A stretch of 64,000 nt of DNA from Ignavibacteriaceae bacterium (GTDB lineage Bacteria > Bacteroidota > Ignavibacteria > Ignavibacteriales > Ignavibacteriaceae): contig JBGSOQ010000062.1 of the NCBI GenBank assembly GCA_041739035.1, positions 44,775 through 108,774 on the forward strand, in the 5' to 3' direction. Below are positions 1-64,000 of the stretch, piece after piece. The notes below the pieces were generated by a model. The model saw only the letters and a program-made list of their open reading frames with translations. It ran no database searches and was not told the origin of the DNA. Positions within the stretch are counted from its first letter, which is position 1; each line of letters opens with the position of its first letter. Position numbers and translations under genes: made by a program.

Positions 1-813
1 CTGTAAGTCTTTTGGACCATCAAAACTAACTTTATCAAGATTCCAAAAAATATCGGTATTTGATGTTAAATAATTTCCTACATATGCAGAAACAGATCCT
101 TCAAATTTTTGTGAACCTTCCTGAGTTACAATATTAACAACCCCGGAAAGTGCCTGACCGTATTCTGCATTAAATGTACCGCTTATAACCTCTAATTGTC
201 TAACAGAGTTATTTTCAATTTGAAATGAATTTCTACCATCAAAAACATTATTGATTGGGATACCATCAACAAGGTATGCAACTTCATTATCTCTTCCACC
301 TCTAAAGTGGCCGCCAACAACACCAGCTTGCAGATTAATTACCTGACTAAGATTATCAACAGGCATCATTTTAATTTCTTCTGATCCCACTATAGCTGAT
401 GATGAAGTTAAGTCATTGATTATCATTGGTTTCTCTGCCTGTACAACTACTTCGCCAAGCCTTACAGCTTCAGAAACCATTTCGACATTAACATCCGTGG
501 TCAAGTCTATTTTAACGCTTACCTTTTCAATAAATACTTTGTTATATCCAACTGCACTAACAATTACTGTGTAACTGCCGGGGGGAATGTTATTTATATA
601 ATATTCACCTTCAATATCTGCAGCGGCACCAAAATAAGTACCATCAACTATAACATTTGCACCAACAATCGGTTCTCCCGTGTCTTTATCAATAATTTTT
701 CCTCTTATCTTACCGGTTGTTCCTGCAAATGAAAAATCACTTATCATTAATACAGCAATTAATAGGCTTAAAAGTGTATAACAAATTTTATGTTTTGTAA
801 AAAGTCTCAACAT
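1..813 (-). CDS. TonB-dependent receptor, N-terminal part (CarboxypepD_reg-like domain + plug); gene continues past the left window edge
   Basis: Absent from the ORF track because it is open at the window edge. Minus-strand translation from the ATG at 813-811 gives MLRLFTKHKICYTLLSLLIAVLMISDFSFAGTTGKIRGKIIDKDTGEPIVGANVIVDG...PPGSYTVIVSAVGYNK, then plug-like ...MPVDNLSQVINLQAGVV...LEVISGTFNAEYGQALSGVVNIVTQEG. Clear paralogue of the N-terminus of 53818..56553. Confidence 0.8.
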   Translation of the reverse strand, partial: MLRLFTKHKICYTLLSLLIAVLMISDFSFAGTTGKIRGKIIDKDTGEPIVGANVIVDGTYFGAAADIEGEYYINNIPPGSYTVIVSAVGYNKVFIEKVSVKIDLTTDVNVEMVSEAVRLGEVVVQAEKPMIINDLTSSSAIVGSEEIKMMPVDNLSQVINLQAGVVGGHFRGGRDNEVAYLVDGIPINNVFDGRNSFQIENNSVRQLEVISGTFNAEYGQALSGVVNIVTQEGSQKFEGSVSAYVGNYLTSNTDIFWNLDKVSFDGPKDLQ

Positions 814-868
814 TTTTTTACCAATCATTATATTTAAACATTTTAATAACGGATTAGCATCTTTATAT

Positions 869-902
869 AAAAAAAGAGGCAGCCTTTAATTAAGGCTGCC
901 TC
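869..902 (-). terminator. Rho-independent terminator of 913..3519
   Basis: 9-bp stem GAGGCAGCC (876-884) / GGCTGCCTC (894-902) with a 9-nt loop. On the minus strand it is followed by a T7 run (plus-strand A run 869-875). It starts 10 nt after the stop codon. Confidence 0.75.
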
Positions 903-912
903 ACTACTAATA

Positions 913-3519
913 CTATTTAACTAAGATCATTTTCTTTGCTTCTTGATAGCTTCCGCTTTCTATTTTGTACATATATACGCCGGAAGATAATTTTGATGCA
1001 TTAAAATTGATATCATAAGAACCAGCTGCTTTTTCTTCGTTTACAAGTTCAACAACTTGACGACCTAAAACATCATATACCCTTAAAGTAACTAAGCCCG
1101 GTTGTGCAATGGAGTAACGAATTATTGTAGCAGGGTTAAATGGGTTTGGATAATTTTGTGACAAACTAAAGGTATTTACTAAACCATTTTCGTTTTCAAC
1201 ATCATTTGCATACCAATCTGTAATCCAGGTATGTGACCATACTGAAGGATTGTTATGTCCTTGATCATTATTTCTAGGAGAATAGAATAGCAAACCTTCT
1301 CTGCCTGTACCATCATTATCATTAATTCCAAAATCAATCGGAATCCTGTCACCATAACCAACACTTATTGTATCAGTAATAGCATCAGGTCGTTTTCTTA
1401 GCATAGCCATATCGTTTAATGATATCTTAGCTTCCACAACATAACCGGTCGGGAATAACTCGCCATAAAAATAATTAGGGCCTTCAACAAGTAATGAATC
1501 ATATTCATTTGTATAATCATCATTACGGGCAACGCCTTCATTAAATCTGATCTGATAATCCGGCTGTGAGCCTCGTTGATATGTAGTATGCATTGCTTTT
1601 TTCCAGTCATAAAGACCGATGAATAGATCCGGAGAATCTAATTCATAAGACTGAAATGTTCCGGTTGGAGTTAATACATCATCATTTACTTTAAATGCCA
1701 CATAAAGATAATTAGCATCAATGGCTACCCAGGCATCAGCAGAACAATCTGCGTCATTAGTAATCGTAAAATTAGGTCCAATTGTACCTGTACCATCTGA
1801 TGAATACATCCTGAATTTAGGAAGGCTTTGCCATTCAGCTAAGTTACCATCTGCAACAAATGCAGGTACAACTTCAGAAATTACAGCAACACCTTTAGCA
1901 TTGTTTGTAGTTGAAGCCGAAAAACCTGGCAAACCAATATTACCAGCAAAATCTTTACAAGTAATAGCGTAGTAATAAGTTACGCTTTGGTTAGTGTTTG
2001 GTGATAATAATAGATGATCAACAACCTGAATTCCTCCAAGAATATTTGAAGCAATTAGATCTACATTTGGTGAAGTAAGATCTGTTATTGGTTCCGTACT
2101 TGCATACACATTATATTTTTCACCGGATTCAAGTGGAACATCTTCCCAGGTAACCAGGTTTGTGAATGAACCAGGAACTACAAATATATTTGCTGGCGCA
2201 TTTGGAGCAACATCGTCAGCAAATTGGAAACCTGATGTTTGCAATATATCAAAAAATAATGAACCATCAGCTCTTAGCAATGTTCCAAATCCATCTTCAG
2301 TTCCTCTTCCGAAAATTTCTATTCTAACTTTTGTAATGAATTCTGGATTAAGCTCTAAATCACCAACGCCGTTTTTAAGTGCAAATCCATCTTTAGGAGG
2401 AAATCTATCATTAACACCCATTGGTCTTGGTGTTAGAGGTAAATAACATCTTGTCCAATCAAATGCCTGGCTTAAATCAACATCAGCATCTATAATCCAT
2501 TCTTCGACAGGACCAGAACTATTTTCCATTACAAAAAATCTAATAAATGCTCTACCTGCATCAGCTACAACCGGAGTAAGATTTTTTACATAAAGAACTA
2601 AAGCTGTTCTTTCAGCGATAGTTGAATCAACAGTTACTGCAGAATCAATAGCTACAAAGCCACCCCAAACAAATGGAGCGCTTAATGTATAATCAACTTT
2701 CAATGAACCAAGGCCTTCTGCTTTAACTGTACCTTCGTCTGTAACTGCAATAGCACCTTTGTCTGTACCTGCCCACTCCATCCAATCTAAACTCCATCCT
2801 GCTGATGAGTTATCAAAAGTAGTAAGAGGCGTATATCTGTTTCCTACTAATTTTAGGTTATCCCAAAGTACAGCACCAGTAGCAACTGGAGGATTAACAG
2901 GACCACCTGAAGTTAAATAGACAACTGCAAGTTCATACCCTTTAATATGCTCTATCTGTAAAATACCATCGCCATCAGCAAATTGAGCAACAAAACCTAA
3001 GGTATTGTTCGCATCTTCTCTTAGTGGTATCGTTATATCTAGCCAACCGCCAGAGGCATCAGAAAGATCAATAGCTGTATGATGTAACCACAAGTCTCTT
3101 GCGCCTTCATCATTATACTCAGCTAATTTTAGTTCAATAAAAGCCGTACCGGTAGCTGTCATATTAACAGGTGTAACAACTTTGTAACTAAGTGTGAGAT
3201 CGGTACCAGCACTCAAATCTAAGTAAGGGATAGTATCCATAGCAGCAGCCGAGTAAGTAGTTCTGACGACGTAACCACCCCAACCATCATAAGCTTCAAT
3301 ACGGTAATCCAACTTCATTGAACCTGTTCCTTGAATATGTTCAGGATCGTTAGTTAGATTGAATTCAGCGGTTGGTCCATTAGTAAAAAAATTTGAATTC
3401 AATACTGGTGGATCTGTAAATAGCGGTCCAACTGCGTTATCGAATGGTTCGACAACCCATTGTGCGTGCATAAGCGGCACAAGTGCTAACACGAAAAGAA
3501 ATGTTAGTATTTTTTTCAT
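913..3519 (-). CDS. Secreted multidomain carbohydrate-binding-like protein with T9SS C-terminal sorting domain
   Basis: 868-aa ORF with signal peptide MKKILTFLFVLALVPLMHAQ. Two duplicated beta-sandwich modules (GTGSMKLDYRIEAYDGWGGYVV / GLGSLKVDYTLSAPFVWGGFVAI). Fn3-like segment (APNAPANIFVVPGSFTNLVTWEDV). CBM9/DOMON-like segment (DAWVAIDANYLYVAFKVNDD). T9SS tail NYPNPFNPATIIRY...GVYMYKIESGSYQEAKKMILVK. GGAGAGG RBS. Confidence 0.85.
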   Translation of the reverse strand: MKKILTFLFVLALVPLMHAQWVVEPFDNAVGPLFTDPPVLNSNFFTNGPTAEFNLTNDPEHIQGTGSMKLDYRIEAYDGWGGYVVRTTYSAAAMDTIPYLDLSAGTDLTLSYKVVTPVNMTATGTAFIELKLAEYNDEGARDLWLHHTAIDLSDASGGWLDITIPLREDANNTLGFVAQFADGDGILQIEHIKGYELAVVYLTSGGPVNPPVATGAVLWDNLKLVGNRYTPLTTFDNSSAGWSLDWMEWAGTDKGAIAVTDEGTVKAEGLGSLKVDYTLSAPFVWGGFVAIDSAVTVDSTIAERTALVLYVKNLTPVVADAGRAFIRFFVMENSSGPVEEWIIDADVDLSQAFDWTRCYLPLTPRPMGVNDRFPPKDGFALKNGVGDLELNPEFITKVRIEIFGRGTEDGFGTLLRADGSLFFDILQTSGFQFADDVAPNAPANIFVVPGSFTNLVTWEDVPLESGEKYNVYASTEPITDLTSPNVDLIASNILGGIQVVDHLLLSPNTNQSVTYYYAITCKDFAGNIGLPGFSASTTNNAKGVAVISEVVPAFVADGNLAEWQSLPKFRMYSSDGTGTIGPNFTITNDADCSADAWVAIDANYLYVAFKVNDDVLTPTGTFQSYELDSPDLFIGLYDWKKAMHTTYQRGSQPDYQIRFNEGVARNDDYTNEYDSLLVEGPNYFYGELFPTGYVVEAKISLNDMAMLRKRPDAITDTISVGYGDRIPIDFGINDNDGTGREGLLFYSPRNNDQGHNNPSVWSHTWITDWYANDVENENGLVNTFSLSQNYPNPFNPATIIRYSIAQPGLVTLRVYDVLGRQVVELVNEEKAAGSYDINFNASKLSSGVYMYKIESGSYQEAKKMILVK

Positions 3520-3636
3520 ATACCTCTCCTTTTGTTTAAGGTTTTATTAGTAACAGTAATTAGCATTAAATTAAAAATCATATTAAAATTATTAAAATAT
3601 TCTAGAATAAATATTAACAAGAACAAGAAAATACAA

Positions 3637-3650
3637 TGTAAACGTTTACA
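3637..3650. promoter_or_regulatory. Perfect 14-bp palindrome TGTAAACGTTTACA, candidate LacI/CcpA-type (cre-like) operator
   Basis: Read directly from the sequence. It fits the TGWAANCGNTNWCA-type consensus of LacI-family operators. It is intergenic, 118 nt upstream of the start codon at 3519. Confidence 0.45.
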
Positions 3651-3711
3651 TACGCTATTTAACTTAAATTATTAAAATCAAAATGTCAAGAGTTTACAAT
3701 TATTAAGATAA

Positions 3712-5340
3712 TTAATACCAGATGCTCCATAGACCAATAATAATAATCACTATGAATGCTGACAAAACAAAATTAGATTTTAATCCGTGCACTGTTCGAA
3801 TACTAGCAAAATTGTTCTTCAGTTCTAAAAAACTTTCTGAAATTGAATTTCTAATTTCAATAATAATTCCGCTAGTAATCTTAACGGAGGAGTAATTTAG
3901 GACTAAGATAATTGTTACGCTTACCGTAAAAAGAAATATTGCAAAGTGAAGAAAATTTACACCTAAAACCCAGATTAGAATTGGATGCAGTTCTATACCA
4001 ATATTATTTATCATCTCTAATAATAGTCTGCTTATTCCAATGGATTCACCGACAATCAAGGTAATGAAAGCAGTTCTGGAATTTATTTTCTTTGAGAATA
4101 AACCAAATAAAAACACTGCAGTAATAGGAGGACTAACGAATGCCTGGACACTTTGAAGAAATAAATAAACTTGTGAACTGATTAGTTTTACAAAAGGCAC
4201 AATAATTATTGCAGCAACAACTACAGCAGTTGTGGATAATCTTCCAACTAAAACTAGTTTTCTTTCATTTGCCTGAGGGTTACGAATTTTATAAAAATCA
4301 TTTGTAAACAATACAGCTGTACTGTTAAACGCTCCGGCAAGTGATGACATAATGGCGGCAAGTAATCCGGCAACAACAATTCCCTTTAAACCTGTTGGAA
4401 GCAAATCACCAGCCACAAGAGCAGAGTAAGCCTCATCTCCATTAATTTCAGGATAAAGTGCAGCGGCAATCAAACCAGGCAGCACAAGAATAAAAATTGG
4501 TAATATTTTTAAAAATGCAGCCAGCAATGTGCCCCTTCTAGCATCGTTAATTGATTTTGCGCTAAACAATCTTTGAACTATATATTGATCTGTACACCAA
4601 TACCAGAATGCAATTATTGGAGCTCCGAATAATATTCCCGTCCATGGAAAATCAGGATCAGTGATAGGTTTAAACATATTAAAGAAATCAGCAGGAAGTT
4701 TTTGTTCAAGACCTGAAAATCCACCCACGGCATTTAAACCAAAAGCAGAAAGTATTACAGCACCAAGAATTAGAACTATACCTTGAAATAATTGAGTGCG
4801 CATAACAGCATTTACACCGCCTGTAACGCTGTAAAGTCCTGTAATCAAAATAATAATTATTGAAGATGCGTAAATGTTCAGACCGAATATTTTATAAAAA
4901 AGTAATCCGGCTGCAAACAGTGAAACCAATATTTTTGTAAAGATGTAAATTACAATTGAAAAGCCCGCAAACATCTTTCTAATTTTTCTATCAAATCTTT
5001 TTTCTAAAAATTCCGGAACTGTAACCACTCCTGATTTAAGATAAATGGGTGCAAGAATCCAACCTAAGAAAATAAGTGTAAATATTGCCATCAACTCAAA
5101 CTGTCCTACAGCTAATCCGCGTGTTGACCCTGAGCCTGCTAATCCAATAAAATGTTCGCTTGAAATATTTGTAGCAAAAATTGAAATGCCGACAGTAAAC
5201 CAACCGATATTTCTTCCTGCCAAAAAATAATCTGAATAATTTTCATCACTGCGGCGGGAATAATAGAAACCCAGACTCAATACAATTATTAAGTATGCAA
5301 CTAAGACAAGTAAATCTATTTGGCTGAAAATTGTTGACAC
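3712..5340 (-). CDS. Sodium:solute symporter family (SSF/SGLT-like) transporter
   Basis: 542-aa polytopic membrane ORF. SSF signature region YFLAGRNIGWFTVGISIFATNISSEHFIGLAGSG. GTG start. Confidence 0.9.
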   Translation of the reverse strand: MSTIFSQIDLLVLVAYLIIVLSLGFYYSRRSDENYSDYFLAGRNIGWFTVGISIFATNISSEHFIGLAGSGSTRGLAVGQFELMAIFTLIFLGWILAPIYLKSGVVTVPEFLEKRFDRKIRKMFAGFSIVIYIFTKILVSLFAAGLLFYKIFGLNIYASSIIIILITGLYSVTGGVNAVMRTQLFQGIVLILGAVILSAFGLNAVGGFSGLEQKLPADFFNMFKPITDPDFPWTGILFGAPIIAFWYWCTDQYIVQRLFSAKSINDARRGTLLAAFLKILPIFILVLPGLIAAALYPEINGDEAYSALVAGDLLPTGLKGIVVAGLLAAIMSSLAGAFNSTAVLFTNDFYKIRNPQANERKLVLVGRLSTTAVVVAAIIIVPFVKLISSQVYLFLQSVQAFVSPPITAVFLFGLFSKKINSRTAFITLIVGESIGISRLLLEMINNIGIELHPILIWVLGVNFLHFAIFLFTVSVTIILVLNYSSVKITSGIIIEIRNSISESFLELKNNFASIRTVHGLKSNFVLSAFIVIIIIGLWSIWY

Positions 5341-5537
5341 TTGTGTGATTAATTTTTCAATAAAAAGAATAACATATTCACAAATAGTGCCGTGTATTTT
5401 TAGATAAAAATCCAGTAAACAATCCTTTTTATTGATTAAAAAAAATTTGCACGGACATCAATTATTAAATTGATAAATAACACTTATTATTTTAATAATG
5501 GAATGGGTATTGTGGTAAGTAAATCGAATAAATAAAA

Positions 5538-5583
5538 AGGCTGGATTAGTATTTTTTTAATATTCTAAATCCTAAAACAGCCT
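5538..5583 (-). terminator. Possible terminator hairpin downstream of 5611..8142
   Basis: AGGCTG (5538-5543) / CAGCCT (5578-5583) closing stem with an inner imperfect GGATTAG/CTAAATCC stem. A T-rich tract follows on the minus strand. The hairpin is long and imperfect. Confidence 0.4.
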
Positions 5584-5610
5584 TATGTAAAAAAGAGAAA
5601 ATTGGAAATA

Positions 5611-8142
5611 CTATCTAAGTAACATCATCTTTTTAACTTCAGAAAAGTTATTAACCTGAATTTTATAGAAATAAACACCACTTGAAAGATTGTCAGCTTT
5701 AAATGCTACGTTGTAATATCCGGCATTCATTTCTTCATCAACAAGAACTTTTACAAGATTACCAAGTATATCATATACTTTTAAGGAAACAATTCCGGAT
5801 TCTTTGACTCCGAATTTTATTTCCGTATATGGATTAAAGGGGTTTGGATAATTCTGATTCAGTTCATAATCCACCGGAAAAGAATTATCATCAACACCTA
5901 ATACATTGTTAAAAGATGTTACTGTTGACCAATCTGACCATTTCAAATTATGATCACGATACTTAACTCTATAGTAATACAAATTACCTGAAATAAATCT
6001 TGAAGAATTGAAAGACAGTTTTGTTAAGTCTATTCCTTCATTTAAATCAATCGGATTGAATAAAGCATCAACACCATAGATGTTTGACCAATGGATCATT
6101 GTATCAATTACGGTGGTTGTAAAATTTTCATTCTGAGAGATTTGAATTTTAACGGTCATCAAGGAATCACCGCTAATTTGAGAAGTATTAAAGGTAATTT
6201 TATCCACGGCAACAGTTGGAGCATATGTAATTGGATTATTAGGCGCTGCCTGATTGTCCTTTCTGTACCACTTATCCATAATCTCATTATTTCGAACTTT
6301 GCTTATATTACCCAGACTGTACATTGTTGATTCATATGTTTTATTGGCTACATCAATTTCTATAATCTGATAAAAATAATGATCGAATGTTTTTTGTATT
6401 TGCGGAAAATCATTATTAACAAAGGCTCCCCAACGATCGGTTGCACCGCCTCCGCCGCCACCGCAAATTATTCTAAAATCACTTCTTGGATCAACGGATT
6501 GAGATTCAAGTGTTCCTCTTTCATACCCGTGCGTATGACCGTAAGAATGCTGAACGACTTTAGAATATTTTTTTAGAATTGGATAAATTTGATTTGTAAT
6601 ATAGCCCGGTCCAGCATCATATGTCATTCCTTCACCCCAAAGTTCTGTTACTGAAAAATGATGTGACATAACAAATACAAAATCGACTGTCGGATCAGCT
6701 TGAACATTCATTAAATAATTATCAAGCCATGTTTTCTGAAGTGTACCAAGAGAAGAAACAGCACAAGAGTTTAAACCAATAAAAACTGTATTTGCAACTT
6801 TCATAGCCCAGAATTTTTCATTGGTAGCCGGAATTGGAGAAACTTCATCATAGTGCATGTACTTGTAATAGTTCTGATGCTCTCCTTCATGATTTCCGGT
6901 TATTGTCATAAATGGAATGTTTGGTGATATCGGAGACATTGGCGCAAAATACTGATCCGTCCATTGAATTATATCACTACCGCTGACAACTAAATCCCCT
7001 GAATGTACAACAAGATTAATTTGATTTTGTATATCATTACCATAAAGCTGCTGCATAGTAAGTTTAGCCTGTTTAATTACTTTAACAGCCATAGTTGTAT
7101 CGCCACTATGCGTATCACTTAACAATAAAAATCTTAGTTTACCTGTATAATTACTGTCAGGTAACGTTCTAAAAGAATAAATATTAGATGCACCAGTACC
7201 GCTTACTGCTCTATAAAAATATTCAGTATTCGGGACCAGACCTGTTAATTTAACTGAATGCCATCTATATGTTGAAGCTACTAATTCATTTGTGCCACTG
7301 GTTGTTTGTCCAAGTGATTGAGTTGTTCCGTATTCAACATTTGTTATTGAAGATAAAGTATCATGCCAGCATACCCAAACTGAAGTTGGTGTAGGCATTT
7401 GCAAATAGGGCACAAGAATTAATTGAAGAGTTTGCGGACCTGCAACCTGATGACCGAATCCGCCTAAATTTGAAACTTCCAGTGCAGATAATGCTCTATC
7501 CCAAATACCAATTTCAGAAACAATTATATCGCTATCTTCACCATCTTCATCAGCAAACATAAGAAGTAAAGAATCAAGTGAGAATCTATCATCAATCGCC
7601 TGAACATTTCCGGTCTTCAGCAATTGGCCATCCATATAAAAATTATACTGGGTACCGTTTTTAACAGAAATAATCATTCGATACCATTCATTTACTTTAA
7701 CAGCATAACCTGAATAACCTGTAGCCTGCGTTCCAATATTCCCGGAAGGATTAATAAAACAATCACCATCATTATTATTAAGAATTGTTGTCTGGAAAAA
7801 GCAATGCCATATTCCTAAAGCTTCAATTTTAAAATCTATTTGGAGAGAATATTCATTTACTTTATTTCCACCGCCATTTGCTGGAATTTGATGCCTCATT
7901 TTATAATGACTTCCAACACCAATTTTAACTGCATAATCTGTAGAATTAACTCCTTGTGCTACTTGGTGAGTTCCAACTAATTGTAAGGGTAATCCATATC
8001 CTGGAACAGGTGCAACAATATTAGTTGTATCATTAAATTTCCACCACCCAACTCTATCCACCGTTGAAATATCTTGAGCTATTGTTAACGAAGAATAAAA
8101 CAACACTACAGAAATTAAATAAAACACTTTTCTCAGACTCAT
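5611..8142 (-). CDS. Secreted LamG-domain / purple-acid-phosphatase-like metallophosphoesterase with T9SS sorting domain
   Basis: 843 aa with a signal peptide. N-terminal Laminin_G_3-like domain. Metallophosphatase motifs LLLSDTHSGD, VHSGDLV, ITGNHEGE, VMSHHF and YGHTHGYERG, preceded by a PAP N-terminal Fn3-like segment (NVEYGTT...TEYFYRAVSG). Tail NYPNPFNPYTEIKF...GVYFYKIQVNNFSEVKKMMLLR. Confidence 0.9.
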   Translation of the reverse strand: MSLRKVFYLISVVLFYSSLTIAQDISTVDRVGWWKFNDTTNIVAPVPGYGLPLQLVGTHQVAQGVNSTDYAVKIGVGSHYKMRHQIPANGGGNKVNEYSLQIDFKIEALGIWHCFFQTTILNNNDGDCFINPSGNIGTQATGYSGYAVKVNEWYRMIISVKNGTQYNFYMDGQLLKTGNVQAIDDRFSLDSLLLMFADEDGEDSDIIVSEIGIWDRALSALEVSNLGGFGHQVAGPQTLQLILVPYLQMPTPTSVWVCWHDTLSSITNVEYGTTQSLGQTTSGTNELVASTYRWHSVKLTGLVPNTEYFYRAVSGTGASNIYSFRTLPDSNYTGKLRFLLLSDTHSGDTTMAVKVIKQAKLTMQQLYGNDIQNQINLVVHSGDLVVSGSDIIQWTDQYFAPMSPISPNIPFMTITGNHEGEHQNYYKYMHYDEVSPIPATNEKFWAMKVANTVFIGLNSCAVSSLGTLQKTWLDNYLMNVQADPTVDFVFVMSHHFSVTELWGEGMTYDAGPGYITNQIYPILKKYSKVVQHSYGHTHGYERGTLESQSVDPRSDFRIICGGGGGGATDRWGAFVNNDFPQIQKTFDHYFYQIIEIDVANKTYESTMYSLGNISKVRNNEIMDKWYRKDNQAAPNNPITYAPTVAVDKITFNTSQISGDSLMTVKIQISQNENFTTTVIDTMIHWSNIYGVDALFNPIDLNEGIDLTKLSFNSSRFISGNLYYYRVKYRDHNLKWSDWSTVTSFNNVLGVDDNSFPVDYELNQNYPNPFNPYTEIKFGVKESGIVSLKVYDILGNLVKVLVDEEMNAGYYNVAFKADNLSSGVYFYKIQVNNFSEVKKMMLLR

Positions 8143-8156
8143 ATATTTTCCTTTGA

Positions 8157-8192
8157 TAAAAAAAGTGCTGATAACATTATGCTATCAGCACT
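8157..8192 (-). terminator. Rho-independent terminator of 8201..9469
   Basis: 10-bp stem AGTGCTGATA (8164-8173) / TATCAGCACT (8183-8192) with a 9-nt loop. A T7 run follows on the minus strand. Confidence 0.8.
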
Positions 8193-8200
8193 TTAAAAAA

Positions 8201-9469
8201 TTATTTAACTAACATCATTTTAATTCGTTGAACATTTTCATTTGCTCTTAATTCAGCAAAGTAAATTCCACTAGCCAAATTATTACCGCCTGAAACTGAA
8301 CTAAATTGTTGTTTATAACTTCCTGCTGACTGATAATCATTAACTAATTCAGTTACAAGTTCTCCAACAGAGTTATATATTTTAAGTGTTACAAAACCAT
8401 CTACAGGTAAATTGTAAGCAATTATTGTAGATGGGTTAAATGGATTAGGATAGTTATTCAATAATTCAAATTTAGTTGGAGCTATTTCAACTTCAACAAC
8501 ATCAGAGTATGCAAATGTTCCGTTAAAATCAATTTGTTTTAATCGATATGAAATAGTTCCTGTATTTTCCGGAACATCAACAAAAGAATAATTTTGTGTA
8601 TTTGTGGTTGTACCGTTACCTTTAACAAATCCAATAACTCTCCAATCGGTTTGCTGGTCTTTCTTCTGAATTTCAAATCCATTATTATTCAATTCAGTAG
8701 CAGTAGACCATTGCAATAAAATATTTCCAGATGATTGTGTTGCTGCAAATGAGGTAAGTTCAACCGGAAGAACTGTTCCAACTGCGCCAAGAGAAGCAAT
8801 TGCAGATGCAGAAAGTGGTGTATTCCAAATCGCTATTTCTGCAATTTCAATCAAACCATCATCACCATCATCATCCCCAAGAAAATGAATGACTGATGCT
8901 AAAGAATAACGAACATCATCAACCGGACGAACATTATGATCAAATACTAATTGACCATCAATGTATGCTTTAAAGTAATTACCATTCTCAACAGATAGAA
9001 TCAGTCTATACCAGGTATTATCCGCAACTACAAATGGTGTTGTATAACCTAAATCTAATGTACCCATCGCACCAGTAGTGCTTCTTATAAAATATTCTCC
9101 ATCATTAGCGGTAACAAGAGGATCTGTTTGAAAAAAGTTATGCCACATACCAAGAGCTTGAGCAACTTTAAAATCAAACATAAGCGTATATTGATTTACT
9201 TTTGTTCCACCGCCATTAGGAGCGATACCGTGCGTAGCTGTATAATAACTACCAGGACCTATGCTTATTGCGCCATTCCCAGCGCTTGGTCCGGCTACTG
9301 CTGTATGAGTACCTGTTAAGACTAAGTCAGTACCATAACCAGGAACTGCAGCTGTTAAATTTGATGCATTATCAAATGACCACCAACCTTGCGGCATTTG
9401 TGCATAACTAACTGATGTTAGTAGAACAATAGCTGCAACTAAAAAACGACGAAGTACCTGAAGTTTCAT
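8201..9469 (-). CDS. Secreted LamG-domain protein with T9SS sorting domain (tandem paralogue of the N-terminus of 5611..8142)
   Basis: 422 aa. WWSFDNASNLTAAVPGYGTDLVLTGTH...YIDGQLVF...IAIWNTPLSASAI aligns by eye with WWKFNDTTNIVAPVPGYGLPLQLVGTH...YMDGQLLK...IGIWDRALSALEV of the neighbouring gene. Fn3-like middle. Tail NYPNPFNPSTIIAY...GIYFAELRANENVQRIKMMLVK. GAGGAG RBS. Confidence 0.85.
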   Translation of the reverse strand: MKLQVLRRFLVAAIVLLTSVSYAQMPQGWWSFDNASNLTAAVPGYGTDLVLTGTHTAVAGPSAGNGAISIGPGSYYTATHGIAPNGGGTKVNQYTLMFDFKVAQALGMWHNFFQTDPLVTANDGEYFIRSTTGAMGTLDLGYTTPFVVADNTWYRLILSVENGNYFKAYIDGQLVFDHNVRPVDDVRYSLASVIHFLGDDDGDDGLIEIAEIAIWNTPLSASAIASLGAVGTVLPVELTSFAATQSSGNILLQWSTATELNNNGFEIQKKDQQTDWRVIGFVKGNGTTTNTQNYSFVDVPENTGTISYRLKQIDFNGTFAYSDVVEVEIAPTKFELLNNYPNPFNPSTIIAYNLPVDGFVTLKIYNSVGELVTELVNDYQSAGSYKQQFSSVSGGNNLASGIYFAELRANENVQRIKMMLVK

Positions 9470-9541
9470 AACGCTCTCCTCTTTAAGTTGATAAATATTA
9501 AGTGAACAGTTTAATTAATTGAATTTGCATTTATATTAAAA

Positions 9542-11863
9542 TTATTTTATCAGAATCATTTTTTTTGTTTGAACAAAATTTTCCGCCTGAATTCTAAAAA
9601 AATAAGTTCCGCTCGATAAACCTTTTCCATCAAATAATACCTGATGGTAACCTGCTTCTTTTTCTTCATTTACTAAGGAAGCAACTTCTTTTCCCAGAAG
9701 GTCAAAAATCTTTATTGATACTTTTGAAACAACCGGTAAATCATAGCTAATCGTAGTTGATGGATTAAATGGATTAGGATAGTTCTGCGATAAAGAATAC
9801 TCTTTGGGATATTCAGGTGTTGATTCGACTCCAACAATAATATTTGCAGGTATCTTAGTGTTATTATAAAGTCCTGATACTTCATCATCAGTAAATCCGT
9901 AATTAAATACCAAAACATTATCTATACTACCTTTAAAGTATGAAGGCGTTCCGGAGGTTCCACTTTTACCTAACATTGGAATAATACCTGTATTTACATT
10001 ACCGGTAAGAATATGAGAGTCTTTTAACACACCATTGAGATATACTTTTGCATGCGAGCCATTGTAAACACCAACAACATGAATCCATTTTCCAGTAACT
10101 AAATCTGCTCCGGGAATTCCCGGTCTTTCAGCAGTAACATTCGTTACAACTTTAAACCTTAATTCGTTATTACCTCTATCTTCATACAGCACGAACTGAT
10201 CTCCTTCAGCATCAAATAAAGGCCCAAATGGCTGTAATAATTGACTTGGTAAATATGTCAATTTAGTCCAAACTGAAACCGTAACCCCACCGCCATTGAA
10301 ATTAAATGATGGAGAGTCTTGAAATTGTACAAAATCATCAACTCCATCAAACTCCATTGAATTGCCGAGATAACCTGACGATATTACAGCACCATTTTTC
10401 ACTACTCCATTGTTTGCATTTAATGAAGCATCATATATAACTGTATCAGGACCGACAATTGTGTAATCATCAAGATTGTAACAAGCAATGATATCTGATG
10501 TAATATTTTTATGTGTAAATGTCATAGATGCGTTTAACATCACGTTAGGAACAATTGCTTTGTCTTTAACATTGCTTACCGCCAAAGTGTAAGTGCTATC
10601 TAACAAACTGGAAGTTATTAAAAACACAGTTTTTTCATCCAGCATTAATTCTGCACTTAGAACTGATACACCTTTATTGATATTATAATTTGTTAACACT
10701 TCTGCAGATGCTTCTTCAACTCTCTCACTAAACTCTATGTAAACTGTAGAAGTCTCTCTCTCAGAAGTAACAAATGACACAACTGGTTTAGTAATGTCTG
10801 CATTTGTTGTTGCTGAAACTTCGTTACTGTAATTAGTGCTTTTTAATCCTGCACCATTCAATGCCTTTATTCTGTAATAAAACGTTTCATTTTCTGTTAA
10901 AGTATAATCAATATAATTTGTGGTATCACCAACTGTTACATATAGGGTTATTGGGTTGGGAATTATATCTCTATAAATCTCATAACCAGTTATTCCACTT
11001 TCAGGATCTTCAGATGACTCCCAACCTAAAGAAATATCCGTTTCACCAGTTGTAATTGCAGAATTTATGATAACATCAGCGGGTGCAGTTGAATCAGTAA
11101 CAGCAACTAACACTTGTGGAAAGTTAGTTGTAATTCCATCGATTCCTAGAGCAATCAAAGCTAGCATCTGGCTACCTGTGTTAATAGTCCACCCGTTAAA
11201 CAATACATTTTTTGAATGTGCATAATCTATTAACGCCTCCGTAATTGTGCCCCCGCTGCCAACCCATTCTCCATTTATCAAAGCAACCTGATCAATCATC
11301 GCATTTGTTATTGTGCCGAAAAGTTGAATGTCAATTGAAGCATCTAAAGATCTGCATTGTGCTATCTGAGAATATGTAAAACTTGATACGATTACCCGGT
11401 TCTGCATTCCGTAAGCCTGAATCATTGCGATTACTTTAGGGACTATTGTAGCGTCTGTTGTTTTTATTTCGGCAACAATGTCTACTATTCCATTGGCTTT
11501 GGAAAGTTCCAAGGCTTCAGAAAAAGTTGGAATTTTTTCACCTGTAAAATCAGGGCTAAACCAAGAGCCAGCATCAAGTAAACGAAGTTGAGCATAAGTC
11601 ATTGAACTAACTGAACCACTTCCACTTGTTGTTCTATCAACTGTTGCATCATGCATAATCATCATTGAATCATCACTGGAAAGTTGTATATCAAGTTCAA
11701 AATAATCTGCCCCTGTTTCTATTGCCTTAACCCAGGCTGAATAAGTGTTTTCAGGTGCTAAAGAAGAGCAGCCTCTGTGTGCAATATTTTGTACTTGAGC
11801 ATAATTATAAATGCTGAAGATAATCATCATAGAAAAAGCAATTAAGTTTGTTTTAATTTTCAT
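9542..11863 (-). CDS. Secreted glycerophosphodiester phosphodiesterase (GDPD) - Fn3 - LamG protein with T9SS sorting domain
   Basis: GDPD motifs IAHRGCSSLAPENTYSAW...ADYFELDIQLSSDDSMMIMHDATVDRTT. Fn3 segment, then LamG-like segment (NSMEFDGVDDFVQF...VYLNGVLKD). Tail NYPNPFNPSTTISY...KKMILIK. Start placed at the internal ATG (MKIKTNLIAF, GGAG RBS), not at the track start of 11926. Confidence 0.9.
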   Translation of the reverse strand: MKIKTNLIAFSMMIIFSIYNYAQVQNIAHRGCSSLAPENTYSAWVKAIETGADYFELDIQLSSDDSMMIMHDATVDRTTSGSGSVSSMTYAQLRLLDAGSWFSPDFTGEKIPTFSEALELSKANGIVDIVAEIKTTDATIVPKVIAMIQAYGMQNRVIVSSFTYSQIAQCRSLDASIDIQLFGTITNAMIDQVALINGEWVGSGGTITEALIDYAHSKNVLFNGWTINTGSQMLALIALGIDGITTNFPQVLVAVTDSTAPADVIINSAITTGETDISLGWESSEDPESGITGYEIYRDIIPNPITLYVTVGDTTNYIDYTLTENETFYYRIKALNGAGLKSTNYSNEVSATTNADITKPVVSFVTSERETSTVYIEFSERVEEASAEVLTNYNINKGVSVLSAELMLDEKTVFLITSSLLDSTYTLAVSNVKDKAIVPNVMLNASMTFTHKNITSDIIACYNLDDYTIVGPDTVIYDASLNANNGVVKNGAVISSGYLGNSMEFDGVDDFVQFQDSPSFNFNGGGVTVSVWTKLTYLPSQLLQPFGPLFDAEGDQFVLYEDRGNNELRFKVVTNVTAERPGIPGADLVTGKWIHVVGVYNGSHAKVYLNGVLKDSHILTGNVNTGIIPMLGKSGTSGTPSYFKGSIDNVLVFNYGFTDDEVSGLYNNTKIPANIIVGVESTPEYPKEYSLSQNYPNPFNPSTTISYDLPVVSKVSIKIFDLLGKEVASLVNEEKEAGYHQVLFDGKGLSSGTYFFRIQAENFVQTKKMILIK

Positions 11864-12123
11864 AGTAATCTCCTTTGGGGGATAATAAGACTGCATATAG
11901 AAATAAATGAAATAATTGCATAACAACTTTTGTCTAAATTAAGTTACTATTCTTCTGTAGAATACATGGCAAAGTAAATTATTGTGATGGTTTATCACAA
12001 TCGCATGTTCGTGGTATCTCGAAATCCCATTAAAGATTTAGGCGATGAGAATTGAAAATGGGGTGATTCTATATATTCACAAAAAGTTTAATTAAAAAAC
12101 GTTATTATAATTATTACTGATCA

Positions 12124-12786
12124 TTATAATATATTCTCTTTATAAACTTTTGAAACTGCACCCGAAATTGTGTTTACGTGGAGTTTATTATAAATATTCT
12201 TTAAGTGAGTATTAACCGTATGAAAACTTAGAAAAAGTTTGTCTGCTATCTGCTGTTTTGTTAAACCAGAAACAATTTGCTGAAGGATTTCTTTTTCACG
12301 CTCAGTCAAACCATAATCCGATTTTTTCTTTTTAAACTGCGCAAATAATTCAAGCACTTTATGCGCAATTTTCATATTCATCGGAGCTCCGCCTGCTAGT
12401 ACTTCTTTAATGGATTCTATGATTTTTTCTGGTGAAGAATCCTTTAAAAGATACCCTGAAGCTCCAGCGCACAATGCATCAAAAACTTTATCATTGTCAT
12501 CATAAATTGTAAGAATTAGTATTTGTGTTGCTGGCGAAAGCGCTTTAAATTTTTCTATTCCCTGTATACCGCTTATGCCAGGTAGACCAATATCCAGTAA
12601 AATTACCTCAGGTGAAATATCTTTTGAAAGAACCTCAAGTGCATCTTCACAGGAAACAAATGCATGAGGACAATGTAATCCCTCAGTCCCGTTTATAAGT
12701 CCGGCTAAAGATTTTCTATATCTTATATTATCTTCTACCAGCCAAATATTTATTGATTTATATTCCGTATGTGTTGCTTTTTTCAA
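12124..12786 (-). CDS. NarL/LuxR-family response regulator (REC + LuxR HTH)
   Basis: 220 aa. REC domain (IWLVEDN...VILLDIGLPGISG). C-terminal LuxR-type HTH (LTEREKEILQQIVSGLTKQQIADKLFLSFHTVNTHLKNIYNKL). TTG start. Confidence 0.9.
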   Translation of the reverse strand: MKKATHTEYKSINIWLVEDNIRYRKSLAGLINGTEGLHCPHAFVSCEDALEVLSKDISPEVILLDIGLPGISGIQGIEKFKALSPATQILILTIYDDNDKVFDALCAGASGYLLKDSSPEKIIESIKEVLAGGAPMNMKIAHKVLELFAQFKKKKSDYGLTEREKEILQQIVSGLTKQQIADKLFLSFHTVNTHLKNIYNKLHVNTISGAVSKVYKENIL

Positions 12787-12885
12787 ATTCTAATCACGAT
12801 TAAATTGTTAAAATTATATTTTGGTTACCATACCACGTTCGAGGCATTTATAAATTAAAAAGATTTTTGTCTAATCATAATTTCA

Positions 12886-15800
12886 TCACATTTTTGCTTT
12901 CACATCCAGAGTAATTGTTGTTCCTCTATTTCTCTCACTTTCTATTAATAACTTCCCTTTAATCTTTTCAGATCTCTTCATCATACTTAGAACACCGGTA
13001 TTCTTTTTTACGCCATTAACATCAAATCCTTCCCCTTCATCAATAACTTTCAGAATTAATTGATCCGATTGACCTTTTATATCAACAGAACATTTATTTG
13101 CTTTTGAATGTCTTATCACATTTGTTAATGCTTCTTTGTAGATGAGAAAAATATTTCTGCGCTGTTCAAGAGAAAAAAGATCAAAACGGATACCAGGCGT
13201 TGAATTGAAACTCCATTGCATACCGACTAACAACCTTGCAGCTGTTTCCCGCATTTTAAATATTATATCTTCACCTTCATCATTTTTAGGATTGATGAAC
13301 CAAATAATATCCCGCATCGCATCAAGTGTTTGTGAAGCTGTTTTACTAATATCCGACGAAAGTTCAAGTTCACTTTCTGATAATGAATTACTTTTCATAA
13401 GAAGCTGACCATCAACACATATGCTGCTTAGATTACTTCCAATTTCATCATGTAAATCGCTGGCTATATCATAACGAATTCTTTCTATCTTCAGTAATTG
13501 ATTGACCCTGAACTTGTAAATCATAAATCCTACAAATACAAGTGCTAAGCCCAAAAGAATTTTAAACCACCAGGTCATCCACCATGCCGGTTTAATTATT
13601 ATTGAAAGCACGATGGGATCAGTCCAAATATTATCTGCATTACCGGCTTTTACTAAAAACCTATAATTACCATATTCAATATCAGTGTAATATGCAGTAG
13701 TTCTGGATTCCGCTTGTATCCAATTAGGATCAATTCCTTCTAGCATATATGAGTATTTGTGTTTGTGTGCCGGCGCCATATCCAGTGAAGCAAACTCAAT
13801 TGAAAAAAAATTTTGATTGTACTGCAGAACAATTTCCTTTGTTGCCGGCAACGATTGAGGCAATGTTGCTTCTTTATCAAATACTTTAAATGATGTAAAA
13901 GCAATTGATGATTTTTTTGTATCTAAAGAAATTAACTGGGGATAAAAAGAAATAAATCCATAATCCCCGCCAAAATACATTTTGCCGGAATGATCTTTAT
14001 AACTGGCATGCCAATTAAAAAGATTACTAATAATTCCATCTGATTGATCGTATATTCTAAATGATTCTGTTGAAGGATTAAATTTGGCTAATCCTTTCAT
14101 TGTACTGATCCATAAATTCCCTTTCTCATCTTCAAGGATACCAAAAACTACATCATTGGGTAAACCATTACGCGTTGTGTAACGAGCAAATTTTCCTGAT
14201 AGTTTATCAAACTTATTAAACCCACCGCTATGCGTTCCTAACCAGATATAACCCTTCGAGTCTTCGTAAATCGATGAAACTTTACTTGCACTTATGCTGT
14301 TCTGATTATCAGAATTTGGGAAGTAATGATATAAAACCTGAGATTTGGAATCATATCTAAAAAGACCATCTAACCATGTTCCAATCCATATCTCTCCGTT
14401 TTTATCTTCAAACAAAGAATTTACAGATATAATATCTGGAAGTTTTATAGAATCATTTTTAATGATTGGTTTGTAATTATAAAATTTCTCACTTTTACGA
14501 TCTAAGATTTGAAGGCCATCATTTGTACCGATTAATAGTTCACCATTCCTTGTTTCTAATATCTGCTGAACCCAATCAGATTTAATGCTGGTGGAGTTAT
14601 TAGGATTATGTCTGTAGATTTTAAATTTTTTAGTCTTTGGATCAAATCGATTTAATCCGCCGTATGAAGTTCCTATCCAGAGAATTCCATATTTATCTTC
14701 GTATAATGCAACAATATCATTTACGGAGAGTGTGTTTGGATCGCCTGGTATGTTTTTAAAGTGAATAATAGAATTATCTGCTAAATTAATCCTGTCAAAT
14801 CCGCCGCCGCCATAACCGATCCAAAGACTATTTTCTTTTCCACCAATAATACTGCTTACAACTTTTCCGCCAAGTGTGTTTTTTCTTCCAGATAGAAAGC
14901 GATATTGTATAAATTCTTTAGTGGAAGACAATTTACTTATTCCCTCTTCGGTCCCTATCCAAATATTATTGCTCCGGTCTTCATATAACCATCTTATTCT
15001 ATTTGAAATAAGAGAATTGGGATCATCATCTGCCCTCTCGAGAAGAACATACTGCATTTTCCCATTTTGATCTTTTTGAAAAAGATATAACCCCATATAG
15101 TTATAAGTTCCGGCCCACATATTACCATCATGATCTTTAATTACTTGCCTGAACATCATCGGCACTTCGTTTTGCAAATTTGCAGGAGCAAAAAGATGAT
15201 GTGTTATCTTTTTCGTTTTTAAATCAAAGTTATCTACACCGGTACCAGTACTAAGTATTAAATTTTTATTTGAGTCGTTGAATACATCCCAAACATAGTT
15301 ATTGGAAATTGAACTGATATCCTGAGGATTGTTTTTGAACTGGATGAATGATTGTTCTTCAATATTAAATTGGAAAAGTCCACTGCTCAATGTCCCAATC
15401 CATAGATTCTTATCAGCATCTTGAGTTATTGAGGTTATATTGTCATCCGGAAAATAATTTTTGCCGGAAAACTTTTTTCGATAAGCAGAGATCTTTTTTG
15501 TTTTGGGATCTAGCTTAATAAAACCGCTATTTGTTGTGCCGTACCAGATATTATTAGCATCATCCTCATATAAACACTGAATATAATCATCGTCTTTTGA
15601 TTCATCGTCAAACCTTATAAATGTTTCATCAAATTGATCAAACTTACATAAACCTCCACCCCATGTACCCACCCAAAAAGTTCCGTCTTTACTTTCCAAT
15701 AAAGACATTACATAATTTTCCGGTAGAGATTTTTTCTTTGAAGGATTGTTTTTATAAACTTTAAAATTCTGTCCATCATATCTATTTAGTCCGTCCTTTG

Positions 15801-15978
15801 TAGCAATCCACAAAAATCCATCGCTCGTTTGAAGAATGCAATTAATTGAATTGTTTGATAATCCATCATCAATTGTAAGGTTCTCAAATCTTAAGGAGCG
15901 GTATTGCGGATATATAGATAGGAAGAACGGAGAGAAGAATACAAAGAAAACAAAAACTATTTTTAAGACATGCGACAT
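12886..15978 (-). CDS. Sensor histidine kinase with periplasmic beta-propeller repeats + Y_Y_Y domain, HisKA_3 and HATPase_c
   Basis: 1030 aa. Many two-component-regulator propeller repeats (FLWIATKDGLNRYD, TFWVGTWGGGLCKFD, NLWIGTLSSGLF...). Y_Y_Y-like segment (YSYMLEGIDPNWI...GNYRFLVKA). One TM helix (WWFKILLGLALVFVGFMIY). H-box region IASDLHDEIGSNL. ATPase region VIDEGEGF...GTTITLDV. Confidence 0.9.
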   Translation of the reverse strand: MSHVLKIVFVFFVFFSPFFLSIYPQYRSLRFENLTIDDGLSNNSINCILQTSDGFLWIATKDGLNRYDGQNFKVYKNNPSKKKSLPENYVMSLLESKDGTFWVGTWGGGLCKFDQFDETFIRFDDESKDDDYIQCLYEDDANNIWYGTTNSGFIKLDPKTKKISAYRKKFSGKNYFPDDNITSITQDADKNLWIGTLSSGLFQFNIEEQSFIQFKNNPQDISSISNNYVWDVFNDSNKNLILSTGTGVDNFDLKTKKITHHLFAPANLQNEVPMMFRQVIKDHDGNMWAGTYNYMGLYLFQKDQNGKMQYVLLERADDDPNSLISNRIRWLYEDRSNNIWIGTEEGISKLSSTKEFIQYRFLSGRKNTLGGKVVSSIIGGKENSLWIGYGGGGFDRINLADNSIIHFKNIPGDPNTLSVNDIVALYEDKYGILWIGTSYGGLNRFDPKTKKFKIYRHNPNNSTSIKSDWVQQILETRNGELLIGTNDGLQILDRKSEKFYNYKPIIKNDSIKLPDIISVNSLFEDKNGEIWIGTWLDGLFRYDSKSQVLYHYFPNSDNQNSISASKVSSIYEDSKGYIWLGTHSGGFNKFDKLSGKFARYTTRNGLPNDVVFGILEDEKGNLWISTMKGLAKFNPSTESFRIYDQSDGIISNLFNWHASYKDHSGKMYFGGDYGFISFYPQLISLDTKKSSIAFTSFKVFDKEATLPQSLPATKEIVLQYNQNFFSIEFASLDMAPAHKHKYSYMLEGIDPNWIQAESRTTAYYTDIEYGNYRFLVKAGNADNIWTDPIVLSIIIKPAWWMTWWFKILLGLALVFVGFMIYKFRVNQLLKIERIRYDIASDLHDEIGSNLSSICVDGQLLMKSNSLSESELELSSDISKTASQTLDAMRDIIWFINPKNDEGEDIIFKMRETAARLLVGMQWSFNSTPGIRFDLFSLEQRRNIFLIYKEALTNVIRHSKANKCSVDIKGQSDQLILKVIDEGEGFDVNGVKKNTGVLSMMKRSEKIKGKLLIESERNRGTTITLDVKAKM

Positions 15979-16025
15979 GAAAATTCACACATAGAATATT
16001 CCTAAAATGTACACCTTCCTGGTTG

Positions 16026-16062
16026 AAAAAGAGCAAGTGTTTTAAATTTTAACACTTGCTCT
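16026..16062 (-). terminator. Rho-independent terminator of 16087..18420
   Basis: 12-bp stem AGAGCAAGTGTT (16030-16041) / AACACTTGCTCT (16051-16062) with a 9-nt loop. TTTTC follows on the minus strand. Confidence 0.75.
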
Positions 16063-16086
16063 ATATGTTTTTCTAATAACCCAAAA

Positions 16087-18420
16087 CTATTTAAGGTAAA
16101 CCATTTTCTTTACTGAAAAAAAATCATCCGCTTCCAACTTATAAAAATATACTCCACTGGATAAATTTAGTTCATCCGCATTTAATTCTATTTCATTTTT
16201 CCCAGCACTTTTAAATTCGTTAACAACTAGTCCAACTTCGTTTCCTAAAACATCATAAACTTTTAATTTTACATTTGATGCTTGCGGTAAATTAAAAACT
16301 ATTTTAGTCTCAGGATTGAACGGATTTGGAAAGTTTTGTTCAAGTAAAAATTCTGAAGGAATAAATCCTGTTTCTTCATCGACATCTGTTACTGTGCCGC
16401 CCAGATTATAAAACGGTAGGTACCCGGTTTTTAGATTAGAAGCAACCGGTTTTGCTGTAACTCTGTCCATCCCATATAAACCCATGCTCTGGTAACCTCC
16501 CGGATGCTGATGTGAATACCAATCAAAAATACACCACCATGTAACACCCATTAGAGCACCGCCTGGATTTATCGTACCATTCGAATTTAAAGCTGCATGA
16601 GATTTGAAAGCTAAAAAAGTAAAATCAAATACATCCTTTTGCTTTTGAGTACTAGTACCGTCCTCAGAAGACCAATAACCAAATTCAGTATCAAGTATCG
16701 GCTTGCCGGGTAGATTTGTTTTTACGCTGTTAAGAAAATTAAAAGTACCTGTAAAGTAAGTTGAGCCATGAAAAACTCCAAAGTACATCGTCCAGCCCAT
16801 TACATCGCAGGCATGTTGTGAGTCATCAGTCGATCCTGGTCTATCAGCGGCTGCTGATTGAGTTACAAATCTTCCATCCGGATAATTTTGATCTAAATCC
16901 TGATTGACTCTATCTATAAAGATTTTTCTATTAGGTACATCAAGGCACTCATTTACAGTGCTCCACATAAAAATTGACGGACGATTATAATCTTTAAAAA
17001 CCATTTCGCGGAACATCTGTTCGTGTATATGTCTTTCATTATTCTGAATGTTCCAGGCAGCTTCAGTATCGAACCACCAAACCGGAATTTCTTCTATGAC
17101 CGCAATTCCTAATCTATCTGCCAATAAGTATGTTTGAAGATGATTTGGATAGTGAGCAGTTCTTAAAGATGTAGCGTTAACACCTTTAACTTTTAACAAA
17201 TCAGAATAAATTGAATCAATGGGAATGCTTCTTCCAAATATAGGATGATCTTCGTGTCTGGCAACTCCGGTTAAAAATACTGTTTCATTATTCAGATAAA
17301 ACTTATCGCTGGCAACTTCCAATTTTCTTATTCCAAATTGAGTATAATATTCATCAACAACATTTCCATCAACACTTAACTTAACCTTCATTACATACAA
17401 ATTCGGATTTTTCATCGACCATAATTTTGGATTAGCAATACTAAGATTTGTCTGCCATACACTTACACTATCACCTAAAACAGAAATTGAATTATTAGTA
17501 ACTCCGGAAGCAGGCACCGGAACTCCGACTATTTCATGCGCAGATTCCGCATTAAAATTATTTTCATTTATATCAGCCTCAAAAACTTCAACATCAACTG
17601 TAACGTTTTTTGTTAGATCAAGATCATTTGAGATAACAATTGAAGTTTGAAAATCTCCATTAACATTTTGCGGAACTATGTTGGTTCTTAAAACAGAGAC
17701 TGAATGAGAAAACTCAAGATAAATATCGTGTATTATTCCCGTATAATTAAACCAATCACAAGCTGTATAAGGAACTATATCATTTCTTGTATTCCATATC
17801 GGATTATCAACTCTAACAACAATAATATTTTCACCGTTATAGTTCAAAGCCGATGTTACATCAAATGCAAAGGGTGTGTATCCTCCTTCATGATAACCAA
17901 GGTAAACATCATTTAACCAAACATCTGCAACATAATTAACTGAATAGAACATAAGTTTTACAAATGTATCTGTCTGCGATGCTGTAACATTGAATTTTTT
18001 TCTATACCAAACTCCATCTTGATAGTATTCAGGAACATCCGGATAAGTATTCATTGTGTTTTCAACAGCTGGTAATGTTTTAGTATCCCAACCACTGTCA
18101 TCATAAATATAGAGATGTCTATTTGCAGCTTCTGTAATTAAGTTTATATAACCATCAGTATCTCTTTTATCTAATGTGATATTATCATCAGCAGCAAATC
18201 TTTGTTTTTTCCAATCACCTTTTAAATCAATAATTTCTCTAACATTCTTTTCAAACGATGGGACTGGAAATCCATTTTGATATGGGACTTTAACACCGTT
18301 GAAATCTTTCAAAGAAAGCGTTGCATCCAAAGTCGCAGTTTGTGAATGTAATAATGCAGTTGTGAAGAAAAATAATAATAATGCCAATACGTATTCAAGT
18401 TTTGTTAGTGTTTTAATCAT
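16087..18420 (-). CDS. Glycoside hydrolase family 2 enzyme with T9SS sorting domain
   Basis: 777 aa. GH2 sugar-binding region (GVWYRKKF...VWLNDVYLGYHEGGYTPFAFDVTSAL). Acid/base region FMWSTVNEC. Nucleophile region ILDTEFGYW. Tail NFPNPFNPETKIVF...GVYFYKLEADDFFSVKKMVYLK. Confidence 0.9.
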   Translation of the reverse strand: MIKTLTKLEYVLALLLFFFTTALLHSQTATLDATLSLKDFNGVKVPYQNGFPVPSFEKNVREIIDLKGDWKKQRFAADDNITLDKRDTDGYINLITEAANRHLYIYDDSGWDTKTLPAVENTMNTYPDVPEYYQDGVWYRKKFNVTASQTDTFVKLMFYSVNYVADVWLNDVYLGYHEGGYTPFAFDVTSALNYNGENIIVVRVDNPIWNTRNDIVPYTACDWFNYTGIIHDIYLEFSHSVSVLRTNIVPQNVNGDFQTSIVISNDLDLTKNVTVDVEVFEADINENNFNAESAHEIVGVPVPASGVTNNSISVLGDSVSVWQTNLSIANPKLWSMKNPNLYVMKVKLSVDGNVVDEYYTQFGIRKLEVASDKFYLNNETVFLTGVARHEDHPIFGRSIPIDSIYSDLLKVKGVNATSLRTAHYPNHLQTYLLADRLGIAVIEEIPVWWFDTEAAWNIQNNERHIHEQMFREMVFKDYNRPSIFMWSTVNECLDVPNRKIFIDRVNQDLDQNYPDGRFVTQSAAADRPGSTDDSQHACDVMGWTMYFGVFHGSTYFTGTFNFLNSVKTNLPGKPILDTEFGYWSSEDGTSTQKQKDVFDFTFLAFKSHAALNSNGTINPGGALMGVTWWCIFDWYSHQHPGGYQSMGLYGMDRVTAKPVASNLKTGYLPFYNLGGTVTDVDEETGFIPSEFLLEQNFPNPFNPETKIVFNLPQASNVKLKVYDVLGNEVGLVVNEFKSAGKNEIELNADELNLSSGVYFYKLEADDFFSVKKMVYLK

Positions 18421-18460
18421 ACAGTGCTCTTTAAATTTTAATTTAGATTAATGTTATAGT

Positions 18461-18476
18461 GACAACAATAATGCCG
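18461..18476 (-). promoter_or_regulatory. Weak candidate sigma-54 (-24/-12) promoter upstream of the GH2 gene
   Basis: The minus strand reads CGGCATTATTGTTGTC. GGCA and TTG have the correct -24/-12 spacing relative to TGGCAC-N5-TTGC, but the conserved -12 C is T. It lies about 40 nt upstream of the ATG at 18420 and immediately downstream of a sigma-54 activator gene. Confidence 0.2.
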
Positions 18477-18594
18477 CTCGATGTAATATTCAATGTTTTA
18501 TTACAAATATTTTTTTTGAACGATTAAACAAACTGAATTTTATTTCTTTATTAAAGTAATAATCCAACTCCCAAATTATTATAAGTAAGAATAA

Positions 18595-20067
18595 CTATGA
18601 TTCATTTTTCTTAAGTCCTAACTCCTTTGCCATTCTGTAATAATTTGGTGGAGCTAATCCAAGTTTTTTTGCGGCATCAGTATCTGAATCAGAATTAATT
18701 CGCACAAACTTAAAATATCTTTCGCGTAAAACTTTTTCCATATCTTTTAACGGAAGAATGTTTTCAATATTAAAAATATCTCCAAAGCCAAATTCGTTTG
18801 CTTCCGGTATGGTTTCCTGAATTCCTAGTGCACGTTTTGCAAGAAGCGGGGTTATTCTTCCTTCAGAACTGAAAAGCATTCTCTGCACAACATTTTTTAA
18901 TTCTCTAACGTTGCCGGGCCACTCATAATTCATAAATACTTTCATTGTTTCATCAGGAATTTCAGGCTTGTCCTTGCTCATATCTATGCTTATGCTGGAT
19001 AAAAAATAATCAATTAATAAGGGGATATCAGTTACACGTTTTTTTAGATCCGGTACGAAGATTGGTAGTACATTCAATCTGTAATAAAGATCTTCCCTGA
19101 ATCTTTTTTCCTTCACTTCTTCTTCAACATTCCTGTTTGTTGCAGCGATTATTCGGACATCAACTTTTATTTTTTCGGTTCTACCTATCTTTTCTATTTC
19201 ACCTTCCTGAATTACACGAAGTAATTTTACCTGCGCAGGCAAAGGTAATTCTGTAATCTCGTCTAAAAATATTGTTCCGTGATTTGCAATTTCAAATAAT
19301 CCAAGTTTCTTTTTATCTGCACCGGTAAAAGCTCCTTTTTCGTAACCGAACAATTCACTTTCAACTAATTGACTTGGTAAGCTGCCGCAGTTTATTATTA
19401 CAAAGTTTTCGTATTTACGATCGCTTGTGTAATGAATATTGAATGCAACCAGTTCTTTACCGGTACCGGATGAGCCTCTGATTAGTGTGTTAACATTACT
19501 CTGTGCAAACTTTTTAATTTCTCCTTTTAGCTCAGTCATTATCGGAGATTCACCAACAATTTTTTTCTGTAATAAAGTATCTTCAACATTTTTGTGAAGC
19601 TTTTGGTATGATCTGAACCGTTCACGCTCCAGCAAACATTTTTCGTGAGCGTTAAATATGCTGAGTATAAAATCAGTGGGCTGATAAATAAACTCTTCAA
19701 TATCACCCGGATATTTTGTGCAGTACCAAAATGCTCCTGCCTTAATAAGTTTATTTGCAAAATTGTAATCAGAAAGATTGATTGTCATTTTTGTTATTAC
19801 AATTATCTGAACAGAAGTATCAATCTCTTTAATCTTAGTAATCAGATTTTCACCCATCAATCCGCCGGCAATCTGATAATCCATTATAACAACATCAAAT
19901 TTGCCTTTTTTACTCTGAAGCAATTCAAGAGCGGCCATTCCGTTGGAAACAATATCAAGTACTTTAATTCGTTCCTCGAAAGGTTTTACGGTATTCATTA
20001 CTCTTCTTACATCATAATCTTCATCTTCAATCAGAAGCAGATTTATTTTCTTACCATCAAATATCAT
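18595..20067 (-). CDS. Sigma-54-dependent response regulator (NtrC family: REC + AAA+ + Fis-type HTH)
   Basis: 490 aa. REC (LLIEDEDYD...VVIMDYQI). Walker A GSSGTGKE. GAFTGA motif (YEKGAFTGADKK). Walker B IFLDEI. RIIAATNRN...FREDLYYRLNV. C-terminal HTH (AAKKLGLAPPNYYRMAKELGL). Confidence 0.92.
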   Translation of the reverse strand: MIFDGKKINLLLIEDEDYDVRRVMNTVKPFEERIKVLDIVSNGMAALELLQSKKGKFDVVIMDYQIAGGLMGENLITKIKEIDTSVQIIVITKMTINLSDYNFANKLIKAGAFWYCTKYPGDIEEFIYQPTDFILSIFNAHEKCLLERERFRSYQKLHKNVEDTLLQKKIVGESPIMTELKGEIKKFAQSNVNTLIRGSSGTGKELVAFNIHYTSDRKYENFVIINCGSLPSQLVESELFGYEKGAFTGADKKKLGLFEIANHGTIFLDEITELPLPAQVKLLRVIQEGEIEKIGRTEKIKVDVRIIAATNRNVEEEVKEKRFREDLYYRLNVLPIFVPDLKKRVTDIPLLIDYFLSSISIDMSKDKPEIPDETMKVFMNYEWPGNVRELKNVVQRMLFSSEGRITPLLAKRALGIQETIPEANEFGFGDIFNIENILPLKDMEKVLRERYFKFVRINSDSDTDAAKKLGLAPPNYYRMAKELGLKKNES

Positions 20068-20081
20068 TTCACATTTTCCAT

Positions 20082-21560
20082 TTAATTAGAGATTGTTATT
20101 GTAAACCGGCATCCGCCTTCATTTATATTCTCAGCATCAATATCCCATCCGCATCTTTTGGATATTTCATAAGCAATGTAGCAACCATAACCGGAGTTTT
20201 GCAAACCGGTTTCCTTTGTTGAAACATTTTCTAAAAACAGATTTTTTATCCCATTTTCATTTGCAATTAAAAGTTCCTTCTTTATGCCAACACCATTGTC
20301 TTCAATAATTATATAAGATTTATTGTTCTGCTCATCAAATTTAGTTTTACATTTTATAAGAATATTGTTTTCGCCACCGTGATCAATACTATTCTGAATA
20401 AGCGGTTCAATAATTTCCCAAACTACAAATTCATTAATTGGAACGAGCGGCATTTTGGGATCTGTTTCCATCTTAATTTCATAAACATTCGATTTAGATG
20501 TTATCCTCAAAAAGATATTCTCAACAATAAACTTAATTACTTCATTCAAATTAGTATGAAACATCTGATTTCGTATAGTCTGCAATGGCGGATCAAACCA
20601 TTTCATATCGTAAATTACTCGGGAAATAAAATTAGAGTACTTAGAAACACGGTACTTAATATCATTAATATTTTCTGCTGATAAAGTTCGAAGATCTTCC
20701 TTAATAAATCCCATTATCTTTTCAGCTTTGTGGTGCGTGTGATAAATTCTTTTTGTAAAAACCAATTCCTTATCGTAATTGATTTGTTTTTTTAGATTCG
20801 TTTCATGCTCATCAAAAAGCATTTTTTGTGTGTCATCTCTTTCCTTTACAGTGTAGGATGAAATGAAATACATAGCCAGCAATCCAAACAAAATAAGCGA
20901 AAGATAAATAACAGATGTTTCATCATAATTGCTTATAACCGTGTTGCTGATGAAACTAAAATCAGGAGTATTCTGCACATAAATTGCACCGATATATTCA
21001 CCACGCAAAACAAACGGAACAAAAATGTTAAATGTTTTTTTATCGGTAATAATACTTTTTATTTGTTCGGTAGAACTTAATTCGGCTTCAATCTTTTTGT
21101 ACATCTCAATAATATTTTTTTTCCTGTCATCCACAGGTTCATTTATTTTTTTATGATCCGAAAGAAAATTGTACAATGCCCTACCATCATCAATTGCGTA
21201 AACTTCATCACCGAGTCTGGTAAGTATATAAAGCCCCTGTATATTATGTTTAAGCTGCTGCTGACTGAATACAATATTAAAAGCCTGTATAACTTTATTT
21301 TCATCTTCCCTGCTGATAACTTCTTTTGTGTCAATTGATTCGAGTACAAGCTCAAAAGAAGTGGCAGTAAGATTTGCAATTTCTTCCGCGGAATCTTTTT
21401 GATACCATTCCTGCGTTGTACTTAAAAAACTTTTTACTGCCGCTTTGTTAATGAATGAAACAATAAGCTGAAACGCAAACAGAATTATAAAAAGCACAGT
21501 AACGTGCTTAAACTCAAAATGATATTCTTTTATTTTTTCAAAAAATCTTTTTTCGCTCAT
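20082..21560 (-). CDS. Membrane sensor histidine kinase (two TM helices flanking a ~175-aa periplasmic domain; HATPase_c)
   Basis: 492 aa. TM helices near residues 20-38 and 215-235. Candidate H-box HTHHKAEKIMGFIKEDL. N-box NSIDHGG, G1 DNGVGI, G2 GYGCYIA. Stop is 14 nt before the regulator start. Confidence 0.85.
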   Translation of the reverse strand: MSEKRFFEKIKEYHFEFKHVTVLFIILFAFQLIVSFINKAAVKSFLSTTQEWYQKDSAEEIANLTATSFELVLESIDTKEVISREDENKVIQAFNIVFSQQQLKHNIQGLYILTRLGDEVYAIDDGRALYNFLSDHKKINEPVDDRKKNIIEMYKKIEAELSSTEQIKSIITDKKTFNIFVPFVLRGEYIGAIYVQNTPDFSFISNTVISNYDETSVIYLSLILFGLLAMYFISSYTVKERDDTQKMLFDEHETNLKKQINYDKELVFTKRIYHTHHKAEKIMGFIKEDLRTLSAENINDIKYRVSKYSNFISRVIYDMKWFDPPLQTIRNQMFHTNLNEVIKFIVENIFLRITSKSNVYEIKMETDPKMPLVPINEFVVWEIIEPLIQNSIDHGGENNILIKCKTKFDEQNNKSYIIIEDNGVGIKKELLIANENGIKNLFLENVSTKETGLQNSGYGCYIAYEISKRCGWDIDAENINEGGCRFTITISN

Positions 21561-21567
21561 AACATAA

Positions 21568-22884
21568 TCACTTAACTAAAATTGCCTTATCATTAATCTT
21601 TTTAGTGGCTTCCTTAAGTGCTTCATCAACAGATATTTCTTTCTTTATAGCTTTGTTAAGATAGAAAGACAAAATATCCGAAACATTTGTGTAGCTCTCT
21701 AAAAACGGTCTGTGTACTCCTGTTTTATAAAGTGTTTTAAAGAATTCAAGTTCAGGATGTTTTTTGATAAACTCTTCATCTTCATAAAGCGTTTTAGTTG
21801 TGGGAAGATATCCGCCTTCTTCATACATAATTTTTTGTGATTCTTCACTCAATAAAAACTTGGTAAACTTTATTACTTCAGGAATTCTTTCTGAAAATTT
21901 TGAGATCATCAAATTCCAGCCGCCGTAAACAGAACCGGGTTTTGATGCCGTAAAATGAGGCATTGGAGCCATTCTTAAATTTGATTTCATTTCAGCATTC
22001 ATAAATTCATTATCATCATCAATCATACTCGGCCAACTTCTTACAAATACTCCGTTATCTTTTGCAAAGAGGTTGTAACTTTCATTCTCTTTTAAGTAAG
22101 TAACGCTCTTTGGTGAAGCATTATACTTGTTAACAAGATCAACAAGTAACTGAAGTGATTTTTTACCTTCCGGTGTATCTAATTTTAAATTACCGTTTGC
22201 ATCTACAACCGGATTATTTTGATTTGCCATTAATTCTGTAAACGAACAGATCAAACCTTCGTAATCATCCGCCTGAAAAATATAAAACGGATTTGTGTTG
22301 ATGTTAAATCTTTTACTTAACTCGATAAACTTTTCCCAGGTAATAGATTCATCAAGCTGTTTTTTTAATTCGGGGTAATCAGAAAATTTTCTGATCAGAT
22401 CATCTCTGTAAAACATTAAAGCGATGTCTATATATAAAGGAACGGCAACAAGCGAATCCTTGTAATAACAGGTTTCCAACGCGTTTGGGATAATTGTATT
22501 AATTTCTGTGCTGTCTAAAAATTGCTGTATCGGCACGCCCCATCTTGCAAATCTTGGAACCCAAATTTGATCCACAGAAAAAATATCAATTCTGTTGTTC
22601 TTGCTTCTTAAATATCTTGCTAAAAGTTCTTTGCGTTCGTTTGTACTAAACTTATCGAACGAAAGATTTATAGTTTCTACCCGCAAAGAACCTTTATTCT
22701 TTTCATTAAATAAATCTATTACCTTTTGATGAGCTGAAGAAATGTGATCTACAAAGTAAATTGTTTTTTGCTTGGATGAGTTTTCCGAATCGAATTGGTT
22801 TGGTGAAAATATAAATGTAAACAGTATAAATACCGTAACCAGTACCGTGCTTAGAATTATGTAAAATATCTTCTCAATGTTCAT
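21568..22884 (-). CDS. Membrane-anchored family-1 extracellular solute-binding protein (orphan; no ABC permease or ATPase nearby)
   Basis: 438 aa. N-terminal TM anchor (IILSTVLVTVFILFTFIF). Sugar-type SBP features (IDIFSVDQIWVPRFA..., GGWNLMISKFS..., EGGYLPTTK). Stop is 7 nt before the kinase start. Confidence 0.8.
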   Translation of the reverse strand: MNIEKIFYIILSTVLVTVFILFTFIFSPNQFDSENSSKQKTIYFVDHISSAHQKVIDLFNEKNKGSLRVETINLSFDKFSTNERKELLARYLRSKNNRIDIFSVDQIWVPRFARWGVPIQQFLDSTEINTIIPNALETCYYKDSLVAVPLYIDIALMFYRDDLIRKFSDYPELKKQLDESITWEKFIELSKRFNINTNPFYIFQADDYEGLICSFTELMANQNNPVVDANGNLKLDTPEGKKSLQLLVDLVNKYNASPKSVTYLKENESYNLFAKDNGVFVRSWPSMIDDDNEFMNAEMKSNLRMAPMPHFTASKPGSVYGGWNLMISKFSERIPEVIKFTKFLLSEESQKIMYEEGGYLPTTKTLYEDEEFIKKHPELEFFKTLYKTGVHRPFLESYTNVSDILSFYLNKAIKKEISVDEALKEATKKINDKAILVK

Positions 22885-23045
22885 CTGTATCTAATCCAAT
22901 TGAATCAGCTTAAATTTTGATTTTAATGGCTTAAATATAGAATTTATCTCGCTAAGATTTTTACTGAAACCTGGTCAAAAACGCAGAACAAGAATGGACC
23001 TGTCATTATGGGAGTAGGCATTGAGCTGCATGAAAGACTTTGTAC

Positions 23046-23570
23046 TTAAATAATAGCAATCCCAATTGCAACATAAAAATATCCAAATGGCCTATATGTT
23101 AATAAAGTTGAATTTATTCCGCTTTCTAGCTCTACCGCAAAAGCATTATTCAAATGAAATAAATAATTAACAGAAAATCCGTAAAATGGTACTATTGATT
23201 GACCTTCTTCATAAGAGTAGATGGCAGCCCCCGCGTTAACATTTAAGAATATGTTATTGTTGAATCCAAACTCTGGCGACAATCTAATGTAGGGTAAAAA
23301 ATAGCTTCTGGAATCACCGAATATAATATTACACCCTGGTTCAAATGCAAATTTAACTTGAAAGTTCTGAGAATTACGTTTAAATCCACTGTAATGAAAA
23401 TTGAAGTTTAAAAAAGGAGATGAACCCTCACTGCTTATAGAATACCCAGAAATAAAACGAAACCTTGATAAATGTTCAGATTGATTGTCAGTTTCATTAG
23501 AAACAGATTGTGCAATACAAAACGGAAGAATATTTATACTTAATAAAACAATGTACAAAAGTTTTATCAT
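23046..23570 (-). CDS. Hypothetical small secreted protein, possibly an outer-membrane beta-barrel
   Basis: About 174 aa with a signal peptide (MIKLLYIVLLSINILPFCIAQ). Alternating aromatic/glycine-rich beta-strand-like pattern. ATG at 23570 preferred over the TTG at 23573. No family recognised. Confidence 0.45.
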   Translation of the reverse strand: MIKLLYIVLLSINILPFCIAQSVSNETDNQSEHLSRFRFISGYSISSEGSSPFLNFNFHYSGFKRNSQNFQVKFAFEPGCNIIFGDSRSYFLPYIRLSPEFGFNNNIFLNVNAGAAIYSYEEGQSIVPFYGFSVNYLFHLNNAFAVELESGINSTLLTYRPFGYFYVAIGIAII

Positions 23571-23870
23571 CAAGAAGCCTAACTAATACTTATAAGGATT
23601 GTCTTTCACTCAACTATTGGGCAATTCCTGCTTTTACTTATCCTAAAATTTTCCGTAGTCATAAATCCATAGTGGCAGTCCCCCGCTGGTAAAGCGGTTT
23701 AAAGGAGTATTTAGAGTAGAGTAGCATAATGTTAAAATCAATGCAGTTGCAAATTAAGATAAAATTAATAGAGCTTCAATCTTTTTTTAGTAAAATAATA
23801 CTACTTAGTTGGCAAGCATTATTCAGTTAACTAATTCGTCGTGGTTAATCCTTAAAAATGTATTTCTTTA

Positions 23871-23947
23871 TTGTAGGGATCGGACTCCTTATCCGATCCG
23901 CATGTAAAATAAAGCACACGGAAAGAACCGGAGTTCGTTCCCTACAA
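23871..23947. other. 77-nt intergenic element predicted to fold as a three-way junction (possible structured RNA; strand unknown)
   Basis: Closing stem TTGTAGGGA (23871-23879) / TCCCTACAA (23939-23947). Hairpin GGATCGGA-CTCCTTA-TCCGATCC. Hairpin GGAAAGAAC-CGGA-GTTCGTTCC with 1 mismatch. About 100 nt upstream of 24045. Confidence 0.3.
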
Positions 23948-24044
23948 AACACATTTTTATTCTTAAACCATTTACATAATTTGCAAATGTAAAAAATCAT
24001 CTTAAGACAATTTTTAATAAATATCATCACCAGAGTAAAAAGTA

Positions 24045-24446
24045 ATGAAAATTAAGAGAATTCTTTTATCATTTACCATATTAATTTTATTAAATGCATG
24101 TGATCTTAATGAAGGCCCAACATTGTTTTATCGTCATATCGTAACACTCGAAACAAATCTTGATAGTTTACACTACAATAAGACTTATCTTAATTCAACA
24201 ACGGTATACCCTTATACTATAATTAATCTCTATGAACCAATTGATCTCAGTGTTTATATAACATTATATCCGGTTCCTGATACTGGTCAAATACATTTTA
24301 GTATGTACAGAGGAGAAGGTCATGGTGATATACCAAGCACAAGTTTTATAGATTCATTAACTATTTACACTCCTATTGACACAACAATGGTTGTTTTTCG
24401 TTCAGGTGGAGGAATAGACTCTATAATAATCAATCCAGACATTTAA
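24045..24446 (+). CDS. Hypothetical lipoprotein
   Basis: 133 aa. Lipoprotein signal MKIKRILLSFTILILLNAC (lipobox LNAC). No recognisable domain. Confidence 0.55.
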   Translation: MKIKRILLSFTILILLNACDLNEGPTLFYRHIVTLETNLDSLHYNKTYLNSTTVYPYTIINLYEPIDLSVYITLYPVPDTGQIHFSMYRGEGHGDIPSTSFIDSLTIYTPIDTTMVVFRSGGGIDSIIINPDI

Positions 24447-24802
24447 TAAAGGTTGCATTCCATCTGTAGTTATTTAAACACCGTGATAACAAGTTTAACG
24501 GAATTCATTTCCTTTCAAATCCAATCAACCTCATTCTCCCACTACTCTTTGCAAGCTTAAAACTCTCAAAATCATTCCTCACAATCGCACTACTTCTGCT
24601 GCTTATCAATTTAATAAGCATTATTTATTAAAATAATAAGAGAATAAATGCAGCTATTCAAAAAATCTCGTTAGATACACAAGAGAGCAGGTTTAAAAAT
24701 TAAATATTGGGCATAATAATTGGATAAGTTTAATGTTTTCAAACAGTAATTGAAGTGTCGGTTTTTACTAACAATATATTTAAACAATTCACGGAGTAAC
24801 TG

Positions 24803-26302
24803 ATGGCGGTTTCATCTCCTTCAACAACAAATGTAACATCTGCAAGCGGCGGTAATAATAATTACGGGCCTGCATTAATTGTTCTGACTTCTTTGTTTTT
24901 TATGTGGGGCTTTATCACCTGCTTAAATGATATTCTGATTCCGCATTTAAAAGCAGTATTTGAGTTGAACTACACACAGGTAATGCTTGTGCAATTTACA
25001 TTTTTTACTGCCTATGCAATCGTATCGCTTCCTTCCGGTATGCTGGTTGAAAAGATTGGTTATAAAACCGGTATAATTTTAGGATTATTAATAGCCGCAA
25101 CAGGAACAGCTTTATTTTACCCTGCTGCAGGTTACCGTTCTTACGAAATATTTCTTTTAGCTCTTTTCGTTCTTGCCTCGGGAATAACACTTTTACAAGT
25201 TGCCGCAAATCCTTACGTAGCAATTTTAGGAAAACCGGAAACAGCATCAAGCAGATTAAATCTTTCACAAGCTTTCAATTCACTCGGAACAACTATCGCT
25301 CCAATTTTTGGATCAATACTCATACTTTCAATGGCTGTTAAAGGCGCAGATGAATTAGCTAAAATGAGTATGACTGATGTTGAGGCTTATAAACTTATTG
25401 AAGCAAGTTCGGTGCAAACTCCATATTTAATTCTTACAGGAATGCTTGTAGCAATTGCAATAATGTTTTCGCTCTTCAAACTTCCAAAAATTGAAGCCGC
25501 AACTCAATCATCAAGTGAAGCCAATGGAGTAAGCGGTGATAATAGTCATAAAAGTGCATGGGCATATAAACATTTGGTTTTAGGTGCGGTTGCAATTTTT
25601 GTTTATGTAGGTGGTGAAGTTGCTATCGGAAGTTTTTTAGTTAATTACTTTAAAGAATTAGTTAATATGCCGGAAGCTGAAGCCGGAACTTATGTTGCTC
25701 TTTATTGGGGCGGTGCTATGATTGGAAGATTCTTCGGTTCAATAACACTTTCAGGAATGACAGATTCAAAAAAGAAAAATATTTATGCGGCACTTGTTTT
25801 TGTTTTAGCTTTGGTACTTGCACTTTATGTAACAAAAGAATATCAGAACCTTGCAACATTTACTCTATCAGGTATGGGTAAAACTTTAACTTTTCTTGCA
25901 TTAGTAGCTGTTAACTTTATTGCATTCAATCTTGGTAAACAAAAACCGGGTAGAACTTTAGCAATACTTGCATTTACTGCGGCATCACTTGTTGTTATTT
26001 CTATGTTAACAAACGGTCAGTTTGCAATGTGGAGTATTTTGGCTGTCGGATTATTTAACTCAATTATGTTCCCAACAATTTTTACTCTTGCAATTGCCGG
26101 ATTAGGAAAACACACGGGACAGGGATCAGGAATACTTTGTACAGCAATAGTTGGCGGTGCAATTATTCCTTTACTTCAGGGTTTATTAGCAGATAATATT
26201 GGTATTCATCATGCTTTCATTTTGCCTGTATTATGTTATATGTATATAGCATTCTATGGGATGAAAGGTCATATTCCATCTTTTAAAACTGCTAAGGCAT
26301 GA
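24803..26302 (+). CDS. MFS sugar transporter of the FucP / glucose-galactose (GluP) family
   Basis: 499 aa, roughly 12 TM helices. [23 protein letters not shown] and [13 protein letters not shown] are typical of the FucP/GluP family. ACGGAG RBS. Confidence 0.9.
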
Positions 26303-27285
26303 TTGAAATGAAAACTGAAGTAGCATTAGGTATTGATGTCGGCGGTACAAACACTGCGTTTGGTTTTGTAGATGTAAACGGAAATTGCATTGCAGATTCA
26401 TCGATACTAACAAAAGCACACAACAGTGCGGCTGATCTTTTTGCAAGGCTGCATCCTGAAATTGAAAAAATATATAATTCCACTTCTGATAGATGTATTC
26501 TAAAAGGAATAGGCGTTGGCGCACCGAATGCAAATTATTATCGCGGTACAGTGGAAAATCCGCCAAACTTAAAATGGGGAGTTGTAAATGTTGTTGAGAT
26601 CTTAAGACAATATTATGATGTTCCCGTTACGATTACAAATGATGCAAATGCATCTGCAATTGGTGAGATGCTTTTTGGCGCTGCAAAAGGAATGAAAGAT
26701 TTTATTGTGATAACACTCGGTACCGGTTTAGGCAGCGGAGTTGTTGTTGATGGAAAGTTGGTTTACGGGTCAGATGGATTTGCAGGAGAAATCGGCCACA
26801 CTGTTTATGATCCAAATGGCAGACAATGCGGATGCGGCAGAAAAGGTTGTTTGGAAACTTATGCTTCTGCAACAGGAATCAAACGCACGGTTATGGAATT
26901 ACTTGCAAACTCAAACGAAGACAGCGCACTTAGAAATATTAGTTACAACGATCTTGAATCTAAAATGATTTATACATCTGCACTTGCAGGTGATAAAGTT
27001 GCAAAAGATGCTTTTGAGTTTACAGGAAAAGTCCTCGGTTTAAAACTCGCTGATGCTGTTGCAGTTACAAGTCCTGAAGCAATTATTTTGTTTGGTGGAT
27101 TAGCACTTGCAGGTGATATGATAATCGCTCCGACAAAAAGATCTATGGAAGAAAATTTATTCCATGTGTTTCAGAATAAAGTAAAAATTCTTCCTTCAGG
27201 TTTACCTGAAGGAAACAGTGCTGTACTTGGAGCCGCAGCATTAATATGGAATGAGATGATAAAACTTGAAGAAATTTCAACTTGA
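26299..27285 (+). CDS. ROK-family sugar kinase (glucokinase-like)
   Basis: 328 aa. ATP-binding [15 protein letters not shown] signature with zinc cysteines [28 protein letters not shown]. Start ATG overlaps the MFS stop (ATGA). Confidence 0.9.
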
Positions 27286-27298
27286 TGGTTATAAAGTT

Positions 27299-29110
27299 AT
27301 GATCAGTCTACTTAACAAGGCATACTTCTTCGTTCTACTAATAAGCATTTTATTATTGTTTGGATGCAAGGAAAATGTTAGCAGTCCCGATGATAATATT
27401 CCAGATATTCCTGCTCGTGTTGAACAACTTCTCGCACAGATGTCGCTTGAAGAAAAAATCGGGCAGATGACACAGGCAGAACGCGGTGCCTTGCAAAACA
27501 TTACCGATATAAAAACATATTTTCTTGGTTCGCTGCTTAGTGGCGGCGGCTCTGCGCCATCAACAAATTCTGCTCAAGCCTGGGCGGATATGTATGACTA
27601 CTTTCAAAACTTTGCACTTCAGACAAGATTAAAAATTCCGCTTATATATGGTATTGATGCAGTGCATGGACACAACAACGTCTTTGGTGCAACTATCTTT
27701 CCACATAATATTGGATTAGGCTGTACAAGAAATCCGCAGCTTATTGAACAAGCTGCAAGAGTTACTGCTGAAGAAGTTTCTGGAACAGGAATAGATTGGA
27801 CATTTGCACCCTGCATTGCAACTGTAAGAGATGAACGCTGGGGAAGAACTTACGAAGGATTTGGTGAGACACCTGAATTATCTATTTCAATGGCACAAGC
27901 TATGGTTCGCGGTTATCAGGGAACGAGTTTGTCGGATTACGGAAATATTCTTTCTTGTGCAAAACATTTTCTTGGTGATGGTGGAACACAAGGAGGCGAT
28001 GATCAGGGTAATGTAGTTGCGGATGAACAAACTATTAGACAGTTGCATATGCAAGGATTTATTTCTGCTATCAACGCCGGAGTAAAATCCATAATGGTTT
28101 CTTACAGCAGTATTAATGGACAGAAAATGCACGGCAGCAGATACTGGATTACAGATGTTTTAAAAGATGAATTGGGGTTTAAAGGATTTGTTGTTTCTGA
28201 TTGGCAAGGAATTGATCAACTACCCGGTGATTATAAGAGTGATATTCAAAATTCTATAAATGCGGGTGTTGATATGGTAATGGTCCCGAATAATTTTATA
28301 GAGTTTATTCAATTTCTAAAAGAACTGGTTAATGAAAATAGAATTTCAATTGAACGCATTGATGATGCAGTAAGAAGAATCCTAACTGTAAAATTTGAAC
28401 TAGGACTTTTTGAAAAACCGTTCACTGATAGAAGTTTAACACCAACTGTTGGTTCTGCAGCGCACAGGACCGTTTCAAGACAATGTGTTAGAGAATCATT
28501 AGTGCTTCTTAAAAATCAGAATAATTTTTTACCACTCTCCAAAAATATAAATCATATACTTGTTGCAGGAAAAAATGGACTTGATATTGGTAATCAATGC
28601 GGAGGATGGACAATTAGCTGGCAAGGAAGTAGTGGAGATATAACTAGCGGAACCACAGTCTATCAGGGAATAAAAAACTCGGTTCCAGGTTCAACTACCG
28701 TTAGTTATTCATTTAATGGAAGCAGTACGCAAGGTGCTGATGTTGCCGTTGTAGTGGTTGGAGAAACACCTTATGCAGAAGGAAATGGCGATAGAACCGA
28801 TCTTTCCTTATCCTCTGAAGATATTACTACAATTAATAATATCAAAAATGCCGGAATACCTTATGTGATTATTTTAATCTCCGGCAGACCGATGATTATT
28901 ACAAATGAACTTGCTGATTGTAATGCTTTTGTTGCAGCATGGCTCCCCGGAACTGAAGGACAAGGAATTGCAGATGTACTTTTTGGTGATTATAATTTTA
29001 CAGGTAAGTTATCACATAGTTGGCCAAGAAGCATGAATCAAATTCCTATAAACTACGGTGATACAAATTACGATCCACTTTTTCCTTATGGATTTGGATT
29101 ATCATATTAA
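27299..29110 (+). CDS. Glycoside hydrolase family 3 beta-glucosidase / glucan exohydrolase (lipoprotein)
   Basis: LEEKIGQMTQ, GIDAVHGHNN, ATVRDERWGRTYEGFGE, KHFLGDGGT and the nucleophile region GFVVSDWQGI. Lipobox LLLFGC. ATG at 27299 preferred over the track TTG at 27266. Confidence 0.9.
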   Translation: MISLLNKAYFFVLLISILLLFGCKENVSSPDDNIPDIPARVEQLLAQMSLEEKIGQMTQAERGALQNITDIKTYFLGSLLSGGGSAPSTNSAQAWADMYDYFQNFALQTRLKIPLIYGIDAVHGHNNVFGATIFPHNIGLGCTRNPQLIEQAARVTAEEVSGTGIDWTFAPCIATVRDERWGRTYEGFGETPELSISMAQAMVRGYQGTSLSDYGNILSCAKHFLGDGGTQGGDDQGNVVADEQTIRQLHMQGFISAINAGVKSIMVSYSSINGQKMHGSRYWITDVLKDELGFKGFVVSDWQGIDQLPGDYKSDIQNSINAGVDMVMVPNNFIEFIQFLKELVNENRISIERIDDAVRRILTVKFELGLFEKPFTDRSLTPTVGSAAHRTVSRQCVRESLVLLKNQNNFLPLSKNINHILVAGKNGLDIGNQCGGWTISWQGSSGDITSGTTVYQGIKNSVPGSTTVSYSFNGSSTQGADVAVVVVGETPYAEGNGDRTDLSLSSEDITTINNIKNAGIPYVIILISGRPMIITNELADCNAFVAAWLPGTEGQGIADVLFGDYNFTGKLSHSWPRSMNQIPINYGDTNYDPLFPYGFGLSY

Positions 29111-29138
29111 ATTATAGTTGTAATACAAAGAAAATAAA

Positions 29139-31376
29139 ATGAAAAAATATTTTATCTTTATACTTAGTCTAATTGTAATTGCACTAAGCGGTTTTGTAAA
29201 CTCCCCCGTTCAGAATTCAGATGAAGATAGAATTTCTATAAGAGTTGATTCTGTTCTTGCTTTAATGACGCTTAATGAAAAGATCGGACAACTAAATCAA
29301 CTATCCTACGGAATTGGCTGGGGGCCAACTGTTAAGGTCGCTGTTCCCGATGAATATAAGCAGCAAATACGTGAAGGAAAAATTGGTTCTTTCTTAAATG
29401 CAATCGGTGCAGAGTTTACTTATGAGTTGCAGAAAGTTGCAACACAGGAATCAAGATTAAAAATTCCATTAATATTTGGATTGGATGTTATTCACGGTTT
29501 CAAAACAACCTTCCCTATTCCATTAGGGGAAGCCGCAACATGGCAGCCTGAATTAATTGAAATGTCTGCACACTACCAGGCAATTGAAGCAGCATCAGCA
29601 GGAATTCATTGGACATTTTCTCCGATGGTTGATATAGCACGCGACCCACGCTGGGGTAGAATTATGGAAGGCAGCGGTGAAGATCCTTACTTAGGTTCGG
29701 TAATGGCTGCAGCAAGAGTAAGAGGATATCAAGGAAATCTTTCAGATCTAAACATTGTAGCTTGTGTAAAACACTATGCTGCTTATGGTGGTGCCGAAGG
29801 TGGAAGAGATTATAACACAGTGGATATTTCAGAAAGAACTTTCAGAGATATTTATTTGCCGCCATTCAATGCGGGTGTTGAAGCAGGCGCTCACACTTTG
29901 ATGGCTTCTTTTAACGAGATTGGCGGAATACCCGCATCCGGAAGTAAATATTTGTTAACCGATATATTAAGAGATGAATGGAATTTTAAAGGATTTGTTG
30001 TTAGCGATTGGAATTCAGTTGGACAACTTGTTGCCCATGGTTTTGCCTCGGATCTTAAACACGCAGCTGAAATTTCGCTAAATGCAGGTCTTGATATGGA
30101 TATGGAATCAAGATCATATATAACTCATCTTAAAGAACTTGTAGATGAGGGGAAAGTTAAAGAATCTGTAATCGATGAATCTGTAAGAAGAATTCTCAGA
30201 ATAAAATTTATGCTTGGCTTATTCGACGATCCATTCCTTTACTGCAGTAAAGAGCGTGAGCAAAAAAACATAATGACAGACGAAATTAAAAACGCATCAC
30301 TTGATGTTGCAAAGCGTTCTTTCGTCTTATTAAAAAACGAAGATAACATTCTACCGCTAAAAAAAGATTATGAAAAGATTGCTGTTATTGGTCCGCTAGC
30401 AAATTCAAAACTGGATCCCTTAGGTGAGTGGAATGCCCAAGGGATTGCAGAAGATGTTACATCAGTTTTGGAAGGATTAAAAAAATACATTGGTGATAAA
30501 TCCGAAATACTTTACGCAGAAGGATGCGAAATTACAGATCCCTCAAAAGATGGGTTTGAAGAAGCTATCGATAAAGCAGAAAATTCAGATGTGATTATCC
30601 TATGTGTGGGCGAAAGCAGAAGTATGAGTGGTGAGGCTCATAATCGTTCGTCTCTTGATTTACCAGGAGTTCAGGAAGATCTTGCTAAGGAATTGTTTAA
30701 AACGGGTAAACCAATTATTGCAGTATTAATGAACGGAAGACCATTATCTGTTAACTGGCTGGATGAAAATGCTGATGCGATTTTAGAGACCTGGTTTGCA
30801 GGAACAATGACCGGTGATGCAGTTGCTCAGGTTTTATTTGGGGATTACAATCCATCTGGAAAACTACCCGTTACATTTCCAAGAACAGTTGGGCAGGTAC
30901 CGGTTTACTATAATCATAAAAATACAGGAAGACCCGGAGATTATAAAGATCGCTTCACCTCAAAATATATTGATCTTCCGTTAACTCCGCTTTATTACTT
31001 TGGGTACGGATTAAGTTATACTTCTTTTGAGTATAGTGATGTAACTTTAAGTACAGATAAATTAACCGATAAAGATTCAATGGTCGTATCAGTAAAAGTT
31101 AAGAATACCGGCGATTATGATGGTGAAGAAGTTGTGCAATTATATATTCAGGATTTAGTTGGAAGCGTTACCCGCCCGGTTAAAGAATTAAAAGGATTTA
31201 AAAAAGTAATGCTCAAACAGGATGAAGAAAAAAAAGTAAGCTTCACAATAAAGGAAAAGGATTTAAGATTTACAGCTGCAGATATGAAGTTTAAATCAGA
31301 ACCGGGATTGTTTAAAGTTTATGTGGGAACAAATTCAGTAGATGTTTCAGAAAACAAATTTGAGCTGGTTGAATAA
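29139..31376 (+). CDS. bglX: Glycoside hydrolase family 3 beta-glucosidase (BglX-like, with C-terminal Fn3-like domain)
   Basis: 745 aa. LNEKIGQLNQ, GLDVIHGF, DIARDPRWGRIMEGSGEDP, KHYAAYGG, GFVVSDWNSV. C-terminal YGLSYTSFEYS...VQLYIQD...RPVKELKGFKKV. Confidence 0.9.
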   Translation: MKKYFIFILSLIVIALSGFVNSPVQNSDEDRISIRVDSVLALMTLNEKIGQLNQLSYGIGWGPTVKVAVPDEYKQQIREGKIGSFLNAIGAEFTYELQKVATQESRLKIPLIFGLDVIHGFKTTFPIPLGEAATWQPELIEMSAHYQAIEAASAGIHWTFSPMVDIARDPRWGRIMEGSGEDPYLGSVMAAARVRGYQGNLSDLNIVACVKHYAAYGGAEGGRDYNTVDISERTFRDIYLPPFNAGVEAGAHTLMASFNEIGGIPASGSKYLLTDILRDEWNFKGFVVSDWNSVGQLVAHGFASDLKHAAEISLNAGLDMDMESRSYITHLKELVDEGKVKESVIDESVRRILRIKFMLGLFDDPFLYCSKEREQKNIMTDEIKNASLDVAKRSFVLLKNEDNILPLKKDYEKIAVIGPLANSKLDPLGEWNAQGIAEDVTSVLEGLKKYIGDKSEILYAEGCEITDPSKDGFEEAIDKAENSDVIILCVGESRSMSGEAHNRSSLDLPGVQEDLAKELFKTGKPIIAVLMNGRPLSVNWLDENADAILETWFAGTMTGDAVAQVLFGDYNPSGKLPVTFPRTVGQVPVYYNHKNTGRPGDYKDRFTSKYIDLPLTPLYYFGYGLSYTSFEYSDVTLSTDKLTDKDSMVVSVKVKNTGDYDGEEVVQLYIQDLVGSVTRPVKELKGFKKVMLKQDEEKKVSFTIKEKDLRFTAADMKFKSEPGLFKVYVGTNSVDVSENKFELVE

Positions 31377-31385
31377 TAAAAAGAC

Positions 31386-31474
31386 TGTCATTGAGAGGAT
31401 TCCTCGACGAATCAATCTTTTAACGGTTTTAGATTGCTTCACTCGACTCCGCCGTGGCGGATCGTTCGCAGTGA
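31386..31474. repeat. REP/MITE-like GC-rich palindromic intergenic element (GTCATT...AGATTGCTTC class)
   Basis: TGTCATTGAGAGGATTCCTCGACGAATCAATCT ... AGATTGCTTCACTCGACTCCGCCGTGGCGGATCGTTCGCAGTGA. Arms GAATCAATCT / AGATTGCTTC are complementary at 9 of 10 positions. Internal CCGCC-GGCGG hairpin. GC content stands out from the AT-rich spacer. Confidence 0.5.
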
Positions 31475-31493
31475 ATTAAACAAAAGGTAAAAT

Positions 31494-32333
31494 ATGAAAA
31501 GAAAATTAATATCGTTAATAATAATATTACAATTTGTTATCATCTCAATTTCATTTGCAAGCTGCAGCAAAGATGATTCTACAACAGCACCAACGGATCA
31601 GATTCCGGAAATTCCCGGATATACATTAGTCTGGAATGATGAGTTTGACGGTCAGTACATAAATCCGAATAAATGGTCGTGGGAAATAAACGGTGATGGC
31701 GGCGGAAATAATGAATTACAATACTATACCGGTTTGCCGACCAATTCATTTATTGAAAATGGAAAGCTTGTTATAAAAGCAATAAAAGAAGATTATCAGG
31801 GTAATGAATATACTTCAGCTAGATTGCGAACATTAAACAAAGGTGATTGGCTTTACGGACGAATTGAAGTATCAGCAAAAGTTCCAACCGGCAGAGGAAC
31901 CTGGCCGGCTATCTGGATGCTTTCATCAGACTGGAGTTATGGAGGCTGGCCGGAAAGCGGTGAAATTGATATTATGGAACATGTAGGATATAATCCAAAT
32001 GTAATTCACGGTTCTATTCATACAGAAGACTATAACCATATTCTTGGAACCCAAAAAAGTGCGACACTAAACATTCCAAATGCAACTACAACATTTCATA
32101 CTTATGCAATTGAATGGTTTGCAGATCGTATTGATTTTTATATTGATCAGTACAAGTATTTTACTTTTAATAATGAAAATTCCGGCTGGCAAAAATGGCC
32201 GTTCAATAAAAGATTTCATCTGATACTTAATGTGGCAGTCGGTGGAAATTGGGGTGGTGTGCAGGGAATTGATGATAATGCATTCCCGGCTCAGATGGAA
32301 GTTGAATTTGTAAGAGTTTACAAGAAAATTTAA
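31494..32333 (+). CDS. Glycoside hydrolase family 16 endo-beta-1,3-glucanase (laminarinase), lipoprotein
   Basis: 279 aa. Lipobox ISFASC. GH16 catalytic motif GEIDIMEH (ExDxxE). WPAIWML. WNDEFDG. Confidence 0.92.
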   Translation: MKRKLISLIIILQFVIISISFASCSKDDSTTAPTDQIPEIPGYTLVWNDEFDGQYINPNKWSWEINGDGGGNNELQYYTGLPTNSFIENGKLVIKAIKEDYQGNEYTSARLRTLNKGDWLYGRIEVSAKVPTGRGTWPAIWMLSSDWSYGGWPESGEIDIMEHVGYNPNVIHGSIHTEDYNHILGTQKSATLNIPNATTTFHTYAIEWFADRIDFYIDQYKYFTFNNENSGWQKWPFNKRFHLILNVAVGGNWGGVQGIDDNAFPAQMEVEFVRVYKKI

Positions 32334-32348
32334 TTATGAAATTCCAAA

Positions 32349-33119
32349 ATGACACTTCAATCAAGGGATCGGTTTATTAACATAGGTGAACCATTGAAAT
32401 TTTTATACGTATTTTTTTTATTACTCATTATGATAAATTCTTCTTTTTCACAAATACAAAACCAATCTTCTCACAACTTTCAAAAAGAAATTAAAATTAC
32501 TTTATCAGCAAATTATCTTCTATATCTGCCGAAAGATTATCAGGGTAGTGACAATCCATTTCCGCTTGTTTTATTCCTTCATGGTATAGGAGAAAGAGGA
32601 ACGGATGTAGAGAAAGTAAAAATGCACGGTCTCCCAAAATTAATTAATGAAGGAAAAGAATTCCCATTCATAGTTTTATCTCCTCAATGCCCTGATAATG
32701 AATTCTGGAATACAGATGTTCTTTCAGAACTGATTGATGAAATCGAATCTCAATATCGTGTAGATAAAAATAGAATTTATTTGACCGGATTAAGTATGGG
32801 TGGTAATGGAACCTGGTCTCTTGCACTTGCACAGCCAAATCGTTTTGCTGCAATTGCACCAGTTTGTGGTTGGAGTCATCCTGTTGAATTTTGCAAAATA
32901 GCACATATACCAATCTGGATATTTCATGGAGCTAAAGATAATGTTGTACCTTTAAATTTTTCTGAACAGATTATACAACAGTCCAAAGCTTGTGGTGGAG
33001 CTAATATTAAATTTACAGTTTATCCTGAAGCTAATCATGATGCATGGACAGAAACTTATAACAATGAAGAATTATACAAATGGTTTCTTGAGCAATCACT
33101 GGATACATCAAATAAATGA
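32349..33119 (+). CDS. Alpha/beta-hydrolase esterase (phospholipase/carboxylesterase-like)
   Basis: PLVLFLHGIGERG, nucleophile elbow GLSMGG, IFHGAKDNVVP, NHDAW. An alternative TTG start at 32394 (MKFLYVFFLLLIMINSSFSQ, AGGTGA RBS) gives a cleaner signal peptide. Confidence 0.8.
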   Translation: MTLQSRDRFINIGEPLKFLYVFFLLLIMINSSFSQIQNQSSHNFQKEIKITLSANYLLYLPKDYQGSDNPFPLVLFLHGIGERGTDVEKVKMHGLPKLINEGKEFPFIVLSPQCPDNEFWNTDVLSELIDEIESQYRVDKNRIYLTGLSMGGNGTWSLALAQPNRFAAIAPVCGWSHPVEFCKIAHIPIWIFHGAKDNVVPLNFSEQIIQQSKACGGANIKFTVYPEANHDAWTETYNNEELYKWFLEQSLDTSNK

Positions 33120-33275
33120 AAATTGTAGAGAGAATCAAATCTTTATTTAATCGAAGTTGGACTTATCAAACTGAAACTATAATCATCACAAAAAAACAAT
33201 GTCCGCATTGTGCAAGCAGAGAGATGTTTGTTTTTAATGACACTCCAAAAATTAAAACCAAAATTGGTGATTCAA

Positions 33276-34499
33276 ATGAAAAACACAAATAAACTACTAT
33301 TAGGATTTCTAATATTATTTTTACTGATGCCATTTAGTTATTCTCAAGATGGATTTTTAACTGTTAAAGGCAAAGAAATTATCGCACCGGACGGAAAACC
33401 GATTTTATTAAGAGGAATTAATTTAGGCAATTGGCTTAATCCTGAAGGTTATATGTTCAAGTTTAAGAATGTTAATTCTTTCAGATTGATTGATAATGTT
33501 ATCAAAGAATTAGTTGGCGCTGATGAAGCTAGAAAATTCTGGAAAACTTTTAGAGATAATTATATAACTAAAGAAGATATTAGTTTTATAAAATCAACCG
33601 GACTAAACCATATTCGTGTTCCTTTTAATTTTAAATTCTTTTTAGTTGAAGATCATCCTGAAATCTGGCTTGAAGAAGGATTTAAAAGATTAGACAATGT
33701 AATTAAATGGTGCAAAGAAGAAAATCTTTATGTAGTACTTGATTTACATGCCGCACCTGGCGGACAAACCGGTGATAATATCGATGATAGCTGGAGTTAT
33801 CCATTTTTACTTGAAGATGAACAAGCACAGCAGACAACAATTGCACTCTGGAAAAAACTTGCCGAGCGATACAAGGATGAGGCAATTGTAATTGGTTACG
33901 ATCTATTAAATGAACCTCTCCCCCATTATCTGGAAAACAAAGAAGAACTAAATCAACTGCTTGAACCACTTTATAAAAGAATTACAAGCGCTATTCGAGA
34001 AGTAGATTTAAATCATATAATTTTTATCGGCGGAGCACAATGGAATACAAATTTTAAAATGTTTGGTGAACCATTCGATGATAAATTGGTTTACACATTT
34101 CACAAATACTGGATGCCGCCCGTTCAGGAACAAATTCAGGAGTACGTTGATTTTTCCAACAAGCATAATGTTCCAATGTGGATGGGTGAAAGCGGTGAAA
34201 ATGAAGATGCGTGGATTGATTCATTCAGAGTTGTATTAGAAACAAATAATATTGGATGGTGTTTCTGGCCATATAAAAAAATGGATTCAGATCGTGGAAT
34301 GGTTAAGTTTCCAAAAACAGTAGAATGGGAAGAGATAATTAATTATGCTGAATTACCAAAGAAAAATTTTGAAGAAATAAGAAATGCAAAACCTACTAGA
34401 GTAATTGTAAAGAAGGCTTTAACAGATTTACTTGAGAATATAAAGTTCAAAAACTGTGAGATAAATAAGGGTTATCTGAAAGCTTTGGGATTTGAATAG
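33276..34499 (+). CDS. Glycoside hydrolase family 5 (cellulase / beta-1,3-glucanase-type)
   Basis: GLNHIRVPFN, VVLDLHAAPGGQ, acid/base GYDLLNEP, HKYW, nucleophile region MWMGESGEN. Start moved to ATG 33276 (MKNTNKLLLGFLILFLLMPFSYSQ signal peptide). Confidence 0.88.
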   Translation: MKNTNKLLLGFLILFLLMPFSYSQDGFLTVKGKEIIAPDGKPILLRGINLGNWLNPEGYMFKFKNVNSFRLIDNVIKELVGADEARKFWKTFRDNYITKEDISFIKSTGLNHIRVPFNFKFFLVEDHPEIWLEEGFKRLDNVIKWCKEENLYVVLDLHAAPGGQTGDNIDDSWSYPFLLEDEQAQQTTIALWKKLAERYKDEAIVIGYDLLNEPLPHYLENKEELNQLLEPLYKRITSAIREVDLNHIIFIGGAQWNTNFKMFGEPFDDKLVYTFHKYWMPPVQEQIQEYVDFSNKHNVPMWMGESGENEDAWIDSFRVVLETNNIGWCFWPYKKMDSDRGMVKFPKTVEWEEIINYAELPKKNFEEIRNAKPTRVIVKKALTDLLENIKFKNCEINKGYLKALGFE

Positions 34500-34530
34500 A
34501 TGTAAAAGTGTAAATGTTTAGATTACCTTT

Positions 34531-36357
34531 ATGAAAATATTTTTATATATAGTTTCTACTGCCTTGATATTAAATAGTAGTTTATCGTTTGCACAAAATG
34601 AAGAATCAGTCGTAGCACAAATCGGAAATGAAATAATAACGGCAAAAGAGTTTAAACTGCGATATGAACTTTCACCATATATACCTTCAGATAAAAACAT
34701 TGATCCTGATTCCATAAAATATGATTTTCTTTATTCTTTGATTGCTGAAAAATTGTGGTCTAAAGATGCTGAGTCTCTTGGAATTACAAATACAGATGAA
34801 TTTAATTTTATTTTCAAACCGCTCGAAGAAATGTTTGTTAGAGATGCTCTTTTCAAAATCGAAGTTGAAGATAAAGTTTTACTATCTGCTGATGATGTAG
34901 CAAATGGAATTGTTAAATCACAGGCTAAGCTTAATACTCAAATCGTGACTTCACAAGATTCTTTAAATATTTATACTATTTACGACAGATTTAAATTGAG
35001 CAGTAATTACGATTCGTTAATCGCAATTAACTCAAGTCTTGTAAGTAACATTTTTGATATTACATTAGGATCACTAAAAGATGAAGAAATTGAGGATTCT
35101 CTTTATTCACTACCTGTAAATGGCTTTACCGATCCAATTAAAAGTGAGGTTGGCTGGGCAATTTTTATCATTAAAAATAAAATCTTCACTCCAATTGATC
35201 TCAGCAATCAGCAATCAATCGATAATATGAAAAAAGTGATTCGCAACAGACGAATCGAAAAGCGGTATGAAGAGTATCTAAAGGAAATTCTTGGCGGCAT
35301 TACAATTAATATTAATCCTGAAGCGTTTAACCTTGTGTATTCTGAGAATTGGGAAATACTAAAAACTAAACGAATGCTTAATGATACTGCAAACTATTTT
35401 GAACTTGCAGAATTTGATTTTAATAAAATTAATTCATCACTCGGTTCGGATAAACTAAACCAACAATTCTTTCAATTATCAGGTTCAGAAATTAGTGTAG
35501 AAAAGTTCTTAAGCAATTTATCTTTTAATGGATTTCATGTAACTCAACTTGATTCAGCAATCGTTCTTCAAAAACTTAATCAGAGAGCAAAACGATTTGT
35601 AGAAGAACAAATGATAACCAAAGAAGCATATAATCGCGGGCTCCAATTTACTCCTCAGGTTCGTAATGATATAAAAATATGGCAGGAAAATTATTTAGCC
35701 CAATTATATTTTAATGATAATCTGGATTCTATAATCATAACAGATAAAGATGTTTACAATTATTATCTTGATGAATTAGTAAATACATCAAACATCAGAT
35801 TAATAAATATCAGGTTAGTTTCTATTAAGGATCTTGATGAAGTATCAAATATTTTTGAATTACTTAAGCAAGGAACCGATTTTGGAGACTTAGTTAAGAG
35901 TTATGGAAGCACTGATTCATTAGTAAATAGTGAAGGTGAAACAGGATTAAAACCAATTTTATTACTTGGATATGTTGGTAGTGTTGCATCAGATTTAGAG
36001 TTGAATGAAGTCTATGGTCCAATAAAAAGAAATAACGCTTATACAATTTTGCAGGTAATTGAAAGACAAGAAAGTAATGATTCACTAAAACTTTCTTTTG
36101 AATCTGTTAAGAATCAGCTAAGAAATGATTTAAGATTCAAAGAATTAAATGACCGACTCATAAAAATTACTTTCAATCTTGCTCAACAAAATAATGTAAA
36201 AATTTTTAGTGATGTGATTGATAAAATTCAAACATCACAGATTCCTATGTTTGTGCATCGATTAATGGGTTTTGGTGGAAGGATTGCCGGTGTACCTTTA
36301 ACAGCACCATTTTCAGGATGGATAAACGAAGAAGTTAAACAGAAATTATTGCCATGA
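34531..36357 (+). CDS. SurA/PpiC-like periplasmic peptidyl-prolyl isomerase / chaperone
   Basis: 608 aa with a signal peptide. SurA-N-like start (VAQIGNEIITAKEFKLRYE). Parvulin-like segments (FTDPIKSEVGWAIFIIKNK; VYGPIKRNNAYTILQVIERQ). Confidence 0.65.
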   Translation: MKIFLYIVSTALILNSSLSFAQNEESVVAQIGNEIITAKEFKLRYELSPYIPSDKNIDPDSIKYDFLYSLIAEKLWSKDAESLGITNTDEFNFIFKPLEEMFVRDALFKIEVEDKVLLSADDVANGIVKSQAKLNTQIVTSQDSLNIYTIYDRFKLSSNYDSLIAINSSLVSNIFDITLGSLKDEEIEDSLYSLPVNGFTDPIKSEVGWAIFIIKNKIFTPIDLSNQQSIDNMKKVIRNRRIEKRYEEYLKEILGGITININPEAFNLVYSENWEILKTKRMLNDTANYFELAEFDFNKINSSLGSDKLNQQFFQLSGSEISVEKFLSNLSFNGFHVTQLDSAIVLQKLNQRAKRFVEEQMITKEAYNRGLQFTPQVRNDIKIWQENYLAQLYFNDNLDSIIITDKDVYNYYLDELVNTSNIRLINIRLVSIKDLDEVSNIFELLKQGTDFGDLVKSYGSTDSLVNSEGETGLKPILLLGYVGSVASDLELNEVYGPIKRNNAYTILQVIERQESNDSLKLSFESVKNQLRNDLRFKELNDRLIKITFNLAQQNNVKIFSDVIDKIQTSQIPMFVHRLMGFGGRIAGVPLTAPFSGWINEEVKQKLLP

Positions 36358-36368
36358 TTATTTTCGAC

Positions 36369-38408
36369 TTATTTGAGAAGAATCATTTTTTTTGATACGC
36401 TAAAATTTCCAGAAACTAATCTGTAAATATAAACTCCACTCGGAATATTCTTCAAAATTGAATTGCTCCCAAACTCAATCTCATAACTTCCCGCAGGTTT
36501 GTACTCATTTACGAGTGTTGCAACTTCATTCCCTAAAACGTCAAAAACTTTTAATTGCGTCATTGTAGTGGACGCAAACTTTGCGTCCATTAAGGATGGA
36601 ATTGTAAATTTAATTTTTGTGCTGGGATTAAAAGGGTTAGGGTAGTTTTGCTCAAGTTCAAATTTATCCGGCATTAAATTAAAACCTTGATCTTCAACCG
36701 ACGTTAAGCCTTCACCATTAAAGTAACCCGAAACAAATACAAGTGGAGCATTCCAGTTAATTGCTATTTCGTTGGAAGCATAACTCCCAACATCATCTAT
36801 ATAACAAAGTGCGGGAGGCGTTGAACTGTTAAAATGAGATTGCAAAACCGGATCATCTAAATATTGATCCGGACCACCGGCTAATAACCCGGGCACAGGA
36901 TTTACAACTCCATCTGCTGCAGATGGACGATGATGTGGATGCATTACTGAATTTGTGCCAACACCTGTAATAAAAGAAATGTTGTGTGCATTAGTTCCCA
37001 GTATATAATATAATTGCATCGAAGCTATCTGGAAATAAGAATTATTATTTGTTTGTTCGTATGCATAAATAAGCAGTAGTGCTTTGTTGAGAACATCTGA
37101 ATTGCAACCCCAATAATATTCACCAGGGTTTATTGTTACACCAAAACCGTTTGAACTTGCTCTGCCCAAAAGAGTGTTAGCATAACTTATCAAACTGTTT
37201 TTAATTTGTGTCTTTATATTTTCTGATGAACTTAATTGAGAAGAGTTAAGATATGTCAACAAGGCTAGATTTTTAACTTTATTCCAGGACATTGCACCGG
37301 AAATAATTCCACCTAAATTATAATTTGAAATAACATAATTATGATATTCAGCTAGTCCAGTCGTTTCGTATAATTCGGTTGCAGCCCATAATCTTTCATC
37401 AGAATCATTTGTGTCGCCGTATTCGCCGGTTACTGTTCCGGTTGGATTTTTAAATCCACCAACAGGAACTAGAGAGGGATTAGCAATTAAAAAACTCCAT
37501 GCAAGTGTGGCAGCATTTAAACACTTGTTAGAAAAAGTTGTGTCAATAGAATTATAAAGCCGTGCGGCTCTTGCCATCATCGCAGCAAAATTGCCTGTTG
37601 CTGTACTCGAAAGCACATAAATATATCTTATACCAGAATCATTTTGCGGCATGATGAAAGGCTCAAATTGTTCTTTCGTGATTTTGAAATATACTCCACC
37701 ATTATCATTTTGCATTTTCAATAGCCATTCAAGTTCGTATCTAACTTCATCTAATATATCAGGGATACCATTTCCGCTTTCAGGTATGTTTAAATTATCT
37801 TGATTAAATTTTTCCGGAAAGCTCTCATAAGCTAAAAGTAGAGTCCCAACTGTTATACCTGAGTTTACAACATACTTTCCATAATCTCCTGCATCATGCC
37901 AGCCTCCTGTTGTATATCTAAATCCCGATTGACCTGTTGAAGTATGATAAAAACCATCACCCGTATGACAAGCTGCATGATAATAAACACCTGCATAAGG
38001 CTGTAATAGAGGGGTTCCGCAACGCTGAAAATAATATCCCTTTATTGATTTTTTGTACACATCATCGTAAACAGTTGTAGAAATTGGGAATTTATGAGAC
38101 GAATCACCATTACTTAAACGGATAAAGTAATTGCCAATATTTTCAAAAGCTGAAAAATCTCCTGAGTAAAGTGTTAAACCGGTGGCAGGATCGTTAGCAG
38201 TTGAAAAGTAAAGTTCATCCCGGTGTTCTATAATTCCAGTTAAGGTTTCTATTATATAGAAACTATCTGCAAAAACTGATGTATAACATATTTTTGGTAA
38301 TGCGGGTAAATAACCAGCTTGGTTTATAAATACTTGTGCTGAGGACGGCTGCAATTGGAGTATAAAATAAAAGCCAAGCATACCGAAGAGTAAAATATTT
38401 TTTTTCAT
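36369..38408 (-). CDS. Glycoside hydrolase family 9 endoglucanase with N-terminal Ig-like domain and T9SS sorting domain
   Basis: 679 aa. GH9 motifs GGWHDAGDYGKYV, HHRPS, YASNEIAINWNAPLVF. Tail NYPNPFNPSTKIKF...GVYIYRLVSGNFSVSKKMILLK. Confidence 0.92.
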   Translation of the reverse strand: MKKNILLFGMLGFYFILQLQPSSAQVFINQAGYLPALPKICYTSVFADSFYIIETLTGIIEHRDELYFSTANDPATGLTLYSGDFSAFENIGNYFIRLSNGDSSHKFPISTTVYDDVYKKSIKGYYFQRCGTPLLQPYAGVYYHAACHTGDGFYHTSTGQSGFRYTTGGWHDAGDYGKYVVNSGITVGTLLLAYESFPEKFNQDNLNIPESGNGIPDILDEVRYELEWLLKMQNDNGGVYFKITKEQFEPFIMPQNDSGIRYIYVLSSTATGNFAAMMARAARLYNSIDTTFSNKCLNAATLAWSFLIANPSLVPVGGFKNPTGTVTGEYGDTNDSDERLWAATELYETTGLAEYHNYVISNYNLGGIISGAMSWNKVKNLALLTYLNSSQLSSSENIKTQIKNSLISYANTLLGRASSNGFGVTINPGEYYWGCNSDVLNKALLLIYAYEQTNNNSYFQIASMQLYYILGTNAHNISFITGVGTNSVMHPHHRPSAADGVVNPVPGLLAGGPDQYLDDPVLQSHFNSSTPPALCYIDDVGSYASNEIAINWNAPLVFVSGYFNGEGLTSVEDQGFNLMPDKFELEQNYPNPFNPSTKIKFTIPSLMDAKFASTTMTQLKVFDVLGNEVATLVNEYKPAGSYEIEFGSNSILKNIPSGVYIYRLVSGNFSVSKKMILLK

Positions 38409-38501
38409 TGTGTTTGACGATGAAAATTGATGAATTATGTTACTGAAATTTAATTTAATTTTTTCTGATTCCTCAATTAAACTTCAAAATAAATTACATT
38501 T

Positions 38502-38534
38502 AAAAAAGCAGAGGGCTCAGTTTCCTGAGCCCTC
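38502..38534 (-). terminator. Rho-independent terminator of 38575..40671
   Basis: 10-bp GC-rich stem GAGGGCTCAG (38511-38520) / CTGAGCCCTC (38525-38534) with a 4-nt loop. TGCTTTTTT follows on the minus strand. Confidence 0.85.
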
Positions 38535-38574
38535 ATAGATCTAACTAACTACTAACCAACTAATTACATAATTA

Positions 38575-40671
38575 CTATTTCATAAGAACCATCTTACGAA
38601 CCTGAACAAAATTATCAGCTTCAAGTTTGTAGAAGTAAACTCCGGAAGCATAATTACTAGCATTCCAGGTTACATTATATGTGCCTGCACTTTTAACATC
38701 ATCAGCAATAACTTCCAACTGATTACCGAGTGCATCATAAATTACAACTTTTACTTTAGCTTGTTCTGGTAAATTAAAGCTAATTGTCGTTGATGGGTTG
38801 AACGGATTAGGATAGTTCTGATTTAATGAATAAGATGTTGGAGTGTTATTATCTTCAAATTCAACATCAACGGTACCACCCATTTCTGTTATAGCGGCTT
38901 TTAATAATGCTACAGTGAACGCAGGATTGTGTACTCCAAAACTTCTGTCTTCTTCGATCCATAAATAAACATATCCTGCTCTCATGATTGCTGGTGTTAG
39001 AGCGATGGAATCTGCATTATTATTAGTTATTGAAACTAATCCATTTGCATCATGTGGTAATAATGAACCTAAATTTTCCATCAATCCATGAACTTCTAAT
39101 TGCAATCCTTGAGCAACACCATTACCATCTAAATCTGCATTACCATTAACATAGTATTTCTTATCTTTAAATGATGAACCAACGTTTCCATGACAAGGTT
39201 CGCATGCTTCAACGTGATCATTTCCTTCGGTATCATTCATATTAAAGGTATGTCCACCAACTTTTAGCGGATTACCATCAGCATCAGTTTTTTCTCCAAC
39301 CATATGGCAATCTACGCAAGCATTACCACCTGCTACACCGTGTGGTGAAGTTGGGAATTCAATACCGTAAGCCGGTGCATTTTTTCCAAGAAGCATATCA
39401 GCTTGAGGACCATGATGTGCTCCATAATGTGCACTTTGATTATTGGTATTTGAAGCATAGGTTTCTGCATTTCTTCTGCTTCTATGACAAGTCATACAGG
39501 TTGTACCTGTACCGTAAAGGTCTTCAGTGATAAGAGTACCATCACCAAGTGATGATTCGACAGATCTTAATTGATGTGTGTTTGTAGCATCATGAGGATC
39601 ATGACAAGCTGCACAAGAAATATTTATAGCTGGAGGTCTAATCGATGTAGCAGCGGGTAATCCATTTCCATCAACCGGTCTTCCCTCTTTTATCCACTGA
39701 ATAAAACCTGAACCACTGTGACATGGTGAACAGCCATTTCTATCTGTAGATACAACAAAAGCGCCCACTGCGTGACCGCCGTGAAATCCTCTGCCATCAA
39801 ATTCTGTAGCATCAAGTCCAGAATTATTCCATTGATCACCAATTACATGGTGAGTTCCTGAAGCATCATGACAATAATTACAAACTTCAGCACTAACTGA
39901 TTTATCTATCTTTGATTGATCTATTGCACTTAAGTGATTGCTTCCTGGTCCATGACAAGCTTCACATTGAATATTTGCTCTTGCCATTGCATCTGGATAA
40001 AGTACTAAAAGTGAATCATACATTCCGGGTTGAAAAACGGTTGGAAATACAAATGGGAAATCATCAAATCCGTCATTTGCAGCATTAACGTCATATCCAG
40101 TTGAGTGACAAGGCATACAACTTTGTCTGAAGTAACTGCTTAATTCACCATCAAATGCTCTTTTAGTATCCGAGGCATGCCCGGTATTTATCCAAGTGTT
40201 ATAAACATCGGGAAGATTATTAATTGTGTTTTGGTGACAAGTTTTACAAGAAACCGAGCCGCCTTCAACTCCCCAATAAACCGCAGCATTAATTGTTATT
40301 AATGCAACATCACCGGCATTTCCAAATTCAATTACGTAAGTACCAACTACATCCGGTATAAAGGTTACGAGTTGATTTGATGTATCTAAATCCTTAGTTA
40401 ACCCAAATGTAGCATTTGAACCAGTAGGTTTTGTCGAAAAATTCCAGGTTGCACCAGAAAGAGCAACTGATGAAGTTCCCTTTAAATAAACTTTTGTCTC
40501 TTTGCCAACGTTTAATAAACTACTGTAAGCCCTATCAAAATATTGTTCCACAGTATCCTTAGAAACATCTCTTGGAGACACGCCAAAGGGTTTTATACTA
40601 ACCGTCTGAGCAAAGGTAAAAATTGTTCCCAGAATAAAGCAGAGCAAGAACACAAGTAATGATTTTTTCAT
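38575..40671 (-). CDS. Nine-haem c-type cytochrome with T9SS C-terminal sorting domain
   Basis: 698 aa with a signal peptide. Nine CXXCH motifs: CKTCH, CMPCH, CEACH, CNYCH, CSPCH, CAACH, CMTCH, CVDCH, CEPCH. N-terminal beta-sandwich-like ~110 aa. Tail NYPNPFNPSTTISF...GVYFYKLEADNFVQVRKMVLMK. Confidence 0.9.
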   Translation of the reverse strand: MKKSLLVFLLCFILGTIFTFAQTVSIKPFGVSPRDVSKDTVEQYFDRAYSSLLNVGKETKVYLKGTSSVALSGATWNFSTKPTGSNATFGLTKDLDTSNQLVTFIPDVVGTYVIEFGNAGDVALITINAAVYWGVEGGSVSCKTCHQNTINNLPDVYNTWINTGHASDTKRAFDGELSSYFRQSCMPCHSTGYDVNAANDGFDDFPFVFPTVFQPGMYDSLLVLYPDAMARANIQCEACHGPGSNHLSAIDQSKIDKSVSAEVCNYCHDASGTHHVIGDQWNNSGLDATEFDGRGFHGGHAVGAFVVSTDRNGCSPCHSGSGFIQWIKEGRPVDGNGLPAATSIRPPAINISCAACHDPHDATNTHQLRSVESSLGDGTLITEDLYGTGTTCMTCHRSRRNAETYASNTNNQSAHYGAHHGPQADMLLGKNAPAYGIEFPTSPHGVAGGNACVDCHMVGEKTDADGNPLKVGGHTFNMNDTEGNDHVEACEPCHGNVGSSFKDKKYYVNGNADLDGNGVAQGLQLEVHGLMENLGSLLPHDANGLVSITNNNADSIALTPAIMRAGYVYLWIEEDRSFGVHNPAFTVALLKAAITEMGGTVDVEFEDNNTPTSYSLNQNYPNPFNPSTTISFNLPEQAKVKVVIYDALGNQLEVIADDVKSAGTYNVTWNASNYASGVYFYKLEADNFVQVRKMVLMK

Positions 40672-40946
40672 AAACTATCCTCAATGATTTATTTATTTGC
40701 TTGATTTTGAAATCAAACTACGTTCCAAAATTTTGTAACAAGCAATTGTTTCAATTTAGATAATATTACAAATTTTGCAATAATTCTTATTCTCAATCAT
40801 AGTATTAAACATAATTAACTTCCCACATTTAGGAATAACCGATGGTTTTTAGTCATAAATGAGGGATGTTTTGTATTGCGCAAATAATAGCAAGGGAAAG
40901 TTTTCGCATTTATCAAAGGAAATTGGGAATTGGATTCTGTATGAGC

Positions 40947-42629
40947 TTAGTACTCCAAAGTAAATTTAAGAAGTGCGTAGGATAATTTTTCGGTCGTATT
41001 CATTGTGATGTTTTGCTGATGACTATAGTTGTAGGAAATATCAAAAATAAAATCTCTTATCGGCTCTACTCTTAATCCCAGACTAAAAAAATTATTATTA
41101 ATTCTATCACCGTCCAAAAAGTATGCACGATCTGTTTCAAGAACATAACCATGACTAAGGGCAATATCACCGCCAACATTTTTTGTCAGAGTTCCATCTT
41201 CTGCATAAACATTTTCACCTGATCTTTGATAGCGATATTCGAATGCAAATCGCAGCCATTCGTTAAAATTATAATTTGATCTAAACATCAACTCATCAGC
41301 GTTTGGTCCTATCCGGTGACCGAGATTTGCACCAAATGCAGTATAATTATTTTGAATATTAAAATGTGTGTAAACGTAAGGACGAATTTTTGTGTATTCA
41401 AAAATCAATGAAAGATCATTTAGACTTAGTGGATTATACCAAAATGCCCCAAGCTGGTAAGCTGTTTTGTTTGTGTATTTTTCCAGATCTCCAAGATTGC
41501 TTAGGATATTTTCATCAAGCAGAAACGTTGCCTGCAGTTCTAAATTTTTTACAAATTTAGTTTGAAGATCAAAATATATATTCCCATTATCTCTATCCTG
41601 AATCGCCATCTCTATAAACTTATAAAAATTTACCGGCGCTAAATATCCAAGTTCAATTCCACGCCCGGAATAAATCATAGTCTCCCCGATTCCAACATCA
41701 AATAAATTATCAAACTTTAGCTTAAGATGATTATGTGCATAGTACTTTGTGTAGCGCTCCTCAGGTGTGTAACTAAAATATCCTGTTGTTGATGCATGCA
41801 GAGAGGTGAAGCTTATTATACCATAATCAAAATTAAATTTAAGAAAATCCATTGTTGGATTATCACCTGAGAGAATTAATTTGCTTCCATAGCCGTAACC
41901 TAAGGTAATATCTTCCCTGCCAAGTTGAATACTTATATCCATATCTTCATAAGGTTCTGTATAATATTTTAAATAGCCATAAGTAAAATCATAGTTACCA
42001 ATGTTTTCAGTATTCTCAAGCCACTTGAAGCTAGTAAGCAATCGCGGCTCAATAATTTCTGCTAAAGTTTCATCACCGCTAACCCCGCCTTTTATAACAG
42101 TTAAATTGTATCCAAGATGATTAAATACTGTTCCCCTGATTCTAAATCCAATATCGTAAAGATTTGCATTGTCCGCATTTTCCTGTGAGAAATCCTGTCC
42201 ATGATAAAAGTGCCCAAGCCATTCAAAGTAGATATTATTTTCCAGTTCCTGATATGCATATAAATATTTTACTTTATCTGTAACCATTTGATCAAGATCT
42301 GTAAAAAATCCATGTTGCGGATTAAAGAGTTGTGTAGCCGTATCGGGATCGATAGAATCAGAAAATTCGAATCTATACTTATTTAACAGTTTTTTTTCTG
42401 TTGAACTTAGTTCTGTTAGCTTAGCATTTATTTTTTCAAGCAGGTCTTTAACTTCAAATCTGGATAAAACAGGATCGTCTTCCCTGATAAAAGAAATAAT
42501 TCCTTTCACTTTCATTTCCTTAAGAAATGTGTAAACTCCGTGTTGTATTTGAACATTTTCAACCTGTGAAAATGTAAAGCCAGAACAGATAGTAAAAAAT
42601 GAAAGTAGAATAATCAGAAATAATCTCAT
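40947..42629 (-). CDS. Predicted outer-membrane beta-barrel protein (possibly Wzi-like)
   Basis: About 560 aa with a signal peptide. N-terminal helical segment, then long alternating beta-strand pattern rich in Y/G/N. C-terminal LKFTLEY with terminal aromatic residue. ATG at 42629 preferred over the TTG at 42632. The Wzi-like assignment is a guess. Confidence 0.55.
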   Translation of the reverse strand: MRLFLIILLSFFTICSGFTFSQVENVQIQHGVYTFLKEMKVKGIISFIREDDPVLSRFEVKDLLEKINAKLTELSSTEKKLLNKYRFEFSDSIDPDTATQLFNPQHGFFTDLDQMVTDKVKYLYAYQELENNIYFEWLGHFYHGQDFSQENADNANLYDIGFRIRGTVFNHLGYNLTVIKGGVSGDETLAEIIEPRLLTSFKWLENTENIGNYDFTYGYLKYYTEPYEDMDISIQLGREDITLGYGYGSKLILSGDNPTMDFLKFNFDYGIISFTSLHASTTGYFSYTPEERYTKYYAHNHLKLKFDNLFDVGIGETMIYSGRGIELGYLAPVNFYKFIEMAIQDRDNGNIYFDLQTKFVKNLELQATFLLDENILSNLGDLEKYTNKTAYQLGAFWYNPLSLNDLSLIFEYTKIRPYVYTHFNIQNNYTAFGANLGHRIGPNADELMFRSNYNFNEWLRFAFEYRYQRSGENVYAEDGTLTKNVGGDIALSHGYVLETDRAYFLDGDRINNNFFSLGLRVEPIRDFIFDISYNYSHQQNITMNTTEKLSYALLKFTLEY

Positions 42630-42764
42630 CAATGAATCCTGTTTTTGATGAACAAATATATACTTTATAAATAAAAGAAATCACTTTTTGTAACGCTGGA
42701 TAGACGCACTTCGGTTTTTAGATTAAATCGTTTATGCCTAATTTTACAATAAAACGATAGGAAA

Positions 42765-43031
42765 ATGAGAACAATATATTTAAAAGTTAACCGAAACGGA
42801 TTGATAAGAAAGGTTGGTATTGATATGGCTTTTCTATCATCTCATAATAAAATCAGGCTTCCAAAATATTACTTTGAAGAAGGACTTTATCTTTCTTACA
42901 GGAAGAATTTAAAGGAATCCTCAATTGAAGAATATTACCTTACAAAAGACAAAGTAGAAAAAGAAGATAATGATTTTTATTACTTTGATTTTCCTTTCAA
43001 AGTTGGACAGGTATTTGACATTTCAATTTGA
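42765..43031 (+). CDS. Hypothetical small protein
   Basis: 88-aa ORF in an otherwise empty gap. No motif recognised. Confidence 0.3.
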   Translation: MRTIYLKVNRNGLIRKVGIDMAFLSSHNKIRLPKYYFEEGLYLSYRKNLKESSIEEYYLTKDKVEKEDNDFYYFDFPFKVGQVFDISI

Positions 43032-43077
43032 CTATTTAAACACATTAAACAAATATCAATTATAGAGGGACCTAATA

Positions 43078-43926
43078 ATGAAAAAATTACTTCTTGTTTT
43101 GTTAATAGCTATATCATTCAATTCTTATGCGCAGGATATACCTGATTCAGTTCTGGTCGATGGCTGGAATCTGGTCGGGGTAGTCGGATTAAATCTAAGT
43201 CAAACTGCATTAGTCAACTGGTCGCAAGGCGGTTCAAATTCATTAGCCTATGCAGCATATGCAAATCTTGGTGCAGTATTAAAAGAACATCCATGGAAGT
43301 GGAAAAACAGATTAAGTGTAATCTATGGAAGAACTAAACTTGAGGATGTTGGATACAGAACAACAGAGAATGATATCTATTTTGAAACTGTGTTATCAAG
43401 AAACATTGGCTGGGTGGTTGATCCTTTTGTATCTGTTACTGTTAGAACTGCAGTAACCAAGGGATACGATTATTCTGTAGCCGATACCAACATTCAAATT
43501 GTTGACTTTTTTGATCCTGGTTATGTTTCAGAAGCAATAGGATTTACTTACGATCAAAATAAAATAATTACAACAAGACTCGGTTTAGCATTTCAACAAA
43601 CTTTTACAAATCGCTTTACAAATTATACTGATGATCCGGAAACACCAGAAATTGAAACGTTTAAGTTCGATACAGGTATTGAATCTGTTACTGAAGTGAA
43701 GTATGACTTTCTGGAAAACATGACTTATTACAGTTTCTTAAGATTGTTTTCGAGATTCACTTCATTAGATGTCTGGGACGTTAGATGGGATAACATTGTA
43801 ACAGCAAAAGTTAACGACTATATAAATGTAAATTTTAACGTCACATTAATTCATGAAATAAGTCAAACTACAAAAACTCAATTACGAGAATCATTGCAGA
43901 TCGGATTTAGTTATTCTTTATTTTAA
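43078..43926 (+). CDS. DUF3078-family outer-membrane protein
   Basis: 282 aa with a signal peptide. WNLVGVVGLNLSQTALVNWSQGGSNSLAY is typical of DUF3078. C-terminal GFSYSLF. AGAGGGA RBS. Confidence 0.75.
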   Translation: MKKLLLVLLIAISFNSYAQDIPDSVLVDGWNLVGVVGLNLSQTALVNWSQGGSNSLAYAAYANLGAVLKEHPWKWKNRLSVIYGRTKLEDVGYRTTENDIYFETVLSRNIGWVVDPFVSVTVRTAVTKGYDYSVADTNIQIVDFFDPGYVSEAIGFTYDQNKIITTRLGLAFQQTFTNRFTNYTDDPETPEIETFKFDTGIESVTEVKYDFLENMTYYSFLRLFSRFTSLDVWDVRWDNIVTAKVNDYINVNFNVTLIHEISQTTKTQLRESLQIGFSYSLF

Positions 43927-43951
43927 GATCAAAAAAAACAAAAAGAATTAA

Positions 43952-44764
43952 ATGAACTGGCAAGAATTAGTACCTGAGTTAAAAAAGTATTTAACAGAAT
44001 TTGGTGTTCACATCATTTCTGCGTTGATAATCCTGGTCATAGGTTTTTGGGTTTCAAAATCTCTGACGAAAATATTAAAGAAGGTACTTACCAGAAGAAA
44101 TGTTGATATAACACTTATTGGTTTCTTAACCAGTGCTTTAAAATTTGCTCTATATTTGTTTGTCATTATTGCCGCTGTAGGACAGTTAGGTATAGAAACG
44201 ACATCGTTTATCGCCGCTTTAGGTGCAGCCGGACTGGCTATCGGTTTAGCTTTACAGGGTTCACTCGCTAATGTTGCTGCAGGTGTTATGTTAATTATCT
44301 TTAGACAGGTAAAGGTTGGACAATTTGTAGAAAGCGGCGGTGTTAGCGGTACAGTTGAAAAGGTTGGAATATTTAACACTACGTTGCTAACCATAGATAA
44401 CAAAGTGATTTTTATTCCTAACTCAAAACTGATCAATGATAACATAATTAATTATTCAGAGAAAGAAACCAGAAGAATCGATTTGGTTTTTGGCATTAGC
44501 TATAAAGATGATATTGATAAAGCAAAAAATATTATAAAAAACATAATTGATTCTGATCCGCTAATTCTAAAAGAGCCTGCGTCAGTGATTGTTGTTGGTG
44601 AACTTGCTGATAACAGTGTAAACATTTTTGCAAGACCCTGGGTCAATACGCAAGACTTCTTTGAAGTTAAATTCAGATTAATTGAATTGGTAAAGAAAAA
44701 ATTTGATGAGGAAAAAATATCTATTCCATTTCCACAGAGAGATGTTCATATTCATCAGAGTTAA
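43952..44764 (+). CDS. mscS: Small-conductance mechanosensitive channel (MscS family)
   Basis: 270 aa. Three TM helices followed by the MscS beta-domain (GQFVESGGVSGTVEKVGIFNTTLLTIDNKVIFIPNSKL). Confidence 0.88.
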   Translation: MNWQELVPELKKYLTEFGVHIISALIILVIGFWVSKSLTKILKKVLTRRNVDITLIGFLTSALKFALYLFVIIAAVGQLGIETTSFIAALGAAGLAIGLALQGSLANVAAGVMLIIFRQVKVGQFVESGGVSGTVEKVGIFNTTLLTIDNKVIFIPNSKLINDNIINYSEKETRRIDLVFGISYKDDIDKAKNIIKNIIDSDPLILKEPASVIVVGELADNSVNIFARPWVNTQDFFEVKFRLIELVKKKFDEEKISIPFPQRDVHIHQS

Positions 44765-44790
44765 TTTTTATTCGATATTTTTAATCGCTT

Positions 44791-44814
44791 GTCATTCTCA
44801 CGTATGTGGGAATC
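44791..44814. repeat. Short REP-like hairpin (GTCATTCTCAC-GTAT-GTGGGAATC), probable terminator of mscS
   Basis: Stem ATTCTCAC/GTGGGAAT paired at 7 of 8 positions, followed by TATTTTT. Starts 27 nt after the mscS stop. Same GTCATTC...GGAATC flavour as the other intergenic palindromes. Confidence 0.45.
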
Positions 44815-44842
44815 TATTTTTAGACTGATAACAGGATTTAAT

Positions 44843-46408
44843 ATGAGCTTAACAGATAAATTTATTTCCGATCTAACTGAAGGATATACTTTTAAAGGTG
44901 ATTCTTTAATTCTCGGCACTGCAATTTATAATAATGAACCGCAGCAAAATCTTCATATCAAAATTCCACTTAGCACTATAAACAGACACGGTTTAATTGC
45001 AGGAGCTACAGGTACGGGCAAAACAAAAACAGTTCAAATATTTGCAGAAGCATTATCCGAAAAAAGTATTCCTGTTTTGTTGATGGATATTAAAGGAGAT
45101 TTAAGCGGCATTGCTGAAGAAGGAACTTTAAATCCTAAAATAGAAGAAAGACATTCTAAGATTGGTATCAAATATCAACCAAAAAGTTTTCCTGTAGAGT
45201 TTCTTACTTTATCTGAAGAAAAAGGAACTCGACTGCGTGCAACCGTTTCAGAGTTTGGTCCGGTGTTAGTTTCAAAAATTCTGGAATTGAATGACACACA
45301 ATCGGGCTTGCTGGCAATCCTCTTTAAATATTGTGATGATAACAATCTTGCACTTCTCGATTTAAAGGACTTGAAAAAAGTATTGCAATTTGCCACCACT
45401 GAAGGAAAGCAAGAGATTGCAAAAGATTATGGTTCAATTTCTCCGACATCAATCGGAACAATTTTAAGAAAAGTAGTTGAACTTGAACAGCAAGGTGCTG
45501 AAACATTTTTTGGTGAGAAATCATTTGAAGTTGAGGATCTTTTAAGGGTTGATGAAAATGGGAATGGAGTAATATCAATTTTAAGACTAATCGATATTCA
45601 GGATAGACCAAAATTATTTTCTACATTTATGCTTTCGATGCTGGCAGAAATTTACTCAAGCTTTCCTGAGCTTGGTGATAAAGCTGAACCAAAATTAGTT
45701 ATCGTAATAGATGAAGCTCATCTTATATTTAAAGAAGCAAGCAAAGCATTGTTGGATCAGATAGAAACAATAATAAAACTTATAAGATCAAAAGGTGTGG
45801 GTATTTATTTCTGCACACAAAATCCAACTGATGTTCCTCAAGCTGTTTTAAGTCAGCTTGGATTAAAAATACAACATGCACTGCGAGCATTTACTGCACA
45901 AGATAGAAAAATGATTAAACTAACTTCAGAAAATTATCCTATCTCTGAATATTATAAGACTGATGAATTACTTACATCTCTCGGAATCGGCGAAGCTGCA
46001 ATTAGTGCATTAAATGAAAAAGGAGTTCCTACTCCCCTTGCAGCAACATTGCTGTGTGCACCAAGATCACGAATGGATATTTTAACAAATGATGAATTGA
46101 CTTCTAAAATCAATGCTTCTAAAATTCTTGCTAAATATAATCAAGCTATCGATCGTGAAAGCGCTTATGAAATTCTTAATAAGAAATTAGATGCGGCTCG
46201 TGAATTTGATTTACAAATTCCTGATGAACAAAACAGAACTTATGATCGGCAGCCACGAACTAACACAAAAACAAGTACAAGAAAAGAAAAAAGCACTGTT
46301 GATAAAGTTGTGAATAGCCCGCTTTCAAAACAGATAGGTAGAACTTTGGTTAGAGAAATTACACGTGGAATTTTTGGTGTGCTTGGCATAGGTGGAAGAA
46401 AAAGATAA
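44843..46408 (+). CDS. DUF853 / HerA-like P-loop ATPase (YjgR family)
   Basis: Walker A GLIAGATGTGKTKT. Walker B LVIVIDEAHLIF. Basic C-terminal tail. Start moved to ATG 44843 because the track N-terminus overlaps the REP hairpin. Confidence 0.85.
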   Translation: MSLTDKFISDLTEGYTFKGDSLILGTAIYNNEPQQNLHIKIPLSTINRHGLIAGATGTGKTKTVQIFAEALSEKSIPVLLMDIKGDLSGIAEEGTLNPKIEERHSKIGIKYQPKSFPVEFLTLSEEKGTRLRATVSEFGPVLVSKILELNDTQSGLLAILFKYCDDNNLALLDLKDLKKVLQFATTEGKQEIAKDYGSISPTSIGTILRKVVELEQQGAETFFGEKSFEVEDLLRVDENGNGVISILRLIDIQDRPKLFSTFMLSMLAEIYSSFPELGDKAEPKLVIVIDEAHLIFKEASKALLDQIETIIKLIRSKGVGIYFCTQNPTDVPQAVLSQLGLKIQHALRAFTAQDRKMIKLTSENYPISEYYKTDELLTSLGIGEAAISALNEKGVPTPLAATLLCAPRSRMDILTNDELTSKINASKILAKYNQAIDRESAYEILNKKLDAAREFDLQIPDEQNRTYDRQPRTNTKTSTRKEKSTVDKVVNSPLSKQIGRTLVREITRGIFGVLGIGGRKR

Positions 46409-46410
46409 TT

Positions 46411-48045
46411 ATGAAAAAAGTTTACTTAACAGTATTTTATTTATTTTTATCAGCAGTTCAATACTCTCAAACAATTTCCGTTTCAGGAAATATTAGAAAT
46501 GTTACAACTAACTCCCCGATCGAAGGCGCAAAAGTACAAATCAAAAACATATCCAATGGAATGATTGATTCTGTATTCTCCGATTTAATAGGAAATTGGC
46601 AGTATGATATAGCAACATCTGTTGAAGATGATATTAATTATCTACCAACTAGCTTAGAAGTGATGCAAAATTTTCCTAACCCGTTTAATCCATCTACTAA
46701 AATTGGATTTTTAATTCCCATCGATGAAAATGTTTCTATTTCTGTTCACAATATTCTTGGTGAGCTGGTCGATGTTAAAAGTTCATTTCTTACTAAAGGT
46801 AATTATGTTGTTGATTGGTGCAGTAAAGGAAGTGCAGGAGTATATTTTTACACCATTACCTATGGAAATCAATCCATAACAAAAAAAATGATTCAGCTTG
46901 ATGGCGGTAATGGCATTGGTCTTGGAGAAATTAGATCAGGGATATCAAGTACAGCTAGTAAGAATAATACAATACCATTATATAATATTGAAATTGTTAT
47001 TAATAAATTTTCATATGCGGCTGATACTACTTTAGCAGATATTGCCGGCGGAGAAAACTTTTCAACTTTTCTTCAAACTGTTCACTCAAAATACACTTTG
47101 ATTGATTTACACAACGATGTTCTTGAAGTTATGGTAGGTGATCCAAGTTACCATCTTACAGATTTTCATACTTACAATCACACCGATATCCCGAGATTGC
47201 AGCAAGGCGGAGTTGATATTCAGTTCTTTTCAATTTGGGTAAGTCCTACTTCTTATACTAATTATTTTGATCAAGCACTTGTAATGCGTGATTTATTTTA
47301 TTCAGAGCTTGCCGCAAACACTTTAACGATTGAGCAAGCAACAACAATAGATCAGTCTCTGCAAATAAACGAGCAAAATAAAATTGCAGCAGTTATTGGC
47401 GTTGAAGGTGGACATCATATTGAGGAAAGTATTGATAAACTTGTGCAGTTGTATAATGCTGGAATGAGATATTTAACAATCACCTGGAATAACAGTGTAA
47501 GCTGGGCAATCTCCGCAGCCGATAGCCGATCTACAACTCAAGGATTGAATATTTTTGGGCGACAGATTATTAGAACATTGGATTCTCTTGGCGTGATCAT
47601 TGATGTTTCGCATACTGGGATAAAAACAATTCAGGATATTTTACAGGTAACTAATAATCCAATAGTAGCTACTCACTCAGGTGCAAGAGCAATAAGAAAT
47701 CACACAAGAAATTTATATGATGATCAAATCCAGGCAATCGCGAATACTGGGGGCGTAATTGGAATCGTATTTTATCCACCATTTCTGGTAAATCCTACTC
47801 CCGCTTATATTAGTGATGTAGTCGCACATATCGATCATATAGTAAACTTAGTTGGGACAGATTTTGTTGCTATAGGTTCAGATTTTGACGGAATTGGAAC
47901 GAATGTAGTAGTAGGGTTAGAAGATGTTTCTAAATACCCTGATTTAACTTTAGCATTACTTGAGCATGGATATACCGAATTAGAAGTTGCAAAGTTTTTA
48001 GGTGGAAATTTTAAGAGAGTTTTTGAACAAGTTTGTGGTAACTAA
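46411..48045 (+). CDS. Membrane dipeptidase (peptidase M19) fused behind an N-terminal CarboxypepD_reg-like domain and an internal T9SS-CTD-like domain
   Basis: 544 aa. Signal peptide. ISVSGNIRNVTTNSPIEGAKVQIKN. Internal MQNFPNPFNPSTKIGF...GVYFYTITYGNQSITKKMIQL (aa ~83-163). M19 motifs LIDLHNDVLE, GVEGGHHI, RYLTITWNNS, IIDVSHTG, VATHSGARAI, AIGSDFDGI. Confidence 0.85.
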   Translation: MKKVYLTVFYLFLSAVQYSQTISVSGNIRNVTTNSPIEGAKVQIKNISNGMIDSVFSDLIGNWQYDIATSVEDDINYLPTSLEVMQNFPNPFNPSTKIGFLIPIDENVSISVHNILGELVDVKSSFLTKGNYVVDWCSKGSAGVYFYTITYGNQSITKKMIQLDGGNGIGLGEIRSGISSTASKNNTIPLYNIEIVINKFSYAADTTLADIAGGENFSTFLQTVHSKYTLIDLHNDVLEVMVGDPSYHLTDFHTYNHTDIPRLQQGGVDIQFFSIWVSPTSYTNYFDQALVMRDLFYSELAANTLTIEQATTIDQSLQINEQNKIAAVIGVEGGHHIEESIDKLVQLYNAGMRYLTITWNNSVSWAISAADSRSTTQGLNIFGRQIIRTLDSLGVIIDVSHTGIKTIQDILQVTNNPIVATHSGARAIRNHTRNLYDDQIQAIANTGGVIGIVFYPPFLVNPTPAYISDVVAHIDHIVNLVGTDFVAIGSDFDGIGTNVVVGLEDVSKYPDLTLALLEHGYTELEVAKFLGGNFKRVFEQVCGN

Positions 48046-48047
48046 AA

Positions 48048-49148
48048 TTATTTAACCAGCATCATCTTTTTATTTTCTCTAAAAATATTCTTTCCCTTTG
48101 CTGATTGAACATTTAGTGAATAAATATAAACACCTGATGGTAATTCATCAGCAAAAAATAATTCGTGGTAAATTCCCTCACTTCGTTCTTCTTCAACTAA
48201 AGTAGCAATTTCACTTCCTAGTAAATCATAAATTTTTAGTTGCACATAACTTCTTTGCGGTATTTCAAACCTTATAGATGTGGAAGGGTTGAACGGATTA
48301 GGATAATTTTGTGAAAGACTAAAATTATTTACCTCAACTTCATTCTCAGCAATACCGGTTAGTGGATCAGCATTCACAACCTGCCCAGCATAAACAGTAA
48401 CAACTCTTGTGTAACCCATTGATGGTGCTGAAACAGTGTAAGTTCCGGGCTTAACATCACCAATGGCATAATTTTCATTATAAAAATCATCTGAGCCAAT
48501 TTTGGTATCTGCAAATAAATAGGTTAGGGAGTAACCATAAGTTGTGTAAGGTGGTCTTGGTTTTGGATCGGGAGTAATGTTAACTCTCGTTTCATCGGGT
48601 GCATTAGGCACTCTGCCATAAATTGCACCCATTCCCGTTATGCTGCACCAGAGTTCAGCATTTCTTTTATTACGTAAACCGCTGCTTTGTGATCCCTTTC
48701 GGATTTCAAAATGTAAATGGGCACCTGTTGAGTAGCCAGTATTTCCTGAAAGCGCAATTGGCTGGCCTTTAATTACTGCTTGATTAACTGCAACAAAGGG
48801 TCGAGTTAAATGTCCATAAAGAAAATAGTAGAATGAGTTGGTCCAATAACTTTTAATGAAGATATAATTACCGGCACCGTTTGGTTCATATCCTCCAAAA
48901 GCACCTGTATCGGTTGGGTTATATCCAACAAAAGAAACGATGCCATCTGTAGCTGAGTAAACTGTATCCCATCGAACAAGAATATCTATTCCGTTATGTG
49001 CATTACCAGGATTAGAAATACTAGGTTCACCATAAAGATAACTACCATTGGTTTGGATATTATTGGGCACAGGTCTGTCGATTCGAAAATTCTGAGCGTG
49101 ATTAAAGAGAAACGGTGAGAGAAACAAAATTGTAAATAATATTCTCAT
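48048..49148 (-). CDS. M23 (LytM-type) metallopeptidase with T9SS sorting domain
   Basis: 366 aa. HNGIDI and GAHLHFEI zinc motifs. Tail NYPNPFNPSTSIRF...GVYIYSLNVQSAKGKNIFRENKKMMLVK. Confidence 0.88.
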   Translation of the reverse strand: MRILFTILFLSPFLFNHAQNFRIDRPVPNNIQTNGSYLYGEPSISNPGNAHNGIDILVRWDTVYSATDGIVSFVGYNPTDTGAFGGYEPNGAGNYIFIKSYWTNSFYYFLYGHLTRPFVAVNQAVIKGQPIALSGNTGYSTGAHLHFEIRKGSQSSGLRNKRNAELWCSITGMGAIYGRVPNAPDETRVNITPDPKPRPPYTTYGYSLTYLFADTKIGSDDFYNENYAIGDVKPGTYTVSAPSMGYTRVVTVYAGQVVNADPLTGIAENEVEVNNFSLSQNYPNPFNPSTSIRFEIPQRSYVQLKIYDLLGSEIATLVEEERSEGIYHELFFADELPSGVYIYSLNVQSAKGKNIFRENKKMMLVK

Positions 49149-49165
49149 TCAACTCCTGTTTAATG

Positions 49166-49266
49166 GGTATAAGGGAAAAGATGTAAGGTATAAGGTTTAT
49201 GGTATAAGAAAATTATTTAAAGCTTACGTAACTCTATTTATTTTTCCTTATACCAAATACCTTACC
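49166..49266. repeat. Cluster of GGTATAAG(G) motifs (three direct, one perfect inverted copy) between the PorV-like and M23 genes
   Basis: GGTATAAGG at 49166-49174 and 49187-49195. GGTATAAGA at 49201-49209. Inverted CCTTATACC at 49246-49254. ATACCTTACC at 49257-49266 is complementary to GTAAGGTAT at 49183-49191. Confidence 0.45.
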
Positions 49267-49279
49267 GGGATTCCCTATT

Positions 49280-50287
49280 CTAAAAATTAATGCCAACAGA
49301 AAAATAATGTATCTCAGTCAATCGACCGAAATCCTGATAAGCATAGTCGAGTTTTACTTTTATTAGATCTACAATTCTGTAATACAAACCAAAACCGAGT
49401 GTCAATCCTTTTTCAGAATCTTTCTCGAACAATGAATTGTAACCAGCTCTAACATGAATTATTTCATTCCAGGCATATTCTAATCCTGTGTTAAGATATT
49501 CCGTATGATCATTTGGATGAATTGCATCTAGTCCTAAAGTTAAACGAGAAGTTCCTTCTTTAATTACGTCGGCAGATATTCCAAATCTAAATAAAAGCGG
49601 AAGATCAAATTTGTCTAATTCAATATTAGAGTTAATCAAATTACTGCCGCCTGCTCCTGAAGGAAATACTACAGTAGCATCTCTACCGGAAAGCTGCATC
49701 TTTGTGCCGAAGTTTGAAATACTTGCAGCAAGTCTTAATTCGTTTAATACCGGAATTTTATACAGCGTTCCGATATCAATCGCAAGTCCTGTAGCATTCA
49801 TATTCCACAGATTTTCACTTATATACTTTAAATTAAACCCAATCGTAAAATTTTCTGTAAGAAATCTGGAATAGTTTAATCCAAGTACTAAAGTATTGTA
49901 GTCAAAAAATTCACCGGTGCCTTCCGGATTTTCAATTGTTCTAACTGCCATTTCATCCATAGAAAGAACTGAAACAAATGCACCAACGGTTCCTAAACCG
50001 GATAAGTTAGTTGCATAGGCGGCAAAGTCATGTCTAACATCAGCGTACAAAGCTGTATGATTAAAAAATGCTTCGTTAGAGACAATATTAGCCGTTCCAC
50101 TTGGATTCCAGTATATAGCAGTGATGTCGTCTGAAATAGCAGTAAATGCACCACCCATTCCTATAGCTCTTGGACCAACATTAAATTTTAGAACCTGAGT
50201 TGCTGTTGTTCCTGTTTTTGTAGTCTGAGCAAACAAAACTGTGGAGCAAATACAAGCAGCTAAAATCATTAATAAATATTTATTCAT
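49280..50287 (-). CDS. PorV/PorQ-family outer-membrane beta-barrel protein (T9SS-associated)
   Basis: About 335 aa with a signal peptide. Family-typical N-terminal motif GPRAIGMGGAFTAISDDITAIYWNPSG. C-terminal FSVGINF. Start at ATG 50287 with an AGGAG RBS. Confidence 0.75.
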   Translation of the reverse strand: MNKYLLMILAACICSTVLFAQTTKTGTTATQVLKFNVGPRAIGMGGAFTAISDDITAIYWNPSGTANIVSNEAFFNHTALYADVRHDFAAYATNLSGLGTVGAFVSVLSMDEMAVRTIENPEGTGEFFDYNTLVLGLNYSRFLTENFTIGFNLKYISENLWNMNATGLAIDIGTLYKIPVLNELRLAASISNFGTKMQLSGRDATVVFPSGAGGSNLINSNIELDKFDLPLLFRFGISADVIKEGTSRLTLGLDAIHPNDHTEYLNTGLEYAWNEIIHVRAGYNSLFEKDSEKGLTLGFGLYYRIVDLIKVKLDYAYQDFGRLTEIHYFSVGINF

Positions 50288-50364
50288 AAAAATTCTCCTG
50301 ATCAAACTCTATATTATTCATATTTCCTAAAGTCACCCATAGGGGGATTTAGGGGGCTCTTTTT

Positions 50365-53300
50365 TTATTTAATTAGTGCAAACTTTATTATTTTTTCTCC
50401 AATACCCGGTGCATCAATATGCGCAAGGTAAACTCCGTACGCTACACTAAAACCGTCTTGGTTTAATAGATTCCAGAACTCTCTTCCGTTATCCACCCCT
50501 GATTCATGCTCAATTGAAGTAACCAGTTCACCGCTAAGAGTATATATTCTGATTGTACACTGCATTGGTAGATTTTCAAAATATATTCTTCTTTCGCCGC
50601 GATTTTGTCCTGATAATTTATTTGCCGGTTCAATTTCATTTGCACCAACGTAGGGATTTGGAACTACATAAATATTATCCAGATTAGAAGATGCAAGTTG
50701 ATTATCAACAAATCCTGCTTTTGTCTGAAGTGTGAAAACATCTGCTTTGCTAAATGGACGAGTTGTGTACATCAAATAAGCATCACCAGGATTTGGCTGA
50801 ACAGAATCAGTCTCTGTTACACGCGCTGCAGTAAAACCCCATGATAATGTATCTGTACCAACTCCGGCAGCGCCAGGTAAAAAGAAAATAATCTCATCTC
50901 CACGAGTCCATGCAGAATCATTAACAGCTTTTTCTTCAAGAAGCGTAACAATCGGTATAGGAATTCCTGTGGAAACTTCTTCAACTTTATATTTAACAGG
51001 GATATCTATAAGAACTGGAGGAACTCGCTTCTTTGCAGTAGAAATATTTTGATCAGAGAAAGTAATTATATAATCACCTGCATATAATTTTTTACGGTTT
51101 CCTATCGAAGATATCTGCACGGCAACTGGAATATTCAAATCAGGATCAGACCATTTAGATAATATGCTATTAAAAGTTAAAGAGGAATAATCATTTACTG
51201 TTAACAAAACTCCATCAAAAATAGGATTGGAATCTTCACCTTTAAGCGCTGTGCTCTGATATACTGAGTAGCTCTTAAAAGTAATAAAGTATTCTGTAGC
51301 TTCGAGCATAGAACTGTTATCAGTTTTTTTAATCGCTCCTTTTTCAAAATTTAATTCATAATCAATGTTCAATTGATAAACTGCTCCTGCAGCATCTTTA
51401 ACCTGCAAATTGGCATCATTAATAATGTTTCCCTTTGAAAGGCTGGTAAATTTGTTGCCATATAAATAGAACGATTCAGTAGAAGATTTTTCTCCGAGCA
51501 CAGAGTAATTCTTTGCCAGAACATTTCCTTCTGCCGTATATAAAGTATCCTTAAATGTTAGAGTATAGTTTTCATCCTTAACTTCAAGATCATTCAGTAT
51601 ATTAAACTCTACAAAGCCATTTCCATAACCGTTAACCTGAGAAACATCGGTAAGCTCTTGAATGGTTGGCTTATCATATCCGGAAGCTCTTGGACCCGGA
51701 ATTGCCTGAACAGTATTATCAGCAAAAGTAAGAAGACTTGTTATAGGGTCTGAAGAAATTTTCTTACTTGTTTCGGATGGTGGAATTCCAAGAGAATCAC
51801 CATGATCATATGCAACAACAGCATAATAATAAGTTTGTCCGTTTCTAACTTCATTCGAATCAACGAATGAATGACGAAGACCGGAATTAACACCCAAATA
51901 ATAACTTATTCCCCTTCCCTGAAAAGGAACGGGATGAAATCCACGCCAGTCATTATTTAAATCCCACTTTGCTTCAAATCCATCAACACCTTTTAATGGT
52001 TCATACAAAAATTTTGAACCACGCCCATCTGTTATGTTTTGTATGTCTGCAAAATCAGGACGAGTGCTTCTATAAATAACATAGCCTTCAAAATCTTTTC
52101 CTGTAATAGGATCTAAACTTTCTTCAGAACTTGTATCCCAATACAAGGTAACTTTTTTATCATCGGGTACAGCAGTTACTTTTGGAAGACTAGGTGGTTT
52201 AAAGAACTGATAATTTTTATTATAAATATCCTGCACTGTTTCTGCAGTCAATAATAAATCATCAAGATCTTCGCCGAACAGAAATGCCATTGAGATTCGC
52301 TTAGTTTCACCTGGTGCTAATGAGATATGACCAGAACCATAAATAAATACTATATCTTCATCATTTGTTATTTCACTAAAACTACCCGGTTGAATTGCAT
52401 TCCAAACATCTTCATCATATGCAATTCTCAAATCAGTAGCCCATTGAGAACTTTTAAAACTTGTAAGACCGATTTGATCTGCCTCATCTAAATCAGTGTA
52501 TTCAAAATTAGGTTCACCGGGTTGCAGCGGATCGGGTCTTCCATCAGCTAATCTTAGTCCTGCTGTAGGAACTCCATCTCCCTCACCAAAATCTCCTGTA
52601 CCCGGAATTCCATCAACACCTACATCATTTGTTTCAGGATTCCAATCACCATCATTATCAATACCATCATCCTGTCTTTCATCAATCATTCCATCACCGT
52701 CATTGTCAATTCCATCAAAACCATTGCCGGGACTTTCAAGAAACTTGCATCCTAAATAACCAAGTTCTCTTCCCTGGTCTCCAATTCCATCTGGATCAAA
52801 AAAGTAAACCATATTTCTTGCATAAAGCGGTATTGTAGAATCATATGGAGCAATAAAAAGTCCGTTATCATCATCATTATCTTCACCGCCAATATCAGGA
52901 TCCCCATAAATACCAAAGACAACACTATCAAGAGGTGTGTCACTTACATTTGTAACAGACCAAACAAAAAATATTGCATTTGCAGCAAGTGAATTACTCC
53001 ACTGAAACGCACGCGCATCAATCTGAACACCTAACCCTTGCCGGCTGGGATCACCAGAAAACGGAAAGTAATTAAATTCTTTGTTATCTCTATCATCCAT
53101 TGCAAAGAAAGCTTCCAGATCCGCATTATTTTCTCCCTGAACTAAATATCCGGGCCAAACATATTCGCCTAATGTTTCATTATACCAATCTCTAGGCCAG
53201 CTATCCGGCTTGCCATCACGGTCAGAATCAAACGATGGATTAGAGGCAATGTATGGCTGATTAGGATCCGCATAACCAGGTAAGGGCTGCCATTGCCACT

Positions 53301-53796
53301 TCAATCCGGTTGCAGGATCAATTTCTCTTAATCCTGGTCTGTCCCAATCATTCATACCATCGGTAATGATGTGAATTCTATTACCAGATGTATCTACAAC
53401 CGATGCACCCACTATCGGACAGAATTGAAAAATATAAGGAGCATCGCGCCAGATAAGATTTGTAATTTCTCTTATGCCGCCAAAACCTGGTCCAATACCG
53501 CCATAGTTTTCAATTTCAACAGCAATATTATTTCCATTCATAAAAAACGATTTACGATCTTCATTGGCAGTATTCTTTTTTAAATAGTTTTGCTGCGAAT
53601 ACTTTAAAGAGCTCGAATTTGAAGGATTAGAACTAACTGGTGCAGTTAACAATTTATTATATAGAAAGTCTTTTATTGCCTGGTGTTCAATTTGTCTTCT
53701 CTGCTTAACTTCTTCTGGCTGTGCATTAATTGTTGCAGAAAGAAAAAGTAAAATAAGAACAACAGTGATTAAGTATTTTAATTTTATATTCAACAT
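50365..53796 (-). CDS. Large secreted protein with acidic Ca-binding-type repeats, Fn3-like domain and a divergent T9SS-type C-terminal domain
   Basis: 1143 aa with a signal peptide. DGIDNDGDGMIDERQDDGIDNDGDWNPETNDVGVDGIPG. Fn3-like PSLPKVTAVPDDKKVTLYWD...GYVIYRS. C-terminus VVPNPYVGANE...CTIRIYTLSGELV...GVYLAHIDAPGIGEKIIKFALIK. GGAG RBS. Starts 21 nt after the receptor stop. Confidence 0.85.
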   Translation of the reverse strand: MLNIKLKYLITVVLILLFLSATINAQPEEVKQRRQIEHQAIKDFLYNKLLTAPVSSNPSNSSSLKYSQQNYLKKNTANEDRKSFFMNGNNIAVEIENYGGIGPGFGGIREITNLIWRDAPYIFQFCPIVGASVVDTSGNRIHIITDGMNDWDRPGLREIDPATGLKWQWQPLPGYADPNQPYIASNPSFDSDRDGKPDSWPRDWYNETLGEYVWPGYLVQGENNADLEAFFAMDDRDNKEFNYFPFSGDPSRQGLGVQIDARAFQWSNSLAANAIFFVWSVTNVSDTPLDSVVFGIYGDPDIGGEDNDDDNGLFIAPYDSTIPLYARNMVYFFDPDGIGDQGRELGYLGCKFLESPGNGFDGIDNDGDGMIDERQDDGIDNDGDWNPETNDVGVDGIPGTGDFGEGDGVPTAGLRLADGRPDPLQPGEPNFEYTDLDEADQIGLTSFKSSQWATDLRIAYDEDVWNAIQPGSFSEITNDEDIVFIYGSGHISLAPGETKRISMAFLFGEDLDDLLLTAETVQDIYNKNYQFFKPPSLPKVTAVPDDKKVTLYWDTSSEESLDPITGKDFEGYVIYRSTRPDFADIQNITDGRGSKFLYEPLKGVDGFEAKWDLNNDWRGFHPVPFQGRGISYYLGVNSGLRHSFVDSNEVRNGQTYYYAVVAYDHGDSLGIPPSETSKKISSDPITSLLTFADNTVQAIPGPRASGYDKPTIQELTDVSQVNGYGNGFVEFNILNDLEVKDENYTLTFKDTLYTAEGNVLAKNYSVLGEKSSTESFYLYGNKFTSLSKGNIINDANLQVKDAAGAVYQLNIDYELNFEKGAIKKTDNSSMLEATEYFITFKSYSVYQSTALKGEDSNPIFDGVLLTVNDYSSLTFNSILSKWSDPDLNIPVAVQISSIGNRKKLYAGDYIITFSDQNISTAKKRVPPVLIDIPVKYKVEEVSTGIPIPIVTLLEEKAVNDSAWTRGDEIIFFLPGAAGVGTDTLSWGFTAARVTETDSVQPNPGDAYLMYTTRPFSKADVFTLQTKAGFVDNQLASSNLDNIYVVPNPYVGANEIEPANKLSGQNRGERRIYFENLPMQCTIRIYTLSGELVTSIEHESGVDNGREFWNLLNQDGFSVAYGVYLAHIDAPGIGEKIIKFALIK

Positions 53797-53817
53797 TTCA
53801 TTACTCCATAAATTTCA

Positions 53818-56553
53818 TTATATCTCTAACGTAAGACCAAATCTAACTTCTCTTGGTGCAGAATAGTAGTTTGGTCTGTTAAAGTACTCGGTTGCAGATT
53901 TAATCGCAGGATATTCTTCTGAGATTGCGTTAGTAGCCTGTGGTCCACCTTTCGTTTCTTCAAGTGAATAAGTTGCTCTGCCTGTATCGTCATAGACAAA
54001 AGATTCATTCTTTGTATCAAACAGATTATAAACTTTTAGGAAAATAGTTAATGTGGTACTGTAAAGGATAAAAGATTTATCAATCAGTAAATCAACATTT
54101 GTTTGTAATGGTTTTCTACCGCTGTTAGTTTTTAAATAAATCTGCTGCTCATAAAGCTGAGGTGAATAAGGCAGACCGGTGCCAAGATTACCAACTATTG
54201 TAACTGTCCAATCTCTATCTCCTCCAAATGTTATTACTCCATTTATTGTATGTGATTGATCCCAATTTAGAGGTACAGGAATTTTTTCACTTTGACGTCC
54301 GGATTGAAGATCGATAAAAAAAGCGTCCGCACTAACTTCATTTCCCTCAGCAACCTGGAAAGTATAATCCAATGAAGCACCAAATAAATCATCCGGCATT
54401 TTTCTCTTTGTTAGAGAAAATGTAATACCCTTAATGTTGCCGTAGTCTTTGTTAACATATTTTTGATAAATAGAATTACTGCTAATTCGTATTTGTTCTA
54501 TTGCAAGCAAATCACGAACATCTTTATAAAATCCGGTAACATTAAATGCTAATGTTCCCGTTAACTGCTGCTGCAATCCCAATTCATAAGTAACAGTTTT
54601 TTCGGGATCAAGATTTGCATTACCATAAACAGGCAAAGCAGCAATGTCCTCAAACTCGGGGTTGGTATATAAAAATCTAAATGGCGGTAACTGATAAAAA
54701 TGGCCGTAAGAAAAATGTATTATCCCTTCGTCTGTTATTGGAAATGAAATTCCGAGTCTTGGGCTTAATGTAAACTTACCATCCGCATCAACAAGATTTT
54801 GTGTGGGTGCAAATGGATCAGGTGCATATAAAGCGTTTGCCTTAAAGTAATCTAATCTTAAGCCGGCATTTAGTATCATACTCGTAAATTCCATCTTATC
54901 CTGCAGATAACCAGAAAATTGCTGAGGTGAACGTGAGTAAATATCTATTGAACCTCTTTGATCAACAGGATTAGGAATTGTTGGAGTTAAATAGTTGCTT
55001 CTGTTTCTTAGTACCTCAAAGAATACAAAATCCATTGTATCCCATTTACCTTTTGCTCCAAACTTAACTTCGTGCTGATTTGTTACCTGACTTGTAATAT
55101 CAAACTTAACTTCTGAAGTGTAAGAACGTTGATAAAAATGCTGAGGCTGTGTTCCGCCGGATACAAATGTGTAACTGCTGTAACTATTACTTTTGTCATC
55201 TGGCTGATATCTTGGATCTGCCTGAAGTCCATCTAAACTCATACTAGGGTTGAATGAAACTTCACTGCCGGAGGCATTGAGTAATGGATATAAATATCTT
55301 TTAAAATCATAAATATTGTAAGATCCCTTTAATGAGAAGAAAGTACTATTACTAACCGCGTGCCTGTATTCCAACGAATTTATTAAACCCCAGGTCATCT
55401 GATTATAATTTGCATCTGGATTATATTTATAATTGTGCGAGTATGATTGGTACTCGGAATTTGAATATACAACATCATAATTAATTTTAATTGTTGGTAT
55501 AGGTTTGAAAGTAAGTTTTGCGGTTGTATTTAAATCTATACTTGGGTTCATAGATACAGTAGCGCCATCACCGGTTTCGGCTATATATAAAACATTTGCC
55601 TGAAGCGGATCTCTAGAAAGTGAATCAAAAACTGTGTGTTGTCTAATCCCGTAAAGATAGCCTTTGTCATTATTATATCTGCCGGAAAAAAAGAAACTAA
55701 AATTATCTTCAAGCAATGGGATTGGTCCGCCGAATGTTCCTTCAACTACCTGATTATTGATTGGACTAAAATCATCAACATTATAAAAAACATCTGTTGA
55801 AGTACTTACATAATCACCCGTATAGTATGAAAAAGTACCTGTGTATTTTGATCCGCCTTCCCTGGTAATAGTGTTAACTACACCACTTAATGCATTACCA
55901 TACTCTGCATTAAATGTACCGCTTACTACCGAAACTTCCTGTACTGCATTTGTTGATATCTGAACAGTTCTTCCAAAATCATACGGATTGATTGCAGAAA
56001 CACCATTTACGTTATAAGCAATTTCAGTAGATCGACCGCCTCGAATGTGAAGCTCACCGCCAGCGCCTTTAGTAATACCGGCTTGCAAAGAAAGTATCTC
56101 GCTGATACTCTCTACAGGTAAAGTTTTGATTTGTGAATCATCAATATTTGTTTGAGAAGATGTTAAATCTTTTCTAACCATTGGCCTCGTTGCCTGCACA
56201 ATAATCGTTTCAAGCCCTATTGCTTCAGTGGAAAGCTGCATATCTATTGTTGTGGTAAAATCACTCGATACTCTTACATCGGTTACAATTTTTTTCTGAT
56301 AACCAACGCCGCTGAATACCAAAGAATATAACCCCGGTTCAATATTGTTGATAATATACGTTCCATCAATACCGGTCGCAGCACCCATCGTTGTATTTTC
56401 AACAAGTACATTTATTCCGATGAGTTCTTCACCCGTTTGGGCATCTATAACTTTACCGGCAATTTTACCTGTGCCTGCTGCATATAATTGTGACTGAGTA
56501 AAAAGTAGAAGTGAAAAAAGAATTGAAAAAGAAGAAAGTAAATATTTTTTCAT
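53818..56553 (-). CDS. TonB-dependent receptor (CarboxypepD_reg + plug + 22-strand-type barrel)
   Basis: About 911 aa. AGTGKIAGKVIDAQTGEELIGINVLV...GLYSLVFSGVGYQK. Plug segment LPVESISEILSLQAGIT...VSGTFNAEYGNALSGVVNTITREG. Long barrel ending REVRFGLTLEI. Start at ATG 56553 (MKKYLL, AAGAGG RBS). Confidence 0.9.
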   Translation of the reverse strand: MKKYLLSSFSILFSLLLFTQSQLYAAGTGKIAGKVIDAQTGEELIGINVLVENTTMGAATGIDGTYIINNIEPGLYSLVFSGVGYQKKIVTDVRVSSDFTTTIDMQLSTEAIGLETIIVQATRPMVRKDLTSSQTNIDDSQIKTLPVESISEILSLQAGITKGAGGELHIRGGRSTEIAYNVNGVSAINPYDFGRTVQISTNAVQEVSVVSGTFNAEYGNALSGVVNTITREGGSKYTGTFSYYTGDYVSTSTDVFYNVDDFSPINNQVVEGTFGGPIPLLEDNFSFFFSGRYNNDKGYLYGIRQHTVFDSLSRDPLQANVLYIAETGDGATVSMNPSIDLNTTAKLTFKPIPTIKINYDVVYSNSEYQSYSHNYKYNPDANYNQMTWGLINSLEYRHAVSNSTFFSLKGSYNIYDFKRYLYPLLNASGSEVSFNPSMSLDGLQADPRYQPDDKSNSYSSYTFVSGGTQPQHFYQRSYTSEVKFDITSQVTNQHEVKFGAKGKWDTMDFVFFEVLRNRSNYLTPTIPNPVDQRGSIDIYSRSPQQFSGYLQDKMEFTSMILNAGLRLDYFKANALYAPDPFAPTQNLVDADGKFTLSPRLGISFPITDEGIIHFSYGHFYQLPPFRFLYTNPEFEDIAALPVYGNANLDPEKTVTYELGLQQQLTGTLAFNVTGFYKDVRDLLAIEQIRISSNSIYQKYVNKDYGNIKGITFSLTKRKMPDDLFGASLDYTFQVAEGNEVSADAFFIDLQSGRQSEKIPVPLNWDQSHTINGVITFGGDRDWTVTIVGNLGTGLPYSPQLYEQQIYLKTNSGRKPLQTNVDLLIDKSFILYSTTLTIFLKVYNLFDTKNESFVYDDTGRATYSLEETKGGPQATNAISEEYPAIKSATEYFNRPNYYSAPREVRFGLTLEI

Positions 56554-56644
56554 CGTGACCTCTTGTGGCAAAATTTAAGTGTATAAAAATCGATTATTGA
56601 ACTGCCTATTTTGGTCTATTAACTGACGTTATTTATAATAACTA

Positions 56645-56750
56645 AAAACCATTGCATTAGAATATGAAAATGTCACCCTGAGTTTAGACGAAGGATGAAT
56701 ATTAAAACTGAACCGTCAGCCTTCGACAGGCTCAGACTGACAATGGTTTT
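56645..56750. repeat. MITE/REP-like palindromic element with 10-bp perfect terminal inverted repeats
   Basis: AAAACCATTG (56645-56654) / CAATGGTTTT (56741-56750). Inner arms TGTCACCCTGAG (56671-56682) / CTCAGACTGACA (56731-56742) and GACGAAGG / CCTTCGAC. Confidence 0.55.
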
Positions 56751-56774
56751 CAAATCATAAACAATAAAACAAAA

Positions 56775-56836
56775 GGGTTATCAGAATACAATTCAATCAG
56801 CTAAAGCTGAGCAAAAAGGAAATATTCTGATAACCC
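56775..56836 (-). terminator. Long-loop hairpin downstream of 56855..58516, probable terminator
   Basis: 14-bp perfect stem GGGTTATCAGAATA (56775-56788) / TATTCTGATAACCC (56823-56836). TTTTGTTTT follows on the minus strand. The 34-nt loop contains a small CAGCT/AGCTG hairpin. Confidence 0.5.
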
Positions 56837-56854
56837 TAAATAACATAAATTAAA

Positions 56855-58516
56855 CTATTTAAGTAACTGCATCTTTCTGGAAACGGTATTTGCACCCGCA
56901 GTCATACGATAAACATAAGTTCCGCTTGCAAGATTTGAAGCATCAAATTTAACATTGTAAGAACCAGCACCCATAAATTGATTGCTAATAAGAACTGCAA
57001 CTTCTCTTCCGAGAGCGTCATAAATTCTTAAATCAATATTTGCTGCTTCAGTAATTCCAAACTTAATCTGTGTAGATGGGTTAAATGGATTTGGATAATT
57101 CTGATCTACAAAAAATTGAGAAGGAACAACATCATTTTCAAGTTCAACTGAAACAGGAGTGGTTACTAAATCAAGAACTACAATTGGCATTGGAGTATCT
57201 AATGGATTACCTCTTGAGTAACCTTGTGTGTAAAGAACTTCATCTGCTGCATCACCATCAATATTTCCAACATATACTTCCATCTCTCCATTATTAGTCC
57301 AGTATGCTGAATCAAGGACTGAAGAAATATAGTTTGCAGGATTAGTAATATCACCACCTTGATATTCAACTCTGAATACAGGAACTTTTGCCGTATTATT
57401 AGCTTCATAACGTGAACCAATGATAAAATCAAGATTTCCATCAGCATCTATGTCACCAAAAGCGGATGCCATTAATCTAACAGCACCAAGAGATTCAAGG
57501 TCAACAATTTCAGTTGAAACTAAAGTATCAGCAACTTGTTGTAATAACCAAACTCTTGCTCCTTGCCCAACAGCATTGCCAAGCCATTCAGCAACCAAAA
57601 TTTCTTTTGTTCCATCACCATCAAGATCAACAACTTGGGAACCTTTGAAAGATGAATTTCCACCAGCAATACCGCTCTGTCCTGGTAGTGATTCCCAAAC
57701 GCCGCCTACATATCTAAGTCCCCATACTTTACTGCCATCAGTTAAGTTACCATCAAATAAATATATATAATTATTAAGAACTGCTAGATCCCATTTATTT
57801 CCGGTACCTGATAGAAAAGCATCACCTACTCCGGAAAATTCTATAGTCCAGGTTTCTAATCCGCCGCCATTGTCAGGAATGTCATCAACAGAAAGAACGC
57901 CAACGTGCCAATCTCCTGCACCTGCAGCACGATCAGCAAAAATAATTTCGTCTGTGCCATCGCCATCAACATCTGAAATTACTAATCTAACCGGTCTTAC
58001 ATTAAAACTAGGAGCAGTAACAATAGAAGTTTTTGCATTAGGTTCAAATCCTCCAAATCCGTCATCAACACCCATACCTTCTCCACTACCGGGATATTCA
58101 TAAACTAAAATTCTTGCGGGATTTAAATCAGTACCAATATTGTTAACTGGCGCCCAGTATAATTCCATTTTTCCATCTTTATCAATATCACCATATGCCA
58201 AAGCTGGCCAGGTATTTTGTAATTCAACAGGAGCAACAGCTCCCCAAACACTATCCCAGGCAGATGTGACAGGATTCCATTCAAATTTGTAAATTCGTGG
58301 TGTTAACTCATAAGGTTCGTCAATCATATTAGTATTTACGGCATAAATTTCTGGTAGACCATCTCCGTCAAAATCTACACCCGCAACAACTCCTCCAAAG
58401 CCTCTTTCAAGACCTGCTGGATCCTTTATCTCAGCAGTACGCGGAAAAGTTTGAGCCTGAGTATAAGAAATTGATAAAAGTAAAAAGATAGTAAGAAAAG
58501 TGAAGAGTCGGTTCAT
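56855..58516 (-). CDS. FG-GAP/VCBS-repeat beta-propeller protein with T9SS sorting domain
   Basis: 553 aa. Repeated Ca-binding loops DFDGDGLPEI, DIDKDGKMEL, DVDGDGTDEI, DLDGDGTKEI, DIDADGNLDF, NIDGDAADEV. Tail NYPNPFNPSTQIKF...GTYVYRMTAGANTVSRKMQLLK. GGAGG RBS. Confidence 0.88.
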   Translation of the reverse strand: MNRLFTFLTIFLLLSISYTQAQTFPRTAEIKDPAGLERGFGGVVAGVDFDGDGLPEIYAVNTNMIDEPYELTPRIYKFEWNPVTSAWDSVWGAVAPVELQNTWPALAYGDIDKDGKMELYWAPVNNIGTDLNPARILVYEYPGSGEGMGVDDGFGGFEPNAKTSIVTAPSFNVRPVRLVISDVDGDGTDEIIFADRAAGAGDWHVGVLSVDDIPDNGGGLETWTIEFSGVGDAFLSGTGNKWDLAVLNNYIYLFDGNLTDGSKVWGLRYVGGVWESLPGQSGIAGGNSSFKGSQVVDLDGDGTKEILVAEWLGNAVGQGARVWLLQQVADTLVSTEIVDLESLGAVRLMASAFGDIDADGNLDFIIGSRYEANNTAKVPVFRVEYQGGDITNPANYISSVLDSAYWTNNGEMEVYVGNIDGDAADEVLYTQGYSRGNPLDTPMPIVVLDLVTTPVSVELENDVVPSQFFVDQNYPNPFNPSTQIKFGITEAANIDLRIYDALGREVAVLISNQFMGAGSYNVKFDASNLASGTYVYRMTAGANTVSRKMQLLK

Positions 58517-58716
58517 AAAAACCTCCTTAGTTGTTTGTTAGTAGATATTAGCTATAAATAAAATAAATTCGACGATTTTAAAGTCAAATTAAGGAATTGA
58601 TATTTTTTATGCAATTAAAAAAGAAAGTTTTTTAAACTAATCCCGTAGGGATAAAATATTGATAGAAAAATTTAATTATCCATTATATCAAGAGTTCCTT
58701 TAGAAACGAAATAATA

Positions 58717-59646
58717 TCATTCTTCAATCGCTTTGCGTACAAATCCATTTGCAAGTTTTAATCTTTCTTTTGCAGTCTTCAAATCCACATTTGCTTTTAG
58801 CATAACAAGCGCCGTTTTAACATGACCATTAGCATTGTCTAAAGCCATCCCTGCTTCATCGTAATTAAGTCCTGTAATTGTCATAACAATTTTTTTTGAC
58901 CGCTCCACAAGTTTTTTATTTGTCATCTGCAGATCGATCATCATATTTTCATAAACTTTTCCAAGCCTAATCATAGATGCTGTTGTTAGCATATTTAAAA
59001 CTAACTTTTGTGCAGTTCCGCTTTTCATTCTTGTCGAACCCATCACTACTTCCGGTCCAACATAAGGACAAATGGCAACATCTACTTCTTCAATATCAAA
59101 ATCTTTTCTTGGATTTGTTGTAACGTACAAAGTTTTAGCCCCAAGCTGCTTTGCTTTTTTTACTGCACCAACTACATAAGGAGTTCTTCTGCTCGCAGCA
59201 ATTCCACACACCACATCTTTCGAAGTAACATTTGCGGCAACAACTTCGCTTGCACCTTTTTCCTCTTTATCCTCAGCACCTTCCTGTGCCCGGAACATCG
59301 CTTCTTTTCCACCGGCAATATATCCTTCTATCATTCCATAAGGAGTTCCAAAAGTTGGAGGACACTCGGAAGCATCAACAACTCCTAATCTTCCACTTGT
59401 TCCCGCACCGAAGTATAAAAGTCTTCCGCCGTTCTTTAATGAGCTAACGATTATTTCAACTGCTTGTTCGATATATGGTAATTCTTGTTCAACCGCATAT
59501 GGCACAAGTTTATCTTCATCATTTATAATTTTTATTATTTCTGCTGTAGATTTTGCATCTATTTCCATCGAATGTGGATTGCGCTGTTCTGTTGGCAGTT
59601 TACTTATCTCTTCAAAAAATGTGTTAGTTTCTGGTGGTTTGCTCAT
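58717..59646 (-). CDS. murQ: N-acetylmuramic acid 6-phosphate etherase
   Basis: 309 aa. TEQRNPHSMEID and the SIS-domain motif FGAGTSGRLGVVDASECPPTFG. C-terminal pattern typical of MurQ. Confidence 0.9.
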   Translation of the reverse strand: MSKPPETNTFFEEISKLPTEQRNPHSMEIDAKSTAEIIKIINDEDKLVPYAVEQELPYIEQAVEIIVSSLKNGGRLLYFGAGTSGRLGVVDASECPPTFGTPYGMIEGYIAGGKEAMFRAQEGAEDKEEKGASEVVAANVTSKDVVCGIAASRRTPYVVGAVKKAKQLGAKTLYVTTNPRKDFDIEEVDVAICPYVGPEVVMGSTRMKSGTAQKLVLNMLTTASMIRLGKVYENMMIDLQMTNKKLVERSKKIVMTITGLNYDEAGMALDNANGHVKTALVMLKANVDLKTAKERLKLANGFVRKAIEE

Positions 59647-59824
59647 ATCAATAAAATATTTGTTTTTATTATTTAGTACGAAAATGCTGATACAAATTTA
59701 AGTAAAGTAATTATCAAATTTTCCACTATTTATATTTTCCGCGTTAATCTTTAAATACACTTCACTCATCATTATATTTGAAAAGCAATAATTAATATTT
59801 TTCCTCATAAATAAGCTACAAATC

Positions 59825-62158
59825 ATGATGTCAAAAGTTGAACAATATTACCTGGCACAATCAAAAAAAGAATTAGTATACGTACCCACAGAAAAAATTC
59901 CTGTACTCCAGGTTGCAAACTTTCCTGAATTAGGAAAGATGACAGCATTAAGATTTATAGAGTGGATGCAGCAAAATCCTGGTGGAGTAGTTTCTCTGCC
60001 CACCGGCAAAACACCTGAACATTTTATCAAATGGGTTGCCTACTTTTTGAAAAATTGGGGAAAAGCAGAAGTTCTAGAGGCATTAAAAAAAGTTGATCTT
60101 GATCCCGCAATTAAACCTGATGCCAGCAGTTTACGTTTTGTTCAGATAGATGAATTTTATCCTATAGATTCTCATCAGCACAATAGTTTTTATTACTACA
60201 TACAAAAATATTATTTCAGCAATTGGGGATTGGATAATAAAAAAGCCTTGTTGATGAATATTAATGAAATTCCCAGAGCAAATAATTTATCGTTTGCAGA
60301 AATTTTTCCAGATGAAAATATCGATCTTTCATTAAGAACACGTTGGGCTTCTACAACTCAGGAAAGACATCAAAAACAAACTATAGAACTTGTCGATCAG
60401 TTTTGCACAGATTATGAAAAGAAGATTCGCGACATGGGCGGGATTGGATTCTTCCTTGGCGGTATTGGTCCTGATGGGCACATTGGTTTTAATGTAATGG
60501 GCAGCGATCATTACTCAACAACAAGATTAATTCAAACTAATTATGAAACACAAGCTGCCGCCGCCACAGATCTTGGCGGAATTGAAGTTGCAAAGAAAAG
60601 ACTAGTAATAACGATTGGATTGGATACCATTACTTATAATCCCGATGCAACAGCAATTATAATTGCCGCAGGTGAAGCCAAAGGAAATATTGTAAGAGAT
60701 TCAATTCAAACTTCTATTTCAAATAAATATCCGGCAACAGTTTTGCAAAGATTACCAAATGCACGTTTTTATTTAACTAATGGTGCCGCTTTTAGATTAG
60801 TTGAGAGAAGATACCACGATGTAATTAATGAAGACGATATTTCTCACGCATCGATTGAGAGAGCAGTTGTTAATCTTTGTTTAGATAAAAATAAATCATT
60901 ATTGGATTTAAGTATTGAAGATTATAATTCTAATAAACTTACTAAATTGATATTAGAACGGACGAATAAATCTCCTAAGCAAATTGGTGATGAGATTCAT
61001 AAATCAATTATTGAAAGATTTGAAAGAGGAATGCTGCCCGTTTCTGATCAAACAATTCTTCACACCGGGCCGCACCATGATGATATACCTCTTGGTTATT
61101 TACCATATATTAATCATTTAGTACGAGACTCAAGTAACAGTCATCACTTTGTAACTATGACAAGCGGATTTACTGCTGTTACTAATGCTTATATGTTGGA
61201 TTTATTGAATGATTTAAATTCATTTTTGGCTCATCCGGATTTCAGATCACGCTTTACACAGCGATACTTTGATCCTGAATTTAAAGAAGGTAAAGATCGC
61301 GATATTCATCTTTATCTTGATGGACTAGCAGAGCACAGCCGAACTATTAGAAAAGAAGCTGTTTCGCGAAGACTGCTTAGAAACATGATTGAAATTTATG
61401 AAGAAGACAACATCAAATATCTGGAGGATAGAGTTGATGAGTTAATTAACTATTTCAAAACTCAATATCCGGGTAAAAAAGATATTCCTCATGTCCAAAA
61501 ACTTAAAGGAATGATGCGTGAATGGGAAGAGGAACTTGTCTGGGCTTTCTTCGGATTTAATACCAGCTCAGTTTCACACATGCGCCTTGGTTTTTATCAG
61601 GGTGATATCTTTACCGAAAACCCTGAAATGGATAGAGACGTAATTCCAATTTTAAATTTATTGAAGAAAATAAAACCAACAGTTGTTACAGTTGCTCTTG
61701 ATCCTGAAGGCAGCGGACCCGATACACACTACAAAGTATTGCAGGCAACTGCAGAAGCGTTAAAACTTTATGAGAAAGAGACAGGAATAAATAATATAAA
61801 AGTATGGGGATATAGAAATGTTTGGTATCGTTTCCATCCCGCTGAAGCAAATATTTTTATTCCCGTTAGTTTAAACTCAATGGCAATAATGGAAAATACT
61901 TTTCTAAATAGTTATGGCTCACAGCGAGCCGCAAGCTTTCCAAGCTGGGAATATGATGGTCCATTTTCGCGTCTTGCTCAGCGAATTCAGGTTGAGCAGT
62001 ATCAAACAATAAGATTATGCCTGGGTAAAGATTATTTCTTAAAACATTCATACCCAAGAGTACAGGCCGCATATGGAATGGTCTATCTTAAAGAATTATC
62101 TCAGGAAGAGTTCTATGCACATTCATCTGAACTAAGAAAGTTAACAGAGAATTATTAA
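59825..62158 (+). CDS. Long-form glucosamine-6-phosphate deaminase-like protein (NagB domain fused to an LmbE/PIG-L-like deacetylase-type domain)
   Basis: 777 aa. N-terminal NagB motifs (SLPTGKTP, VQIDEFYPI, GGIGPDGHIGFN). From about aa 400, HTGPHHDDIPLGY (AHPDD-type LmbE motif) and LDPEGSGPDTH. Confidence 0.8.
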   Translation: MMSKVEQYYLAQSKKELVYVPTEKIPVLQVANFPELGKMTALRFIEWMQQNPGGVVSLPTGKTPEHFIKWVAYFLKNWGKAEVLEALKKVDLDPAIKPDASSLRFVQIDEFYPIDSHQHNSFYYYIQKYYFSNWGLDNKKALLMNINEIPRANNLSFAEIFPDENIDLSLRTRWASTTQERHQKQTIELVDQFCTDYEKKIRDMGGIGFFLGGIGPDGHIGFNVMGSDHYSTTRLIQTNYETQAAAATDLGGIEVAKKRLVITIGLDTITYNPDATAIIIAAGEAKGNIVRDSIQTSISNKYPATVLQRLPNARFYLTNGAAFRLVERRYHDVINEDDISHASIERAVVNLCLDKNKSLLDLSIEDYNSNKLTKLILERTNKSPKQIGDEIHKSIIERFERGMLPVSDQTILHTGPHHDDIPLGYLPYINHLVRDSSNSHHFVTMTSGFTAVTNAYMLDLLNDLNSFLAHPDFRSRFTQRYFDPEFKEGKDRDIHLYLDGLAEHSRTIRKEAVSRRLLRNMIEIYEEDNIKYLEDRVDELINYFKTQYPGKKDIPHVQKLKGMMREWEEELVWAFFGFNTSSVSHMRLGFYQGDIFTENPEMDRDVIPILNLLKKIKPTVVTVALDPEGSGPDTHYKVLQATAEALKLYEKETGINNIKVWGYRNVWYRFHPAEANIFIPVSLNSMAIMENTFLNSYGSQRAASFPSWEYDGPFSRLAQRIQVEQYQTIRLCLGKDYFLKHSYPRVQAAYGMVYLKELSQEEFYAHSSELRKLTENY

Positions 62159-62173
62159 AAAGCCCCTCTCCAT

Positions 62174-62192
62174 CTCTCCCCTAAGGGGAGAG
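62174..62192 (+). terminator. Hairpin CTCTCCCC-TAA-GGGGAGAG 16 nt after the 59825..62158 stop (REP-type; possible terminator)
   Basis: 8-bp G/C-rich stem read directly. No strong T tract follows, so terminator function is uncertain. Confidence 0.4.
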
Positions 62193-62205
62193 CGAAAATA
62201 AATTG

Positions 62206-62400
62206 GTAGCACAGACTTTAGTCTGTGTTGCATAACAAAATGATTCAGTCATTTCGACCAAAGGGAGAAATCTGTGTATATTATTTAAACAGATTTCTCA
62301 CTCGAAGACTCGTTCGAAATGACAATTGGATTTACGTAGCACAGACTTTAGTCTGTGACGATTATACATAGCACAATATTTTAACAGACTAAAGTCTGTT
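62206..62400. repeat. Composite array of nested palindromic repeats (three ACAGAC-TTTA-GTCTGT hairpins plus a 76-nt GTCATTTCGA...TCGAAATGAC inverted repeat)
   Basis: Identical 22-mers GTAGCACAGACTTTAGTCTGTG at 62206-62227 and 62336-62357. Inverted copy AACAGACTAAAGTCTGTT at 62383-62400. Large inverted repeat at 62248-62323 (GTCATTTCGACCAAAGGGAGAAATCTG ... CAGATTTCTCACTCGAAGACTCGTTCGAAATGAC). Confidence 0.7.
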
Positions 62401-62427
62401 TTACTAATGAAATTTTATAGGAATGAT

Positions 62428-63558
62428 ATGAAACAAAACAGAAAAGATTTTTTTAAAACCAGCGGAATTATTGCTGCGGGATCAATCGCAGCTTCCTTTC
62501 CAGGTTCTACATTCGCATCCAGCATTATCAAAACAAAGGGCTCTAAGATGAAACTCACTTTTAAACCTTATACACTTGAGTTAATACATGTCTTTACTGT
62601 TGCAGTAAATTCAAGAACAACCACTCCCGTTATGTTAACCGAAATTGAGTATGAAGGCATTAAAGGATTCGGCGAAGCTTCAATGCCGCCATATCTTGGT
62701 GAATCCCAGGAGACAGCCACAGCATTTTTATCTAAAGTAAATCTTGAACAGTTTAATGATCCATTTGAGATAGAAAAGATTTTAGATTATGTGGATTCTA
62801 TTGCTGAGAAAAATACCGCAGCCAAAGCGTCTGTTGATATTGCATTACATGATCTAGTTGGAAAATTAATGAATCAACCATGGTACAAAATATGGGGCTA
62901 CGATAAGACAACAACTCCATATACAACTTTTACCATTGGTATTGATACACCTGAAGTTGTTAGACAAAAAGTAAAAGAAGCTGAACAGTTTAAAGTGTTA
63001 AAAGTAAAACTCGGAAGAGATAACGATAAAGAAATGATCGAAACAATTCGATCAGTTTCAAATGTACCTTTAACTGTTGATGTTAATCAGGGCTGGAAAG
63101 ACAAACACTTTGCTCTTGATATGATTAACTGGCTCAATGAAAAAAATATTGAATTTGTTGAACAACCGATGCCAAAGGAACAAATTGATGATATTGCCTG
63201 GTTAACACAAAATTCTCCGCTTCCAATTATCGGCGACGAATCAATTCAAAGAATTCCCGATGTAATTAAAGCGCATGGAGTTTATTCGGGTATAAACATA
63301 AAACTTATGAAGTGCACAGGAATGCGTGAGGCGAACAAGATGTTAAGTCTTGCGCGTTCACTTGATATGAAAGTAATGATCGGCTGCATGACCGAAACAA
63401 GTTGTGCAATTTCTGCAGCATCTCAGCTTGCACCAATGATGGATTGGGCTGATCTTGATGGAGCTTTATTAATTAAAAACGATCCGTATGAAGGTATGCA
63501 AGTTGTTGAGGGAAAAGTTACGCTTACAGATTATCCTGGCATTGGTTTAAAGAGTTAA
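62428..63558 (+). CDS. Dipeptide epimerase of the enolase superfamily (L-Ala-D/L-Glu epimerase-like), with a Tat/Sec-like N-terminal extension
   Basis: MR/MLE-family motifs KVKLG, VDVNQGW, VEQP, IGDES, NIKLMKCTG, DLDG. N-terminus MKQNRKDFFKTSGIIAAGSIAASFPGSTFASS precedes the canonical core start MKLTFKPY. Alternative starts at 62407 and 62548. Confidence 0.85.
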   Translation: MKQNRKDFFKTSGIIAAGSIAASFPGSTFASSIIKTKGSKMKLTFKPYTLELIHVFTVAVNSRTTTPVMLTEIEYEGIKGFGEASMPPYLGESQETATAFLSKVNLEQFNDPFEIEKILDYVDSIAEKNTAAKASVDIALHDLVGKLMNQPWYKIWGYDKTTTPYTTFTIGIDTPEVVRQKVKEAEQFKVLKVKLGRDNDKEMIETIRSVSNVPLTVDVNQGWKDKHFALDMINWLNEKNIEFVEQPMPKEQIDDIAWLTQNSPLPIIGDESIQRIPDVIKAHGVYSGINIKLMKCTGMREANKMLSLARSLDMKVMIGCMTETSCAISAASQLAPMMDWADLDGALLIKNDPYEGMQVVEGKVTLTDYPGIGLKS

Positions 63559-63573
63559 GCTTTGTACAAATTT

Positions 63574-63632
63574 ACTTTGCGATCTTTGCGAGAAAGATTC
63601 TCTAAACACATTTCACGCAAAGTCCGCAAAGG
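63574..63632. repeat. REP-like inverted repeat (CTTTGCG x2 / CGCAAAG x2) between convergent genes; probable bidirectional terminator
   Basis: CTTTGCGATCTTTGCG (63575-63590) against CGCAAAGTCCGCAAAG (63616-63631) is complementary at 14 of 16 positions; flanking bases extend the arms to 63574 and 63632. 25-nt loop. Confidence 0.5.
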
Positions 63633-63657
63633 TTTCGCTAAGCTTGCAAAGATTAAA

Positions 63658-64000
63658 TCATTTAACTTCTAAATAATTTAAAACTGATTTCATTATTAAT
63701 GTTCTTTGCTTCTCACCCAATATGGTTTCAAACGGAAAACCAAAAGACACAACACCATAATTATCTTTATATCCAATTGCGGAACTAAAATTATTTTCAG
63801 AATATCGCAATAGAACTTCACTCCCATTTATTTCACCCAATTCATCAGGTGCTTCAACTTTATAAATTGAATCATTAAGAGTTGTATTAAATTCAAATCT
63901 ATTATTTATAGTAAGAAAAGTATTGTTGACAGAGAAAACTTTTCCTGTTTTAACAGCGTGCCCTGTTTTTAATTTGAATTTCAGAATATCATTTGCAAAA
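63658..64000 (-). CDS. C-terminal part of an unidentified protein (gene starts beyond the right window edge)
   Basis: The minus-strand frame stays open from 63999 to the stop at 63658: FANDILKFKLKTGHAVKTGKVFSVNN...ELGEINGSEVLLRYSENNFSSAIGYKDNYGVVSFGFPFETILGEKQRTLIMKSVLNYLEVK. The track lists only the last 60 aa, from a TTG. Confidence 0.55.
   Translation of the reverse strand, partial: FANDILKFKLKTGHAVKTGKVFSVNNTFLTINNRFEFNTTLNDSIYKVEAPDELGEINGSEVLLRYSENNFSSAIGYKDNYGVVSFGFPFETILGEKQRTLIMKSVLNYLEVK

Follow-up and report, generated by a model that had tools for sequence, protein, structure and literature searches.

The 64,000-nucleotide stretch of Ignavibacteriaceae DNA analysed here, referred to below as the window, contains at positions 46411-48045 of its forward strand, on which all of the features described below also lie, an open reading frame encoding a protein of 544 aa, with its stop codon at 48043-48045. 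The ORF list agrees with the first-pass annotation that this frame runs on past a sorting domain (CTD) of the T9SS, a type of signal otherwise found at the end of proteins. The gene product is one conserved polypeptide that begins with a Sec signal peptide, continues with a composite N-terminal module in which the CTD appears nested, and ends in an M19 dipeptidase. The Sec-type signal peptide was recognised by sequence inspection at aa 1-20 (MKKVYLTVFYLFLSAVQYSQ; 46411-46470), with a putative cleavage site at its end. These 20 residues include no lipobox Cys on inspection. Gln20 is nearly invariant (at least 90% conserved in the orthologue alignment, A1), and aa 2-14 are helical in the AlphaFold models.

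The C-terminal part of the protein is a Peptidase M19 (renal-dipeptidase-type) TIM barrel, aa 224-540 (47080-48030), which matches PF01244 at 333.9 bits against a cut-off of 26, over positions 2-319 of the 319-position profile. Its catalytic domain matches the human DPEP1 structures 9h0b and 1itq with an E-value of 1e-55. Residues H234, D236, E332, H401, H422, and D491 align with the metal-binding and catalytic motifs of DPEP1, whose ligands we take to be the HxD pair, a bridging Glu, two His, and an Asp, and all six are invariant in 12 orthologues. As judged from these alignments, the M19 domain is intact and its binuclear zinc site complete, with dipeptide hydrolysis as the predicted activity. 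The earlier description of a complete M19 dipeptidase holds in respect of both the full-length profile match and the metal ligands; also correct was the absence of a signal peptide belonging to the M19 part itself, which likewise lacks a start of its own. The nearest M19 relatives without the nested module are lipoproteins or signal-peptide proteins, so anchoring in this enzyme family is at the N-terminus. Three long M19 matches (P0128-P0130), considered as possible examples of M19 followed by a canonical C-terminal CTD, are instead tandem M19 duplications. Overall, the ORF product is a genuine and widely conserved zinc dipeptidase of Ignavibacteria that is predicted to be exported.

The internal sorting domain, of type A, occupies aa 86-163 (46666-46899) and reads QNFPNPFNPST at its start, GVYFY further on, and KKMIQL at its end. 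That this segment amounts to a full T9SS sorting domain was confirmed by HMM scoring, the check proposed with the original observation: residues 88-161 match Por_Secre_tail (PF18962) at 32.9 bits against a cut-off of 27 in the Pfam scan, and TIGR04183 at 41.6 bits against a cut-off of 23 in the NCBIfam scan. The sole PDB sequence-profile match of the internal domain, 8glj_D, is a T9SS CTD, and the agreement with 191 terminal CTDs extends motif by motif and column by column. Ten consecutive residues of the QN.PNPFNPST motif are invariant or nearly so in A1, while K159, which is the beta7 Lys, and the LG loop (G117) are invariant in both A1 and A2, including the diverged members P0122 and P0124. 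The conserved Lys of the last strand and the motif in the beta3-beta4 loop are functionally important by experiment (PMC11285876). The domain departs from the usual pattern in its location, since approximately 380 residues lie between it and the stop codon rather than its standing at the extreme C-terminus, and in the residue that follows it. Terminal CTDs carry Lys or Arg at this point in 94% of cases; here the position is taken by an invariant Asp164. Asp164-Gly165, in place of the canonical terminal Lys/Arg, opens a conserved hinge, DGGNGIGLG (aa 164-172; 46900-46926), of which D164, G165, and G170 are invariant in A1.

Upstream, the pre-CTD linker (aa 69-85, TSVEDDINYLPTSLEV; 46615-46665) matches the pattern found before terminal CTDs, namely an acidic patch, a Pro at -9 and hydrophobic residues at -6 and -4 (consensus of 183 upstream regions). 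P79 within it is invariant in A1, and the AlphaFold pLDDT falls below 50 at aa 70-79. Downstream of the hinge, a variable linker (aa 173-190; 46927-46980) is probably disordered, with a mean pairwise identity of 16% and a pLDDT below 50 at aa 178-187. Among orthologues, mean pairwise identity is 63% for the M19 domain, 56% for the internal CTD, 32-40% for the halves of the flanking sandwich described below, and 16-25% for the linkers; by this measure the internal CTD comes close to the catalytic domain and greatly exceeds the sandwich that hosts it. Exceptions occur at the edges of the family. In the most diverged lineages, P0122 and P0124, the hallmark motifs have decayed to NPYLY and GILLL. 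A neighbouring cargo protein in the P0124 genome retains a canonical terminal CTD, and by this sequence comparison the internal CTD of P0124 is out of step with the signal of its own lineage. In the variant P0063 the CTD is truncated, its final two strands being absent.

The CTD is flanked by sequence of a second kind. The first-pass annotation placed a CarboxypepD_reg-like module before the sorting domain, and this is right as to its kind but not its extent: what precedes the CTD is the N-terminal half of such a beta-sandwich, four strands at aa 21-68 (46471-46614), corresponding to positions 1-41 of PF13620 and 1-39 of our hhalign template. The Pfam match (aa 23-64) reaches 19.5 bits, under the cut-off of 32.3, and covers only positions 1-41 of 82, and the window protein has no contiguous CarboxypepD_reg match above the cut-off. 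The C-terminal half, three strands at aa 191-223 (46981-47079), corresponds to template positions 43-70 and lies within the stretch of about 65 aa that had been described as a linker. The hhalign template was built from 41 contiguous CarboxypepD_reg-type domains of the same genome. In profile-profile comparison the C-half alone aligns to positions 43-70 (P 2e-4), and the spliced flanks score 54.2 over positions 1-69, as against 41.6 for the N-half alone and 41.7-44.1 when control C-halves (one reversed and 30 column-shuffled, n=31) were spliced in its place. Two spliced orthologues exceed the Pfam cut-off, at 41.3 bits (profile 1-74) and 33.3 bits (profile 1-82); the spliced sequence of the window protein showed no gain in the Pfam scan (23.6 bits). 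In the single-sequence tests of the split domain, a home-made HMM judged against shuffled and random controls reached significance for L012 alone (z 11.5), with four more marginal, and the window protein itself was not significant. The first jackhmmer seed for the CarboxypepD_reg family retrieved only itself. In the AlphaFold models, pLDDT is 84-92 for the N-half and 86-91 for the C-half, and below 50 in both linkers. Because the flanks match complementary halves of one CarboxypepD_reg-type profile, the profile comparison and the pLDDT values of the models together indicate that the CTD and its usual upstream linker are inserted in the loop between strands 4 and 5 of the sandwich; a simple end-to-end fusion fits poorly for the same reason. 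The idea that a half-domain followed by a CTD is simply the usual C-terminal unit of canonical cargo was rejected, as in the examples checked the CTD is preceded by a complete sandwich (L098) or by domains of unrelated kinds.

Two origins had been proposed for this arrangement, a loss of the stop codon that fused a small T9SS cargo gene to a downstream dipeptidase gene, or reuse of the sorting domain as an internal module. The alignment of orthologues suggested as a means of telling a fusion from two genes returned the same single-gene architecture in relatives. More than 100 protein clusters share it, as do 12 of the 41 related genomes; members diverge to as little as 44% identity, and none contains an internal stop. 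Full-length, stop-free orthologues from 11 other genomes have open frames of 540-570 aa in different DNA, and the junction KKM[IV][QL]LDG is common to these independently assembled sequences. A second copy of the nested-CTD M19 gene is present in the same assembly. A scan of genome contigs with A1 yielded one full-length orthologue, its results being swamped by the QN[YF]PNPFN pattern. A run of eight A residues (46881-46888) does fall in the codons for KKM, within the last strand of the CTD, where an error of one base would shift the frame, and small proteins built from a signal peptide, half-domain and CTD are known (L014, see below), so that an error at this run, or an accidental joining of two genes, might be entertained. 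The frame across the run is backed by protein conservation among orthologues. Removal or addition of a single A leads to an immediate stop (ITKK-stop or ITKKNDSA-stop), neither of which is a canonical tail end. With the architecture, junction and length repeated in so many independent assemblies, a second copy at hand, an M19 part that lacks its own start and signal peptide, and a region after the CTD that completes the domain begun before it, we assign such an artefact or accident a negligible probability, and as a recent event it is already refuted. Recent stop-codon loss is contradicted in particular by the same open frame in the more than 100 clusters and 11 other genomes, which bears out reuse in the sense of a kept internal module. 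An ancient fusion as its origin is not favoured.

The nested module is, by sequence, a portable unit that heads at least one unrelated protein family. Members of this family (L013/P0277-P0287) are headed by the same nested module with the same KKMIQLDG junction, and a like layout is seen in the C311 protein and the L016/L017 protein. None of the proteins known to have the nested module or a like layout has a terminal CTD. When aa 21-223 were used to search for non-M19 carriers, the best 120 matches were all M19 proteins. A relative also encodes L014, a small stand-alone protein that consists of a signal peptide, the N-half and a terminal CTD.

Within the assembly, 195 of the 206 sorting domains end within 5 aa of the stop codon and only three lie well inside a protein, these being the window gene, its second copy and one other protein; the internal position is therefore genuinely rare. 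Nine other ORFs of the window finish in a terminal sorting domain (...KKM.L.K-stop), exactly as first counted. To our knowledge, being at the C-terminus is what defines the T9SS signal, every characterised substrate conforms to this, and literature searches on internal or non-terminal T9SS CTDs found none. The host genome, G000, has T9SS machinery: PorU matches at 986 bits, SprA at 985 bits and PorV, located at C147:59943-60650, at 108 bits. Across the relatives, no PorV-like barrel or other T9SS gene consistently adjoins the nested-CTD gene. Candidates for conserved operon partners, an upstream HerA-like ATPase and a downstream M23 peptidase with a PorV-like barrel, were set aside because they adjoin the gene only in the nearest relatives.

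A complete tag has been kept near the start of the protein, inside another domain, and is therefore retained for a job away from the end. The reading that we prefer, tentatively and at slightly under an even chance, is that the nested CTD still engages the T9SS as a non-terminal sorting or docking handle. After Sec export, the folded CTD would be recognised by a PorV-type carrier and/or the SprA translocon. Suspended on two flexible linkers, it would act as a handle placed elsewhere than at the C-terminus, and the dipeptidase would be brought to, or held at, the outer membrane or cell surface with its own C-terminus left free, where it could split dipeptides freed by the many secreted peptidases of the organism. 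In support of this preferred reading we would cite the conservation of the CTD, the retained K159 and LG loop, the canonical linker, the portability of the module, and the presence of PorU, PorV, SprA, and 195 canonical cargo proteins. The translocon binds the CTD in its folded state, within a plastic pocket, and cargo exits CTD-first (PMC10994853), and C-terminal extensions of CTDs are tolerated (PMC11285876); on both counts, it was too strong to say earlier that canonical export signalling is impossible for the tail and that the enzyme is therefore probably periplasmic. The conserved CTD motifs specify the fold (PMC10994853), so retention of the motifs alone is no proof of recognition. Against the preferred reading, no described T9SS substrate is known to have a non-terminal CTD, an internal position that worked freely should be commoner than three in 206, the terminal Lys/Arg has given way to an invariant Asp, motifs have decayed in P0122 and P0124, two CTD strands are missing in P0063, T9SS genes do not consistently adjoin, and the periplasm would suit a dipeptidase well. 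A stronger form, in which the module is a working non-C-terminal T9SS signal and the 544-aa enzyme is carried across, or docked onto, the outer membrane from its N-terminal end, with Asp-Gly either mimicking the C-terminal carboxylate or providing a cleavage point, we consider unlikely.

In the main rival reading, the Sec-exported enzyme stays in the periplasm and its CTD no longer talks to the T9SS, being kept as a stable Ig-like sandwich that serves as a spacer, an oligomerisation surface or a partner site. Such reuse of the fold, in our judgement a substantial possibility if a somewhat improbable one, accommodates the invariant Asp, the rarity of the internal position, the P0063 deletion, and motifs that decay in P0122 and P0124 while the neighbouring canonical cargo of the P0124 genome keeps them. 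It agrees as well with the lack of conserved linkage to T9SS genes, the role of the motifs as determinants of fold (PMC10994853), and the periplasmic or lipoprotein nature of related M19 enzymes, and periplasmic residence of the enzyme is possible. It sits poorly with conservation near that of the catalytic domain and far above that of the host sandwich, with an experimentally important beta7 Lys and loop motif that persist even in diverged members, and with the canonical pre-CTD linker pattern. The spread of the composite as a unit to unrelated passengers, all without a terminal CTD, also speaks against it, and both the nesting and the strong preservation of a plain spacer would be left unexplained. 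Engagement of the T9SS would take a special form if the chain were cleaved, whether by the PorU sortase within the pre-CTD linker or at Asp164-Gly165, where cleavage would recreate a terminal CTD. Each fragment would then supply half of the sandwich, which might serve as a clasp, the N-half being the surface anchor to which the dipeptidase is held non-covalently. A sandwich split into complementary halves around the CTD, the canonical upstream linker pattern, the invariant Asp-Gly and Gly-rich hinge (present in the second family too), and the stand-alone L014 protein are all consistent with processing. The cleavage is conjectural, the T9SS is not known to carry non-covalent complexes, and the L014 gene has no C-half partner gene beside it, for which reason a two-gene version was rejected; processing of this kind is, in our estimation, very unlikely.

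The closest known systems share parts of this architecture. Canonical type A cargo, represented by RgpB of Porphyromonas gingivalis, the nine window genes and 8glj_D, has in common with the window protein the Sec signal peptide, the sorting-domain family, the hallmark motifs, the beta7 Lys, and the acidic, Pro-containing linker. The window CTD differs in beginning as early as residue 86 of the 544, in its nesting within a loop of a second domain, and in the invariant Asp-Gly and Gly-rich hinge that stand in place of Lys/Arg, and secretion of the window protein is putative. Canonical Ignavibacteria cargo, such as L098 in G002, draws on the same three units and joins its sandwich to its CTD through the same linker, but there the sandwich is complete before a CTD that ends the protein, whereas in the window protein the last three strands come after the CTD and are followed by the passenger. 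PorU, PorZ, and PorA offer a model for a docking handle, since their CTDs are not cleaved off and go on serving to dock them to PorV/PorQ (PMC11285876). Like these, the window protein is predicted to retain its CTD permanently after maturation; unlike it, they carry the CTD C-terminally and are components of the machinery, not enzymes. For the window protein, the analysis pointed to no particular partner barrel. On the enzymatic side, human DPEP1 (1itq, 9h0b) and bacterial Sco3058-type proteins (3id7) share the full-length catalytic domain (334 bits) and the zinc ligands, and members of this family are typically membrane-tethered or exported. Mammalian M19 dipeptidases are tethered by a C-terminal GPI anchor and bacterial relatives by way of an N-terminal lipobox or signal peptide; in the window protein it is the nested CTD module that extends the N-terminus.

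What is new here is a complete T9SS tag in an internal, nested position, of which the literature searches found no description. It constitutes a natural and conserved case of a T9SS sorting domain near the N-terminus, nested, on at least two unrelated protein families, and offers a direct way to find out if the domain must be terminal for the translocon and PorV. If the module does not work in secretion, it represents a secretion signal turned structural domain and a clean example of the insertion of one domain in another, and the routine PF18962-based annotation of these enzymes as T9SS-related would stand corrected. If it is a working signal, C-terminal position would be no requirement of T9SS recognition. 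The prediction of T9SS cargo would then change, because searches limited to the C-terminus miss such proteins, and there would be an export route for proteins that need a free C-terminus.

The dipeptidase gene is an open frame of 544 codons on the forward strand (46411..48045), in which a Peptidase_M19 match of 333.9 bits (aa 224-540) covers the Pfam profile fully. Upstream of it, a single segment, aa 88-161, matches both models of the T9SS type A sorting domain (CTD), Por_Secre_tail (32.9 bits; Pfam cut-off, 27 bits) and TIGR04183 (41.6 bits; NCBIfam cut-off, 23 bits). The first-pass annotation had placed such a domain inside an M19 dipeptidase; the open frame bears this out, and HMM scoring confirms the segment as a T9SS CTD. 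ORF inspection likewise recovers the nine other ORFs of the window said to end in sorting domains. A CarboxypepD_reg match (aa 23-64) stays below the Pfam threshold and spans only profile positions 1-41 of 82. The internal position is a true rarity in this assembly (G000), since a jackhmmer census of all its six-frame ORFs (4.59 Mb, 482 contigs) returned 206 sorting domains, 195 of them five or fewer residues from the stop and only three far inside a protein, namely the window dipeptidase, its second copy and one other protein.

Neither an assembly error nor a recent stop-codon loss, both raised by the first-pass annotation, is consistent with the distribution of the gene. More than 100 clusters in a large protein collection, 540-550 aa long and 68-86% identical, carry the same Pfam pair; their source names are Ignavibacteria, Ignavibacteriales or Ignavibacterium MAGs, and the family is annotated there simply as 'membrane dipeptidase'. 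Clustering at 50% adds approximately five full-length clusters. Twelve of 41 related genomes, counting the window's own assembly, hold a full-length orthologue, with identities from 62% down to 44%, the latter in another family of the order. These orthologues are not split into two genes but carry the same single open frame (558-575 aa, no stops), and their alignment retains the junction KKM[IV][QL]LDG and the entire layout. At the A8 run, whose position (46881-46888) was checked in the window sequence, a simulated frameshift gives ITKK or ITKKNDSA before a stop, neither a canonical tail. A second copy of the gene in G000, approximately 60% identical, is divided between two contig ends (C202:1678-2403, forward strand; C51:17952-19067, reverse strand) that overlap by approximately 40 residues; same-genus orthologues resemble this copy more than the window copy. 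One otherwise 78% identical orthologue, P0063 (NCBI MAG, 520 aa), has a clean in-frame deletion of 24 residues that takes out the last two CTD strands (KGSAGVYFY...KKMIQ). It was seen once and reflects either natural loss or a collapse in assembly.

What follows the sorting domain, described in the first-pass annotation as a linker of roughly 65 aa, does include a variable stretch (aa 173-190), but this is flanked by a conserved hinge, DGGxGxGL (aa 164-172; D164, G165 and G170 invariant), and by three predicted strands (aa 191-223) patterned like the second half of a CarboxypepD_reg domain. When the insert was cut out, the flanks spliced and the product rescanned, two orthologues passed the Pfam cut-off (41.3 bits, profile positions 1-74; 33.3 bits, positions 1-82), the N-half alone (aa 21-68) scoring 24.9 bits. 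The window protein's own spliced sequence showed no Pfam gain, and a custom HMM with shuffled and random controls was significant for one orthologue only. In a profile-profile comparison of the spliced columns of the 12-orthologue alignment against a profile of 41 contiguous domains taken from this genome, the score was 54.2 (template positions 1-69 of 78), versus 41.6 for the N-half alone (1-39), 43.3 with a reversed C-half and 41.7-44.1 with column-shuffled C-halves (n=30); the C-half alone aligned to the complementary positions 43-70 (P 2e-4). AlphaFold, run on the N-terminal 235 residues with a 25-sequence alignment, assigns pLDDT values of 84-92 to aa 21-68, 86-91 to aa 191-221 and 82-89 to the sorting domain, while the stretches that connect them (aa 70-79 and 178-187) both fall below 50; the two halves probably pack against each other. 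A canonical cargo protein of a relative (L098) has the order full sandwich, linker, terminal CTD. We conclude that a linker-plus-CTD cassette interrupts a CarboxypepD_reg-like sandwich, nested after strand 4 and before strand 5, the whole forming an N-terminal module.

In an alignment with 191 terminal CTDs from this genome, the internal domain keeps all hallmarks (QNYPNPFNP.T.I, LG..V, G.Y...W, SGVYFY and KKM.LL), and the final Lys/Arg of 94% of the terminal CTDs is replaced by an invariant Asp164. Lys159 and the LG loop show no variation, even in the two clusters that diverge most, P0122 and P0124. The hallmark motifs of these two clusters have decayed, although in the P0124 genome a cargo protein encoded nearby retains its canonical terminal CTD. 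Orthologues share a mean pairwise identity of 63% in the M19 domain, 56% in the CTD, 40% and 32% in the sandwich halves and 16-25% in the linkers. The stretch before the CTD, TSVEDDINYLPTSLEVMQN, fits a consensus drawn from 183 canonical cargo proteins, in which positions -17 to -13 form an acidic patch, -9 is Pro and both -6 and -4 are hydrophobic. The only PDB match to the module profile is the T9SS CTD 8glj_D (E 0.006, covering the whole domain), which stems from studies of the F. johnsoniae translocon. By sequence, the internal domain is a true, constrained CTD. G000 also encodes SprA (985 bits), PorU (986 bits) adjoining PorV (108 bits), and another 17 barrels that resemble PorV/PorQ.

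The module proves portable: a same-genus genome encodes a 555-aa hypothetical protein (L013) that matches query residues 3-227, the whole module, and its family (P0277-P0287, 545-935 aa) has NYPNPF near residue 90, KKMIQLD(G) near residue 160, a conserved, unrelated C-terminal domain and no terminal CTD. The same layout occurs in two other proteins, neither of which has a terminal CTD. One is a non-M19 protein of 577 aa in G000 (C311:3821-5551, reverse strand), in which the order N-half, internal CTD, ...LGG, C-half leads into another CarboxypepD_reg domain, this one contiguous (36.5 bits), and then a C-terminal region of uncharacterised type; the other is a 572-aa beta-propeller-like protein of G004, a related genome (L016). 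Ranked by similarity, the internal CTDs of the M19, L013 and C311 proteins tend to group together and that of L016 does not, so the latter may be independent. A small stand-alone protein of another relative (L014; L102:3943-4599 on G031:C19, reverse strand) consists entirely of a signal peptide and a four-strand N-half that the usual linker joins to a canonical terminal CTD (48.6 bits); it is monocistronic, with no adjoining partner gene.

Human DPEP1 structures align with the entire M19 part (E 1e-55), and H234, D236, E332, H401, H422 and D491 are invariant among the 12 orthologues, so an active dipeptidase is expected. This M19 branch is exported and often N-terminally tethered, since its closest module-less relatives mostly start with a lipobox or signal peptide. 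Gln20 (46468-46470), at the predicted signal-peptidase site, is near-invariant in orthologues (...[FY][AS]Q) and recalls the Bacteroidetes 'Q-rule', which reportedly does not hold throughout the FCB group (PMC5837995). A HerA-like ATPase gene (DUF853, PF05872, 591 bits; 44789-46408, forward strand) ends 2 nt upstream of the dipeptidase start codon, an adjacency not conserved at orthologous loci. Convergent to the dipeptidase is an M23 peptidase that ends in a CTD (48048-49148, reverse strand), and directly upstream of that lies a 341-aa PorV/PorQ-like barrel (49280-50305, reverse strand; PorV 21.2 bits, UPF0164, DUF5723). These neighbours are kept in the nearest relatives only. Several of the 18 such barrels in G000 adjoin CTD cargo genes (e.g. 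on C339, C127, C21 and C292), which suggests dedicated carrier-cargo pairs. Another pair lies in the P0124 genome (L104:1-3525), where a 1040-aa protein with a non-type-A tail (...VVPNPYYMRADWD...GKFAIIR, then stop) is directly followed by a 334-aa DUF5723 barrel. In identity, the M19, HerA-like and M23 genes of the window stand nearer to genomes of other genera (G024, G012 and G008; 61-74%) than to the four same-genus genomes (57-69%); contamination of the assembly is estimated at 8.8%, and the 132-kb contig (C444) may belong to a second Ignavibacteriaceae organism that was binned with the first.

For the nested CTD we tentatively prefer a T9SS-linked sorting or docking role, because Lys159 and the LG loop never vary, the module is portable and its carriers lack terminal CTDs. 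Two publications speak to the first-pass view that the tail cannot serve as a canonical export signal. His tags extending the C-terminus of PorU, PorZ or PPAD do not stop secretion, and residues of the last CTD strand and a loop motif matter (PMC11285876). By cryo-EM, the CTD is bound folded in a plastic, mostly hydrophobic SprA/PorV pocket, its near-invariant Lys contacting PorV, and cargo exits CTD-first (PMC10994853); a CTD on two flexible linkers would be compatible with this picture. Counting against such a role are the rarity of the internal position, the change of the terminal Lys/Arg to Asp, the P0063 deletion, the decayed hallmarks of P0122 and P0124 (though the P0124 genome retains that canonical neighbour) and the want of precedent, as no non-terminal CTD is known to act as a signal. 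Full-text literature searches returned nothing that describes T9SS sorting domains in an internal or N-terminal position. A periplasmic enzyme whose nested CTD is a reused fold is somewhat less favoured; the first-pass annotation had thought the enzyme probably periplasmic. A processed 'clasp', in which the chain is cleaved within the linker or at Asp-Gly and the split sandwich keeps the halves joined, is speculative and quite improbable. What the comparisons establish is an exported dipeptidase, conserved among these Ignavibacteria, whose nested CTD module is portable and under selection.

Follow-up and report, generated by a model that had tools for sequence, protein, structure and literature searches.

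In a stretch of 64,000 nt (hereafter the window), we find a three-gene locus whose arrangement is near-invariant over several FCB phyla and thus widespread, not local. On the minus strand and in order of transcription, the ORF calls give a TonB-dependent receptor, a protein of 1143 aa (hereafter the giant) and an outer-membrane barrel of the PorV/PorQ family. With a probability of roughly 45%, we read this trio as one outer-membrane module that would capture an external polymer, or pieces of it, and import this material with energy from TonB; the leading candidate for its substrate is possibly a peptidoglycan-derived glycan or muropeptide. A described system of this kind was not found in the searchable literature. 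What the analysis shows directly for the trio is its domain make-up, its homologies and predicted folds, and the statistics of synteny and neighbouring genes.

Architecture of the three-gene locus

The three genes share one strand and, when ATG starts are used, are separated by gaps of 21 nt (receptor/giant) and 77 nt (giant/barrel), in agreement with an earlier note on this DNA. The receptor ORF (53818..56571, minus strand) encodes 917 aa from a TTG codon, or 911 aa if translation begins with the ATG at 56553, the end coordinate given in the note. For the barrel ORF (49280..50305, minus strand), the product has 341 aa when read from TTG and 335 aa when read from an ATG at 50287. Homologues of the barrel measure 335-337 aa, agreeing with the ATG start. 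Between an FG-GAP gene and the receptor, we read from the sequence a perfect 15-bp hairpin (AGGGTTATCAGAATA / TATTCTGATAACCCT; 56765..56837, minus strand) followed by a T-run, which looks like a terminator and was absent from our consensus terminator scan because its loop exceeds 8 nt. As this terminator-like hairpin lies 5' of the receptor, the three genes are probably transcribed as a separate unit.

The receptor (53818..56553, minus strand; 911 aa) consists of a signal peptide, a CarboxypepD_reg-like N-terminal domain, a TonB-box-like strand (ETIIVQA) that is kept across 69 homologues, a plug and a barrel. The domain order proposed earlier is recovered by Pfam (CarbopepD_reg_2, 69.7 bits; Plug, 38.7 bits; TonB_dep_Rec_b-barrel, 100.5 bits). 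The earlier note had also observed that no SusD-like gene follows the receptor, which holds in the window, and had presumed that receptors of this type normally pair with SusD. This premise is wrong here: a SusC-type receptor was ruled out by the SusC/RagA model TIGR04056 (68 bits versus a cut-off of 368), and, as judged from this score, the missing SusD is therefore unremarkable and no anomaly. A second receptor N-terminus at 1..813 (minus strand), the remainder and downstream neighbours of which lie off the window, had been proposed as a paralogue. It shares 43% identity over 269 aa with the trio receptor and 42-51% with trio receptors from other phyla, belongs to the same subfamily and is preceded by a CBM9 protein.

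The giant (50365..53796, minus strand) carries a Sec signal peptide without a lipobox and belongs to a large uncharacterised family, with 4366 clusters (50% identity) matching at E<=1e-3. Searched whole and in pieces, it matched no Pfam or NCBIfam model, and no PDB chain was matched by sequence or by profile. Its AF2 model is almost all β (pLDDT of 75.3 over the full length and of 91.4 for the C-terminal half), and the SusD-like fold considered in the earlier note is absent from it. Following the signal peptide, the protein is predicted to comprise a β-supersandwich with acidic loops, an Fn3-like module, an Ig-like stalk and a T9SS-type tail.

Residues 77-534 (52195..53568, minus strand) are assigned by Foldseek to a galactose-mutarotase-like β-supersandwich of carbohydrate-binding type, with probabilities of 0.97-1.0 for GH94 N-terminal domains, the aldose-1-epimerase 3nre (TMt 0.42) and the YidC P1 domain 3blc (TMt 0.51), at a model pLDDT of 75 and with low TM-scores of 0.15-0.18 when normalised to the query. 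Inserted into this domain are loops of the acidic DxDxDG type (residues 355-445; 52462..52734, minus strand; DGIDNDGDGMIDE..DGIDNDGDW...), which form the most conserved segment of the giant (mean pairwise column identity of 0.55 versus 0.33 overall). They contain many invariant Asp, Glu and Gly residues, show little secondary structure and low pLDDT in the AF2 model, and probably bind calcium. Both the acidic stretch DGIDNDGDGMIDERQDDGIDNDGDW and the Fn3-like module singled out earlier were confirmed, the latter (residues 535-700; 51697..52194, minus strand) by the invariant motifs DFEGYxIYR and YYYAVxAYD, the AF2 model, Foldseek matches to fibronectin and a weak Fn3 match to 3mpc. Residues 701-1035 (50692..51696, minus strand) are modelled as a stalk of Ig-like β-sandwich domains (pLDDT 91 in the C-terminal model) with Foldseek matches to adhesin, complement and Fn3 arrays. 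This stalk is the least conserved part of the protein (0.20).

The tail (residues 1036-1143; 50368..50691, minus strand; VVPNPY...CTIRIYT..GELV...KFALIK) resembles a divergent, PorZ-like C-terminal domain (CTD) of the T9SS type. It was not matched by PF18962 and scored 13.4 bits with TIGR04183 (cut-off 23), whereas these models do match the C-termini of nine other proteins in the window, consistent with the difference in tails described earlier. Nevertheless, hhalign aligned the tail profile to the type A CTDs of the window at 93.7% (E 2e-7), and on this profile comparison the tail is considered homologous to them. It ranks with the best-conserved segments of the giant (0.49 versus the average of 0.33) and resembles the tails of PorU as well as PorZ, by sequence and by fold. 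The CTD region of the PorZ model is its best sequence match (E 3.5e-5), and PorZ (5m11) is the top Foldseek match of the C-terminal model (probability 1.0), the alignment being limited to the tail region (264 columns, 18% identity). Tested as PorU or PorZ, a possibility raised in the earlier note, the giant fails: NF033707 and NF052228 reach only its last ~100 residues with 14 and 22 bits (cut-offs 420 and 260), and it has no C25 domain. At the related locus L002, Peptidase_C25 is encoded by a gene of its own, 8 kb from the trio.

The third gene (49280..50287, minus strand; 335 aa) scored 206.6 bits with the PorV/PorQ family model NF033709 (cut-off 90), as had been surmised, and stayed below the cut-offs of the specific models for PorQ (94.8/220 bits), PorV (67.3/250) and PorV2 (69.9/325). 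Judging from these scores, the barrel belongs to a subfamily of its own, separate from PorV, PorQ and PorV2. Its family profile matched a single PDB chain, PorV 6h3i_F (E 1.2e-19), and no FadL or BAM chain. The suggestion that a T9SS-exported giant is held on its own PorV/PorQ-like barrel thus gained support from the homology and conservation of the tail, the PorZ fold match and the PorV-only PDB match, while the failure of the tail on the curated T9SS models counts against it.

Conservation and genomic neighbourhood

The comparison covered 82 related loci, for which the genome scan supplied the best 80 of at least 562 and in which the taxon labels of some assembled genomes are doubtful. Within this set, the neighbourhood proposed earlier for checking proved syntenic: of the cases that could be evaluated, 77 of 78 have the receptor upstream of the giant and 79 of 79 have the barrel downstream of it, an arrangement far beyond chance. 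Trio loci were found in Ignavibacteriota, Kryptoniota, Rhodothermales, Marinimicrobia, Calditrichota and KSB1, and synteny of the trio holds over at least five or six phyla of the FCB group. Moreover, the three proteins diverge in step with one another (Spearman 0.92, 0.71 and 0.76), and in many loci the receptor and giant genes overlap or sit within ~20 nt. Genomes carry two to three paralogous trios, and complete trios are tandemly duplicated in seven loci. A trio so strongly conserved and so nearly ubiquitous could be housekeeping machinery of the envelope just as well as a system for nutrients.

The most common neighbour is a gene for an FG-GAP propeller protein. In the window, it precedes the hairpin (56855..58516, minus strand; Pfam FG-GAP_3, FG-GAP, Por_Secre_tail) and its product ends in a canonical type A T9SS tail. 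FG-GAP proteins account for 36/94 ORFs of the upstream flanks versus 5/106 downstream ORFs at the related loci (best 80 of at least 562), which makes them a frequent fourth member of the cluster.

Several other neighbours relate to peptidoglycan, an aspect that, like the wide spread of the module, goes beyond the account of the earlier note. Directly downstream of the barrel, the window encodes an M23 peptidoglycan endopeptidase with a T9SS tail (48048..49148, minus strand; Pfam Peptidase_M23, Por_Secre_tail), which recurs at this position in four Ignavibacteria loci (L002, L003, L009, L018). The same position is held by an Amidase_2 protein with a T9SS tail in 13-16 loci of Rhodothermales, Marinimicrobia and Melioribacteraceae, and a GHL10 (DigH-like) protein with a T9SS-type tail lies upstream of the trio in four loci (both among the best 80 of at least 562). 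GHL10 also includes E. coli DigH (453 bits), an enzyme that breaks down the denuded glycans remaining after amidase action (PMC12288456). An M19 membrane dipeptidase with an internal T9SS-tail-like domain (46411..48045, plus strand; Pfam Peptidase_M19, Por_Secre_tail at residues 88-161) also occurs near the trio in L002, L003, L004 and L018. Furthermore, the window encodes the N-acetylmuramic acid 6-phosphate etherase MurQ (58717..59646, minus strand; TIGR00274 at 384.9 bits versus a cut-off of 302, equivalog level), which adjoins the cluster in L008 and L009 as well, and a 777-aa protein whose N-terminal part resembles glucosamine-6-phosphate deaminase (NagB-like; 59825..62158, plus strand; NF002557 at 221.7 bits, short of the cut-off of 384), a type also present in L008, L009 and L032. 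With NagK-like genes and a NagZ-PBP4B fusion among the neighbours, three different sets of amino-sugar catabolic genes are found near the trio in three phyla. Overall, peptidoglycan-related genes flank about 25 of the 82 loci and are missing from about 57 (raw counts; best 80 of at least 562 in the genome scan). None occurs at the second paralogue class of Ignavibacteria, where the downstream genes are housekeeping genes.

Proposed function and alternative explanations

For the import module, we infer secretion route, tail retention, complex formation, transport direction and substrate as follows. Sec would carry the giant over the inner membrane, and T9SS would deliver it to the surface. Its tail domain would escape cleavage and stay on the dedicated neighbouring PorV-family barrel, as the tails of PorU and PorZ remain bound to PorV and PorQ (PMC10202324), and this binding would keep the giant at the cell surface. 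There, the Ig-like stalk would bear the Fn3 module and the β-supersandwich head with its probable calcium-binding loops; the head would capture the ligand and the adjoining TonB-dependent transporter would take it in. Release of the substrate from foreign or dead cells would fall to the amidase, the M23 endopeptidase and the DigH-like GHL10 hydrolase, all secreted by T9SS, and the MurQ, NagB-like, NagK-like and NagZ-like enzymes would break it down after import.

In Porphyromonas, PorZ-PorQ serves in passing surface glycolipid to the sortase, or in anchoring cargo. We consider it unlikely that giant and barrel form a lineage-specific T9SS attachment or accessory pair in this role, with the receptor being an associated envelope component and not an importer. 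Like PorZ-PorQ and PorU-PorV of P. gingivalis, giant and barrel unite a T9SS-type CTD, probably a retained one, with a cognate barrel of the PorV/PorQ family, which in the trio is encoded by the adjacent gene; such a pair would also fit the PorZ matches in structure and sequence, PorQ as the highest of the specific barrel models, T9SS cargo genes on the flanks, and deep conservation that is near-universal in T9SS-bearing non-Bacteroidia FCB lineages. However, the likeness to PorZ extends no further than the tail region, the giant has neither PorZ β-propellers nor the PorU C25 peptidase, and the barrel stays under the PorV and PorQ equivalog cut-offs. Paralogous and tandemly duplicated trios are odd for a core machine, and the plug/TonB-box receptor in the operon, so consistently kept, would be left unexplained. 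A receptor that works outward seems very improbable. The model here is Oar of Myxococcus, a CarboxypepD_reg TonB-dependent transporter needed to secrete the protease PopC; the trio receptor would accordingly export the giant, which the barrel would then hold. Its CarboxypepD_reg-plug-barrel architecture without SusD is the same, and its strict coupling to the giant, with overlapping or closely spaced genes, is in line with this role. Yet the giant has a tail homologous to T9SS CTDs in genomes rich in T9SS cargo, a folded all-β protein of 1143 aa is hard to fit through a 22-strand barrel, and no link to Oar appeared among the NCBIfam or PDB matches.

FadL-like barrels can themselves be transporters. 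The module might import something other than peptidoglycan fragments (another glycan, peptides, a metal chelate or a hydrophobic compound), perhaps with the barrel as a FadL-type channel and the hydrolases as incidental T9SS cargo, which we likewise regard as doubtful. The majority of loci without a peptidoglycan gene in their flanks, the FG-GAP propeller as commonest neighbour, the CBM9 protein before the left-edge receptor paralogue and the FadL-like fold of the PorV family (PMC12578637) all favour it. Against this stand the two peptidoglycan hydrolase families at the same post-barrel position in different phyla, the three amino-sugar gene sets in three phyla, a barrel profile that matches PorV and not FadL, and the finding of no riboswitch or other cofactor signal upstream. 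Finally, giant and barrel are scarcely credible as relatives of Bacteroidota BamH and BamG that serve outer-membrane protein assembly, perhaps of the receptor. BamG-BamH also combine a FadL-like barrel with an extracellular protein of carbohydrate-binding-type fold; this pair is conserved over FCB phyla, as is that of the trio, and the BamM domain is structured by calcium without secondary structure (PMC12611786, PMC12578637). But homology to the trio is not detectable: the barrel profile leads to PorV and to no BAM chain, and the giant profile to no PDB chain at all. In addition, BamH is a lipoprotein while the giant lacks a lipobox, no BamA link exists at the trio, and duplicated trios speak against an essential single-copy machine.

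The proposed import module can be compared with several described systems. Type B cargo uses cognate PorP-like barrels (reviewed in PMC10202324). As far as that review relays the work on SprB-SprF (type B CTD cargo; Gorasia 2022 via PMC10202324), a large surface protein is likewise encoded beside a dedicated barrel of its own, which anchors it once type IX secretion is complete; unlike in this account, the trio barrel belongs to the PorV/PorQ and not the PorP/SprF family, the giant's tail is akin to type A and PorZ and not to type B, and the unit includes a TonB receptor. The proposed logic of a surface ligand-binding partner beside a TonB-dependent transporter with an N-terminal CarboxypepD_reg-like domain is that of SusC/SusD, SusCDEF and BtuB-BtuG. 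In contrast to SusC/SusD-type systems, the receptor falls outside the SusC family, and the giant is neither a lipoprotein nor α-helical; its anchoring would be achieved by T9SS and barrel and not by lipid. The recurring Amidase_2, M23, GHL10, MurQ and NagB-, NagK- and NagZ-like genes recall peptidoglycan turnover and scavenging, i.e., the amidases and DigH of E. coli, MurQ/NagZ/NagK catabolism and MurNAc scavenging by Tannerella. The hydrolases near the trio differ in carrying T9SS tails and would therefore act outside the cell, and uptake would use the TonB transporter.

Layout of the receptor, giant and barrel genes

The three minus-strand genes encode a receptor, a secreted protein of 1143 residues (50365..53796; hereafter the giant) and a barrel. 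The ORF listing offered two starts for each of the outer genes: TTG or ATG for the receptor (53818..56571, 917 aa, or 53818..56553, 911 aa) and likewise for the barrel (49280..50305, 341 aa, or 49280..50287, 335 aa). In both ORFs the TTG sits six codons 5' of the likely ATG, so that the mechanical calls are six residues too long. Since homologues of the receptor measure 908-913 aa and those of the barrel 335-337 aa, the ATG starts chosen in the earlier note are likely, and the intergenic gaps are then 21 nt and 77 nt. The arrangement described there, three minus-strand genes with these gaps, was thus borne out in every detail.

The gene ahead of the trio (56855..58516) encodes an FG-GAP protein that ends in a canonical T9SS tail (Pfam). 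Between this gene and the receptor we read by eye a 15-bp perfect inverted repeat (~56765-56837, minus strand), whose 34-nt loop is itself able to pair and which is followed by the T-run TTTTGTTTT. The hairpin lies just 3' of the FG-GAP gene and, owing to its long loop, was missed by the consensus terminator scan. As hairpin and T-run separate the FG-GAP gene from the receptor, they suggest that the trio forms its own transcription unit. The consensus scan for promoters and terminators was uninformative, its counts being at or below the shuffled expectation. No Rfam family reached its gathering score across the whole window, the region 5' of the receptor included, and there is therefore no riboswitch hint of a cofactor substrate.

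The receptor consists of a CarbopepD_reg_2 domain, a plug and a TonB barrel (Pfam), and scores of 38.7 bits for PF07715 (cut-off 23.9) and 100.5 bits for PF00593 (cut-off 27) mark it as a predicted TonB-dependent transporter. All 69 aligned homologues share a strand linking the N-terminal domain to the plug, which reads ETIIVQA in the window and follows the consensus (E/D)(E/T/A)(V/I)(V/I)V(Q/V/E/T)(A/G). Known TonB boxes include DTIVVTA, and judging from this likeness ETIIVQA is a putative TonB box. Among solved structures, those nearest in sequence are ordinary TonB receptors, and the match to them is confined to the plug region. The earlier note had started from the premise that receptors of this type normally pair with SusD lipoproteins, which fails here: the SusC/RagA family TIGR04056 yielded 68 bits (cut-off 368.25), limited to N-terminal residues 36-183, and for a receptor lacking a SusC-type score the expectation of a SusD is invalid. 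Unlike in a SusC/SusD pair, the gene after the receptor encodes the giant and not a SusD-like α-helical lipoprotein.

The third gene had been proposed to encode a barrel of the PorV/PorQ family, and NF033709 confirms this over the full length (residues 33-341; 206.6 bits, cut-off 90). The protein is neither PorV proper (NF033710, 67.3 bits, cut-off 250) nor PorQ proper (NF033711, 94.8 bits, cut-off 220) nor PorV2 (NF052325, 69.9 bits, cut-off 325). A profile built from twelve barrels of five phyla matched a single PDB entry, PorV of F. johnsoniae (6h3i_F, E 1.2e-19), and retrieved no FadL chain and no BAM chain at E≤10.

Architecture of the giant and its C-terminal tail

Proteins of the giant family are annotated as 'hypothetical' everywhere, and neither Pfam (2025) nor NCBIfam (June 2026) holds a curated model for them. 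Searches of both collections with the giant, as a whole and in thirds and at E up to 10, returned nothing meaningful except for the tail, and sequence searches of the PDB with the single protein and with a 27-sequence profile found nothing beyond a weak Fn3 motif. The giant begins with a type I signal peptide (…TINA/QPEE) that has no lipobox cysteine. An AF2 model from 27 sequences (pLDDT 75.3, pTM 0.64) is almost entirely β. A SusD-like fold, which the earlier note had named as one possible refutation of its reading, is absent on these grounds: the model is almost all β, and the protein has neither a SusD Pfam match nor a lipobox.

A Foldseek search of the PDB with the full model placed PorZ (5m11, E 1.2e-6) first. 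Matches with probabilities of 0.97-1.0 comprised the N-terminal supersandwich domains of GH94 phosphorylases, the aldose-1-epimerase 3nre (TMt 0.42) and the YidC P1 domain 3blc (TMt 0.51), and there were also matches to fibronectin and complement-type arrays. Residues 700-1143, modelled separately from 43 sequences (pLDDT 91.4, pTM 0.81), again gave PorZ as the first match (probability 1.0, 18% identity over 264 columns), followed by PorU with an E of about 6e-3 and otherwise only Ig/Fn3 arrays.

From this, the giant is predicted to consist of a signal peptide (residues 1-25), a lineage-specific linker of about 50 residues (~26-76), a β-supersandwich (77-534) with inserted acidic DxDxDG-type loops (355-445), an Fn3 domain (535-700), an Ig-like stalk (701-1035) and a divergent T9SS-type tail (1036-1143). 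Conservation, expressed as mean pairwise column identity among 27 sequences from several phyla, is 0.33 for the whole protein; it is highest in the acidic loops (0.55), followed by the tail (0.49), Fn3 (0.45), both parts of the supersandwich (0.33) and the stalk (0.20). In the acidic loops, many Asp, Glu and Gly residues are invariant and little secondary structure is predicted; going by their motif, the loops may bind calcium.

Nine other proteins of the window end in a canonical Por_Secre_tail (TIGR04183), and the giant's tail stays below these models, in agreement with the earlier note, which had set it apart from them (Pfam/NCBIfam). The isolated tail (last 101 residues) scored 22.4 bits with PorZ, 15.9 with M6i, 14.2 with PorU and 13.4 with TIGR04183 (cut-off 23), all of them far below cut-off and on the tail regions of the models, and gave no PF18962 match. 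Aligning 27 giant tails with the nine canonical tails, which are of type A, by hhalign resulted in 93.7% probability and an E of 2e-7 over the core strands, and the CTD region of the PorZ model matched the giant's tail with an E of 3.5e-5. The tail of the giant is homologous to known T9SS tails.

PorZ has two β-propeller domains and PorU a Peptidase C25 catalytic domain. Either identity would have reduced the pair to a core T9SS attachment complex, as the earlier note had recognized, and neither applies: the giant has no C25 domain and scored 14.2 bits with the PorU model NF033707 (cut-off 420) and 22.4 bits with the PorZ model NF052228 (cut-off 260), in both cases in the tail only. It also differs from PorZ by its predicted supersandwich, Fn3 and Ig-like domains, no propeller being present in the models. 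In the related locus L002, a Peptidase_C25 protein of 1338 aa is encoded by a gene of its own, 8 kb downstream of the trio. As the giant's tail ranks near the top of the protein in conservation, it does not resemble a disposable signal. PorU and PorZ keep their tails, which stay attached to PorV and PorQ (PMC10202324), and by analogy the giant's tail fits a lasting protein-protein interface.

Conservation of the trio and its genomic surroundings

Relatives of the giant number more than 3500 in a collection clustered at 90%, the top 120 being at least 57% identical, and the protein matches 4366 clusters (50% identity) at E≤1e-3, 539 of them at E≤1e-30. A genome scan with the 27-sequence alignment revealed at least 562 loci, the best 80 of which were examined. 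These belong to Ignavibacteriota, Kryptoniota, Rhodothermales, Neomarinimicrobiota/Marinimicrobia, Calditrichota and KSB1; a few other labels, such as Paceibacterota, Victivallales and Acidobacteriota, are probably binning or naming errors. We then counted gene order by tblastn with the window proteins in the best 80 of the at least 562 loci plus two look-up loci, which together hold 89 giant copies. Of 78 evaluable cases in these 82 loci, 77 have the receptor directly upstream of the giant, and the PorV-like barrel comes directly after the giant in 79 of 79, so that the trio, whose conservation the earlier note had made a test of its reading, is syntenic. The sole exception in order is a 4.1-kb Calditrichota contig (L072:24-4118), where a PorV-like barrel directly precedes the giant with no receptor between them.

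Seven loci (L012, L040, L065, L068, L071, L079 and L080) hold two adjacent trios, ordered as receptor-giant-barrel and then receptor-giant(-barrel), or convergent in L012; the three genes thus duplicate as a unit. Divergence from the window copies is correlated between receptor and giant (Spearman 0.92), giant and barrel (0.71) and receptor and barrel (0.76), which partly reflects shared phylogeny. One assembled genome, CAVVCO01, contains two unlinked trios (L041 and L056), and as their giants are 60% and 36% identical to that of the window, at least two old paralogue classes exist. At the left edge of the window, a receptor of the same subfamily (1-813, minus) runs off the sequence; its N-terminus is 43% identical to the trio receptor of the window, and no trio receptor stands out as its orthologue, since identities to all of them are about equal (42-51%). 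Genes for a CBM9 protein with a T9SS tail (913-3519, minus) and a sodium-solute symporter (3712-5340) lie 5' of it. An exact-protein search with the 868-aa neighbour of this receptor matched no record.

In the window, the gene directly after the trio (48048..49148) encodes an M23 peptidase that bears a T9SS tail (Pfam). Further out, on the upstream side, lie MurQ (58717..59646; 384.9 bits, cut-off 302, equivalog level) and a NagB-like protein of 777 aa (59825-62158, plus; NCBIfam 221.7 bits, below the cut-off of 384). The latter has a glucosamine-6-phosphate deaminase-like N-terminal part, about 300 more residues of unassigned nature and no Pfam match at E≤1e-5; its gene adjoins MurQ in the window and in two related loci (L008, L009) and is found near the trio in a third (L032). 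Also further out are a dipeptide-epimerase-like protein of the enolase superfamily and an M19 membrane dipeptidase (46411-48045, plus). This dipeptidase carries a Por_Secre_tail-like domain (residues 88-161; TIGR04183, 41.6 bits) not at its C-terminus but near the N-terminus, ahead of the catalytic domain (224-540), and an M19 dipeptidase of matching architecture (CarboxypepD_reg, Por_Secre_tail, M19) occurs in L002.

A Pfam census of the two nearest ORFs on each side of the trio in the related loci showed FG-GAP in 36 and GHL10 in four of 94 upstream ORFs. Among 106 downstream ORFs there were 13 Amidase_2, three M23, three M19 and five FG-GAP proteins, 19 ORFs had a Por_Secre_tail, and the remainder was heterogeneous. 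In 15 loci (of Rhodothermales, Marinimicrobia and one Melioribacteraceae), tblastn places Amidase_2 after the barrel, and a small Amidase_2 lies upstream of the trio in a sixteenth (L001), while M23 directly follows the barrel in four Ignavibacteria loci besides the window. The Amidase_2 and GHL10 proteins checked bear T9SS-type tails. E. coli DigH is a member of GHL10 (453 bits) and degrades the denuded glycans that amidases leave (PMC12288456). Downstream of the trio in Kryptoniota come genes for a NagK-like kinase, for a fusion of a NagZ-like GH3 with a PBP4B/AmpH-like domain, and for a sodium-solute symporter. The fusion, a 964-aa protein combining a β-N-acetylhexosaminidase with a β-lactamase-fold domain (L037:13602-16496 and L024:12503-15394), is encoded two genes downstream of the trio, between kinase and symporter.

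Thus, in four phyla differing peptidoglycan-degrading or amino-sugar catabolic genes adjoin the trio, with secretion predicted for the hydrolases. By raw count, Amidase_2, M23, GHL10, NagK-like or NagZ-like genes are near the trio in only ~25 of 82 loci, and in the second Ignavibacteria paralogue class housekeeping genes lie downstream. The surroundings are therefore a suggestive hint at peptidoglycan, short of proof.

Proposed function and competing explanations

We propose, with a probability of roughly 45%, that the trio constitutes a single outer-membrane module in which a T9SS-delivered giant on a PorV paralogue works with a TonB importer. The giant would be exported by the T9SS, keep its tail and dock through it on its own PorV paralogue, and would display a ligand-binding head on a variable stalk; the TonB transporter would then import the ligand bound by the head. 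This fits the strict coupling of the three genes and the duplication of whole trios, as well as the conserved PorZ-like tail, the PorV-family barrel and the TonB-box motif. The single parts are known, i.e. a TonB transporter, a PorV-family barrel and a T9SS tail retained on its cognate barrel; full-text literature searches on PorV/PorQ, T9SS, TonB-dependent and peptidoglycan themes found no description of the receptor-giant-barrel combination. There is a realistic chance that the trio is a general, unrecognised machine of the FCB group.

The main competing explanation is that the trio serves in attachment or in the envelope in a manner similar to PorZ/PorQ. Its deep conservation favours such a role, whereas the multiple paralogues and the invariable presence of a TonB receptor count against it. 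Export of the giant by the receptor, as in Oar-like systems, would also account for the pairing of the two but is less likely. The same holds for a BAM-like role. Recent structures of the Bacteroidota BAM raise kinship of the barrel with BamG as a possibility (PMC12578637, PMC12611786). The twelve-barrel profile argues against it, since it finds PorV and, at E≤10 in the PDB, no BAM chain. The partner in BamG/BamH is a surface lipoprotein, whereas the type I signal peptide of the giant lacks a lipobox cysteine.

If the trio is an uptake module, peptidoglycan fragments are the leading candidate substrate, at about even odds. Import of a different substrate ranks with the export and BAM-like roles among the explanations less likely than the main ones. 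A wider version is doubtful in our view: that the tail-retaining capture protein on its PorV paralogue and the TonB transporter are a counterpart of SusCD in several FCB phyla outside Bacteroidia, harvesting peptidoglycan of dead or prey bacteria together with T9SS-secreted amidase, endopeptidase and DigH-like glycanase.

Should the uptake module be real, type IX secretion and PorV-family barrels would supply the surface half of a machine for TonB-dependent uptake, joining two systems usually treated apart. It would explain surface partners for transporters outside classical Bacteroidia, in Ignavibacteriota, Kryptoniota, Rhodothermales, Marinimicrobia, Calditrichota and KSB1, by a route other than surface lipoproteins, and a function for the giant family with its 4366 clusters would annotate thousands of genes. 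The FCB phyla carrying the trio are abundant in sediments, soils and the ocean interior, and with peptidoglycan as substrate the trio would mark the recycling of bacterial necromass there.

Two further features of the window deserve mention. A β-glucan utilisation cluster (24803-34499, plus) encodes an MFS transporter, a ROK kinase, two GH3, a GH16, an esterase and a GH5, with no outer-membrane receptor gene within it; this stretch has a higher G+C content (0.37-0.39) and a reversed GC skew. The gene at 38575-40671 (minus) encodes a multihaem cytochrome in which MtrC/MtrF-like and cytochrome c7 domains are joined to a canonical T9SS tail; such a protein would leave the cell by type IX secretion and serve in extracellular electron transfer.
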